From contig NC_043008.1 of NCBI RefSeq assembly GCF_006345805.1, forward strand, positions 62,310,001 to 62,374,000: a DNA stretch of 64,000 bases, written 5' to 3'. A program made the translations under genes and the position numbers. Shown in pieces: positions 1 to 64,000 of the stretch. Positions within the stretch are counted from its first letter, which is position 1. Every line of letters starts with the position of its first letter. Below the pieces are notes generated by a model, which saw only the letters and a list, made by a program, of their open reading frames with translations, did no database searches and had not been told where the DNA came from. This DNA is from Octopus sinensis (lineage: Eukaryota).

Positions 1-244
1 TTGCATAAGACAGCCTGATGTTCTCTCATGCAAAACCTCCTTGCTCCTTAAAGAGTGCATTTTCAAATTAAAATCTGTTGTAATTTTATATAAGACACTT
101 TTGTGAATCTACATTCTGAACTGCTGGTTAGTAATAACAAAGCTATTTTATTAAATCATATCTCTCCACAATCGTGATTATTTTCAAAATAATTAAAACA
201 GGCAGTGTATGTTTAGTTTGAAACATGGTTGTGAAATTTGAAGG

Positions 245-390
245 AAAATATTGGTTTCAAATTATGGCACAAGGCCAGCAATTTTGAGGAAGGATTTAAG
301 TCAACCCCAGTGCTCAACTGGTACTCATTTTATCAACCCTGAAAGAATGAAGTGTGAAGTCAACCCTGGCAGCATTTGAACCCAACAAGG
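245..390 (-). mobile_element. SINE family A copy (tail type 3, ...TTGTGCCATAATTTGAAACCAATA)
   Basis: Reverse complement matches the family A body seen at 34098-35231, 35666-35868 and 56692-57112. Confidence 0.75.
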
Positions 391-679
391 TATAATCCTC
401 AACAGGGAGGAGATTTCTGGGGCTGCTCATGAAAAAATCCAATAGAAACCATTGGTGTCCTGACTTTTGGGGTAGGTGCCTTTTCTCTTTTCCTTTTCCC
501 AATTACAGACATATGCTCAAGGAAGGCCTGTTCACTTGCACCATTTTTGCCACTTTCATCTGCCTTTCAGCAAACTGACAAAAAGGCAACACTTCTGACT
601 CTACTCTTATCTTCCTCTAAAAGTGAAATATAAAAAGTTGATCAGGAATAATAATAATAACAACAACAACAACAATAAT

Positions 680-923
680 GGAATAGTGCTCATGGGAACT
701 GCTCATATCCTACGCAAAATACTTTCTATGTAATCTCAAGTTTTACTACAAACATAATTTTCTTATGGTTTCTTTAACATTCTCTAGAACAACACTATGT
801 ACAAAACCAAATATATGGCACCCTAGGCATAACACCAACATGAACTTCCAACTTGTTGTCTCTTGAGGTCTCTGGGTGAGACTTGGAGCCAACTTGTACA
901 AATGTAAAGCAAAAGTCAAACAA

Positions 924-925
<2 letters not shown>
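680..925 (+). mobile_element. 3' end of an R4/Dong-like RLE non-LTR retrotransposon
   Basis: 683-733 reads IVLMGTAHILRKILSM*, the typical R4-clade C-terminus. A presumed 3' UTR follows, and (AAT/AAC)n flanks both sides. Confidence 0.7.
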
Positions 926-954
<29 letters not shown>

Positions 955-1299
955 ATAATAATTTCTGTGCACTTAATAAAATCTACCAACCCCCAAAATG
1001 AAGAACTTGAAGTCTCATTTACAAAGCAAAATCTGAACTAAGTATTTATACAAGTGAAAGCAAGTACCGCAAAACATTTGATCCAACGTATTAAAAATCC
1101 TGTTAGTATTAGAAAACTGGAAAAAATCCAACCTTCATAAAAAAAAACTTAAGTTTAGGAAAGTATCAAAATCTTTGAAAATGACATCAAAACCAGACTC
1201 TTGCCAGCATGAAATGGATTAGAACATTTCAGAAATTAAAATTGAAAGGGTTAAAATAAGGTTATACACAGTTTACAGGGTAATGGAAACCAATTTTGT

Positions 1300-1481
1300 G
1301 TGAAAGTGTTTGTGTATATCAATATGTGTGTATATATATATATATGTACATATATATATACATACATGCATATATATATATACACATGTATATATACAAA
1401 TATATATATATATATGTACATATATATATACATACATGCATATATATATATACACATGTATATATACAAATATATATATAT

Positions 1482-1524
<43 letters not shown>

Positions 1525-1612
1525 ACACACACATATATGTAAATATTTATATATATATGTACATATATATATACATACATGCATATATATATATACACAT
1601 GTATATATACAA

Positions 1613-1672
<60 letters not shown>

Positions 1673-1690
1673 ATATCTGTCTATCTATCT
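1300..1690. repeat. (TA)n/(TG)n compound microsatellite with ~70-bp higher-order unit
   Basis: The unit TATGTACATATATATATACATACATGCATATATATATATACACATGTATATATACAAA occurs three times. Confidence 0.9.
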
Positions 1691-2619
1691 GGCTATACTT
1701 ATTTATTTATAAGGACACATCGTTTTTTACAACGAAAATGTAGCCAAGTACAGATATAATTTTATCTATTAACACTAGTTATATAACTAAATGTATTATA
1801 CTTAGAATTACAACTGCAATATTTTTCGTTCTTTGCATTGTTTTATATTTATTCATGTCCATTAATAATATAAATCTAAACAAAAAATTTCATTATAAAG
1901 TCGTCACTTTTTTCTTGAACTTTGATAAAAATTTAAAATATGTAATAGTTGTACATACAAATATCAAAAACAATGATACAAATTGGATGAAATACTACAA
2001 GAAAATATAGAAAATAAGCAACTGTGGATAATTAGTTTTTGCATGAATTTAATAATCTGCTGCAGTTTTTGTTTATTTATTCAGTTCTTTTTCCTGAACA
2101 TTGAGTAGAAATTACAGAGATGTACTTGCATAGCGAGAGATGCAGCACGGAATTTTGTCAGTGAACAGGTCGTGGTCTCAAAGCGACGAAAATATTTTGA
2201 CAAATTAAATTTAAATGTTGAAGTGAATCTAACGGTTTTTGTGTGTTTCTTAAATTGCTTATAAACACCTTCCATGCTGCAACTGTTGTTGTATTGAGTA
2301 GAAAGTTTTTGTAAAAATGTTCTTCAGTGAAAGCCTGTGCAGATTTTTATGAAAGGTTGATAAAAACTGGTGTACACCAATGATGTTTGGCCTGCATAAT
2401 ATCAGCACCATATGCTAGTAACATTTCATCCGCAAGATGAGAAAACGAATGTCTAGCAATGGTTCTGAGGGATTTAGAAATGTTACTGTTCTTAAACAAA
2501 TGGTAAGTAAATCATAAGAAAATATGGAAACAAAAACTTCATATAAAAAAATAAAACTAGAACGCAAATGCATTTTCAATACAAGACAGCTGTTCTGCAT
2601 TTAAACAATGTGTGTATGA

Positions 2620-4295
<1,676 letters not shown>

Positions 4296-5208
4296 ATATG
4301 TTTATCGTGTGGCTTATGCCTTGTGCTTATAGAACGATCTTAGAAAAATATTTCCACTTACTATTCCTGCAATCTCCATTTTACCAAATGCCCGGCATTC
4401 ACACCATTACCTATTAATCAATATTCTAAACCCTTTTGCTTTTTTTTCTATTCAGTGCTAATATTTCATTTCTGACAGCTTATTCCCTTCACTTGAATAT
4501 TCCAATCTTACAGCATAATGCCAATATTTGGATGTTTTTCCCTATTTGTACTTTCTTCACAGATATTCACAGAGCTTTATACATATTGCATTGGTATTAA
4601 AGTTGCCACAAAGCATTCTTTATATTGATAGAATTATCTATCCTAATTTGTCGATCACCTGATTGAATAACGAATTCTTTCATATATTTCTCTGATTTCC
4701 TTTGCTAGTTTTCTTTTTCACTATACACAAACACACTGATATATATATTTGTGCATACATACATATACATATATATGTATATATGTATATTCCTTTCTCC
4801 ATTAATCTATTTTAAATCCCACCAAATTTGCTGTGCAATTCTTACTGAATATTATTTTACATAATAGCACCTCTAGTAATCTTCCTTACATTTGCCCTTT
4901 TGCTTGCCATCTTATCGATGCAATATAATTCTTCATAATTCCACTTCCAATAAATGTGCTGAATTTAAGAAAAGGAGAAATTTATCCTCACAGGAATGAA
5001 ATGTGAGATATTTTACATCTGTCTTCATAATTGTTCTATTTAGTTTAGGTTTTCTAACGAATTTCCTTATTGCTTTGAGTCAAAGAACTCTGGTTTGTAA
5101 GATACAGATAGGCATTTAGTTGATGTATGCAATTCCTTAACTGAGCTTGTTCGACTGTGGGATTACATAGAGAATGATGTGTTGTGTTTATACATTGATA
5201 TATATGAT

Positions 5209-5289
<81 letters not shown>

Positions 5290-5460
5290 GTGTGTGTGTG
5301 TGTGTGTATCTGTGTATATGTACCTCATGCATTAATTTCTGTATCTCTTCTCCAAATATTCAGATTTGATTTGTCTCAAGTGGTTGCTAACACTTTTAGA
5401 AAATATACAAACTGAAAGGCCTCATATCCTTGTTTCAAATCTCAGGTGTTTCTATTCATA

Positions 5461-5815
5461 TAATAATAATAATGAAATTATTGTATACAGTGCTCAGGTA
5501 CACCACAACTTGTCAAAAGTGCATATAAAGCATATGCAGTAATGTACAAATGTCTGGGAAGTGAACAGTGTATGAGTCAGATACATGCTTGTGTGTGTAT
5601 GGAGGGGAGAAAATCAGGTGTAGTGTTGGCGAATCTCAGGAAGCATGGAAGTTTTGAAGGATGCAGTGCTCCGACAACTAACAAGTGAAGCTGGCAGTTC
5701 GTTCCACGCTTCAGCAATTCTTAGCGTGAAAAAATGTTTCCAAAATTCATGGGAGCTGTGCTGTTTTCTGACTTTGTAAACATGTCCACGGGTGTTAGAC
5801 AGATACATTACAGTT
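5461..5815 (-). mobile_element. CR1-type LINE 3' end
   Basis: Minus strand NTRGHVYKVRKQ...KHFFTLRIAEAWNELPASLVSCRSTASFK matches the CR1/L2 ORF2 C-terminus; (ATT)n tail. Confidence 0.85.
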
Positions 5816-5984
5816 TTTCATAGAAAGGAGAGTTTTGGAGACTGTATTTACTTACACATGTCTTACAAATTCTTTCATACTATCAGAATTTTGTCTTAAA
5901 TGTAATATTTCTCTAATACTCGTTTCATTATTCTTGACTCAATAACATTCCTTTCCAGCCGATTCCTCTTTATATATACATTCT

Positions 5985-6279
5985 TTTATTCTTATATTCT
6001 TTTACTTGATTCAGTCATTTGACTGCAGCCATGCTGGAGCACTGCTTTGAAGGGTTTTAGTCAAGCAAATTGACCCCAGGTTTTAGTTTTTAAAGCCTAG
6101 TACTTATTCTATCGGTCACTTTTGCCAAGCTGCTAAGTTACAGGGATGTAAACACACCAACACCGGTTGTCAAGCAGTGAGGGAAGGGGACAAATATAGA
6201 CACAAAGACACACATAAACATAGATACACACACACAAACACATATTCATACATACATACATACATACATACATTCATAA

Positions 6280-6320
<41 letters not shown>

Positions 6321-6480
6321 ACAGGCTTCTTTCAGTTTCCATCTACCAAATCCACTCACCAGGCTTTGGTCAGCCTGAGGCTTTAATAGAAGATGCTTGC
6401 CCAAGGAGTGATTAAACCTAGTGGGACTAAACACAGAGCCATGTGGTTGGTAAGCAAGGTTCTTACAACACAGCCACACA
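5985..6480 (-). mobile_element. SINE family B (tRNA-like head, CORE-like segment, internal TA/TG microsatellite, AAAAGAGT-type tail)
   Basis: Matches the copies at 39210-40080, 45167-45640, 52638-53065 and 54436-54845. Confidence 0.85.
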
Positions 6481-6943
6481 TGTATATATATAATTGTCTT
6501 TATGGAACTGTTCATCTCAAAGCATATAAAGCTATAATTAATAGCATGTAAATGTTGAGCTGGAAAACATTTCTGGATAGAAAACTTGAAGGCATCCTGT
6601 GGTGGAACAGCTATTGGGATCATAGAAGCTGTTGGTCCATGTCCTAGAGACAGCCTTCAAAGTTTATAGTATTTTTCAACTGACTATTTCTATGCCATTA
6701 CTTGTAGCATTGTATTTGCTGTGAGATTCACTCTTCCAAAAACGAAATATTTCATGTTCTCTCGAAAGATTATAAAATTCATATAACATTAACTTTATCT
6801 CTCTCTTCCCCTCTCTGTCTCTCTGTCTGTCTCTGTCTCTGTCTCTCTCTCTCATTCTGTTTCTATCTCTCTGTCAATCTCTTTTATTCTATAGAATAAA
6901 ATAAAGAATAATTTTGTTTTATGTATCATTTTATTCTTCAGCC

Positions 6944-7503
6944 TTTACTCTATTACTTGTTTCAGTCATTTGACTGTGGCCATGCTGGAGCACCGACTTT
7001 AGTTGAGCAAATCGATCCCAGGACTTATTCTTTGGAAGCCTAGTACTTATTCTATCGGTCTCTTTTGCCAAACCGCTAAGTGACAGGGACGTAAACACAC
7101 CAGCATTGGTTGTCAAGCGATGTTAGAGGACAAACACAGACACACAAACATATGCACACACATACATATATATATATATACATATATACAATGGGCTTCT
7201 TTCAGTTTCTGTCTACCAAATCCACTTACAAGGCTTTGGTTGGCCCGAGGCTATAGTGTCACAATGTGTATAAATATATGTATGTGTGTGTATATGTTTG
7301 TGTGTCTGTGTTTGTCCCCTAAACATCGCTTGACAACCGATGCTGGTGTGTTTACGTCCCTGTAACTTAGCAGTTTGGCAAAATAGACCAATAGAATAAG
7401 TACTAGGCTTTCAAACAATAAGTCCTAGGGTTGATTTGCTTGATTAAAAAGGCAGTGCTCCAGTATGGCTGCAGTCACATGACTGAAACAAGTAAAAGAG
7501 TAA
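6944..7503. mobile_element. Inverted pair of SINE B 3' halves
   Basis: About 6944-7190 is the reverse complement of about 7270-7503. Confidence 0.85.
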
Positions 7504-7951
7504 CTAGATAAATAGATTGATTGATAGACAGACAGACAGACAGATTGATAGATAGATTGACAGACAAACAGATAGACACTTATACATATACACATGACAT
7601 ATGCATATATAATTTTGTAAGTTCTAATCCCTCTGTACATCTGAAAATATAACTAGATCCCTGCCCCAACAAAATTTTATGCAATATGTAGCTGATTCAG
7701 CCTATTTCTCCCACATTTCTGGCATTGTTCCTAACCTAAATATCATCCTCATCAATTTTTTGCAAAAAATGGTAAATGTGTAGTGAGGCTGATCTATTTA
7801 ATTCCACTGACAATGAACATTTCTAATTCCATCGGAGAAATTACTAGGATACTAACCTTAGTGCTGTAAGGCACATCCTATCATTGTTCCAATGCTCTGA
7901 TTTTCCCTACAATATTATTTCCTTTTAAGGAAATATTCATTATATATATAT

Positions 7952-8035
<84 letters not shown>

Positions 8036-8416
8036 TTATGTATATGGATGTATACTTATATATATATATATATGTATGTATATATATATGTATATATATA
8101 TGTATATATATGTGTATATATATACATATGTATATATATGTATATATGTATATATATTATATATATTGCATTTTTTTTTATATTTTACACTTTTCCTCAT
8201 TTATGTAGAGCTTCTTTCCTCTTCTTCGCTTCATATAAATTTCCAGCTGTTTTGTAACTTAACATGGTAATGTTTCTTGCCTTGGAGGCCTCTGATGGTG
8301 GCAGAAAGGAAATAGTAGAACACGTTTGCAGTGGAGTGTGTACAGACTGTTCTTCATCTGTATACCTAAATTGTTTTCTATTTGTGTGTCTCTGTCTCTC
8401 TCTCTTCACTCATATA

Positions 8417-9152
8417 TTGGGTCATCCCATAAATAATGCGGTTTTTCTAATCACATGAACTAAAAGTCAGAGGGAGACAGAATATACTACCTGCATCAAC
8501 TTGCTATAAAAGTAAATAATAATTTTACCTTGGGTCTTATTCTTAGTGTGAGTTTTGAAGAGTGCAGTTCGATTTTAACAGTTATTTTTTCAAAGCTATA
8601 ATGGAAGTTTGACAAAGGAGCAAATTAAGCATATTTTAGTTTATGAGTTCAATAAAGGTAATAACGTAACGGAAAGTGCGAGGAATATTAATGCAGTATA
8701 TGGGGATTGGACAATAAGTGTAAGCCAGTGCCAATGGTGGTTCCAGAAATTCCAAGCCAGAAACTACAGCCTAGAAGATGAGCCTCATCCGGGAAGATGT
8801 GTAGAGCTTGACAAGGATATCTTGCAAACCTTGGTGGAACAAAATCTCATTCATAATTGTTGAGGAACTAGCAGAGAAGCTTGGATTTGGTCATTCAACC
8901 AGTCATTCAAGTCAGTGCACGTAGGAAAATGACCATGTTGGGTTTCAAGACAAAAGGTGTTCTTCCATCAAGATAATGCTCGACCACATACAGCGAGGAT
9001 GATATTCCAAAGGCTGGAGCAGTTTGAATGGGAAATGATGCCCCACCTGTCATATCCACCATCTGATTATCATTTTTTCTACAGTCTTCTATTGCTTTTT
9101 CTTTTTAAAATATTGTGTAATGAAATCAGTTTATTCTTTTTGAATAACCCTG
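8417..9152 (+). mobile_element. Internally deleted mariner transposon relic
   Basis: N-terminal HTH (KEQIKHILVYEFNKG...WFQKF...LEDEPHPGR), HQDNARPH and a degenerate PPSDYHFF. The central region is missing; TA at both ends. Confidence 0.85.
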
Positions 9153-9279
9153 TATATATCGCACCTCATTAATAACCCTCACTATTACTCACCCAACACA
9201 TCTCTTATATCTATTACTTGGTCTCTGCACCTCTCTCTCTTGCTATCACCCATCTTTGTTAAGTTCCTCCGTCCATCTT

Positions 9280-9283
9280 TCTG

Positions 9284-9324
<41 letters not shown>

Positions 9325-9467
9325 ATATCCATCTATCTATCTATCTATCTAACTATCTTTCTATCTATCTATCTATCTATCTATATATATATATATATCT
9401 ATCTATCTATATATCCATCTATCTATCTATCTATCTATCTAACTATCCATCTATCTATCCATCTATC

Positions 9468-9529
<62 letters not shown>

Positions 9530-9551
9530 ACTATCCATCTGTCTGTCTATC

Positions 9552-9582
<31 letters not shown>

Positions 9583-9635
9583 CTATCTGTCTATCGATCT
9601 ATCTATCTAACTATCTCTCAATTTATCTATCTATT
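9280..9635. repeat. (TATC)n microsatellite
   Basis: Seen directly. Confidence 0.95.
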
Positions 9636-10218
9636 TAAGGATCCACATTCAAACACAAACAGTTATTACACAGAAATATATTTATAAGAAAGCATGTACA
9701 TTTTCATAGTTAAGTATATATTCATTGTTTAAAACACATCAATTGCCATCAATGCATAGATATGAATATTGTTAATGTTGCTATGAAATCCTCAAAACCA
9801 TTAACTTGTGTTTATGCCAATATGTGGAACATTTGGAAAACTGTTGGTAATATCTTAAAACTATGTGTAGCATAGAAATAACAACTTACCGAAATCATTT
9901 AAATAAATTGAAGTGTCTTCAATTACTGCAAATGGTACTTAGATCAATTTATGTAATCATATATCTGATTGTTTTCCTTGAAATTAAAAATACATGAAGC
10001 ACACTTTCAATTGAATAAATATCAATTCCTGTTTAGAAATAGTGTCTTTTTTATTGCGGGGGTGGGGTGGGGAGGGGTGTGGGTAAAATATTCTTTAGCT
10101 GACTAATAATTGTATTTCTCTTTTTCTGTGTATTTTGTTTTCATCTCTTCCTCTTAATTTTAGGCAAGTGAGCCCAGTATTATAGCATGTTCAATATGAC
10201 TGTCTGTATGTCTATCTC

Positions 10219-10283
<65 letters not shown>

Positions 10284-10333
10284 TATCTATTTACCTACCT
10301 ATCTATATTTCTATCTATCTACATATACATCTA

Positions 10334-10440
10334 TTTTTTAATTTTTATTTTTATTTTCCTTTTTTTATCCCCCAAAAGAAAAGCTCTACTTTGTAATTTG
10401 TCCCCTCTGTGTTCAGCCCTGTGTGGCTAATAAAGAAACA
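10334..10440 (+). mobile_element. 5'-truncated 3' end of the Tx1-clade LINE
   Basis: CAAAAGAAAAGCTCTAC...AGCCCTGTGTGGCTAATAAAGAAACA nearly matches 16484-16551; (TATC)n lies on both sides. Confidence 0.9.
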
Positions 10441-10471
<31 letters not shown>

Positions 10472-10698
10472 ATCTCTATCACAATGGACGGACGCTAGTC
10501 ATATCGGCTCCAAGTAAGTTGGCCACTTTTACATGTTTAAAACTCCTTGTTGTCAAATATTTTGTTTTAATCGTTGTGCAAATTCATTCACTAAAAAACC
10601 TGAGAATTATTCACGTAGAATTCCGCCCCTGTATGGGCGAAATTACAAAAAAACTTTCAAAACTTTCGTGGGTTTTTTAGCCATTTTTCATTTTGAAA

Positions 10699-12725
10699 AT
10701 GGCAACTAAAACCACGTGGCTAGCCCGCCAGTCATGCAGAACGGTAGCAAAACACTACTATTGCTACCACTAGCTGCTAAACATCGCAGCGTGAACACCG
10801 CTGTCACCACCATCACCACCACCACACAACAACACAACAAATCTAACGTCGCATTCACCATCGCCGCGACCAAAGACATTAACTTAGATTTCCCCTCACT
10901 CCCCCACCACTTGTTGATGATAAAGGGACAGAGAAGGGATTTCAAAAATGAATACAAACGAAAACATGAATGCCAGCACCACCACCATCACCACCAACAA
11001 CAACAACAACGAAATTGGCACAAAGCCGCCTACCAAAGACAACACCGCCACACCAACACCACACACTACTACGACGTCAAATGCTACATCCCAGCCTTCT
11101 GCTGCTAATACCGCCAACACCAACACCACTACCATGACTTCAATTAACACTGCCACAATTAACACTTCTACTGCCAAATTCAAAACGAATTTTGCGGACG
11201 TAACAAAACAAAAAAGAACAATTGTAACATTCACCACACAGAGATAAACCGCACAAAGGCACTCTTCTCCAAAGAAGGAGACAAATTGCACCTTCATATT
11301 CCACAACACATCGTGGAAAACACGCAAAAAAAACAATAATTTATAAAGTAATAAACAAAAAAACAAGAAGAACAGAAATGCACCGCAGGAAAAAATCGAT
11401 AAATGCCTTCGTCCTGTATGGGACTCCAAGGAATATATCAGTTGGGGAAACAAATTTGGTACAGTCCAAGTACGTTTCCTCAACGAAAGTTTAGCAAAAC
11501 GTTTTTTCCACATTGGAACTACATCGGACGACTTGGTAATGATACCAGTCTATTTAAACAAAAGGGTCACGAAAGTCCAAATAAAAAACATACCATTTGA
11601 TGTCGAAACACAATGGGTGGTCTCTGCCATCTGCTTTGAAATGTCAGAGACAATGTCAGAGACAAACATCCTGGAAATCGCGGTTCTAGGAGAGAAAGAC
11701 TATGTGGGCAATCAATCGAATTCCTGCTTCAATTGGATGAAGCAGCAAGAGAGAAGATACCCACCGCTATAGAACTGCCAGGAGGCTACAAACTCTATAT
11801 AGTGGTAGAGGGCAGGCGACCACGCTGCTATTTGTGTGGAAGCGAAACACACTTGAAAAAGACGTGCCCAACCACTGCACACCAGAGCAACAACAACAAC
11901 CACTACCACAACCAAAGCACTCCGGAAAAAAAGCTCTACTACCCACCACCACCATCAACACAGAAGACGACAAGAGAAGCACACCAAGCTAATCCGTCAT
12001 CAACCAAAAACCACTCGACACCTGGAAAATACCAACACTACCATCAACAGCAAACCCAAAGGAACAGAAAACAAAGAAAACACACACAAACTGATCCCCC
12101 ATCCCTTATACCGCACTCAACACACACAAACACTCAACAACCAACAACAACGAAAAACAACACAACCACTTACACAGACATACATAGAAGCCCACAACAT
12201 ACCCCTACCCCCTTCTGATTCCTCAGAATTTCGTCGGAAGACGAAACCAGTGAGGAATGGCAAATAGCTACAAAAAGAAGGAAAATAAAGAGCAGAAACA
12301 CAACCAAACCAAATGCAAACACGAACAAAGCAGGGGAAATACATCTCCCGAAGACATTTCAAAACCCAACGCAAACACAAGCCACACCAACACCACAAAA
12401 ACATATACAGCAACATGCTCACAGCCATAGACACCAAAAACACAAATTTGATGGAATACATCCAATCAAAAACAAACATAACAGAAGATGACATAAAAAA
12501 AACAACCACCCATACACAACACCACCAGACCACATCAAAATAATACACATCTCCAAAAGTCTGCACCACACACTCAAAGGCATTTTCCCCAGTGCGGTTG
12601 GTAATGCCAAAAATATCTCACAAAGAAACTGTACTGGGATCTTCTCGAGGACAAACCAACGGAGGAGAAAGCAAAACTTTCGAGCAGTAAGTAACCCTCT
12701 GTATTCTAATTCATTAGAACTATGA
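10699..12725 (+). pseudogene. Tx1 ORF1 (gag-like), frameshifted in this sequence
   Basis: KVTKVQIKNIPFDV and KIPTAIELPGGYKLYIVVEGRRPRCYLCGSETHLKKTCP (CX2CX4HX4C, 11826-11867). The stop TGA (12723-12725) overlaps the ORF2 ATG. Confidence 0.75.
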
Positions 12726-15700
12726 TCAAGATTGGTTGTGTAAATGCGCGTGGCTTGGGGTCCCCTTGGAACAAGGGTACCTCTTAAATGACATAAAGTC
12801 ACATAAGTTAGAAATCATAGCCATAAGCGAGACCAGACTCCACAATCCGCGGGCCCTAAAGACCATGTTTGGCGGACAGTTCAACATTTATTTTTCCCCC
12901 TGTCTGCCGAGAATGGGCGGTAGTGGCACCGCGGTACTTTTTCACAAGAGTCTGGATCTCAATGTAAGGACAATATTCGTAGACCCGGAGGGTAGACTGG
13001 TCGTCCTGGATGTCGACGGCAGCAATGGGTGCGCTTTTCGGCTCGTATCAGTTTACGCACCGCCCTTAACAGGTCGGGCGGATTTCTTTCAACGTCTATA
13101 AGTTTTCTTGGGAACGTCTCGTCCTTTACTCTTAGTGGGGGATTGGAATGCTACCTTGGACACGCATGTAGACTACGTGGGTAGAGATAGGAATAGACGG
13201 GGATGCAAATGCCTCAGAGACCTGCTCAGACGCTTTCAACTGTCTGACAGGTTTCGACTAGACCACCCGAATGCGCCAACGTGGACATGGAGCAACCGCA
13301 TCGGGTCGTCGAGATCGTATCTAGATAGGATACTGTGTAGGACAGTAGATAGAGATAGCATAGGATGTCCACAATTCCACATAGTCAGCTACACGGATCA
13401 CAAACTTGTGACATGTACGCTAGACTTAGGTAAGACACTTAGGCAGGGTCCCGGATACTGGAAACTAAACGCGTCTTTCCCATCGAGACAAGTTTTCAGA
13501 GACCGGATTAGCACACTAGTAAAGAGGGCTTTGACGGGAGCCATCATCAACAACAAATGTGGTTTGCCCTCAAGAGAGCAGTAAAAGCAGAAGCGATTAG
13601 GTACAGCAAAGCACTAGCCATAGATAGAATAGAGTAGAGGGTGAGCTAGTTAAGAAGCTAGAAGAGGCAATTAGAAGCGGCATCGCATCCGACGTTTTGG
13701 CGGCGAGGTTGGCCCTCGACCAACACTTCAACGCCAAACACGAAGGATGTGCTGTCAGAGCTAGGATGCGTGCTCTAAGGAACGAAGGTGTTGGAGCCGC
13801 GAGAGAGGCCCGGGTGCAGAGGCGCAACAGGGCAACAAAGCCACCATTCGGTCACTGGTAGATGAACAGGGGCGCGAATTGCTCGAGCCAAGTAAAATGT
13901 GTGAGGCCTTTCAGCAGCATTTTGCCCGACTGTTCGGAACGAGTGGAGGGCAAGAACGTAGGGTGGACTTCAGTGCCTACCTACATAGCCTACCACGACG
14001 ACTCTCGACAAGAAAGGCAGGGTGCTGCGAAGGTGCCATCACGGCGGCGGAAGTGCGGGAAGTGATGGCAGAATGCTCGAGGGACAAATCACCGGGTTTG
14101 GATGGTCTACCCTACGAGCTTTACAATTGTATGCCAGACTTGTTTGGAGATCTCTTGGCGGCGGTGTACTGCAACTGCAGCAAAACGGGAGCATTCCTGG
14201 TTTTGTGAGCCGAGGAGCCGTAACACTGCTGAAGAAAGATCTAAACAAGGGAAATGTAATAGATAACTTTAGGCCATCACTCTGCTTAATGCAGACTTGA
14301 AAATTTTGGCCAAGGTGCTAGCCAAGAGGTTGGCGCTTGTCATCGAGAAACTGGTCGACAAGCGCAAACATGCGCCGTGCCAGGCCGGACCATCCATGAC
14401 AACCTCCATCTGATGCGCTACATCATAGACAGGGTAGTTAACGAACCTGGCATGGGTGGGGCCCTGATCAACTTGATCAATCAAAAGCCTTTGATAGGGT
14501 AGACCATCGATACTTGGAGGCAGTCCTGAGAGCGGCTGGTTTCGGTCCCGTCTTCCGCGGCTGGATAGCTGCCTTGTACAGAGGCATCCGTTCGGTAATT
14601 CGCGTAAATGGACATCTATCGAGACCTTTCGACATTGCACGTTCGGTCCGTCAGGGATGCCCCCTCTCGGCGCTTCTATACGTATTGACTCTTGAGCCAC
14701 TACTGCGGAAGCTGGCGACTCTAAGGGGCATCCCGCGAGAATTGGGATGCGGGACGAGCGTGTCTGCATACGCGGACGACGTCACCGTCATAGTGTCTAG
14801 CCACGAGCACATCGAGCTGGTCGGTGAGACACTGAAAAACTACGAAGCGGTGACAGGAGCGAAAATCAACCGGGAAAAGTCAGTGGGCTTGCGACTAGGC
14901 ACCTGGAGAAGCAAGCCCATGCCGTCCACCAGCGCCTCCGTCGTGGGACGCTGGACCGACGGCCCGGTTGAGTTGCTCGGGGTCTGGTTTGGTCCGGACC
15001 TCCAAGTGGAGAAGAACTGGAACGAGATAACGAGTAGGGTGGTCACTCTCGCCCGGCAATGGGCCGAGAGGAAACTGTCCCTAAAAGGTCGAGCGGAGGT
15101 GGCGAACACGTACATCGCGTCCGTCATCTACTACCGCCTGACCGTCGTACCTTGTCCCGACCCTACCATCACCAAACTACAACGCATCCTCTTTCGCTTC
15201 TTGTGGAAAGGATGCGTCCCGATGGTCAGGCGATCCATTTGCTGTCAACACCCGTTAAAAGGAGGGCTGGGCATGCCGTGGTTGATGATGCGCAGACACG
15301 CGCTGAGACTGCGACATCTCTGGCTCTATGTAGACGACGGTGAACAGGTGTGGTCGCCGTTTGTGAGGCACGCTTTCCCGCAGCTCGTCTCCATGACCGA
15401 ACTGCAGTCGTGGATCAAAAAAGAGGCCGAGAAGGGCGAATGGCACCGCGAGTGTCGCGTTGCTCTCAAGCAACTCTGCCGTCCTGGGTCGACCTTAAGT
15501 GACTTCAACACAACCAAAGCATTCTATAGGGGTTTAGTGGAGGGGAGGTACGACGACGAGCTCGGGGCGAACCTGGACGTCGACGAGGAGTACCTGACCC
15601 GCCTGTTCGGGACGACTTTCGGGCCAGGGCCCATGGACAACTTCCAGAGATCCCTGGCCTGGCAGTGCTACCGAGAAGCGCTACCCGTTCGGGATAAGCT

Positions 15701-16152
15701 CTACAGACACGGCTCGAGAAACACGGGGCCGACCTGCCCGAGATGCGGTCAGAGCGACGAAACCGTTCTGCACGCACTCGTTCAGTGTCCAACAATTTCC
15801 GACCTGTGGGCTTATGTCGAACAACTGCTGTCACGTGTGGGACGAGTCGGTTTTCAGCTGAGTCTATCGTCAATATTGTCACGCCTCCTTCCTTCAAACG
15901 GGAAGGAAGAGCTATTTTCATCATCCTTGTGGCTATGGCGAAAGAATGTATCTGGTGGACGCGTCTGAAAGGATTGGAGACAAACACTTTCCTCTCTGGT
16001 CAATCTCTCATCAACTTCTTCAAGTACCACTTGAAAAGGAAAGTGAGAGTAGAGAGGCAAGTTTTGTCTAGCGAATATTTTAAAAAAGATGGGTGAATGT
16101 AGCAAGAATGGCACGTATGAATGACGAAGCCACCTTGAGCATAGTCCTATGA
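12722..16152 (+). pseudogene. Tx1 ORF2: APE endonuclease, reverse transcriptase and C-terminal zinc finger (~1147 codons if ten 1-nt deletions are restored)
   Basis: APE motifs: VNARGL, AISETRL, SVYAP, VGDWNATLD, SYLDRIL, YTDHKLV, YWKLN. RT motifs: KSPGLDGLPYE, KAFDRVDH, VRQGCPLS, AYADDVTV, GGLGMP. Zinc finger: CPRCG...ETVLHALVQCP. Confidence 0.93.
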
Positions 16153-16602
16153 ACCCAGAAATCGAAAACAGAGAGTTGCTTATTTGCAAAAAAAAAAAAA
16201 AAAAAAAGAAATATAAAATGTGACTTCATTGACCGAGGTTACCGTGGTCTTTTCTGCAGGCTTTTCTTTCCACGGGTAAACCTCACCTGTCCTCCCCTTT
16301 ACACTTCATATTGACATTTCTGTGATAACGATCCCTATTGATCATTTTTTTTTTCCTCCCCCCCCCCCCTTTTTTTTTTTTTTTTTTAACCCCCCTTATT
16401 TTTGTCCTCTTTCTCTCCTTTTACGATCCCTTTTGATCGAACCTCCCCCTTCCTTTTTTTTTTTTTTTTTTTTTTAATACCTTCAAAAGAAAAGCTCTAC
16501 CTTGTAATTTGTTCTATCTGTGTGCAGCCCTGTGTGGCTAATAAAGAAACATATCTATCTATCTATCTATCTATTTATCTATCTATCTATCTGTCTATCT
16601 AT

Positions 16603-16731
16603 ACTTAATTTATCGACCCTGAAAGGATGAAAAGCAACGTCAACCTCGGCGAAATTTGAACTCAGAACATAACGGCAGACGAAATACCGATAAGCATTTC
16701 ACCCAGCGTGCTAACGTTTCTGCCAGCTCGC
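16603..16731 (-). mobile_element. SINE A 5' part inside the TATC/CCAT tract
   Basis: Reverse complement carries the family A head (GGCGAGCTGGCAGAAACGTTAGCA) and the B-box-like GAGTTCAAATT. Confidence 0.85.
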
Positions 16732-16816
16732 CACCTATCTATCTACTTATCTATCTATCCATCTATCCAGCCATCCAACTACCCATCCATCCATCCATCC
16801 ATCCATCCATCCATCC

Positions 16817-16903
<87 letters not shown>

Positions 16904-16945
16904 CATCTATCTACCTATGTATGTATCTAGCTAGCTAGCTATCTG
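16732..16945. repeat. (CCAT)n/(TATC)n microsatellite
   Basis: Seen directly. Confidence 0.95.
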
Positions 16946-17730
16946 TATATCTCTCCATCTTCTGCACATATACTCTCACATTCATTAGCCTGTGTGTTTA
17001 CACATGTATGCTGGTGGCATGTAAAAAGCACCCAACTCACTCTGTTGGCATTAGGAAGGGCATCCAGCCATAAAAACCATTCCACAACAGACAATTAGAG
17101 TGTGGACTACTCCAAGCTAACCAGTTCCATATTAAACCATCCAATCCATGCTAGCATGAAGGTGGATGTTAAACGACAACGACGATGAGGAAGATGTGTG
17201 TGTATGTGTGTTTGTTGTTCATGTGTATGTGTATTTGTTGTTCATGTGTCTTCATATTACACTATTTTAGCAACGATGGGGGACAGGCTTACGTGTCTTG
17301 TAACCAAAAAACCTTACATCTCAGCAATTTTGATGCATGAAACCAATAGAATAATATACATCTACATATAAAATCTAAGTGTTGGTGATAGGAAAGGCAT
17401 GTGGACACAGAATGTTTGGGAAATTGCCTCAAAATGACTCATCCAACAAAGGAAAAATGGGACATTGTAGATGGAAAACATTCTTTCTACTCTCTTATTC
17501 TCTTAATGCTTGTAGAATTTGTTGGTTTAGTCAAACAAATCAACCCCAGTAGTTATTCTATATCTGCTACTTATTTTAAAGGTCACTTTTGCTGCACTTT
17601 TTGGTTACAAGGGATATCAACAAGAAGTGAGTTTGAGGTGGTGGGAAAACCAAAGCAAACACATACATACCCATATACTTATAAGCTATATAATATATAT
17701 ATAGTTATATACAGTTAGTAGGTGAACACA

Positions 17731-18066
17731 GTGAAGGTGCATGGCTCAGTAGTTACAGTATCGAACTTACGACCGTGAGATTGTGAGCTCGAATCACGGA
17801 CTGGGATGTGCATTGTGTTCTTGAGCAAAACACTTTATTTCATGTTGCTCCAGTTTACTCAGCTGTAGAAATGAGTTGTGACATCACTGGTGCCATGCTG
17901 AATCAGCCTTTGCCTTCCCTTGGATAACATCAGGGGCATGGAGAGGTGAGGCTGGTATGCATGGACGACTGCTGGTCTTCCATAAACAACCTTGCCGGAA
18001 CTTGTGCCTCAGAGGGTAACTTTCTAGGCACAATCCCATGGTCATTCATGACTGAAGGGGGTCTTC
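17731..18066 (+). mobile_element. SINE family D (tRNA-like head, CORE-like GTGTTCTTGAGCAAGACACTT)
   Basis: Matches the copies at 37855-38200, 43065-43407 and 49943-50282. Confidence 0.85.
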
Positions 18067-18297
18067 GAGGTGAAAGCAAAATAACCTCTGTATACATAAT
18101 AGAGAATTGCTCCAATGGATGGGAAATTAAACTCCAACCTCTTGATCCAGAACTGGTGTAAATATATATCTCAAGCCTACCTTTGTTTATTTTATCTGTC
18201 ACCTCTCCCTCTATATATACATACATATACATATGAGTATATATATAAATATATATATACATATGAGTATGTATATATATATATATATATGTATGAG

Positions 18298-18335
<38 letters not shown>

Positions 18336-19071
18336 AGTGGGACAACAATGCACCAATACACTCACCGGTAAAATTTCCACTTATTTCTTATTTTTATTTT
18401 CTTAAAATTTTCGTTCCGTCTTGCAACCTTTTCAATAGTCTTGAGAGTCAAGGCTATTGAAAAGGTTGCAAGACAACGAAACTGGTGAGTGTGTTACATC
18501 ATAAGGCACAAAAAGAAAATGACTCTCACCAGGCACAACAGAATATGATTCAACATACAAACTCATATAAAGAATTTTGCAAACCAAATCTCAAAACGAA
18601 ATAATGCACCAATATTTACTGAAAATAGCAGTCAATAATATATGACGCCATAGCAAAGCTTCATTGCATGTATACTGGCAAAGATGTTTGCATGCAGCAA
18701 ACATAAGAAATATGATTTTACCGGTGGGAAGAACATAAGATAAATGTACAACCCAGATATGGGTATTCTAGGACCTAGGTTTTGAACTCTCCAAAATATG
18801 TTTGTTAACGTAAATTTGATTAGTTCTCCTCGGCTAGATTCACCAAGACAAAATTTTGAATGTTGCTACACCAGTGCCAGTATACTCACCTGAATGCATA
18901 AGCCGTTAACAGAACCGAGAACAGTGAAAATGATTTCAAAGAAAAAATTATCTAATAGTGCAATACAATAGTATTGCTATCCAGTAAAACAAAACTCCAT
19001 AAGGCTAAAATATAAATATAGAATAGTGATACAACAATGCACTAATATTTACTGGAAATAGCAGTTGATAA

Positions 19072-21254
19072 CACTGGTCTATAAGGTTTTTGGTGTTTAG
19101 GAAAGAGACATCATTTCTATACAAAATCAGTCTCCTGATATCCAAATATAACCTTCTTTTTGACCTATCAGATCTAGTTTTTATGTTATTGAACATTCCT
19201 ATAGTCATAATATATGTGTGTACGTCCAGTACCTTATTCTAATTTTTTTCTTTTTTCCATACTGTTTAGATGTGGTGAACTTTTTTCCATACATTTTAGA
19301 TGTGGTGAACTAAGCAATAGAAAATGAGCAAGATGCCCTCTTCAAGAAAGTGTTGCACTAATTCTCCAAATGTGTTTTGTTATGTTTCTAGAGAATAAAT
19401 ATTACCTGAAAATCGAAAAAGCATCACTGATTTTGTTGAGAGTATATGGCATATTTTGGGGTCAAGCTGGAAGACCAAGATAGATATTGGGCACCGTGTA
19501 GTGTCATAGTGTCTGCAAATAATGTACAGAACATTTGCAACAATGGACTAAAGAGACAAGGAAAAGTATGAGGTTTGCTATACCAATGATATGGTGGGAG
19601 CCCTATAATAACGTAGACAACTGTTATTTTTGTGAACTAAATCTGAGTGGGTATTAAATGGAAAAATTGACAAACGCTTGTCTATTCTAATCTTGCCTCT
19701 GCTATTAGACCGGTTCCACACAGTGAAGAGCTCCCTGTTCCTGCCTTCAATGTCTTGCATCAGATAACTTCACCCTCAGCCAAAGAAGATTCAACATCTG
19801 AATATGATATTAGAGATCAAAAATTTTCAGTTGAGACTTTACCTCAGCTATTCTCCCAGGTAGAGCTGAATGATTATGACTTGAATTTCCCTAAAATTCT
19901 ACAAAACTGTTGGCTGCTCGACTGAAGGAGAAGAATCTTCTAGAGAATGGTATCTGTATAAGCTGTTACTGGAATCTGCACGAAGAGTTCCTTTCTTTCT
20001 TTCTTCACAAAAGAGGAAGAGCTGGTTTATTGCAGAGATGTAGGTGGGCTTCTTAATAAACTTGGGATTGAGAAATACAAACCAGAAGAATGGCATCTTT
20101 TCATAGACATTTCTAAGCATAGTTTAAAATGTGTATTGTTGCACAGCGGAAATGCATATGGCTCTGCCCACTCAGCCATTCAACTACTCTGAAGATAAAA
20201 GATAAAGAAATTAAGTTGATTTTAGAGAAGACACTGTATCATGATCATAAATGGGTCATCTGCTTTGACTTAAAGATGGTGAATTTTCTCATGGAACAGC
20301 AATCTAGTTATACGAAATAGCCATACTTTCTTTGCAAATGGGACAATAGAGAAAAACTGGTCACCTCAAACAAATTTGGCTCCATGTAGAGCTGCCAATA
20401 TATTGGAAGAATCTTTAGTTGAGTGAGATAAAATCATTATCCCCTATTTGCACATCAAACTTCGATTGATCAAGCAATTTGTCAAAGCTCTCAGCAAAAA
20501 TGGCAAATGCTTCAAGTATATCTGCAGTGTATTTCCAGACTTGACAATTGAAAAAATGAAAGCAGGGATTTTTGATAGACAACAGATCCGTAAGTTCTAG
20601 AAGGACACAAATTTCATGAAAACAATGAGTGAAAATGAAGCATCAGCTTGGTTAGCCTTTGCAGAAGTCCTGCAAAATTTCCTTGGGAAACAAAGTGAAA
20701 ACTATAAAAACCTTGTTACCAATTTGATATCAGCTTTTCGTGATATTAGCGTGAATATGAGCATCAAAATGCATCATCTTTTTAGTTATCTTGATCGTTT
20801 TCCTGAGAATCTTGGAGATCTTAGCAATGAACAAGGTGAACGATTCCATCAGGACATCAAGTTGATGGAAACTTGGTACCAAGGACGTTGGGATGCTGTG
20901 ATTATGGCAGACTATTACTGGTGTTTAAAACAAGATACTCCTGTTGCTCAATATTTATGGTGCACAAAGAAGCGTAAATTTATTCCTTGAAATTTCTACC
21001 AAAAATCTTTGCCAATGTCCATTTTGAATTTTGAATTTTCATTTTTACTTTGTTTTGTTTTTGTGTTATGCTCTCTTTATTGATTCATATTATATACTTC
21101 TTGTAGGAATAAAATGCTTATTCTATCAGGTCTAGTAAGAAAACTAGACCTTATAGAGAAAAACTGAAGTTATTTTTGAATTTAGCAGGCAAAGTCACTT
21201 AAGAATTCATTGAAATATTCCAAGCACAAGACAATTATTTTTTGTTGCCCCGTA
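19072..21254 (+). mobile_element. Chapaev3-type (CMC superfamily) DNA transposon relic
   Basis: Decayed transposase: WWEPYNNVDNCYFC, EWHLFIDISKHSLKCVLLH, WVICFDLKMVNFL, LHIKL, NEQGERFHQDIKLME.WYQGRW. Left end is CACTGG, and degenerate subterminal inverted repeats (~19130-19180 vs ~21140-21195) are present. Confidence 0.8.
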
Positions 21255-21613
21255 TAAAATGATGCTATGGTAAAGCTTCACTGTATATATATAAATGTAT
21301 GTATGTGTGCATGTTATATGTATGTATGGATGGATGGAGGGAGAGAGGGAGAGATATAAATCTCTATTGATGCACCAGAAGCAACAAATGATAGAACTCA
21401 ATACAAATTTAGAGTATTCTTTATTACATAATAACTGAAAGGCTTTGCTTTCTAGTATTCAGAGTTGCCTGATTTCGATCTTCAGCTGGCAAATCTAGTC
21501 TGGATTTCCTTTAAATATCTATTGTTTGAATGTTTTCAGAGATATGATATGAAAGCTTGAAGGAAACATTTAGCTTTATGTTCTTTTATTTAGTAAACTT
21601 TGCGAACAACATG

Positions 21614-22025
21614 TGTGAAAAACAGCCACTTAAAGCTCATGCTTTTGATTTCCTTTCTGGTTCTCATGGTGATATAATTGTAAATATATCATAAACTCCA
21701 TACAGTTGAAATGAAAGAACATAATGATAAGTGTTTCATTCAAATTTTTATTTCATATTTCACAAAAATATTCAGATAATAAATGGTCAGAAGAAAACAA
21801 GGCACAGCTTACAAGAAGATGTGAAAAACGACTGCTTAAAGCTCGTGTTTTTGATTTCCTATCTGGTTCTCATGGTGATATAATTGTAAAAACGTCATGA
21901 ACTCCATAGAGTTGAAATGAAAGGATATAACGATAAGTGTTGCATTGAAACTTCTATTTCATATTTCACAAAAATATTCGGATAGTGAATGTTCAAATGA
22001 AAACAAGGCTCAGCTTACTAGAAGA
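21614..22025. repeat. Tandem duplication, 206-bp period, two diverged copies
   Basis: TGTGAAAAAC starts at 21614 and 21820; shared blocks include TCTGGTTCTCATGGTGATATAATTGTAAA and ATTTCATATTTCACAAAAATATTC. Confidence 0.9.
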
Positions 22026-22179
22026 AGACTGGAAGTGGGCAACTCAGAGAACTGGAAATCAGGACTTTAAGATATTATATATGCATATTAAATACATATG
22101 TATATATATGTGATGGATTTCCACACATTTTCTATCTAACAGGTTCACTCATAAGGCCTTAATAGGTCCAGAAATACGT

Positions 22180-23605
22180 AGGAATAAAAGTAATAAAAGT
22201 CATTATTGTGAATTGTTAAAGAGATTCAAAAGCATACAGGTTTCGTGAATTTATTAATCATTGCTTTGAATGCACACCGATTAATGAATGGTGTCAAGTC
22301 TACTAGTCCCTGAGTAAAACGATTATGTGTAAGGAAGGTAAGTAGTTCTGGATTTGGTGCAATTACAGTAGATATAGATATGTAATGCAAATGGTGTATG
22401 GGATGTATGGGGGTTAGTGGTATTAATTGAAAGGTTAGTAGTGTTCTGTATTATGTTATGTGTTAACACTGAGTTGTAGAAGATATTTATTGAGGAAAGT
22501 TGCCTCTTTATTCATTCTTTGTTTTACTGAGGTGTTCTGTGAACATTGATAGAAGGGGAAAATTAGGATTAATATTCCTAGCACACCTTTCTATGTGATC
22601 ACTAGCCTGTATCTGTCTGTATTGTGGCTGGCGGTTTTGTTCTTTGTGGAGAGTTGTTCTTTGATGGAGTGATATTCATGTTTGGCCAATACAATTATGA
22701 CTACACCCTAAACATGTAATGGCCTAGATAAGATTTTCCGAGGCACAGGTGAAATTTGATTTGATCTTAAATATTTGACCTTATTTAAGGTGGAATTGTG
22801 AACCCTCCAAAAGGTGGAGGCATGTACCAAAGTTAGGTCGACCACATTTTTTCACTTTTGTTTCTGTTGTTAATGGATATAGTCTTGCACTGGTTGAATT
22901 TTTTTCAATGATTTGGATTGCATTTTGCTCTTGATAATTTTGTGTGAGCCTAAAATTTTGTTCATTGTTTTATCTCCTGAGAGAATGGAAAGATTTTGGA
23001 TTATAATGTTAAAGGCTTCGCTGTTTCTAGGGTTATGTGTGGAGATGTATGGGAGTATTTTAAAGTCTGGTTTAGTATTTCGGTTGACTTCCCTAAATGT
23101 TCGTATATCTATTTCCATAGATCGTTTAATGCCATCATTTATTAATGATATTGGGTAATGTCTTTTGATCTGAGTTCAAGGAGTTTTCATTCACGAGTAT
23201 AGGTGTCTGAAACTATGGTACAGATTCTTTTTGCTAGCTTACAAGGTATATTAATTTTTATGTGTTTGGGATGGCATGACTTGAATATTATGTATTGTTA
23301 GAATCTGTGGATTTATAGAAGATGTCTGTTTTGATGTGGTTATTGACTATTTTGATAAGGATGTCAAGAAAAAGGAGTTGTTTACTGCTGTGCTTCATGG
23401 TGAATTGTATACTTTCAATTAATATTGTTAAACATTATTTTGAAATCAAGGAGTTTGTCCATGCTGTCTTTCCAAAGTATAAAGCAATCGTCCAAATACC
23501 TCTTCCAGTTCTCCTTTAAATAGCAATGAAATGAGGTGCCATATTTTTGTAGTGATGATTGATATATTTTAAGCTCTAGGTAACCCATTACAAGGTTCAC
23601 AGTCT
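22180..23605 (-). mobile_element. 5'-truncated Penelope-like element relic (RT plus GIY-YIG)
   Basis: NLVMGYLE...WKRYLDDCFILW, LPYISTHNPRN, and NFTCASENLI*AITCLGCSHNCIGQT (degenerate GIY-YIG). Confidence 0.9.
22224..22271 (-). ncRNA. Degenerate type I hammerhead ribozyme at the PLE 3' end
   Basis: ATTCAAAGCA-ATGATTA-ATAAATTCAC-GAAA-CCTG-TA-TGCTTTTGAAT. Stem I pairs and the cleavage triplet is GUA; the core differs from CUGAUGA at two positions. Confidence 0.65.
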
Positions 23606-24392
23606 GGAAATGTCATGGCATGTGCATATTATCGAAAAAGTCAATAATAGGGCCCCTGCAAGGGATTCTTATATATATAACATATTTTCCATTTTAAAAA
23701 CCAAGGGAACTAACCCATTCGCACCTTGAATGGTCCTTATATACAACCAAGGGAAGTAACCTATTCCTAAATTTTTTAGTAAAAATGAAATTGAGTATGC
23801 TTATTTCTTAGTATTTGAACTGTTAGAGTCATTTACGTAATTTATCCAGTACAACCCTTAAACAAGTAAATAGTATTTTCCTAAACAATAGGTCCACTTA
23901 TTTTGGTTAGTGACTTAATCACAAATATGCCATCACTAGCGCCCCTGAAGGTAATATTCTCTAGGAATGCACAATAGCCCTTTTCAGAGTTATTTACTTT
24001 GAATTGTTATTATCTCATATCTGTTATTATGTAACATGCTTCAAGATTTTAGTATACATAAATTATTAGTATTTCCTCCTATGTTCTATATACTCTGGGA
24101 ATGCATTAAAGACCTTTTCGGAGCTATTTTATTTGAATTCTTACTATCGGGTAACTAATTTCATGTTATTACATTGCTGACTTCACAATTTGGGGATTTA
24201 TAACTAATTGGGAATTCCTAAAAGCAAGATCCTGTGTAAGACAGTTTGGTAGTCTCTTTAAATGCACAAAAACCGTTATAAGAGCTACATACTTTGTATT
24301 GTTTTGTTGGATTAGCGAAATAGTTATGAGAAGCGAACCAAGAGATAAGCCTCACTTTCCTGGGAATTACTGGGTACATCAGGTAGTATATA

Positions 24393-24427
<35 letters not shown>

Positions 24428-24789
24428 TCATTTCACCACAACTTTCTCTCACTCTTTCTTCCTGTTTCTGTTGTACCTGTATTTCAAGGAGCGAGCCTTT
24501 TCACACACTGTATCACGCTGAATCTCCCCGAGAACTACGTTAAGGGTACACGTGTCTGTGGAGTGCTCGGCCACTTGCACATTAATAAATGAGCTGTGAC
24601 GTCCTGGTGCCAAGCTGTATCAGCCTTTGCCTTTCCTTTGGATGACATCGGTGGCATGGAGAGGGGAGGCTGGTATGCGAGGGCAACTGCTGGTCTTCCA
24701 TAAAAACAACCTTGCCCAGACTTGTGCCTCGGAGGGTAACTTTCTAGGTGCAATCCCATGGTCATTCATGACCAAATGGGGTCACAACA

Positions 24790-24820
<31 letters not shown>

Positions 24821-24825
24821 AAGAG

Positions 24826-24902
<77 letters not shown>

Positions 24903-25977
24903 TACACATGTACAATATGTAGGGCATCCAGTCATAAAATATTATCGTATATACAAGTCAACCCATACCAGCAAAGGAAAAGCAGACATCAAAATGATGA
25001 TAATAATGCTTGTAGTGTTGGTGGTGCTTGTGTTGTTGTTTGCTCCACTGAATTTAGTTTTTTTTTTTTTACGGTGTTTGTTGTAGTACTGCTGTTGTTG
25101 TTGTTGACATCATCATCCTTTTGGTGATGATGATGATGACGAAGATGATGATAAAGACGACTACGATGACGACGGCGACATTAGCTGAATTCTCTTATTA
25201 GCTACGCTACGCTTTCTTATGTGTCCTTTTTATAACCAATAATACCTGAAGGAATCATGAAAGAGATAATGCATTATCATTATCACTTACCACGTTGCTC
25301 TTGTTCAGAAACAAATTTTCTAGATAACGCTATATAGGTCTGCATTTGAATTACTTCCACTTCATTCTACACTGCTCTCCTCACTTTGCAATACTTCAGT
25401 CTGTGACAATGCACTCCTATCTATCCTTATATGTACAACTGTGCGTGTATGTATGCTTGAATGTATGTATACATGTCTGTGTGTATGTGTGTGTACGTAT
25501 GTACATATTAATACGTAAATGTGTTTATATATATGTGTGTGTATATAACATATGTAAATACACACACATTATATATAGTATATATATGTGTGTTTGTGTG
25601 TGCATATGTGTGTCTGTACATGTATATATATGTGTGTGTGTATGTATGTACATATTAATACGTAAATGTGTTTATATATATGTGTGTGTATATAACATAT
25701 GTAAATACACACACATTATATATAGTATATATATGTGTATTTGTGTGTGTATATGTGTGTCTGTACATGTATATATATATATATATGTGTGTGTGTGTAT
25801 GTATATAATATGTATGTGTATGTGTATATATATATACATATATATATGTATGTATATGTAGGCAGTCAAAATTTTGGATAATCTGTTATTAGTGCTTTTG
25901 TTCCTTCAACTGAAGTCTTCAAGGAATATTGAACCAAAATAAAGTTTGTGTGTGTGTGTGTGTGTGTGTATAGCATC

Positions 25978-26500
25978 ATCATCAACATCGTTTAACATCC
26001 ACTTTCCATGCTAGCATGGGTTTGATGATTTGACTGAGGACTGGCGAACCAGATGGCTGCACCAGGCTCCAATCTGATCTGGCAGAGTTTCTACAGCTGA
26101 ATGCCCTTCCTAACGCCAACCACTCTGAGAGTGTAGTGGGTGCTTTTACGTGCCACCGGCATGAGGGCGAGTCAGGCAGTACTGGCGAGGGCCACACTCA
26201 AACGATGTTTTTTATGTGCCACCTGCACAGGAGCCAGTCCAGTGACACTGGCAACGACCTTGCTTGAATGTTTTTTTCATGTGCCAGTAAGGTGACGCTG
26301 GTTACGATCACACTCAAATGTTGCTTTTTACGTGCCACCGGCATGGAAGCCAGTTAGCTGCTCTGGCAACGATCATGCTCGGATGGTGCGCTTAGCACTC
26401 CACTAGCACGGATGCCAGTCATCCAATTTGACTTCAATTTCATCGAATTTGATTTCGATTTCACTTGCCTCAACAGGTCTTCGAAAGTAGAGTTCAGTGT
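25978..26500 (-). mobile_element. SINE-like family C (hairpin modules plus 3' tail ending in (GAT)n)
   Basis: Shares GGTGGCACGTAAAA modules and the GGAAGGGCATCCAGCTGTAGAAA...CCATGCTAGCATGGAAA tail with other copies. Confidence 0.85.
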
Positions 26501-26509
26501 CCACTGGAG

Positions 26510-26597
<88 letters not shown>

Positions 26598-26689
26598 CGA
26601 TAGTGACAGAGAGAGATTTGGGTGTGTGAGGTATATGGTTATCTAAATACTTACAGGATGCTGTGTATAAATTATCTGATTTACAGAAA

Positions 26690-27240
26690 AATGAAAACAA
26701 CACTGACGTTTCATAATCCTTGCCTTCAGTCCTTTACAAGGAGTTTTGTTGGTTTCTTGCTCAACTGCACCCCACACATAATAATCAAGTGGATTACAGT
26801 CTGGGGAGTTAGGTGGCCAGATGCGAGGTGTGATGTCGCAAAAATTGTCTGACAGTCATGACTGGGTTGTCCTGCTTGTGTGACATGGTGCAGAGTCCTG
26901 TTGCCAGACACAGGGTCTTCCAGCAACCACTGTCTTGACCCAGAGCAGTACTACCTCCTCCAGGCACTTGATGTAGGTCTCTGTTTTGAGTCTGAGGCCG
27001 TGTGGGAAGATGAATGGAGTTCTTTTCTTATCTTATCAGAATGATGAGAGTTTTCTGAGCTGATGTACCTTTGTAATCACCATTAAACTCATCCACCTTA
27101 TTCTGAATCCTCTGCACTGTCCTCAGATTGACATCCAAACACTCTGAAATGTTTGTATTGGACCTTCTGGTGTGCATGCCAAGCAGTACAGCATGTCGTT
27201 TCCAAATCTCTGGTAGACTGACTTGCATTACGATGCTGTT
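26690..27240 (-). mobile_element. Internally deleted maT/DD37D-type Tc1/mariner relic
   Basis: N-terminus MQVSLPEIWKRHAVLLG...VQRI joined directly to PFIFPHGLRL...WQQDSAPCHT...WPPNSPDCNPLDYYVWG. Confidence 0.8.
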
Positions 27241-27574
27241 TTCACACAGATGGTGCCCAACTGACCCTACTATACACAGTATTTGACAAAATCAGAAACA
27301 GTGCATATGCAGGAAATTAAAAATATAAAATAGCAACAATTTACCCATCGCACCCTAAACACTCAGTAATGTACATTAGTGGTACGTGTTTCTACAGCTG
27401 AGTGAACTGGAGCAACATGAAGTGAAGTGTTTTATTCAAGAACACAATGCATCGCCTAGTCCAGGAATCGAAATGATCATGAGTCCAACACCCTAACCAC
27501 TAAGCCACGTGCCTTCACTAATTAGTATACTCATTATTAATTTTACCAAGAGATAACCTTGGATCATAGAGTGA

Positions 27575-28155
27575 CCTGCTGTTCTTGAGGAGACCTATTG
27601 AGTCAAATACATCAATACCAACATCAAAATAAAAATCAAATGGAAATTGTAGTTAAGATACCCATGCCGGTGACACGTAAAAAGCACCATCCGAACATGG
27701 CAGATGCCAGCACCGCCTGACTGGTATCTGTGTCGGTGACACATAAAAGCACCAACCAATCGTGGCTGTTTGCCAGCCTCCTCTGGCCTCTGTGCTGGTG
27801 ATGCGAAAAGAGCACCCACTACACTCACAGAGTGGTTGGCGTTAAGAAGGCCATCCAGCTGTAGAAACACTGCCAGATCAGACTGGAGCCTGGCACAGCC
27901 TCCGAACATGGTAGATGACAGTGCCGCCTGACTGGCGTCCGTGTCGGTGACACATAAAAGCACCAACCAATCGTGGTCGTTTGCCAGCCTCATGGAGTGG
28001 TTGGTGTTAGGAAGGCCATCTAGCTGTAGAAACACTACCAGATCAGACTGGAGCCTGGCACAGCTTCCTGCCTTCCCAGACCCCAGTTGAACTGTCCAAC
28101 CCATGCTAGCATGGAAAACGGACGTTAAACGATGATGATGATGATGATGATGATG
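27575..28155 (+). mobile_element. SINE family C with internal partial duplication
   Basis: The module plus tail-proximal block occurs twice (about 27690-27900 and 27901-28060), then the (GAT)n tail. Confidence 0.85.
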
Positions 28156-29114
28156 TCAATACTTAACATGCAGGTCATCATTTTACATGTCATTCAGTAC
28201 TTTAAGAAAGTAGCAGATAAATACTGCGGTTGATTTAATCAGCAAACGGTTGCACTGAATTTTCTGGCTTTGTATCCCACGATAGATAAAAGTCATTAGC
28301 AGCAGTAGGGGTTAAGCACTTAAATTGATCCCAGTTCCTTGATGCTACTATAATTTATCAAAACTGGAAGAATAAAGGGTAAATTTGGCTTTGGAAGAAT
28401 TTGAACTCTAAACTTAGAGAAGCATCATAAATACTGCAAGATATTTTGTATGATGCAGTAAGGATAGTATCAGTAAATATTATTATCAATCATTTCCTGC
28501 TCTTAACAATGCCAGACATTTTCCATTGTGCTAATAGAGAATTTACTCAATCCTTCACTACATAAGTAATTTCATAGCTGTTGTTTATATTTCTGTTGTT
28601 CTTTTTTCATTATATAGTTTCTAAACTTGCTACACAGAAGTGATTAAAAACTATACCTAAAAAATATTCTAAGCTTTTTTATCGACGTTAGAAAAAAAAA
28701 ACTAAGCTAATATGAAAATGTGCGTGCATGTGTTTGTGTGTGTGTTTGTGCGGATACTAAACTTTAATAGAGAGAGGGATAGAGGCAACTACTCTGTTAG
28801 CTGATTAATTATTAGATTGAGACGTGTCATAGACTTGAGCATGACTGTTCTCGCAATGGGATTTAATTTGAAATAATAACCTTCCATAACCTCAGACAGC
28901 TTTGAAATGACAGTGGAGAGGATCAAACTTTATCTAACTTAATAGAAACACAGCAATCATGTATATATGTATATATATATGTATATATATATATATACAT
29001 CATCATCATCATCATCATCATTTAGCGTCCGTTTTCCATGCTAGCATGGGTTGGACGGTTTAACTGGGGTCTGTGAAGCCAGAAGGCTTCATCAGGCCCA
29101 GTCAGATTCGGCAG

Positions 29115-30030
<916 letters not shown>

Positions 30031-30036
30031 TATGCA

Positions 30037-31825
30037 TGGCACATAAAGACACCATCCGAAGACCCGGCGACGTAGTCAGTCCACCTGTGCATACCTTCCC
30101 TCTTATGACACTTGTGAAGACCTGTTGAGGCAAGTGTGTGACACTTGTGAAGACCTGTTGAGGCAGAGGCAAGTGTGTGACACTTTGTGAAGACCTGTTG
30201 AGGCAGAGGCAAGTGTGTGACACTTGTGGAGACCTGTTGAGGCAAGTGTGTGACACGTGTGACACTTGTGAAGACTGTTGAGGCAAGTGAAAATCAAACC
30301 AAATCAAAATAGATGAACATCAATGGAATTGTATCTTTGTGGTTCCAGTACCGGTGGCACACAAGAAAACCATCCGAACGTGGCCGTAGCCAGTACCGCA
30401 TCGACTGGCCTCCGTGCTGTGGGCACAACAAACACCATCTGATCGTGGCCGTTCGCCAGCCTCATCTGGCACCTGTGTCGGTGGCACATAAAAACACCAT
30501 CCGAAGACCCGGCGACGTAGTCAGTCCACCTGTGCATACCTTCCTTCTTATGACACTTGTGAAGACCTGTTGAGGCAAGTGTGTGACACTTGTGTAGACC
30601 TGTTGAGGCAAGTGAAAATCAAATCAAATCAAACCAAATCAAAATAGATGAACATCAATGGAATTTGTATCTTTGTGGTTCCAGTAGCGGTGGCACACAA
30701 GAAAACCATCCGAACGTGGCCGTAGCCAGTACCGCATCGACTGGCCTCCGTGCTGTGGGCACGTAACAAACACCATCCGATCGTGGCCGTTCGCCAGCCT
30801 CATCTGGCACCTGTGTCGGTGGCACATAAAAACACCAACTGAAGACCCGCAAGACTAGTCAGGCCATAACCCGTGGACCCTACCTGGGACGTAGTCAGTC
30901 CACCTGTGCATACCTTCCTTCCTTCTTGTGACACTTGTGAAGACCTGTGAAGACCTGTTGAGGCAAGTGAAAATCAAATCAAATCAAATCAAAACAAATC
31001 AAAATAGATGAACATCAATGGAATTTGTATCTTTGTGGTACCAGTGCCGGTGGCACACAAGAAAACCATCCAAACATGGCCGTAGCCAGTACCGCATCGA
31101 CTGGCCTCCGTGCTGTGGGCACGTAACAAACACCATCCGATCGTGGCTGTTCGCCAGCCTCATCTGGCACCTGTGTCGGTGGCACATAAAAACACCATCC
31201 GAAGACCCGGCAAGACTAGTCAGGCCATAACCCGTGGCTCCTACCTGGGACGTAGTCAGTCCACCTGTGCATACCTTCCTTCTTGTGACACTTGTGAAGA
31301 CCTGTTGAGGCAAGTGAAAATCAAAACAAATCAAAATAGATGAACATCAATGGAATTTGTATCTTTGTGGTACCAGTGCCGGTGGCACACAAGAAAATCA
31401 TCCGAACGTGGGCGTAGCCAGTACCACATAGACTGGCCTCCGTGCTTTGGGGACGTAACAAACACCATCCGATCGTGGCCGTCCGCCAGCCTCATCTGGC
31501 ACCTGTGTCGGTGGCACATAAAAACACCATCCGAGCGTGGCCGTCTGCCAGCCTCGTCTGGCACCTGTGTCGGTGGCACATAAAATACACCATCCGAGCG
31601 TGGCCGTTCGCCAGCCTCGTCTGGCACCTGTGTCGGTGGCACATAAAATCACCCACTACACTCTCGGAGTGGTTGGCGTTAGGAAGGGCATCCAGCTGTA
31701 GAAACACTGCCAGATCTGACTGGCCTGGTGCAGCCTTTGGGCTCCCCAGACCCCAGTTGAACCGTCCAACCCATGCTAGCATGGAAAACGGACGCTAAAT
31801 GATGATGATGATGATGATGATGATG
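30037..31825 (+). repeat. Hierarchical tandem array of the family C 5' part (332-360 bp units) ending in one family C tail
   Basis: AGATGAACATCAATGG at 30311, 30646, 31006 and 31338; only the last unit runs into the tail and (GAT)n. Confidence 0.92.
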
Positions 31826-31829
31826 TATC

Positions 31830-32120
31830 CTTTTCAAGACTAGCCAGGCTCATGGGCCCGGTTTCCCGGTTTCTGTAGTGTATGCATTCCCCCCAGCTGG
31901 ACAGGACGGCAGTCGATCACAGCATTACTCAAGAAACATGAAGAGAGAGTGAAAGAAAGTTGGAGCTAAAGAGTAGAACAGGAGTCGCCACCAGCCCCTG
32001 CCGGGGCCTCTTGGAGCTTTAGGCATTTTCACTCAACAAACACACACAACGCCCTGTCTGGGAATCGAAACTGCGATCCTCCGACCGCGAGTCCGCTGCC
32101 CTAACCACTGGGCCATTTCA
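31830..32120 (-). mobile_element. SINE family E (tRNA-like head; GAAACCGGGAAACCGG...ATGAGCC tail)
   Basis: Homologous to 40385-40678 (minus) and 53538-53845 (plus). Confidence 0.8.
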
Positions 32121-32161
32121 CCTCCACACACACACACACACACATATATACATATACATAC

Positions 32162-32193
<32 letters not shown>

Positions 32194-32202
32194 GTATAGG
32201 TA

Positions 32203-32690
32203 TGGTTGTTGTCTATTCCTTATGCAGAGTCTGACCACCGCTTGTATTTGCACCTTATATCCATCATGGTGTCTGATGTGGCTTTTTAAACCAGACAATA
32301 TTTTGGAAAGACACCCACATACATTGCATATCCGATTTGGACCACCAGAGCTGCAGATAAGTTCTGAACTTTGTGGATCTTAAAATGTCTTTTTAGGCCT
32401 CTGTTAGATTTGCCGACCTTATAGCATACATGTCATTCACGGGTGTGCACAAATATATGGGCTGAGTAGTTGGTGGGGGTTCATATTCCATGGGTCCACA
32501 AATGAGATTTGAGCCCAGCAAAAGAAAGGCAAGACCTGTCACAAATTGTGCACACAAAATGGTTGCTGAGATTCACCTTCCCATTGATTGCAATCTCCTT
32601 GTTTTGAGTCTTTCATGGGTCATTGTGGCCTCTTCAAAAGCTTTCACTCCACATCCAGCTCTATCTGAAGCAAGGGTTTCTATGGCATGT
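32203..32690 (-). mobile_element. RTE-like LINE 3' fragment with three C2H2 motifs
   Basis: ETLASDRAG..GVKAFEE, then CTICDRSCLSFAGLKSHLWTH, *HVCYKVGKSNRGLKRHFKIH and CNVCGCLSKILSGLKSHIRHH, across frameshifts. Confidence 0.7.
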
Positions 32691-32747
32691 GCATACATAT
32701 ATATTATATTATATATATATATTATATTATATACATATATATTATAT

Positions 32748-32797
<50 letters not shown>

Positions 32798-33225
32798 GAG
32801 CAAAACGCCCCCGGTCCAATGGACGGTGCTGAGTTGTCAAGCATTTAAACCAAATTTTCTCAAAACAACTTGTCCGACCGTCTCATAGACCTCCATCTTG
32901 AGGAACACTGATTTAACCTAAATTTGAGACCAGCAAAAGAAGAAATAAAGATAGACTTTTTTTCTATTCCAAAGAAAAACAATTTTATTCACACAAATAT
33001 GCAACCGAAGAGTTTAAAGTACCAGTAATGATAAGGCTGTTGATTGGGAGAACAGCTTTATCGATCGCATTCTCACCTGGAATCGATTTTTGGAATTTAA
33101 AAAAAAAATTATGCATGCCCTGATATTATCGGTATCTACATATCGAATTTAAGTGCAATCGGATGGAGGATGCCTGAGATACTAGAAGACACACACACAG
33201 ACAACGAATTTCATATAATATATAT

Positions 33226-33660
33226 AAATCAAAATCAAAATCGATCAACATCAATGGAAATTGCAGCTGTGATACCAGTGCTGGTGGTACGTAAGAAAAC
33301 CATCCGAACGTGGCCGTTGTCAGCACCGCCCCAACTGGCCTCATACTGGTGGCACGTAAAATGCACCATCCGATCGTGGCCGTTGCCAGCCTCGCATGGC
33401 CCCCGTGCCGGTGGCACGTAAACAGCACTATCCAATCGTGGCTGTTTGCCAGCCTCGTCTGGCACCTGTGCCGGTGGCACGTAAAAAGCACCCACTGCAC
33501 TCACGGAGTGGTTGGTGTTAGGAAGGGCATCCAGCTGTAGAAACATTGCCAGATCAGACAGGGCCTGGTACAGCCTTCTGGCTTCCCAGACTCCAGTTGA
33601 ACCGTCCAACCCATGCTAGCATGGAAAGCAGATGCTAAGCGATGATGATGATGATGATGA
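33226..33660 (+). mobile_element. SINE family C monomer with ~62-bp hairpin modules
   Basis: Same modules and tail as 31338-31825. Confidence 0.87.
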
Positions 33661-34097
33661 TATATATATATAGCTAATTGCGTCATTTTTGTGAATCACT
33701 GGGTTAGATAAATAATATTGGGCATTGTTTTATGAGAAATCCTTCTCGTATCATTAATGTTGACATAATTCTTGATTAAGTGGTTTCTTATTCTACCTTC
33801 TAGGACACAAACCTAAAGGACAATTTATTGATAGAAGAAATTAGGAACCTCAATCCATTTAATTGCTAATGCATCTGAAAAGCTTACCTGCTTCTCAGTA
33901 GATTGAATGACAAACAGCTTTAATGGATTTCAACCTTTATCTGGAATTCATCAGAAAGTGTCTACCTCACTTGATCAATCCTAAATAAATAAGTAGCAAA
34001 TCCATTTATATACACATGGAATCTAGAAGCTCCATAGACCTAGAGCTGATAATTTGCATACTATACGTGCGTAATGTTTTGCTTAATATTAGAGGAC

Positions 34098-35231
34098 AGC
34101 AAGGAGGTGAAGTGGCAGAAACGTTAGCATGCTAGGCGAAATGCTTAGCAGTATTTCATCTGTCTTTACATTCTGAGTTCAAATTCTGCCGAGGTCAACT
34201 TTGCCTTTCATCCTTTCAGAGTCGATAAATTAAGTACCAGTTACGCACTGGGGTCGATGTAATCGACTTAATCCGTTTGTCTGTCCTTGTTTGTCCTCTC
34301 TGTGTTTAGCTCCTTGTGGGTAGTAAAGAAATAGGTATTTTGTCTGTCTTTACATTCTGAGTTCAAATTCTGCCGAGGTCAACTTTACCTTTCATCCTTT
34401 CAAAGTCGATAAATTAAGTACCAGTTACGCACTGGGGTCGATATGATTGACTTAATCCGTTTGTCTGTCCTTGTTTGTCCTCTCTGTGTTTAGCTCCTTG
34501 TGGGTAGTAAAGAAATAGGTATTTTGTCTGTCTTTACATTCTGAGTTCAAATTCTGCCGAGGTCAACTTTACCTTTCATCCTTTCAAAGTCGATAAATAA
34601 GTACCAGTTACGCACTGGAGTCGATGTAATCGACTTAATCCGTTGTCTGTCCTTGTTTGTCCTCTCTGTGTTTAGCTCCTTGTGGGTAGTAAAGAAATAG
34701 GTATTTTGTCTGTCTTTACATTCTGAGTTCAAATTCTGCCGAGGTCAACTTTACCTTTCATCCTTTCAAAGTCGATAAATTAAGTACCAGTTACGCACTG
34801 GGGTCGATATGATTGACTTAATCCGTTTGTCTGTCCTTGTTTGTCCTCTCTGTGTTTAGCCCCTTGTGGGTAGTAAAGAAATAGGTGTTTTGTCTGTCTT
34901 TACATTCTGAGTTCAAATTCTGCCAAGGTCGACTTATCCTTTCATCTTTTCAGGGTCGATAAATTAAGTACCAGTTACGCACTGGGTCGATATAATCAAC
35001 ATAATCCGTTTGTCTGTCCTTGTTTGTCCTCTCTGTGTTTAGCCCCTTGTGGGTAGTAAAGAAATAGGTATTTTGTCTGTCTTTACATTCTGAGTTCAAA
35101 TTCTGCCAAGGTCAACTTTACCTTTCATCCTTTCAAGGTTGGTAAATTAAGTATCAGTTGCGTACTGGGCTCGATCTAATTGACTGGCTCCCTCTCCCAA
35201 AATATCGGGTCTTGTGCCTAGAGTAGGAAAG
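34098..35231 (+). mobile_element. SINE A multimer: head, five ~184-bp bodies with the Tx1-like tail, and one body with tail type 2
   Basis: Units start at 34151, 34335, 34519, 34701, 34885 and 35068. Flanked by the 13-bp direct repeat AATATTAGAGGAC (34085-34097, 35232-35244). Confidence 0.93.
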
Positions 35232-35665
35232 AATATTAGAGGACTGTTACTGGGAGTTCAATTCATGCAATATCAAAGTAAGATATATGTAAACCTGAGC
35301 AATAGACATACAAATGTGTCAAAATTACCCGTTCCTTGCAAATTCGAAAAATGATGAACAGCCTTCATCCCTTTTAAATACACACATAATTTGTGAAGGC
35401 ACATAGCTCAATGGTAAGGACATCAGACTTACAATCATGAGGTTGTGAGTTCAATTCCTAGACCAAGCTGTGTGTTGTGTTCTTGAGCAAGACACTTTAT
35501 TTTCCCGCTTTGCTCTAGTTCACTCAGCTGTAGAAATGAATTGTATAGAACAAGTTTCTTCCACTTCCCATCTACAAAATCCAGTTAAAGGGTTTTGGTT
35601 GGATGGTTGCTTCTTATAAAAGCTTGCTCAGTTCTCAGATTTGATCTGTTGATATCTCTGAATAT

Positions 35666-35868
35666 CGGCGAGCTGGCAGAACCGGGTGAAATGCGTAGCC
35701 GTATTTCGTCTGCTGCTACGTTCTGAGTTCAAATTCCGCCAATGTCGACTTTGCCTTTCATCCTTTCAGGGTCGATAAATTAAGTACCAGTTATGCACTG
35801 GGGTTGATATAATCGACATAATCCGTTTGTCTGTCCTTGTTTGTCCCCTTGTGGGTAGTAAAGAAATA
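35666..35868 (+). mobile_element. SINE A monomer with 15-bp TSD
   Basis: GATATCTCTGAATAT at 35651-35665 and 35869-35883; the element ends ...GTAAAGAAATA with no poly(A). Confidence 0.92.
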
Positions 35869-36555
35869 GATATCTCTGAATATACCCACTATTGTTCAGG
35901 AACAAAATCAAATCAATTTTGTAATACGTTTGAAAGTTACTTAGAATTCATCATTTACTTGAATAAAAAATGTCTGGTAGAAACAAATGTCGCTGCTTTG
36001 TTTTATTTTTTTTTTTTGGTTTGTGTCAAAATGTTTTTTTTACAACCAGTTCGTTCATATTAAATATTTACTTGTTGTCGCCAACTACTAGCCTTTACAT
36101 TGGTTTTTCAAGTGACAAAAAAACCGTTGGCATATGTGTAGTGTTGTTTTTATGCAATTCATCAAATTTGTCAACTTCACTAACATCATATTAATCATCA
36201 GCATCATTTAACATCCTTTTTCCATGCTGGCATGGGTTGGACAGTTTGACAGGAGTTAGTCAGCTGGAGTAAGTTGCCTGGGCTCATATCTGTTTTGGCA
36301 TGGTTTCTACAGCTGGATGCCCTTCCTAATGCCAACCCCTTTACAGTGTGTACTGAGTGCCTTCACGCAGCACTAGCATGAGTGCTTTTATATGGTACCG
36401 GTACTGGTGCTTTTTTTTGTGGTACCAACACCCACAAGCCTGGAAGATCAGGAATCCTCAGCTGAAGAGTGATGCAGGATACACGCCTGTGTATAAAGGA
36501 CAACCTGGTATTTACTTAGATGATGTGTTTGCTCAAGCACAGCAAACTGCCAGAA

Positions 36556-37196
36556 GGTGGCGAGCTGGCAGAAACATTAGCACGCCGGGCGAAATGCTTA
36601 GCAATATTTTGTCTGCCGCTACATTCTGAGTTCAAATTTCGCCGAGGTCCACTTTGCCTTTCATCCTTAAATAAGTACCAGTTACACACTGGGGTTGATA
36701 TAATCGACTTAATCTGTTTGTCTGTCCTTGTTTGTCCTCTCTGTGTTTAGCCCCTTGTGGGTAGTAAAAAAATTTATAAGGCGGCAAGCTGGCAGAATCG
36801 TTAGCACACCAGGCTAAATACTTAGCGGTATTTAGTCTGCCGTTACGTTTGGAGTTCAAATTCCACCGAGATTGACTTTTCCTTTCAGGCTTTCAGGGTC
36901 AATAAATTAAGTACCAGTTATGCACTGGGGTCAATGTAATCGACTTAATCCATTTGTCTGTCATTGTTTGTCCCCTCTGTGTTTATCCCCTTGTGGGTAG
37001 CATAGAAATAGGTATTTCATCTGCTGCTATGTTCTGAGTTCAAATTCTGCCGAGGTCAACTTTTCCTTTCATCCTTTCAGTGTCAATAAATTAAGTACCA
37101 GTTAAACACTGGGGTCAATGTAATCAACTTAATCCATTTACCTGTCCTTGTTTGTCCCCTCTATGATTAGCCCCTTGTGGGCAATAAAGAAATAAG
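36556..37196 (+). mobile_element. SINE A monomer followed by a SINE A head+2-body dimer
   Basis: Second head at ~36779; internal junction GAAATAG|GTATTTC at ~37013. Confidence 0.88.
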
Positions 37197-37854
37197 AAGT
37201 TTTGGTCCCCTGTGATATCTTCTGTGAGGCCCAACATCTGAAAATCCTTTTTCACCACTACATCCAACATCTTCCTCGGTCTAACCCTTCCATGTGTTCC
37301 CTCCACATGCAGACCCTTGCACTTCTTGATGAAACTGTCATCATTCATAACATTTATTCTAAAACCACTGGAAATATTTTTTCACAAAATGTTTGAATAT
37401 ATTTTTATAATATATTTATTTACTTTATTATATATTTTTTTTTCTTTTTGGCCTGTATCTTATTTGTGCAAAATTAAAGGCTTTTGCCCGTTTATGGAAT
37501 GTGCTTCACTGATATAATTGTGTTCAATGTTACTTAATGTAAGACACCTATTCAAAATGCCTGGGATCTTTTTTTTATTTAATGGGTGAGAAAAATTAAA
37601 AGAAACACAGTCCGCTTTTATGCTTTGAGCTAAATGCAAACAGATTAAAAACAGAAAAATATCATTATTTTTCATTTTGAAAATTATTTACATAAAATAA
37701 ACCATAATACCAAAAAAAAAAAGAAAGTAAAGACATTATCAAGACAAGGAACAACAGCAAAATGAATCAGGGAGTAAGAGGAGAAAGAGACGACGATGAA
37801 GGAGAAAGAAGGAGAGAAGAGGTATAAGAAGGGGAATAATAATAATAATAATTG

Positions 37855-38200
37855 TGAAGGTGCATGGCTCAGTGGTTAGAGCATCAAGCTTATGATCGTG
37901 AGGTTGTGAGCTCGAATCCGAGACCGGGCTGCGTGTTGTGTTCTTGAGCAAGACACTTTATTTCACGTTGCTCCAGTTCACTCAGCTGTAGAAATGAGTT
38001 GCGATGTCACAGGGGCCAAGCTGTATCGGCCCCTTTGCCTTTCCCTTGGATAACATCAGTGGTGTGGAGAGGGGAGGCCGGTATATATGGGCGACTGCTG
38101 GTCTTCCATAAGCAACCTTGCCCAGACTTGTGCCTTGGAGGCTAACTTTCTAGGTGGAATTCCATGGTCTCTGTCATGACCGAAGGTGGGGGGGGTCTCA
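37855..38200 (+). mobile_element. SINE D inserted in (AAT)n
   Basis: Family D sequence with (AAT)n on both sides. Confidence 0.87.
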
Positions 38201-38202
<2 letters not shown>

Positions 38203-38237
<35 letters not shown>

Positions 38238-38252
38238 GAGGAGGAGGAGAAG

Positions 38253-38283
<31 letters not shown>

Positions 38284-38338
38284 GGAAGAAGAAGAAGTGG
38301 AAGAAGAAGAAGAGGAGGAAGAAGAGGAGGAGGAGGAG

Positions 38339-38373
<35 letters not shown>

Positions 38374-38394
38374 AGGGGAAGAAAAGGGGAGGAA

Positions 38395-38429
<35 letters not shown>

Positions 38430-38652
38430 AGAAGAAGAAGAAGAAGAAGAAGAGAAGAGGAAGAAGAGGAAGAAGAGGAAGAAGAGGAAGAAGAGGAAGA
38501 AGAGGAAGAAGAGGAAGAAGAGGAAGGAGCGATATTTTAAAGATATTCTAAACAATAATAATAATAATAATGAGGAGGAGGAGGAGGAGGAGAAGAAGAA
38601 GAAGAAGAAGAAGAAGAAGAAGAAGCAATATCTTAAAGATATTCTAAACAAA
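38203..38652. repeat. Compound (AAT)n(GAG)n(AAG)n block present as two cassettes
   Basis: Each cassette ends GC(G/A)ATAT(T/C)TTAAAGATATTCTAAACAA. Confidence 0.9.
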
Positions 38653-39209
38653 AATTAGAATAACCTATCATTTAAAACGTAGAGAATTACCTGAACCAAA
38701 CTAGAGTCTATTTACGAAAGCCATATAAATGGTTTAAAAGAAATAGAGATAACAAATATTACAAAAGTGCACTGAGAATTGTTAAGACTTCTGTAATAAA
38801 TTCTGCTGGTCACTTGATGAGCTATAAAAATAGTGCTGTATCTGTTAACTATAGCTATGAAAGTAGAAATGTTTTTATAAAAGGTTACAGCTTTTCCAAG
38901 CTCAGCACAAACTACCATTCTTGAAATTTGCCAACAGTACACTTGATTTCCTCAAACCCTGTTTCTTCTTCATTTTTAACCCTTTAGTGTTTAAACCGGC
39001 TATATCTGGCCCATGTATTCTACATGTTTTATGCTCAAACTGGCCAGAACCAGTATCTCACACCTACCCTGCAATGTCATTCTAAAAATAAACAATTACA
39101 ACTTTCAAATCTTGAAGCTACAAGATAATACCAGATTAATTTTTTTAAATGTAAATGAATAAAGATTACTTTTGACATATTAGGTTGAATGCTAAAGGGC
39201 TAAAGATCT

Positions 39210-39876
39210 TTCCACTCTTTTACTCTTTTACTTGTTTCAGTCTTTTGACTGCGGCCATGCTGGAGCACCGCCTTTAGTCGAGCAAATCGATCCCAAGACT
39301 TATTCTTTGTAAGCCTAGTACTTATTCTATCGGTCTCTTTGGCTGAACTGCTAAGTTACGGGGACGTAAACGCACCAGCATCAGTTGTCAAGCGATGTTG
39401 GGGGGACAAACACAGACACACAAATATATACACACATACATATATATATATATATACATATACAATGGGCTTCTTTCAGTTTCCGTCTACGAAATCCACT
39501 CACAAGGCATTGGTCGGCCTGAGGCTATAGTAGAAGACACTTGCCCAAGGTGCCACACAGTAGGAATGAACCTGGAACCATGTGCTTCATAAGCAAGCTA
39601 CTTACCACACAGCCGCTCCTGTGCCTGTTCACTCTTTTACTCTTTTACTCTTTTACTTGTTTCAGTCATTTGACTGCAGCCATGCTGGAGCATCGCCTTT
39701 TTAATCGAGCAACTCAACCCCGGGACTTATTCTTTTGTAAGCCCAGTACTTATTCTATCGGTCTCTTTTGCCGAACCGCTAAGTAACGGGGACATAAACA
39801 CACCAGCATCAGTTGTCGAGCGATGTTGGAGGGTCAAACACAGTCACACAAATATATACACACATACATATATATA

Positions 39877-39915
<39 letters not shown>

Positions 39916-40080
39916 CAACGGGCTTCTTTCAGTTTCCGTCTACGAAATCCACTCACAAGGCATTGGTTGGCCTGAGGCTATAGTAGAAGACACTTGCCCA
40001 AGGTGCCACACAGTAGGAATGAACCTGGAACCACGTGGTTCGTAAGCAAGCTACTTACCACACAGCTACTCCTGCGCCTG
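39210..40080 (-). mobile_element. Two tandem SINE B copies
   Basis: About 39210-39628 and 39629-40080, sharing variants not seen in other B copies here. Confidence 0.9.
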
Positions 40081-40384
40081 TTCACTGTTCACTTCCTGTG
40101 TATATTCTGTGTAATATTCATGCTGTTTTGGTTATTTTTTCTGATGAGTTGTAATGCACCTGAGCATTGTAGACAATAAGTTCATTATTATTGTGTATCT
40201 CTGCTGTAATGAACTTCAATCATGTAAAGAAAATTGTTCCTAGTTCTAAAATAATTATTAAAATTTCATTCAAAGATTTATTTGTTCCTATACTAATCTT
40301 TAACCTTATATATTTTGACACACTTCTTTCATAGTTTAGGCCACCGACATAGCTGACGTTCATTCAAGTTGTTTTGTTGTTTGT

Positions 40385-40678
40385 TCTTTCTTGACCCATG
40401 CCTAGCTCATAAGGGCCAGTTTTCCAGTTTCATTGGCATATAGGTTCCCACATGGATGGGATGCTAGTCCATCAAAAATGAGCTGCCAGATGCACGAAGA
40501 AAGAGTGAGAGAAAGTTATGGTGAAAGAGTCGACAGAGGTTTGCCATTACCTTTTGCCAGAGCTGTGTGAAGGTTGGGTGTTTCACTCATAAACATACAC
40601 ATCCCCTGGTCTAAGATTTGAACCCACGATCCCTCAACTGTGAGTCTACTACTCTAACCACTAGGCTACGTGCTTCAT
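40385..40678 (-). mobile_element. SINE family E
   Basis: Homology to 31830-32120 and 53538-53845. Confidence 0.75.
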
Positions 40679-40774
40679 TCAAGTACTTTTTGTTATTCAT
40701 TTTAGGCATAGAAAGGCAACCAGTTACACAATAAACAAAGAATTAAATTTATGAACTTTTGAATAAGAGAATTA

Positions 40775-42047
40775 TCAGGTCATCCCATAAGTTCTGTCCA
40801 ATTTTACCTTTTTTAAAATTGAATGAAATTTAATAGTATTTTAGAATGTCTAATGGAATTAAAAATTATTTTTATACATTTGTGTACATTTAAACTAATT
40901 AAATATTATTTTACAGAATAATAGAATTAAAATTTCTTTGATTAAAACCCTTTCTAACATGGAAGTATCCAAAGAGCATTTAAGGCACATAATGCTTTAT
41001 GAGTACAAAAAAGGAAACTCTGCAGCTGAAGCGATTAGGAACATACACTCAGTTTATGGGAAAGAATGCTTGAATGAAAGAACTTGCAGAAGATGGTTTG
41101 CAAAATTTAGAAGTGGAGATTTCAGCCTTGCAGAAGATTGAACAGGATTTCCAGTTGAGTTTGATGATAAGCTCTTTGAGGCATTACTTGAAGAAAATCC
41201 TGCATTATCAGTTGAAGAATTGGCAATAAAGCTTAGTTCAAACCATACAATTGTTCATCGTCATCTTCAACAACTTGGAAAGGTTCCTAAACTTGGAAAA
41301 TGGATGCCTCATGAATTGTCTAAAAGCAACTGCAAATCCTGAGTTGATATCTGTTCTTCTCTCCATTCTCGCAAACTCATTTCACCCTTTTTGGAAAGAC
41401 TTCTGACTGGTGACAAAAAATGGATCTTCTACCGAAATGTTAAATGTTGTCAACAGTGGCTTGGTGGAAGGGAAAAAGCTCAACCACAACTGAGAATGGA
41501 ACTTTATGGGAAAAAGGTTCTCTCTATCTGGTGGGATTGCAAAGGGGTAATTCATTTTGAATTGTTACCACCTAATGCAACAATCATTTCTCAAGTCTAC
41601 TGTCAGCAATTAGTGCGTTCGAACTAAGCTTTGAAGGAAAAAAGATCCGCTTTAGTGAATCGAAAAGGAGTGATGTTTCAGCAGGACAATGCATGACCCC
41701 ACACTTCAAAGATCACATCACAGAAGATTGAAGAGCTTGTTTGGGAAAAAATTCCTCATCCACCTTATTCTCCCGACCTTGCTCCTTCAGACTACCATTT
41801 GATTCGTAGTTTACAGAATCATTTGGGGGACATAACTTTTGAGGAGGTTGAAACTGACGTTTCAGAGTTCTTCGCTTTGAAACCAAAAGAGTTTTACATT
41901 GATGAGATTAAAAAGCTTGTAAATAGATGGAAGGAAGTCATAAAGAATCAGGGAAAGCACATTGATGATTAAATTTCAATTAAATATAACATTTGATCAC
42001 TTGTTTTCTTTAGTCAAAATTCAGACAGAACTTATAGGATGACCTGA
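40775..42047 (+). mobile_element. Full-length mariner (1273 bp) with inactivated transposase (40959-41972)
   Basis: 24-bp TIRs TCAGGTCATCCCATAAGTTCTGTC with one mismatch, TA target duplications, and motifs WMPHEL, LTGDKKW, QQDNA*PH, YSPDLAPSDYHL. Confidence 0.95.
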
Positions 42048-42461
42048 TAGTACCACCAGTTTAGAAATAGCCATTCTTAGTTAGTGTCTAGACAGGTGTT
42101 ATACACATAAAACCCCTGATTATGATCAGACATCAAAACAGACACAACAGAGAGTAGATGTAAATGTTAAAAATTACTTTAAAATTTAAAGAAAATGTTT
42201 GTAGTCTACAAAATTACAAAAACAGTAAAAGACAAATACTTGCTAGAATTTTGAGAAATATAAATGTCAAATATTAATTGACAGACAGTTGAAAGGACTT
42301 ACTTTCATGTACACAATAAAGAATATTTAATTGTCATTTCTATCTTGTTCTTGATATTAAATAATTAATTAGTTAATTCTGACTCCTATAAAAAAAATAA
42401 AATTCAGAAAAGAATGGAAACAAATCAACTACTAAAATGGTGAAGTGGTGGACAGCAACAT

Positions 42462-42612
42462 CATCATCATCATCATCGTTTAACGTCTGCTTTCCATGCT
42501 AGCATGGGTTGGACGGTTCAACTGGGGTCTGGCAAGCCCGAAGGCTGCACCAGGCCAGTCAGATCTGGCAGTGTTTCTACAGCTGGATGCCTTTCCTAAT
42601 GCCAACCAATTT
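42462..42612 (-). mobile_element. SINE C 3' tail
   Basis: (CAT)n followed by the reverse-complemented family C tail. Confidence 0.85.
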
Positions 42613-43064
42613 GTGGTTCAACAAATCTGCTGAGGCAAGTGTCCTTCAGTCTTTCAGACTTTATTTTAGGATTTAACTCTTTCGTTACCAACCCGGCTGA
42701 AATTGGCTCTGGCTCTGAGTACAAAAATTGCTTGTTTCCATAAGTTTTGAATTAAAATCTTCCACCAAACCGTAGTCACATTTTATGTTCCTAACACTAG
42801 TTTAATGATAACCAGATTATTTTACTAAATTCTTTGTAATATTTAAAGTAATCGAAAGAAACACAGAGCATTTCAAAATAAATACAGAAACGAAAGGATT
42901 AACAATGGGATGCCTTTGAGTATGTACATTTGTGTGTATGGATATGTTCATGTGTGTATGTGTAGGGAGAGGGGTGCGTGTGTGCACGTGCTTGCACACA
43001 TACCATATTTTGACTCATTAAAAGCAGAATTTCTCATATAATTCAATTCACTACATAGATGTTT

Positions 43065-43407
43065 GAAGGTGCATTGCTCAGTGGTTAGAGCATCGAGCTT
43101 ACGATTGTGAGGTTGTGAGTTCAAATCCCGGACCAGGCTGCATGTTGTGTTCTTGAGCAAGACACTTTATTTCACGTTGCTCCTGTTCACTCAGCAGCAG
43201 AAATGAGTGGCGACGTCACAGGTGCCAAGCTGTATCGGCCCCTTTGCCTTTCCCTTGGATAACACTGGTGGTGTGGAGAGGGGAGGCTGGTATGCATGAG
43301 AGACTGCTGGTCTTCCATAATTAACTTTGCCCAGACTTGTGCCTGGGAGGGTAACTCTCTAGGTGCAATCCCAAGGTCAGTCATGACTGAAGGGGGTCTC
43401 AACGACA
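43065..43407 (+). mobile_element. SINE D with 12-bp TSD
   Basis: ACATAGATGTTT at 43053-43064 and 43408-43419. Confidence 0.9.
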
Positions 43408-43565
43408 ACATAGATGTTTAAATTAGCTTTGAAAATAAGTAAGAAGTTGCAAAAAATGAGCAAAATGATCTACCTTACATTATTAAGTGTTTGAAACATA
43501 TGTTAGGGATAGACATATGATAATGATGACAATAGCAACAAGATAGAAAACAATGTCAAAAAAAA

Positions 43566-43893
43566 GATGATGATGATAATGATGATGATGTTGATGATGA
43601 TGATGATGTTGATGATGACGATGATGATGATGATGATGATAATGATGATGATGATGATGATGATGATGTTGATGATGATGATGATGTTGATGATGATGAT
43701 GACAACGATGATGATGATAATGATGATGATAATGATGATGACGATGATGATGATGATGTTGATGATGACGATGATGATGATGATGATCATGATCATGATA
43801 ATGATGTTGATGATGATGATGACATCGATGATGATGACATCGATGATGATGATGATGATGATAATGATGTTGATGATGACAACAATGACGATA

Positions 43894-43948
<55 letters not shown>

Positions 43949-44335
43949 CAATGATGTCGATGATGATGATAACGATGACGATGATCATGATGAAGATGAT
44001 GGTGATGATGATGATGATGACGACGATGATGATGACAATGATGACGACGACGATGACAATGATGATGATGACGATGATGATGACGAGGAGGACGATAGCA
44101 ATAATGCTGATGATGGTGACAGTGGTGGGGGGTGTTGACGGCAACAACGACAATGATGATTGTAATGCTTATAATGGTGACATTAACAACAAAGTTGACA
44201 CTGGCAACAACGATGACAAACACAACCCCAAGAAAAATACCGACATCGATGACGAGGGCAAGGATGACAAAGTATTGCCGATGATGATCACAACGATGAT
44301 GATGATGATGAAGATGATAATGATGACGGCGATGA
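43566..44335. repeat. Long degenerate (GAT)n tract
   Basis: Seen directly; yields the poly-M/H/I ORFs. Confidence 0.95.
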
Positions 44336-44956
44336 AATTATTAAACTGTTTTTCATAGGAGAGGAAACAGAAGACGGCATCATGGGAGACATATGGGGAC
44401 TGTGACAGCAGTAAGTGACATACGTAGAATATTAAATGTCGAAGCAGTAAAATATAATGAAATTCACCTTAGAACAATAGAAACTTGAGTTTTTTTATAG
44501 TGAGATGTTACTGCTGTTGCTGCTACTGATGCTGCTGCTGCTGTTTGTTGTTGATGCTGTTTTTGTTATTGTTACTGATGTTTGGCACTCAAATCAATTT
44601 TGATCAAGCTGATCTGTTATCAGAAAGATATCAGCTATGACCTTATGACCTATATTTCCTATTTTTCCTAAGTACAAGAAACTCAAACAAATTACACAGT
44701 GTGTCTGTGGTGGTCTAATCTAAGACACTAGATTGCTTTGAGGGAGATTTGGTTGCTATTTCTAAACACTGTGAGTGACTATTTAGGGGCTTGCTGATTC
44801 ATCCATGTAATATTGGTTTCAAATTTTGGCACAAAGTCGGCAATTTTGGGGATGGAACAAATTGGTTACAGGTCCCCTCTACCCCACTGCCATTGCTCAA
44901 CTGGTATACATTTTATTGAGTCCGAATAGATGAAACGCAAAATCAAGATAAAGATA

Positions 44957-45166
44957 GATGCAGGTATGGCTCTGTGAATAGGCACACACATGGCGGTGGA
45001 AATAGACATGGCTGTGTGGATAGCTGCACGCATGGCTGTGTAGATAGGCTCATGCATAGCTGTGTGGATAGGTGCAGGCATGGTTGTGTGGATAGGTGAA
45101 TGTGTGGATGTGTGGATAGGTACATGCATGGCTGTGTGGATTGGTGCAGGCATGGCTGTGTGGATA
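44957..45166 (+). repeat. 24-bp minisatellite (nine units) derived from the SINE B 5' end
   Basis: Consensus GGTGCAGGCATGGCTGTGTGGATA, running directly into the SINE B head at 45167. Confidence 0.88.
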
Positions 45167-45640
45167 GGCACAGGCATGGCCATGTAATAAGAAGCTTGCT
45201 TCCCAACCACATGGTTCTGGGTTCAGTCCCACTGTGTGGCACCTTGACCAAGTGTCTTCTGTTATAATCTCAGACTGATCAAAGCCTTGTGAGTGGATTT
45301 GGTAGACAGAACCTGAAAGAAATACATTGTATGTGTGTATGTGTGCTTGTGTGTGTGTGTATATATATATATATACATATATATATGCTGATGATGATAT
45401 ATGCATGTATATATTTATGTTTTGCATCTGTGTTTCTGCTCCCACCATCGCTTGACAACTGATGTTGGTGTGCTTACATCCCCTTACTTAGTGGTTCAGC
45501 AAGTGAGATCAACAGAATAAGTTCTTGGCTTACAATGAATAAGTCTTGCCGTTGATTTCTTCAACTAAAAAAAAAAACTGTAAGGCGGTGCTCCTGCATG
45601 GCCACAGTCAAATGACTAAAACAAGTAAAAGAATAAAGTC
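45167..45640 (+). mobile_element. SINE family B, full length
   Basis: Head, CORE-like segment, internal microsatellite and tail all present. Confidence 0.88.
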
Positions 45641-45842
45641 TAAGAATAGATGAAATACTGCAAAGTAATTTGTGCTGGGCATGCTAATTTGTCCATGTAA
45701 TACCATGTGTTATTTTTTGAGTAAGTTATCAGATACATTTGAATGGTTCTTTAACGATATCACATTGTCAGGAGTGTGCCTCACTCAAGCAGTACTATAC
45801 TTAAATAATACAGTTTTAAATAATTTAATATGGCTATATATA

Positions 45843-45881
<39 letters not shown>

Positions 45882-45929
45882 AATGTATATGTATTTATAT
45901 ATATATATGTATGTATATATATATATATG

Positions 45930-45989
<60 letters not shown>

Positions 45990-47711
45990 TATATACAAAT
46001 ATACAATTGAAAAAATTCGTTATAGGTATAGATAACATAAGCAAGTATAAAAATGGAGAAATATGTTAAAATCAAAATTGAATTTATCCATATATACATA
46101 CACACACACACACTCTCTCCTCTCTCTCACACACACATACACACACATATACTATTTAATAGACACAATATGTTTTATATATATGTATATAATTCTGGCT
46201 CAATTTGGTGGTTAAAGGACGTACAAGTAAAAAGAGAAAATACATATACAACCAAACCCTTATCAATTTTCAACCAAATATCAGCACGATTTTGACACAT
46301 GATAACAGTGTTCAGTTTGATAGTGTCTGCAACATAAATTGCCAGGATATAAATGAGTGGGCATGAAAGACGAACATAAACAGGAAAACATGAGACAAGA
46401 ACAATAATAAGGATAGATGTGGTCTCTTCACTGGATGGTAAATAAATAAGTGTTAAGTATAGTGAAGAAACATATAAGCAATGACAGTAATAGAAAAATA
46501 TATTAAACAATACAGAGAGATATTCTTAAATGATGAATATTTTGAGACTGAGAAAACCAGGAGCTGGAAAAAGAGCAACTGACCATGAGAGCAGTGAATG
46601 CTAAAAGGAATGATGTTACAGAAAGATAGGAAAGTTGTGTGGTATTTTATCTGAGGAGAAAGAAGGGAAAAAGTACTAATGGTTTGTTGAAAGAAAGACT
46701 GGATGTGTGGGAGACAAAAAAGCTGTTGGGAGATGAGGGGAGATATGCAGATAGAGTTATAGCTTAAGGTAAAGACAAATAGAGAGAAGGATAAGAAAGA
46801 AGAAGGAAATGTATATGTATAGAGAAAATGGAGATGTGGTTAAGTGAAAAATGGTTGGCAGAAAGTGCCGTAAAAAAGGGAGCATAAGAAAGATGAGGAG
46901 ATAGAAAATCAACAAAGTGGACTTCGGTCCAATGTCAATGCACAACATTTTGAGTATTTTCCACATTAACCCTGGACTGACTAGAACCTTGTGAGTGGAT
47001 TTGGCAGCCATGAATGTATATTTGCATGTATATGAATGTGTGTTTGTACATGTGTTTGTATGTGTGTGTATGTATGTGCTTACTGTGGTATAGTGCATTG
47101 GAGAAAATGCCTTTCTAGTACTGGTTGTTAAAATACCTGAAAGTCAGGCAGGTGAGACAACTCGCCCCCAATCACATTCAAGAGTGATTGATACCGATAT
47201 TTCACCTTTTCTATGACTTATCACTATCACATCTGAATGAAACCCCTGGGAAAACTGAATCACCAAACAAACCACCAAACAAGCAATCTCATATACATTG
47301 AGTATGTGCAGCCGATAATGCTTACAACACTAATGCTGCTTTTAATTCACAATTGAATTTATTCTTACATATTCATTGCCATGGCATACTGGCAAATGGT
47401 TCTTACACTATTTGTATATAGTTGTATAAAGGCGTTGAGCTGGCAGAATTGTTAGCATGCTAATGATTCTGTCAGGTCGCCACCTTCATATATATATTAT
47501 ATATATATATATATAAATTAAATTCGAGATAAAACCAGTTAGGCAACTCAAACAGTGATAGACATAAACCACAACATAAAAAACAAAAAAATAAATATGA
47601 TTAATATAATTTACAAAATATATATAAAATTTAAAATTTAAATTATTGAAATTTGAAATTTTTTAATTTATATTTATAAATTTTTATATATTTATATTTT
47701 AATTTTAAATT

Positions 47712-47774
<63 letters not shown>

Positions 47775-47887
47775 CTTGTAGTAGGAAGGGCATCCAGCTG
47801 TAGAAACCATGCCAGATCAGATTGAAAGCTGGTGTATCCAGCATTGTTTCAGCTTTGAATTAAAACATCTAACCTATGCCAGCATGG

Positions 47888-49911
47888 AAAATGTCCAACA
47901 TGGGATCAACTTCTTCAGATTATACATACTTGGTAATAAGACATTCATGTACTCTAGAGATGTGACTAAGTCATTAGAGTAGAGGACATGTCATGATATG
48001 TGCTCTGGTTCTTCTTTGAATGAGTTCAGATCCTGCCAAGATCAGCTTTGCCTGTCGTTCTTCGTTCTTTTGAAATTAATAAAAAATTAGCAGTTTGTGG
48101 TGGCAAGTTGGTGAATCTTTCAGGTCATGAAAGATGGCCTTGCAATATCTTTCCTTGCAATATCTGTCCTGGCATTGCAGAAGAGGCCAACAAACTCCCC
48201 TGATTGAAAGGTTACTGAAGCAACATGAAATGAAGTGTTTTGCTCAATAACACATCGCATTGCCCAGTCAAGGAATCGATCCTGTGATCTAGCAATCATG
48301 AGTGCAATAGCTTAACCACTATATATGTATATATGTATATATATATATATATACTCTCAGCAAGATACATTTTCTCAGATTTAGTTTAGATTTTACCAAT
48401 AAGTATAGTTTGATGTATATAACAAAGAAAATCAATAAAAACATGCCAAAATAGATATAAATAGCATATGTAGGTTACAGTGAATTAAACTTGCACTCCG
48501 TTTCACAATGCAGGACAAACAGAATTGGTAACAGGGTCAGATCTACTGTTACCTCCCATGTAAACGGTCAAAGATGTGACAAGTATCATGACAGTAAATT
48601 CCATCAAAAATCTGTTGATGAAAAATTCAGGAATAAGAGAAGGGAGACCAAACTTTATATGATTCTTGGGTCAGTGTCCTATGTCAGAATTACTTAATGT
48701 CTGTTAAATGAGTGCCTTCTCTATTGGTACTGATGATGATGATGATGATGTGATGGTGGTCGTCGTAGAGGTGGTGGTGTGTTTACGGCACCAAAATATA
48801 TATTCAATCTGTATGTATACGTTTTTCGAAGTGTGAGCGTATATGTATATAAATGAGTAGAAATATGAGTGTGTAGAAGTAGTGGTAGTAGTAGTAGTAG
48901 CAGCAGCAGCAGTAGTAGTAGTGGTGGTAGTTGGGGGTTGTGGTGGAGGTGGGGGATCATGGTGGTGGTCTTGAACATGGCAGCAGTGGCGGCAGCAGCA
49001 ACAGCAGCAGCAACACCTATAGGAGTAGTATCAGTATCAGTATGATTGGTGCAAGAAAATAAAGGAATATCTATATCCTCCTCCTCCTTCTCCTCCTCCT
49101 TCTCCTCCTCCTCCTCATCATCATCATCATCCTTATCATCATCATCATCATCATCGTCATGGTTATAATCTTCACCATCATCATTTTAATGTCCATATTT
49201 ACAGGAATTAGACACGAGTTAGATAAAATCTATTGATGTATGTTTTCTTGCAAGTTGGATCTCCTTCCTGTTGCCAACCCTTATTCATTTCCAAGTAAGA
49301 TACTTATTCTTATAGACTTTAAAAAAATGAACCACTCACTCAATGGCTGTGCATGTTTTAACAGCAGGCATAAATAAAAAAAATAAAAAACAGAAAGGCA
49401 AACTGCAATATAAGATATAAAGAAAATAAGTATTAATTTCATCTTTAGCAAGTCTTTTACCACTGCCCACGTTGTTTAAAGAGCTGAATCTACCAGAACA
49501 ATCTGTAATATGACTAAAGCTCTCTGTAACTAGTAGGAAAATTAGTTGTATATAAGACTTTTTTGGAATGGATAAATATGCCAAAAATGGACAAGTTTAT
49601 ATGTGACAAAGTTATACTGTCTTTGAGGAAAATTACTTCAAAATGTCCAACTTGGGATCAACTTCTTCAGATCATACATACTTATTAATAAGACACTCAT
49701 GTACTCTAAAGATGTGACTAAGTCATTAGAGTACAGTACATGTCATGATATTTGCTGTGGTTCTTCTTTGAATGAGTTCAGATCCTGCCAAGATCAACTT
49801 TGCCTGTCATTCTTCTGGAATTAATAAAAATTTAGAAGTTTTTGGTGGCAGGTTGATGAATCTCTCAGGTCATGAAAGATGACCTTGCAATATCTGTCCT
49901 GGCATTGCAGA
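47888..49911 (+). repeat. Dispersed ~280-bp direct duplication (47888-48181 and 49640-49911)
   Basis: Both copies run from AAAATGTCCAAC to ATCTGTCCTGGCATTGCAGA and include the same SINE A-like fragment. Confidence 0.92.
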
Positions 49912-49942
49912 CAGCGATGCCCGCAATGATACTAGAGCTACA

Positions 49943-50282
49943 GTGAGACCCCCTTTGGTCCTGATTGACCGTGGGATTGCATCTAGAAAGTTACCCTCCC
50001 AGGCACAAGTCCAGGCAAGGTTGTTTATGGAATATGAGCAGTCGCCCATGCATACCGGCCTCCCCTCTCCACACCACTAGTATTATCCAAGAGAAAGGCA
50101 ACGGCCGATACAGCTTGGAACCTGTGACATCGCAACTCATTTCTACAGCTGAGTGAACTGGAGCGACATGAAATAAAGTGTCTTTCTCAAGCACACAACA
50201 TGCAGCCCGGTCCAGGATTCGAACTCACAACCACACAATCGTAAGTTCGATGCTCTAACCACTGAGCCATGCGTCTTCACAA
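49943..50282 (-). mobile_element. SINE D with 10-bp TSD
   Basis: TAGAGCTACA at 49933-49942 and 50283-50292. Confidence 0.9.
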
Positions 50283-50874
50283 TAGAGCTACAAACTGTAT
50301 AAATTCAATTGGCTTGTCATTGCCTCAGGTAAACCTTGATCGCATGCAGAGGACAAAGTAATTGTCAATGTTTCTTGAAGATATTGGAAAAAGAAAATAA
50401 AAATAGGTGCTGGGGTCAATTTGTTAGACTACAATTCTTCAAGGTGGCACCCTCAGCAATGGCCACAGTCTAATGAGTGAAACAATTAAAAATGAAAGTA
50501 AAGGTCTGTGTATACATGTGCAGAGTTACAGCACATCTTAACTGACACAGTCTCTCTATGTATATTCCATGGAAAATACCATAATGAATCTTAGCAAGGT
50601 ATTTTTTTACCAGAAATGATTCACATATATTCCTAAAATTATTTATTATTTGAGGCTGCAACACAAATCTTTACTGAGAAACAATATACAAAAAAAAAGA
50701 AAACACATTGAGGTAGATATTCTTCATAAGACATTTTCATCCAGATGCTGCATTATTTAGCATATTTGTCTATGCCAGGAATTTATATATTCTACTCCTG
50801 TAAAAGACAAGGTTTCTGTTTATTATATACTGCCTGATCACAGATAGAGTTGTCAACATAGATTAATATATTCT

Positions 50875-51287
50875 TATATCTTTATTACCCACAAGGGGGT
50901 TAGACATAGAGGGGATAAATAAGGACAGACAAAGGGATTAAGTTGATTAGCATTGACCCGAGTGCAAAACTAGTACTTAATTTATCGACCTCAAAAGGAT
51001 GAAAGGCAAAGTCGACGTCGGTGGAATTGAACTCAGAATGTAAAGGCAGATGAAATATCTATTTCTTTACTGCCCACAAGGGGCTACACACAGAGGAGAC
51101 AAACAAGGACAGGTAAATGGATTAAGTCGATTATATCAACCCCAATGCGTAACAGGTACATTTTTAATCGACCCCGAAAGGATGAAAGGCAAAGTCAACC
51201 TCAGCGTAATTTGAACTCAGAACGTAGCGGCTTATGAAATACCACTAAGCATTTCGCCCGGTGTGCTAACAATTCTGCCAGCTCACT
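50875..51287 (-). mobile_element. SINE A head+2-body dimer with 17-bp flanking direct repeat
   Basis: ATAGATTAATATATTCT at 50858-50874 and 51300-51316. Confidence 0.88.
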
Positions 51288-51482
51288 GCATTATATATTA
51301 TAGATTAATATATTCTGTGCAGAAGCAGAATAAGATGCATGACTATAATTTGAACAGATGATCAGAGTCACAAACATTTTGAGTCTGTTTCAATTTCAGG
51401 TTCATTAGGACAAGGTTTATTCCATTTTCCATGGGATACAAGTGACGGAGAGAATAAAATACGCCTCCCATTCTCCAACCAA

Positions 51483-51625
51483 GTCCAAACTCTGCCGAGG
51501 TCGACTTTGCCTTTCATCCTTTCGGGGTTGAAAAATTAAGTGCCAGTTGCATGCTAGTGTCGATCTAATCGACTGGCCCACTCACCCACAAATTTTGGGC
51601 CTTGTGCCTAGAGTAGAAAAGAATG
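51483..51625 (+). mobile_element. Headless SINE A body with tail type 2
   Basis: Ends CTTGTGCCTAGAGTAGAAAAGAAT, like the last unit at 35068-35235. Confidence 0.8.
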
Positions 51626-52637
51626 CATACACATCAGAATGAAATGCCAATCAATCACAGAGTCAACCTTCATCAGTTGTTGGTGCTCGTTTTCAAATGA
51701 GTGAACTGCAACAAGGGAAATGAAGTGTTTTGTACAAGAAGACAGCATTCCGCCGAGTCTGAGAACTGAAACTAGGAATTTATGATTATGAGATCAACAC
51801 ATAGAGGACTAGGCCATATGCTTTCACCGACAAACAAGCACTGCACTCATTTCAGTTTTACATGTCACTAAGTAACTAACAACCATTATAAAAGCTAGTA
51901 AATTGCATTGGTAGAAAAATTCCTCGTTCTAAAACAATATAACGGCAGCAAAGACCACCTGAAGGGGCAATGTGGTATTTAATATATATGACAAAAATTA
52001 CCAATAATAAATGGTCTGTTTAACAATTTAACTGTAGGGACCAAATGTATGCAGAACAATTATCTAACCTGAAAACATAGTATCAAATGGAAACCAGGTA
52101 AAAGACAAGTAATAATGCAATGATGTTACATGTGTGTTTGACAGATTTTCCATTCATATGTTGAATAGCCATTAGCAATTGATTGTATGTGCGAAGAAAT
52201 GGAATCTATAGTGGGAATCTCTTTAAGAATTATTCTCAGCTTTTTACTATTACTACTATATGTATAGAAGTGAAGTGGTTGATACAAAATGTAGTAAGAT
52301 TAACTGGGATTTTGTTTTCTCTCTGTCTAGGTTACTACTCCATGGTATTCAGTTATATTTTCATGTAGGTCAGCTTTGTATATTATTCCTCAGTTCTATG
52401 TCTGCATTTAAATCAAGTATCAATAAAATTTTGGTGCTAATTTAATCCCACTCTTTACTATTCTGAGCATAAAGAACCAGAAAAAAACATTACAAGTATT
52501 TTTGACTGCTATTCTAACAATTTTACCACTTATCACACAGGTACTTTATTTGACTAACATTGGAGGTAGAAAATAAGAAAAAGCATTGTTGATCTAGGTA
52601 GGATTTGAACTCAGTATATAAAGAGCCAGAACAAAAA

Positions 52638-52863
52638 GATCTCTCTTTTACTTGTTTCAGTCATTTGACTGTGACTATGCTGGAGCACCAACTTTAGTCG
52701 AGCAAATCGACACCAGGACTTATTCTTTGTAAGCCTAGTACTTATTCTATCGGTCACTTTTGCCGAACCGCTAAGTTACGGAGACATAAACACACCAACA
52801 TCGGTTGGCAAGCGATATTGGGGGGTACAAACACAGACACACAAACATACACACACACACACC

Positions 52864-52900
<37 letters not shown>

Positions 52901-53065
52901 CATATATACGACTGGCTTCTTTCAGTTTCTGTTTACCAAATCCACTCATAAGGCTTTTGTCGGCCCGAGTAGAAGACACTTGGCCAAGGTGCGATGCAGT
53001 GGGACTGAACCCGGAACCCTGTGGTTGGTAAGCAAGCTACTTACCACACAGCCACTCCTGTGCCT
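52638..53065 (-). mobile_element. SINE family B
   Basis: Family homology within the window. Confidence 0.88.
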
Positions 53066-53194
53066 ATTTTTTTAAACAGTTTAATGATTCTTTTAATCCA
53101 ATATTCTCTAAAAGAGTTACTCCAAGCATAATGCAAAAGCAGGAATAACATTTACTAACTGACACGGGTTTTTGAAATTTCATATATTAGTAGA

Positions 53195-53480
53195 ACAATT
53201 CTTTCTCTCCATCATAAATGATGCACCTGTGTTGGCGATGAAGTTAACTCTTGAATCCTCTTTTAAAAAATCCAGGTATGCACTGTAGTACCCATTTCAT
53301 CCCCTCCATTTTCATCTGTCTATGTCAACAAATTGTTGTTGCTTAATATCATCTTCCATATGACCAAATAGGTTGATGTCAATGGAGACCATAGACAAGT
53401 TCTATTTGAAATGAGGAACCACTAAGCAGCCCATTTTACTGTTTGCCGGATTTTTTATCTCATGGTAGAGATAAATTTTC
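53195..53480 (-). mobile_element. Highly decayed mariner C-terminal fragment
   Basis: KMGCLVVPH...SIDINLFGHMEDDIKQQQF...DFFKRGFKS*LHRQHRCIIYDG resembles the mariner C-terminus. Confidence 0.55.
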
Positions 53481-53537
53481 TTTCATTATACATCCTGAAT
53501 TAAATTCATTCATTTATTAAATGCCCATTTTGCCATC

Positions 53538-53845
53538 ATGTGGAGGCACATGGCCTAGTGGTTAGAGCAGTGGACCTCACAATCAAGGGATCGCTGGTTC
53601 GGATCTCAGACTGAGCGATGTGTGTGTTGATGAGTGAAACCCCTAAGCTCCACGCGGCTCTGGCAGAAGGTAATGGCGAACTTCTGCTGACTCTTTCGCC
53701 ACAACTTTCTCTCACTCTTTCCTCATGCATCTTGCAGCTCACCTGCAACGGACCAGTGTACCATCCAGGTGGGGAACTTATAAACCAAGGAAACCAGGAA
53801 ACCGGCCCTTATGAGCCAGGCATGGCTTGAGAAGGAACAAACACC
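53538..53845 (+). mobile_element. SINE family E
   Basis: A-box-like TGGCCTAGTGG, B-box-like GGTTCGGATC, and the family E tail. Confidence 0.8.
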
Positions 53846-54435
53846 ATGGTCATAGCAGATGAGGAAGTATTTCATTGAGATGAGAACTAACAGGGACATT
53901 GCTGGGAAGACTCAAGCTGATACCAACAAATGATGGAAGCAGTGACATACTGCAACAGCTCATGCTCCCATATCTGGCATGACCATTTTCCTATGCTAAC
54001 ATGGGCCTGATGGAGGAATTATCTGAGACAGGATTTTTGCAGCTGGATGCAATTATTGTCTTTGAACCCTCAGCAATTTTCCATATAAGGAACTTTTTCC
54101 AAAAGAATTTTGAAAGCATGGAAAATGATTGTTAATGTCATCACAGATTTGATCAAGCAGTGACAAGCCTGGAATATCAACATTCATACATAATCACACA
54201 CACCAACACAAAGGTGAACAAAATTCAACTTGCATGGCATACAACCAATATTTAGTACTCCACATACAGCTTATATCAAAAGAGTAAACTGCAAACAGAA
54301 GTGCCAGATGCATGGTTGACTTCCGGCAGTTTCCATCCTTCAAATTCACTCAGAAGACATTAGTTGCTGAGGTGTAATAGGTGAAGATACTTGCTCAAGA
54401 TGCTGTACTACAGGACTGAACCGAAAACGAAGTAC

Positions 54436-54845
54436 TTTTCTCTTTTACTTGTTTCAGTCATTTGAGTGCGGCCATGCTGGAGCACCACCTTTAGTTGAGC
54501 AAAAATCGACCCCAGGACTTATTCTTTGGAAGCCTAGTACTTATTCTATCGGTCTCTTTTGCCGAACCGCTAAGTGACGGGGACATAAACACACCAGCAT
54601 CGGTTGTCAAGCGATGTTGGGGGACAAACAAAGATACACAAGCATATACACACACATACATACACATATATATATATACATATATACGACGGGCTTCTTT
54701 CAGTTTTTGTCTACCAAATCCACTCACAAGGCTTTGGTCAGCCCAAGGCTATAGTAGAAGACACTTGCCAAAGGTGCCATGCAGTGGGACTGAACCCGGA
54801 ACCATGTGGTTGGTAAGCAAGTTGCTTACCACACAGCCACTCCTG
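54436..54845 (-). mobile_element. SINE family B
   Basis: Family homology within the window. Confidence 0.88.
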
Positions 54846-56691
54846 CTGAGTAAAGTTTAGCAGAAACCTTCTAATTTATGTTTTAGCATTAGCCTGAAAT
54901 GAAAATATTTTGATTCTCATTAGGGGAGTTTCTATACAGCCAAGTTTATTGACAGCTTACAAGTGTTTACAATTCCTTTCAGAATATACCTTGCTAAATG
55001 AAAGTTTTCAGTTTAGTGAGATTAGTTCACCATAAATGTGAAATGTTGACTATGGTTAAGAATCAGTTCAAAGACTGCAAAGTAATAGAATTGTCAAAAT
55101 AAGTTTAAATGAAAGCTATGAGATTGTAATATAAAAAAACCAGAAAACACCAAATTCTCAGGAGAAGATTGTGAATGAAAGTAACAAAAAAAAAAAATGC
55201 AATTAACAATCTCTTCTATATAAGAAAAAAAGGAACGCAGAAATTTCTTCATTGATGTCTTGGATGGAATCTTATTCAAAGAACTCTGTCTTTGCTCTAT
55301 ACAGCCTTCTGCTCACATTGATTTTGTTTTCATGAATATTTTCCAACATTATTATTTTTTTTCCCAGAGTTTTTCTGATTTTAAAAGAATTTTTTTTTTC
55401 TTTCTGTTTACATCAACTTTTGTGTCTTTCACTGAATCCACAAGGTTTTGAAAATTTGCAATATTTTCTGTATTAGTGCTTCTATCATAATCCCTACATC
55501 ATTGCTGAATTATGCAAGTATTTCTCTTAATCTTTTTATATATATTTTTAATACTTTTTATTTTTAATTTTCAGATATTACAAACAACATTTCTATATAA
55601 ATTGCTTCGTATTTAAAATAAATTTAGAATTTTTCAAGAAAACAAAATAACAAACCTCTTTCCCAGTAAACCTAAATACAATATGTCAATATTTGATCTT
55701 TAAATGGAATCTTAGATTAACATAAATGCAAAGGATATCAGAAGAAACCATCAATACTGCATACATTCCTCTGGTTCTTCTCAAGTGAATATGTTTGACA
55801 AAACTTTCAGCATTTGGAAAAAAAAGGAACAATGAAATAGCAGCAGATTTCTCCCTTCTCAGCAGCAGCAGTAAAACCACCACCACCACCACCACCAATA
55901 TCATTACCACCACCAATACCATCACACCAACACTACCAATGCAGCCACAACCACCACAGCTATCACACTACCATCACCACTGCAACAAACACCACCACCA
56001 TCACAAACACCACTGCCACAATCTCCACCACCACAACCACCACCACCACAACCACCACCACCATCCTACCTCTGACTAGTATTGATCTATAATTATTTTC
56101 CCTTATTGAACATTATTGGACAGAAACAACAAATAAAGCAAAGTGGAATAAATGCGTTTATTTTTTTAGATATTCTCATAATTGTGAAAGAATCTTGGAA
56201 AACCTTTGAAGCTGTATTTTATAGAATAAAACTGTTTTGCCATGATTTTCTAGTATCTTCACCTCATATCACAGAAGTTTTCATGACTCTAAGAGAAATG
56301 CTTCGCATTTTATTGCAATTTAAACACTTGTTATTTGTCATAGCTTGTTCAACATTTAAGAAATAAACAGATAAATGTTGAAACATTCAGAGCAGATAAA
56401 ATCTGTAATTAGGGTTGCTGTACTTATTAAGATTGGGAACCATGTGTGTCAACAGTACATTGGGTATATATTTGTCAAAAGCAATAACAGTCTCTTTGCT
56501 CATTGCTACACGATGTATGATATTACATTTCAACAGTTTAGATATGGTTTCTGGTCTATAAACTGCGAAATGTTTACCATAGTTTGGCACCATCACAGCT
56601 AAGCAACTCAATGTGCGAGACAAACATGGCAGGCATTTACTTCATAGAATTTTTAATATTTATAATATTTCATAATATTTTTAATATTTCC

Positions 56692-57112
56692 AAGGCGGCG
56701 AGCTGGTAGAAATGTTAGCATGCTGGGCAAAATGCTAAGTGGTATTTCATCTGCCGTTACGTTCTGAGTTCAAATTCCACCAAGGTCGACTTTACCTTTC
56801 ATCCTTTCAGGGTCGATAAATTAAGTACCAGTCATGCACTGGGGTTGATATAATCGACTTAATCCATTTCTCTGTCCTTGTTTGTCCTCTCTGTGTTCAG
56901 CCCCTTGTGGGTAGTAAAGAAATAGGTATTTCATCTGCTGTGACGTTCTGAGTTCAAATTCTGCCAAGCTCGGCTTTGCCTTTCATCCTTTTGGGGGTCG
57001 ATAAATTAAGTACCAGTTATGCACTGGAGTCAATATGATCGACTTAATCCATTTCTTTGTCCTTGTTTGTCTCCTCTGTGTTTAGCCCCTTGTGGACAAT
57101 AATGAAATAAGA
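56692..57112 (+). mobile_element. SINE A head+2-body dimer with 14-bp TSD
   Basis: ATTTTTAATATTTC at 56677-56690 and 57113-57126; junction GAAATAG|GTATTTC. Confidence 0.9.
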
Positions 57113-57134
57113 ATTTTTAATATTTCTCACACAA

Positions 57135-58040
57135 AGGTGGCGAGCTGGCAGAATTGTTACTATGCCAGGCAAAATGTTTTGTGGCATTTCTTCTGACTAT
57201 AAGTCCTAAGTTCAAATACTGCCTGGGTCAGATTTTGTTTTTCGTCCTTTGGGGATCGGTTGAGCACTAGGGTTGATGTAATTGATTTATCTCTTCCCTA
57301 GAAATTTATGGTCGTGCACCAAAATTTTAAACTAACCTTCTTTTCATACAAAGGCAGCAAGGTGGTAGAATCATTACCATAGGCACAGGCATGGCTGTGT
57401 GGTAAGTTGCTTGCTTACCAACCACATGGTTCTGGGCTCAATCCTACAGCATGGCACCCTGATCATGTGTCTTCTACTATAGCCTCGGGCCGACCAAAGC
57501 CTTGTGAGTGGATTTGGTAGAAGGAAATCGAAAGAAGCCCATTGTATGTATATATGTGTGTCTGGGTGTTTGTGTTTGCCCCTTCCCCTCAAAGTTTTGT
57601 GAGGGGATTTGGTAGAAGGAAACTAAAAGAAGCCTATTGTATGTATATATATGTGTGTGTGTCTGTGTTTGTCCCGCTATTGCTTGACAGCCAATGTTGG
57701 TGAGTTTACATCCTTGTATCTTAGCAGTTCAGCTAAAGAGACCAATAGAATAAATACTTGGCCTACAAAAAATAAGTCCTGGAGATGATTTGTTTGACTA
57801 AAGGCGATGCTCCAGCATGGCCACAGTCAAATGACTGAAACAAGTAAAAAAATAAAAGAAAAGAAAGAATGTTGGATAAAATGCTTAGCTGCATTTCATC
57901 CGATTTTATAGACAAGTGTCTTCTACTATAGCCTGAGGCTATAGTAGAAGACACTTGTCCAAGGTACCAATGCAGTGGGACTGAACCCAGAACCATGTGG
58001 TTCATAAGCAAGCTACTTACCACACAGCCACTCCTATGCC
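57135..58040. mobile_element. Cluster of nested SINE A and B fragments, including a perfect 23-bp fold-back
   Basis: A monomer 57135-57335; B pieces 57380-57860; hairpin 57911-57959; minus-strand B head to ~58040. Confidence 0.8.
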
Positions 58041-59128
58041 TCAGCTAAATGTTCCTTAAATCAAAAACTGCCTCTTTCTATAAAGAGGCATTGTGTAATG
58101 TAGTCTCACATGCTTCTAGAAAGACAGGATGGAACAATGATGGCTGGAATGCAGCGTAACATAGGTTTACATGATTGCAATTGATCCGAAGCTAAACAAC
58201 ATCAATAACAGCAAGAACAACCAAAGGCGCCTATACAGCATCCTCAGCACCAAGCCAACCTTCTGTATTCTTATCATACAATACAAAGCTTCTCACCTAT
58301 TTTTAAGTGCCCACTTTAATTGAATGGAATCAATACTACGCCTCACCATTATATCTTGCAGCAAATTTCTTTAAGAACAATCCAGAATCCTTCTAACTTA
58401 GCGACATTGTCCTTCCTTGTTGGCCAACACGACAATAAGACATCCATGTTTTCAATCTAAAGTATAAACTACGTCAATAGCTTCTCTTGGCAATAACATT
58501 GTCAGATAACCAAACACGTATCTCTTCTCCTTCTTTCATAATTCTTTTGTTACCCCCTTATGATATTAGTGTTGTGGCTGATGAGCGTGGGTGTAGTAAT
58601 GATGGTGGGAACAGTGGTAGTGGTGCTGGTTGTAGTATGATGTGGTGGTGGTGGTGGTGGGCATCCAGAGGGTGGTAGAAACAGTAGTAGCTATGACAGT
58701 GCAGCATGTAGGCATACTGGTTCATCACTAACTTTCTCTTTTTCGCTCCATCTCTCCTTTGCAATAACTTAACTTCATCATATCACATAATATAATGTTA
58801 AGATATCAAAAATAGGCTGGATGTATCAATTTATTGACACAGTAATATATATATGCATATGAAAGTACACAAACACACACACACACATACACACATGCAT
58901 ATATTCATATATGCACATGCTCATACATACACATGCATGTGTGTGTGTGTGTATACTTACATACATACATTTGGCAAGAGAGACCAATAGTATAAGTACT
59001 AAACTTACAAAGATTAAGTCCTGGGGTTGATTTGCTCGACTAAAGGTGGTGCTCCAGCATAGCCACAGTCAAATGACTGAAACAAATAAAAGAATAAAAG
59101 AAAAGAAAGGGGAAAAGGGAAAGGAAAT

Positions 59129-59733
59129 TCACAGCAACAATGCTCTTCTCATTACGTGTGACGAACCAGTTAAGACTATCTTTTGCATTTCTTGTATGGA
59201 TGGTAAGCCAGGGATCATTCTTAAATAATTTTCAATTCCTTTCATGATCATTCCAAGTGCTCCTACAATCACTGGTATTGTATCCATCTTGAGCTGCCCC
59301 ATCTTTTCAACTTTGATGAGCTTTCTGAGCTTATCAAATTCTCTTGTCAAGATATTACGGTCATAAGCTATGCTCATGTCAATCAATAAACAAACTTTAT
59401 TGTTTTGGTCTTTCACAAAAATATCTGGTTTATTTGTCTTGATGGTCCAGTCAGTACATACTGGGAAGTCCCAAAAAATAGTTACATTTTCTCCCTCAGT
59501 TACAGCCTCAAAGTGATGCTTGTACTATTTGTCAGCAGATTTTATTTTATAATGTTGACACATTATCCAATGTAGATATCAACCAACTCTGTCTTGTCTT
59601 GATTTGTACTCTGCAGGTGCTAAAACTTTATGTCCAGAGATTAGGTGGTCCCCTGTTTCTATCCCATCATTGCAGTATTGGCACTTTGGGTCTATACCAT
59701 TTTTCATCACATTGGTTTGATAGTTCTGGGTGA
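59129..59733 (-). mobile_element. R4/Dong-like RLE LINE C-terminal fragment
   Basis: DPKCQYCNDGIET.DHLISG (zinc knuckle), YLHWIMC, NKPDIFVKD...CLLIDMSI (PD..D nuclease), PVIVGALG, QKIVLTGSSHVMRRAL. The 5' break abuts (AAT)n. Confidence 0.88.
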
Positions 59734-59777
<44 letters not shown>

Positions 59778-59784
59778 CATTATT

Positions 59785-60328
59785 GAGTGAGAAAGCAGTG
59801 CATGCCATCAATGTGACACTGGGTAAAATATACGAAGCCCAGTATACCCATCATGACTACCCATCTGATATGGGTACACTAGGCACATGCATCACAACCA
59901 TATGTGCACAACATGGTGATCTCATATCAAGATAAACAGCACATGACGTTGCAAGTGGGGCCCAGTTAGAATTTTCTTCTGGTCGAGTAACCTATTCTTT
60001 CAAAAGGTCTCTGAATAAGGCTTGTTTAAGTATGTTGAATGAACCACCCATGTTTCCAAAGGTGAATTATCCAAACCTCTAAGAATTTCTTTCAACACAT
60101 GGCTATGATGCTCCCCCACTAATTCTGCTCGTGATCGGAGATGCACATATCGTCAGCCACTAAGGGACATGCTCAACTGGTTAAGGTCAAACAACTGACA
60201 AGCAAATCTGTGGTATTGAGCAGAATATTTACTGTGGCCCATCCTTTATACCAAGACTAAATAATGTACATGATAACACTTCCAATCAGTTAAGATCAGA
60301 AGCCACGAGAGCCACTGCCTGGTACTGC
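59785..60328. mobile_element. Unclassified ~545-bp element between two (ATT)n tracts
   Basis: Non-coding and more GC-rich than its flanks, sharply bounded by (ATT)n. Single copy here; I recall similar sequence as an octopus repeat but have not verified this. Confidence 0.45.
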
Positions 60329-60347
60329 ATTATTATTATTATTATTA

Positions 60348-60456
<109 letters not shown>

Positions 60457-61377
60457 GGTGGCGGTAGTAGTAGTAGTAGTTGTTGTTGTTGTTGTTGCTG
60501 CTGCTGTTGTTGATTATACCTCCAAAACAAGTCTAATCGAGCAATTATAAGATCTTCAATGACTTTCCAATTATGAACGTCTTGGCCCTCATTTGTTTTG
60601 TATATCCAGTCTAAATATTCAATGAACTTCTTTTGGTAATACAGATATAATGATTTTGTGAAATGTTCATCAGTTCTTTACATAGAGATTCTCACACCGG
60701 TTGCCCTCCACCTGTGTCATGAAGATCACTCACCTCGTCCAGTTTTATTCAATTACTCTTAATTACTTCCTGTCTCTACACAGTAATACTTAGAAATTAA
60801 TTTCTTATCTAAATAAGATATTATTTTGATAATATACAATTATCTAACTATATTAAAGGATTACAATTTTCTTTACTGTATTGCAATGTGCTTGTTTCTG
60901 GCTTAATCAAATAGTGATCTCTTCTAAAAATACATTTTCCGATGTTATAAGATAAAAGACGGAAAGTTTAGCTGTATAGCATTATTAGAAAATTGATTAT
61001 TTAGGATTAATATCAACCAAAAACCTTGCTACATATATATGTATATGTGTGTTTGTTGTACTTAGATGCTGATACTCATATCAATCAAACTTAGGTAGTG
61101 AAATGGCAAAGTCATTAGAGCATCAGATAGATTGCCTAGCAACATTCATTCAGGTTGTCTACTCACTGAGTTCTAATATTCCACTGGTGAGCTTCACCTT
61201 TCATTCTTTCAGTGTCAATTAGGTACAGTCCCATACAGAAGTTGATTCATATCTTTCTCCCTGGAACAAATCAACTTTAGTTAAATTCTGAAGAGAAATT
61301 GGTTCTGCTAGAGCTAGATCTAAAATGTCCAAGACATGCTGTACATCATAACTTTGCCCAAATAAATTTTTGTCAAA

Positions 61378-61408
<31 letters not shown>

Positions 61409-62169
61409 ATGAGTGTGAGTGTGAGTGTGTGTGTGTGTGTTGTCTAAAGCAGTTTGATTCAGCTCCATGTGACTTCAGGTTTAGCAACCGTCTTACGGAA
61501 ATATATTGTTCCGGCTCCAATTACCAAATGGAGAAATACAAGAAGTCCAAGATAGCTACTGGATAATGGGCTGCTATTGGTCTACCAAATCCACTCATAA
61601 GGCTTTGGTCGGCCTGAGGCTACAGTAGAAGACTCTTGCCCAAGGTGCCACGCAGTGGTACTGAACCTGGAACCATGTGGTTGGTAAGCAAGCTACTTAC
61701 CACACAGCCACTCCTATGCCTTTTTGTGTTTGTGTATAAACATATGAGTGAATGCTTGTCTGGAAGAACATGTATGTGTCTGTGTATCTTTGTGTATGTA
61801 TATATATATGCATGCTTTTAGTAATTTGTATCTGTGGGTATGACAGGTGTATGCTAGTGCAGTTGCAACAGAGTTTCTGGGAGATAGAGTTGGGGTTGAA
61901 CTGAGATTGGGTGGTTTGGAGTGGGGAGAAGGGAAGAGAGAAGCATACTACATAGTGTGTGTGCATGTGTATAGACGTGTGTGTGAGTGTCTGTTTGAGC
62001 ACACAGCATTTATGGAGACAAATGTAGGGGATCACAGGGAATGAATAAGGTTGGTGGGAGGTCAGCCAGCAGTCTGCATAGGTATTGGTGGTTAGGAGCC
62101 CTGTTCTTATTTGTAGAGCAGTTAGTATTTAGGAGCAGACAGTATTACAGTAATATATTTGGGTTGTCG

Positions 62170-62345
62170 GCAGCCAGTGGTTTGAAGTTCACCAGGAGAG
62201 TGTATCTCTGATGGCAGCAATAAGATAGGACTTCTTGTTGATAAATACTGCAGGTTAGTGGAGGATGTGCTGTCACTCACAGAAGCAGAGCTGGCAATTT
62301 CAGACACTGGATGTGTAGTGTAGAGCCTTGTTTATGACACATCCC
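62170..62345 (-). mobile_element. Decayed Penelope-like GIY-YIG C-terminal fragment
   Basis: VINKALHYTSSV*NCQLCFCE*QHILH*PAVFINKKSYLI resembles the PLE C-terminal pattern (I..A..Y...C.LC..EK..IL...N.KSEL). Confidence 0.5.
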
Positions 62346-63459
62346 TGTACACTATAATGTTACAATTGATATACAACTATAGAATAACATGTTATGATAA
62401 ACTACAGAACACCTTAGAAAGAGTACCAATGTGTGTTTTTCATTTCTATACCTTTGTGTTCTAGACATGACTGACAACAGAAGAATTTTGTATCTATGAG
62501 TTTGCTCCCTTTCAATTTCTCTCGTATTCTCCAAATCACTATAGACTTAATTTTAAATAATTCTCTCTTTCTCTGCAATACTGTTTATAATTTTCTCACT
62601 GGAAGATTTATGATTTCTTTTAAAACCTGTCAAAAATAGAATCCTCTGTGTGACAATATTAACCATGTAAACCAGTTGTCAGTAAACCATCTTTTGTGAG
62701 CAAAATTTCACATGATGTCTTCTGTATGTAAATAAGGAATCATCAAGAGAAAAATTGTAAATCTGAAACATTTTAATTATTAAAGCTAACCTGATATTCT
62801 TATTATTTTACAGGTGGTGGGCGTATTTTCTTAATCCCAAGATATACGAACTAAGTATGAATTGTAGATGCTGAATAGCAATTAATCTACTGAGAAATGC
62901 TTATTTTATTTTCTTTTTTCTTCTTTTTGATCAAGAACATCTGCAGGGAAATCATGGTTAATTTGTGCCAATTTTACTTCTTATGTGAGGAGAATAACCA
63001 CTGTATCAAGTGACAATATTGAGACAGATCTCAACCAGTTCTATAACTCCTGTTCATCCTTGTATACAACAAAATTTCTCTTACCTGTTGTAAGAGAAAT
63101 ATCTCATGGGATTTACAAACCATGAAATGCAGAAAAGCCAAACAGTAACAAATGAAATAATTATACGGAATTGACTTCTTACGTTGCTCTTTTTAATCCT
63201 TGTAAATTCTTACAGCGTGGTGAGAAATATGTTTGTATATTTCAAATTGACCAGGATTATCAAATAAAATCTGTTGGAAATAAAAGAAAAATTTCTGATT
63301 AAAAATTGAAGATTAAAAAAGAAAATTACTCAACATGAGTTACATGAGTTCTTGGTCAAATTTGAATTGATTTATATACATAGCTATATGTGTGTGTATG
63401 CATATGTGTGTATGCATGTGTGCATGAGTGTGTTTGTGTGTGTGTGTAAATTATATAAA

Positions 63460-63760
63460 TCATCATCATCATCATCGTCGTCATCATCACCGTCATTCAA
63501 CGTCTGACTTCCATGCATGTATGTGTAGGACAGTTGACAAGAGCCAGCTAGTCTGCTGTGTCTCTTTTGGCAGGGATTTTACGGCTGGATGCCCTTCCTA
63601 ATACCAACCACTCTGCAGAATGGACTCAGTGCTTTTTATGTGGTACCAGCACAGGTGAGGGCAGTTTTGGCATGATTTTTATAGTTGGTTGCCCTTCCAA
63701 ATGCCAGCCACTTTACATGGCACCAGCACTGGCGGCAGGATGACCAAATAACTTGCAAGA
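63460..63760 (-). mobile_element. Diverged SINE C copy
   Basis: (CAT)n, family C tail and GTACCAGCAC module. Confidence 0.7.
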
Positions 63761-63843
63761 AAACGAATTTTGGGAGGGGCTGAGGCATTGGAGAAGGGGA
63801 TCTTTTGTCAGATGATGAAAGGTTAGTGTGTGACAGAGAAACA

Positions 63844-64000
63844 GGTGGCAAGCTGGCAGAAACGTAACACGCCGAACGAATTGCTTAGCGGTATTTCATC
63901 TGCGGTCATGTTCTGAGTTCAAATTCCGCCGGAGTAGACTTTACGTTTCATCCTTTTGGAGCCGATAAATTAAGTACCTGTTATGCACTGGGGTTGATGT
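63844..64000 (+). mobile_element. SINE A running off the window end
   Basis: Family A head and body. Confidence 0.85.

What the first reader, a model, noticed from the sequence alone, without database searches (positions are those of the whole stretch)
34085..35244. SINE A multimers: head+(body)n with a fixed junction, each bounded by one TSD
Seen: n=6 here (13-bp TSD), n=2 at 36779, 50875 (17-bp repeat) and 56692 (14-bp TSD), and n=1 at 35666 (15-bp TSD). Repeats restart at the same point (...AAAGAAATAG|GTATTT; the 50.9-kb copy differs by one base), between the A-box-like and B-box-like motifs. In the hexamer, units 1/3 share GATGTAATCGAC and units 2/4 share GATATGATTGAC (period-2), and the last unit has a different tail. 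Inference: recurrence at four loci points to an RNA- or master-level origin (dimeric master, repeated template jumps onto RNAs processed at this site, or rolling reverse transcription of a ~184-nt circle), followed by local dimer duplication.
Basis: partly seen in the sequence, partly recalled or inferred. Interest (0 to 1): 0.8.

Follow-up and report, generated by a model that had tools for sequence, protein, structure and literature searches.

The report
Dimeric octopus SINE, one copy locally expanded
An octopus short retrotransposon occurs as a "one-and-three-quarters" dimer that was copied around the genome as a unit, and one copy later grew to six units by ordinary local duplication; this is a well-known kind of event in repeat evolution, not a new mechanism.

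Summary
At 34098-35231 a 53-bp head is followed by six 184-bp units, flanked by an exact 13-bp target-site duplication. Three more loci carry head+2 units with the same junction (AAATAG|GTATTT). That motif occurs 8 times against 0.11 expected.

The six-unit array did not arise in one step. Its units differ by 1 to 16 positions in a non-star pattern. Unit 1 and units 2-6 resolved the same CpG in opposite directions. Every junction now carries a T4 stop, and the last unit switches to another subfamily's tail. It was a dimer at insertion and grew by unequal crossover.

The three dimers are old (units 12-22% apart) and share almost no private changes within a locus. Across loci they share position-specific differences between unit 1 and unit 2, and head variants travel with unit-2 variants. 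That fits a dimeric source element that retrotransposed as a unit.

The tail matches the 3' end of a LINE in the same window, the likely partner. No ribozyme or tRNA model matches, and a rolling circle is rejected. Recurrent RNA processing plus template jumping is not excluded. It is not needed, apart from the independent origin left open for the hexamer's founding dimer. A genome-wide census could not be run.

The parts
34085..34097 (.). 5' target-site duplication of the hexamer (AATATTAGAGGAC)
   Evidence: Exact 13/13 match with 35232-35244.
34098..34150 (+). Head of the hexamer. It carries the A-box-like TGGCAGAA at 34113 and the 5' arm plus loop of the hairpin GAAATGC-TTAGCA-GTATTTC.
   Evidence: Alignment with the other heads; motif positions; hairpin counts.
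34151..34334 (+). Hexamer unit 1 (A-type body, X tail ...GGGTAGTAAAGAAATAG). It is the only unit with TTTCATCTG.
34335..35067 (+). Hexamer units 2-5 (starts 34335, 34519, 34701, 34885). Each begins GT[A/G]TTTTG, a T4 run. Unit 2 and unit 4 differ at 1 position.
35068..35231 (+). Hexamer unit 6. The 5' 70 nt match the array; the 3' part and tail are of the B subfamily (...TGGCTCCCTCTCCCAAAATATCGGGTCTTGTGCCTAGAGTAGGAAAG).
   Evidence: Alignment with B-type copies at 51482-51625 and in O. bimaculoides L024.
35232..35244 (.). 3' target-site duplication of the hexamer
35666..35868 (+). Monomer (n=1) with X-type tail and internal deletions, flanked by a 15-bp TSD at 35651-35665 and 35869-35883
36554..36775 (+). 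Monomer with X-type tail. It lies 2-3 bp upstream of the next SINE, in head-to-tail orientation.
36778..37199 (+). Dimer: head 36778-36827, unit 1 36828-37011 (X tail), unit 2 37012-37199 (Y tail GGGCAATAAAGAAATAAGAA). No TSD found.
50875..51293 (-). Dimer: head 51293-51243, unit 1 51242-51059, unit 2 51058-50875. Junction AAATAG|ATATTT. 17-bp repeat at 50858-50874 and 51300-51316.
56691..57112 (+). Dimer: head 56691-56741, unit 1 56742-56925, unit 2 56926-57112. 14-bp TSD at 56677-56690 and 57113-57126.
16602..16736 (-). Partial copy (head plus the first 85 nt of the body), embedded in a (TATC)n/(GATA)n microsatellite
63842..64000 (+). Copy that runs off the window end; n unknown
12718..15965 (+). 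Coding part of the likely partner LINE: an endonuclease (Exo_endo_phos) in two frames, then RVT_1 plus zf-RVT
   Evidence: Pfam scan. Closest named relative is an Argonauta hians protein at 63% identity.
16502..16602 (+). 3' end of that LINE (...CTGTGTGCAGCCCTGTGTGGCTAATAAAGAAACA) followed by (TATC)n. It is homologous to the SINE tail.
   Evidence: nhmmer hit of the SINE profile, E=9.2e-5; sequence.
10380..10480 (+). Second, 5'-truncated copy of the same LINE 3' end plus (TATC)n, preceded by (TCTA)28
   Evidence: nhmmer E=1.3e-6; sequence; TRF.
51482..51625 (+). 5'-truncated B-subfamily SINE, used as the reference for tail B

Best explanation
SINE A is a LINE-dependent short retrotransposon of an octopod genome. 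It has a ~50-nt head with an A-box-like motif. Its ~184-nt body has a B-box-like motif, a conserved core, and a ~45-nt tail copied from the 3' end of an endonuclease+RT LINE that is present in the same window.

The multimers belong to a dimeric (quasi-dimeric) form. A complete element with the derived 'X' tail (...AGTAAAGAAATAG) is joined to a second unit that lacks the first ~50 nt and keeps a LINE-like tail ('Y', ...AATAAAGAAATAAGA).

Inferred: the junction arose once or very few times. Possible routes are a deletion fusing two head-to-tail neighbours, or a reverse-transcriptase jump from the 5' end of one SINE RNA to the 3' end of another. The dimer was then transcribed from the single 5' promoter and retrotransposed as a unit. 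That gives one target-site duplication per dimer and the same junction everywhere.

Shown: the hexamer was a dimer (X unit plus a unit with tail B) when it inserted. It grew to six units afterwards by unequal crossover or replication slippage, and the last step duplicated a two-unit block.
For: 1. Same junction at all 8 unit boundaries in 4 loci.
2. One TSD around whole multimers: 13/13 and 14/14, plus a 17-bp repeat.
3. Dimer units are 12-22% apart, no closer than units of different loci. They share only 1, 0 and 1 private states within a locus, so they are not late local duplications.
4. Position-specific states recur across loci. All three second units have AATAAAG, the ...ATAAGA end and GGGGTCAAT. 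All first units, both monomers and hexamer units 1-5 have AGTAAAG...ATAG.
5. Linkage across the junction. Loci 36778 and 50875 share a non-CpG head variant (GAAT) and a non-CpG unit-2 variant (CTCTATG). Dimer heads keep GGCGGCG where the monomers with a comparable 5' end have GGTGGCG.
6. In the hexamer, pairwise differences among units 1-5 run from 1 to 16 (dispersion p~0.01). Unit 1 has CG->CA where units 2-6 have CG->TG. That requires at least 2 units early on and a single progenitor for units 2-6.
7. Tail B abuts an intact TSD, so it was present at insertion.
8. A T4 run follows every hexamer junction, so the present array cannot be read through by Pol III.
9. The SINE tail matches the LINE 3' end at 16502-16551 and 10396-10440. 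The LINE encodes an endonuclease and an RT.
10. The consensus has no T4 run, so a dimer could be transcribed from one promoter.
Against: The sample is tiny: three dimers, one hexamer and two complete monomers in 64 kb. Several diagnostic sites are CpG sites, where parallel decay is common.

The hexamer keeps CCG where five of the six dimer units have CCA, and it ends in tail B rather than Y. It is therefore either an early or recombinant offshoot of the dimer lineage, or an independent second origin of the same junction. The second case would favour a recurrent mechanism.

X-tailed monomers with good TSDs exist, so X RNAs were themselves mobile and could have served as jump acceptors.

No genome-wide census or orthologous empty site could be obtained.
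Confidence: 0.6

Rival explanations
1. Recurrent RNA-level formation. SINE RNAs acquire a 5' end at the 3' edge of the head hairpin loop, either by cleavage or by a block to reverse transcription. During target-primed reverse transcription the LINE enzyme runs off this end and jumps to the 3' end of a second, full-length SINE RNA. Head+2-unit copies would then arise independently at many loci.
For: The unit starts at the first base of the 3' arm of a 7-bp inverted repeat (GAAATGC/GTATTTC). That repeat can pair in 92.9% of cells, against 32-64% in slid registers. The upstream partner is always a complete 3' end (...AAATAG). Terminal units carry two different tail types (Y three times, B once) on the same junction. 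The hexamer has ancestral CCG where the dimers have CCA, which fits a separate event.
Against: Head and unit-2 variants are linked across the junction in two loci. Dimer heads differ from monomer heads. No X-X dimer and no solo unit starting at GTATTT occurs in the window. Covariation in the hairpin is not significant: 54-61 of 500 shuffles reach the observed value. No known RNA-processing motif was found. One event plus amplification explains the same facts.
Confidence: 0.2
2. Two separate insertions per locus. A 5'-truncated SINE landed exactly at the 3' end of a resident full-length SINE.
For: SINEs in this genome often sit head-to-tail a few bp apart: 36554-36775 followed by 36778, and 57112 followed by 57134. 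The same is seen in O. bimaculoides L024 at 19008/19226 and in Argonauta L023 at 14827-15323.
Against: One TSD brackets the whole dimer, and there is no second TSD or spacer at the junction. The same truncation point to the base would have to recur at four loci.
Confidence: 0.05
3. Independent local tandem duplication of the body at each locus after insertion of a monomer, guided to the same breakpoints by microhomology.
For: The hexamer shows that local duplication does occur in this element. The tail end GAAATAG resembles the head segment GAAATGC...AG.
Against: Units within a dimer share only 0-1 private states and are as far apart as units of different loci. Second units have a different tail type from first units, and that type is shared between loci. 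Misalignment on the shared GAAAT would give AAAGAAATGCTTAGCGGTATTT, which is not the observed junction (inference from the sequence).
Confidence: 0.03
4. Rolling reverse transcription of a ~184-nt circular RNA (retrozyme-like) makes arrays of n units in one step.
For: Unit length is constant (182-184 bp) and the junction is fixed.
Against: Terminal units continue past the junction point into ...ATAAGA or into tail B, not into GTATTT. Every multimer begins with a head that is not part of the circle. Units within a multimer are of different subtypes. Hexamer units are not equidistant. No hammerhead or other self-cleaving ribozyme family matches at E<=10.
Confidence: 0.02

Closest known systems
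Dimeric and quasi-dimeric SINEs. Examples are Alu = FLAM+FRAM, murid B1 with its internal duplication, and shrew-mole Urop (terminology in SINEBase, PMC3531059; Urop in PMC13023118). Colugo and other tRNA-unit dimers and trimers are cited in PMC4758252.
   Same: Two SINE-derived units are fused at one fixed junction and amplified as a unit from a dimeric source. Monomers coexist with the dimers. The right-hand unit need not keep a full promoter: PMC13023118 notes right monomers that lack box B, and here the right unit lacks the A-box part.
   Different: The duplicated part is 184 of about 236 nt (body plus LINE-derived tail), not a whole small-RNA-derived monomer. There is no A-rich linker. 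The two units carry different tail variants. The partner is a LINE with a specific shared 3' tail, not an L1 acting through poly(A).
Variable internal repeat number within a SINE family. Examples are the 'quasioligomer' CHRS, whose ~20-nt motif is repeated more than 10 times (PMC3531059), and the VNTR region of hominid SVA elements (own knowledge).
   Same: The copy number of an internal repeat differs between copies of one family. Arrays grow at the DNA level after insertion, inside one pair of TSDs.
   Different: Here the repeat unit is almost the whole element (184 bp), and expansion beyond n=2 is seen at only one of four loci.
Chimeric retrocopies and tail or module swapping by reverse-transcriptase template switching. 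Inter-SINE template switching is discussed in PMC4824008 and PMC4758252. U6-L1-type chimeras and end-to-end jumping by the R2 RT are own knowledge.
   Same: A complete 3' end of one RNA is joined to a 5'-truncated copy of another, inside one TSD. Heads and cores are shared between subfamilies with different tails (A and B here).
   Different: Those chimeras are usually one-off, with variable breakpoints. Here one breakpoint is shared by all copies, which points to amplification of one product.
Retrozymes and other hammerhead-bearing tandem repeats that make circular RNAs (own knowledge)
   Same: Short non-autonomous retroelement units of 170-400 nt found as head-to-tail repeats in invertebrate genomes.
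   Different: No hammerhead or other ribozyme match. The element has a Pol III-type head and a LINE tail. The arrays are bounded by TSDs and begin with a non-repeated head.

Membership tests
SINE (SINEBase definition, PMC3531059) | Short (<1 kb) interspersed repeat flanked by target-site duplications | tested here: met
   Monomers are 203-222 bp and dimers 419-422 bp. TSDs of 13-15 bp plus a 17-bp flanking repeat. The 1134-bp hexamer exceeds 1 kb only through later local growth.
SINE (SINEBase definition, PMC3531059) | Head derived from a tRNA, 5S or 7SL RNA, with an internal Pol III promoter | tested here: inconclusive
   A-box-like TGGCAGAA and B-box-like GAGTTCAA are present. ARAGORN finds no tRNA, and the Rfam tRNA model gives no hit at E<=10. 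No tRNA library comparison was possible.
SINE (SINEBase definition, PMC3531059) | [quoted passage not shown] | not testable with these tools
   About 8 A-type loci lie in 64 kb, and related copies exist in O. bimaculoides L024. No genome was available.
SINE with a LINE-derived tail (shared-3'-end partnership) | The 3' tail of the SINE is homologous to the 3' end of an autonomous LINE in the same genome | tested here: met
   The SINE profile hits the LINE 3' ends at 16502-16550 (E=9.2e-5) and 10396-10439 (E=1.3e-6). The LINE has endonuclease, RVT_1 and zf-RVT domains. Mobilisation itself was not tested. The predicted tail hairpin is no more stable than shuffled sequences.
Dimeric / quasi-dimeric SINE subfamily | Two units at a fixed junction inside one TSD | tested here: met
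   The TSD is clear for 56691-57112 and for the hexamer, offset by 6-7 nt for 50875-51293, and absent for 36778-37199.
Dimeric / quasi-dimeric SINE subfamily | Copies descend from a dimeric source: unit-specific diagnostic sites are shared between loci and linked across the junction | tested here: inconclusive
   The evidence is supportive but rests on three dimers. A/G at AATAAAG versus AGTAAAG splits 3/3 against 0/10. TCAAT versus TTGAT also separates the units. The head GAAT variant is linked to unit-2 CTCTATG in two loci. Several of these sites are CpG sites.
Locally expanded tandem array (unequal crossover / slippage) | Units share array-private variants, have unequal pairwise distances and show higher-order periodicity | tested here: met
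   Distances among hexamer units 1-5 are 0.6-7.6%, against 9-20% to other loci. Unit 2 and unit 4 are nearly identical. TRF finds a 366-bp period. The dispersion test gives p~0.01.
Retrozyme / ribozyme-bearing tandem repeat | Self-cleaving ribozyme (hammerhead or other) in each unit | tested here: not met
   No ribozyme family matches 33900-37400 at E<=10 on either strand.
Retrozyme / ribozyme-bearing tandem repeat | Circular RNA of unit length | not testable with these tools
   No expression data were available.
Nin-DC / Deu SINE superfamily | Central domain homologous to the published Nin-DC consensus | not tested
   The core ...CTTTCATCCTTTCGGGGTCGATAAATTAAGTACCAG resembles Nin-DC as I recall it, and it is shared at 70-75% with Argonauta SINEs.

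The most novel reading that the evidence does not exclude
The fixed junction marks a defined 5' end of SINE RNA at the 3' edge of an anticodon-arm-like hairpin loop, produced by cleavage or by a modified base that stops reverse transcription. The partner LINE's reverse transcriptase repeatedly jumps end-to-end from there onto the 3' end of a second SINE RNA. Under this reading the X-Y dimers and the X-B founder of the hexamer are independent products of a site-specific multimerisation pathway.
Probability: 0.15. Interest if true: 0.6.

Novelty: new member of a known kind. Interest (0 to 1): 0.3.

Why it matters
The finding documents, in an octopod genome where SINEs make up about a tenth of the DNA (PMC13282606), how a SINE family diversifies: by fusion into a dimer, by swapping tails, and by local array growth. 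It also pairs the family with a candidate partner LINE from sequence alone.

It matters practically for repeat annotation. A monomer consensus will split these dimers, and a tandem-repeat finder will call the hexamer a satellite.

It does not require a new mechanism. Only if the junction proved to be made again and again at an RNA processing site would it bear on how LINE reverse transcriptases choose and switch templates.

Tried and rejected
Attempts to get more octopus DNA for a census:
1. The junction-spanning 61-aa ORF (34547-34732, minus strand) was used as a protein query and gave no hits.
2. The tail pattern TTGTGGGYARTAAAGAAATA was scanned in viral and metagenome contigs. It gave 22 loci, and none contains the SINE by blastn.
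3. The core pattern RTYRATAAATTAAGTACCAGTT was scanned in genome and viral contigs and gave nothing.
4. Homologues of the LINE RT and of another TE ORF gave only one Argonauta hians locus (L023) and one O. bimaculoides locus (L024). L023 has related SINEs with the shared core only. L024 has the same head, but only B-type and partial copies, with no A-type multimer.
5. Exact look-ups of two window ORFs were not on record.

Other checks that led nowhere:
6. Rfam and ARAGORN gave no tRNA, ribozyme or other RNA family in the units.
7. RNA folds of LINE and SINE tails were no more stable than shuffles, with z from -1.1 to +0.6. Whole-element folds were inconsistent between copies.
8. Literature searches, including searches by sequence strings, found no description of this multimer.

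Ideas considered and dropped:
9. Deletion between the GAAAT of the tail and the GAAAT of the next head predicts a junction that is not the one observed.
10. Gene conversion as the source of tail B is unlikely, because the tail abuts an intact TSD with no homology beyond it.
Full report
WHAT THE WINDOW IS. The window is octopod DNA. Its LINE reverse transcriptase is closest to an Argonauta hians protein among named proteins (63% identity). Another transposon ORF is 76% identical to an Octopus bimaculoides protein. The SINE head is found at 82% identity on an O. bimaculoides chromosome. The exact species was not identified.

- Tandem Repeats Finder reports a 184-bp period, 5.6 copies and 94% matches at 34151-35185, with an equally good 366-bp period.
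- The array is head 34098-34150 plus units starting at 34151, 34335, 34519, 34701, 34885 and 35068. It is bracketed by an exact 13-bp repeat at 34085-34097 and 35232-35244.
- A profile built from the copies finds every related element in the window:
  - three head+2-unit elements: 36778-37199, 50875-51293 (minus strand) and 56691-57112;
  - two complete monomers: 35666-35868 and 36554-36775;
  - two partial or cut copies: 16602-16736 (minus strand) and 63842-64000;
  - fragments of related subfamilies.
- TSDs are 15/15 for the monomer at 35666 and 14/14 for the dimer at 56691. The dimer at 50875 has a 17-bp repeat whose upstream copy lies 6-7 nt from the SINE 5' end. The dimer at 36778 has none.
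- The junction motif AAATAGRTRTTT occurs 8 times, always at a unit boundary, against 0.11 expected.

ANATOMY. Each element has three parts.
- A head of about 50 nt carries an A-box-like TGGCAGAA.
- A body of 184 nt carries a B-box-like GAGTTCAA and a conserved core. The core is shared at 70-75% with Argonauta SINEs.
- A tail of about 45 nt ends the element.

The tail is homologous to the 3' end of a LINE in the same window (...TTTGTCCCCTCTGTGTTCAGCCCTGTGTGGCTAATAAAGAAACA(TATC)n). This 3' end is seen at the end of a full-length copy (16502-16551) and in a 5'-truncated copy (10396-10440). The SINE profile hits both, with E=9e-5 and 1e-6. The LINE encodes an Exo_endo_phos endonuclease, RVT_1 and zf-RVT. 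The shared tail is shown. That this LINE mobilises the SINE is inferred from the established shared-3'-end model. A predicted tail hairpin is no more stable than shuffled controls.

Two tail variants exist.
- 'Y' is LINE-like: GGGCAATAAAGAAATAAGA.
- 'X' is derived: GGGTAGTAAAGAAATAG.

A second subfamily, B, has the same head and 5' body but a different 3' body and tail. It is seen at 51482-51625 and complete in O. bimaculoides L024.

WHERE THE JUNCTION LIES. The repeat restarts at the first base of the 3' arm of a 7-bp inverted repeat in the head, GAAATGC-TTAGCG-GTATTTC. Across 12 copies of several subfamilies, 92.9% of cells can pair, against 32-64% in slid registers. Variation is small, however, and covariation is not significant: 54-61 of 500 shuffles reach the observed values. 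The upstream side of every junction is a complete X-type 3' end. No tRNA, ribozyme or other Rfam family matches the region at E<=10, and ARAGORN finds no tRNA.

THE HEXAMER GREW LOCALLY.
- Units 1-5 differ from one another at 1 to 16 positions. Unit 2 versus unit 4 is 1 position; unit 5 versus the rest is 13-16. They are 9-20% from units of other loci. The distances are not star-like (dispersion p~0.01, a rough test because the pairs are not independent).
- Unit 1 has TTTCATCTG where units 2-6 have TTTTGTCTG. The same CpG was resolved in opposite directions, so at least two units existed when it decayed. Units 2-6, including the 5' part of unit 6, descend from a single second unit.
- Unit 6 differs from units 2-4 at 1 of the first 70 columns. 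It then switches to B type, differing at 33-35 of 76-77 positions. Its B tail abuts an intact TSD, so the tail was there at insertion (inference).
- Unequal exchange between the shared 5' halves of unit 1 and the terminal unit yields exactly what is seen: internal units with the 5' half of the terminal unit and the 3' half plus X tail of unit 1. This is an inferred model.
- A T4 run now follows every junction, so Pol III could not read through the present array.

The founder was therefore a dimer, and n=6 needs no RNA-level multimerisation.

THE DIMERS BEHAVE AS COPIES OF A DIMERIC SOURCE.
- Their two units are 12-22% apart (10-18% at non-CpG sites). That is as far apart as units from different loci.
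- Within a locus the units share only 1, 0 and 1 private states. This excludes late local duplication.
- Across loci, second units share states that first units lack. A versus G in AATAAAG/AGTAAAG splits 3 of 3 against 0 of 10 other tails. The ...ATAAGA end and GGGGTCAAT versus GGGGTTGAT also differ.
- Loci 36778 and 50875 share a non-CpG head variant (GAAT) together with a non-CpG unit-2 variant (CTCTATG).
- Dimer heads keep GGCGGCG where the monomers and partial copies with a comparable 5' end have GGTGGCG.

Linkage of variants across the junction is what inheritance from a dimeric master predicts. It is not expected if heads and second units were drawn independently each time. The consensus has no T4 run, so one 5' promoter could transcribe both units. 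The caveats are the very small sample and the share of CpG sites among the diagnostics.

HOW THE FIRST JUNCTION AROSE is not resolved. Two routes fit.
- A deletion could have fused two head-to-tail neighbours. Such neighbours are common: 36775/36778 and 57112/57134 in the window, L024 19008/19226, and L023 14827-15323.
- The reverse transcriptase could have made an end-to-end jump from a 5'-ended SINE RNA onto the 3' end of another.

The hexamer's founder (X plus B tail, ancestral CCG where the dimers have CCA) has two possible origins. It may be a recombinant of the dimer lineage through copy-choice in the shared core. Or it may be a second, independent origin of the same junction. The latter is the main reason the recurrent-mechanism rival keeps about 0.2.

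REJECTED EXPLANATIONS.
- Rolling reverse transcription of a circle. Terminal units run past the junction into other tails, the head lies outside the repeat, units are of mixed subtype and not equidistant, and there is no ribozyme.
- Separate local duplications at each locus.
- Two-step insertion. There is a single TSD, no internal TSD, and an identical truncation point at all loci.

COMPARISON WITH KNOWN SYSTEMS. SINEBase distinguishes quasidimeric SINEs (internal duplication), dimeric SINEs (two SINEs combined) and a 'quasioligomer', CHRS (PMC3531059). Alu, B1 and the recently described Urop are the classic cases. In Urop and Tu SINEs the right monomer can lack part of the promoter (PMC13023118). 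Tail and module exchange by template switching is an accepted mode of SINE evolution in molluscs and other animals (PMC4824008, PMC4758252). The present element sits between 'quasidimeric' and 'dimeric': 184 of about 236 nt are duplicated, including the LINE-derived tail, and one copy has expanded further like a VNTR. I found no published description of this particular octopus dimer. I could not consult Repbase or Dfam.

LIMITS. A census beyond the window was not possible with the collections at hand. All inferences about lineage therefore rest on four multimeric loci.

VERDICT. This is a new member of a known kind, of modest interest.

Noticed in passing
window 10211-16960: A full-length LINE (about 10.5-16.55 kb), a 60-bp 5'-truncated copy of its 3' end (10380-10440) and an inverted SINE fragment (16602-16736) all lie inside one long (TCTA)n/(TATC)n microsatellite (arrays at 10211-10321, 10441-10480, 16552-16602, 16735-16960). 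Either the LINE targets this microsatellite or its 3' end seeds it. SINE TSDs also begin with ATAT-like sequence (AATAT, GATAT, AGAATAT).
   Followed up: partly
window 36554-37199; 56691-57290; L024 19008-19420; L023 14827-15323: SINEs of this group often sit head-to-tail within a few bp of each other, as if new copies land at the A/T-rich 3' end of resident ones. In Argonauta two complete ~250-bp SINEs form such a pair (TRF period 250).
   Followed up: partly
window 34329-34345 and every other junction: The junction reads GAAATAGGTATTTC, a near-palindrome with 6-bp arms. The tail end GAAATA is the reverse complement of the unit start TATTTC, and it resembles the 5' arm (GAAATG) of the head hairpin. 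It is unexplained and may be coincidence.
   Followed up: no
window 35395-35520: An unrelated tRNA-like SINE (GGCACATAGCTCAATGGTAAGG...GGTTGTGAGTTCAATTCC...TTCTTGAGCAAGACACTTTA) lies between the hexamer and the monomer. Rfam gave only weak chance-level hits here.
   Followed up: no
window 30000-31800, 33100-33620, 27600-28150, 26000-26260, 36200-36420: Another repeat family has internal tandem repeats of 33-40 bp and 62-63 bp (TRF rows at 30106-30285, 31460-31653 and 33348-33492) and recurring pseudo-ORFs (...CHRHRCQMRLANGHDRMVF...). It is a second element type in the window whose copies differ in internal repeat number.
   Followed up: no
window 8579-9169, 26646-27291(-), 40899-41969, 19671-20987: Decayed DNA-transposon ORFs. 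Three are mariner-like transposase remnants. The fourth is an element with no Pfam match whose ORFs are 76% identical to O. bimaculoides LOC106880477 and have relatives in many invertebrates.
   Followed up: partly
window 57134-57290 and 61093-61246: Further SINE subfamilies have the same head (GGTGGCGAGCTGGCAGAA...) but different bodies and tails. This shows mosaic, module-swapping evolution of the family.
   Followed up: no
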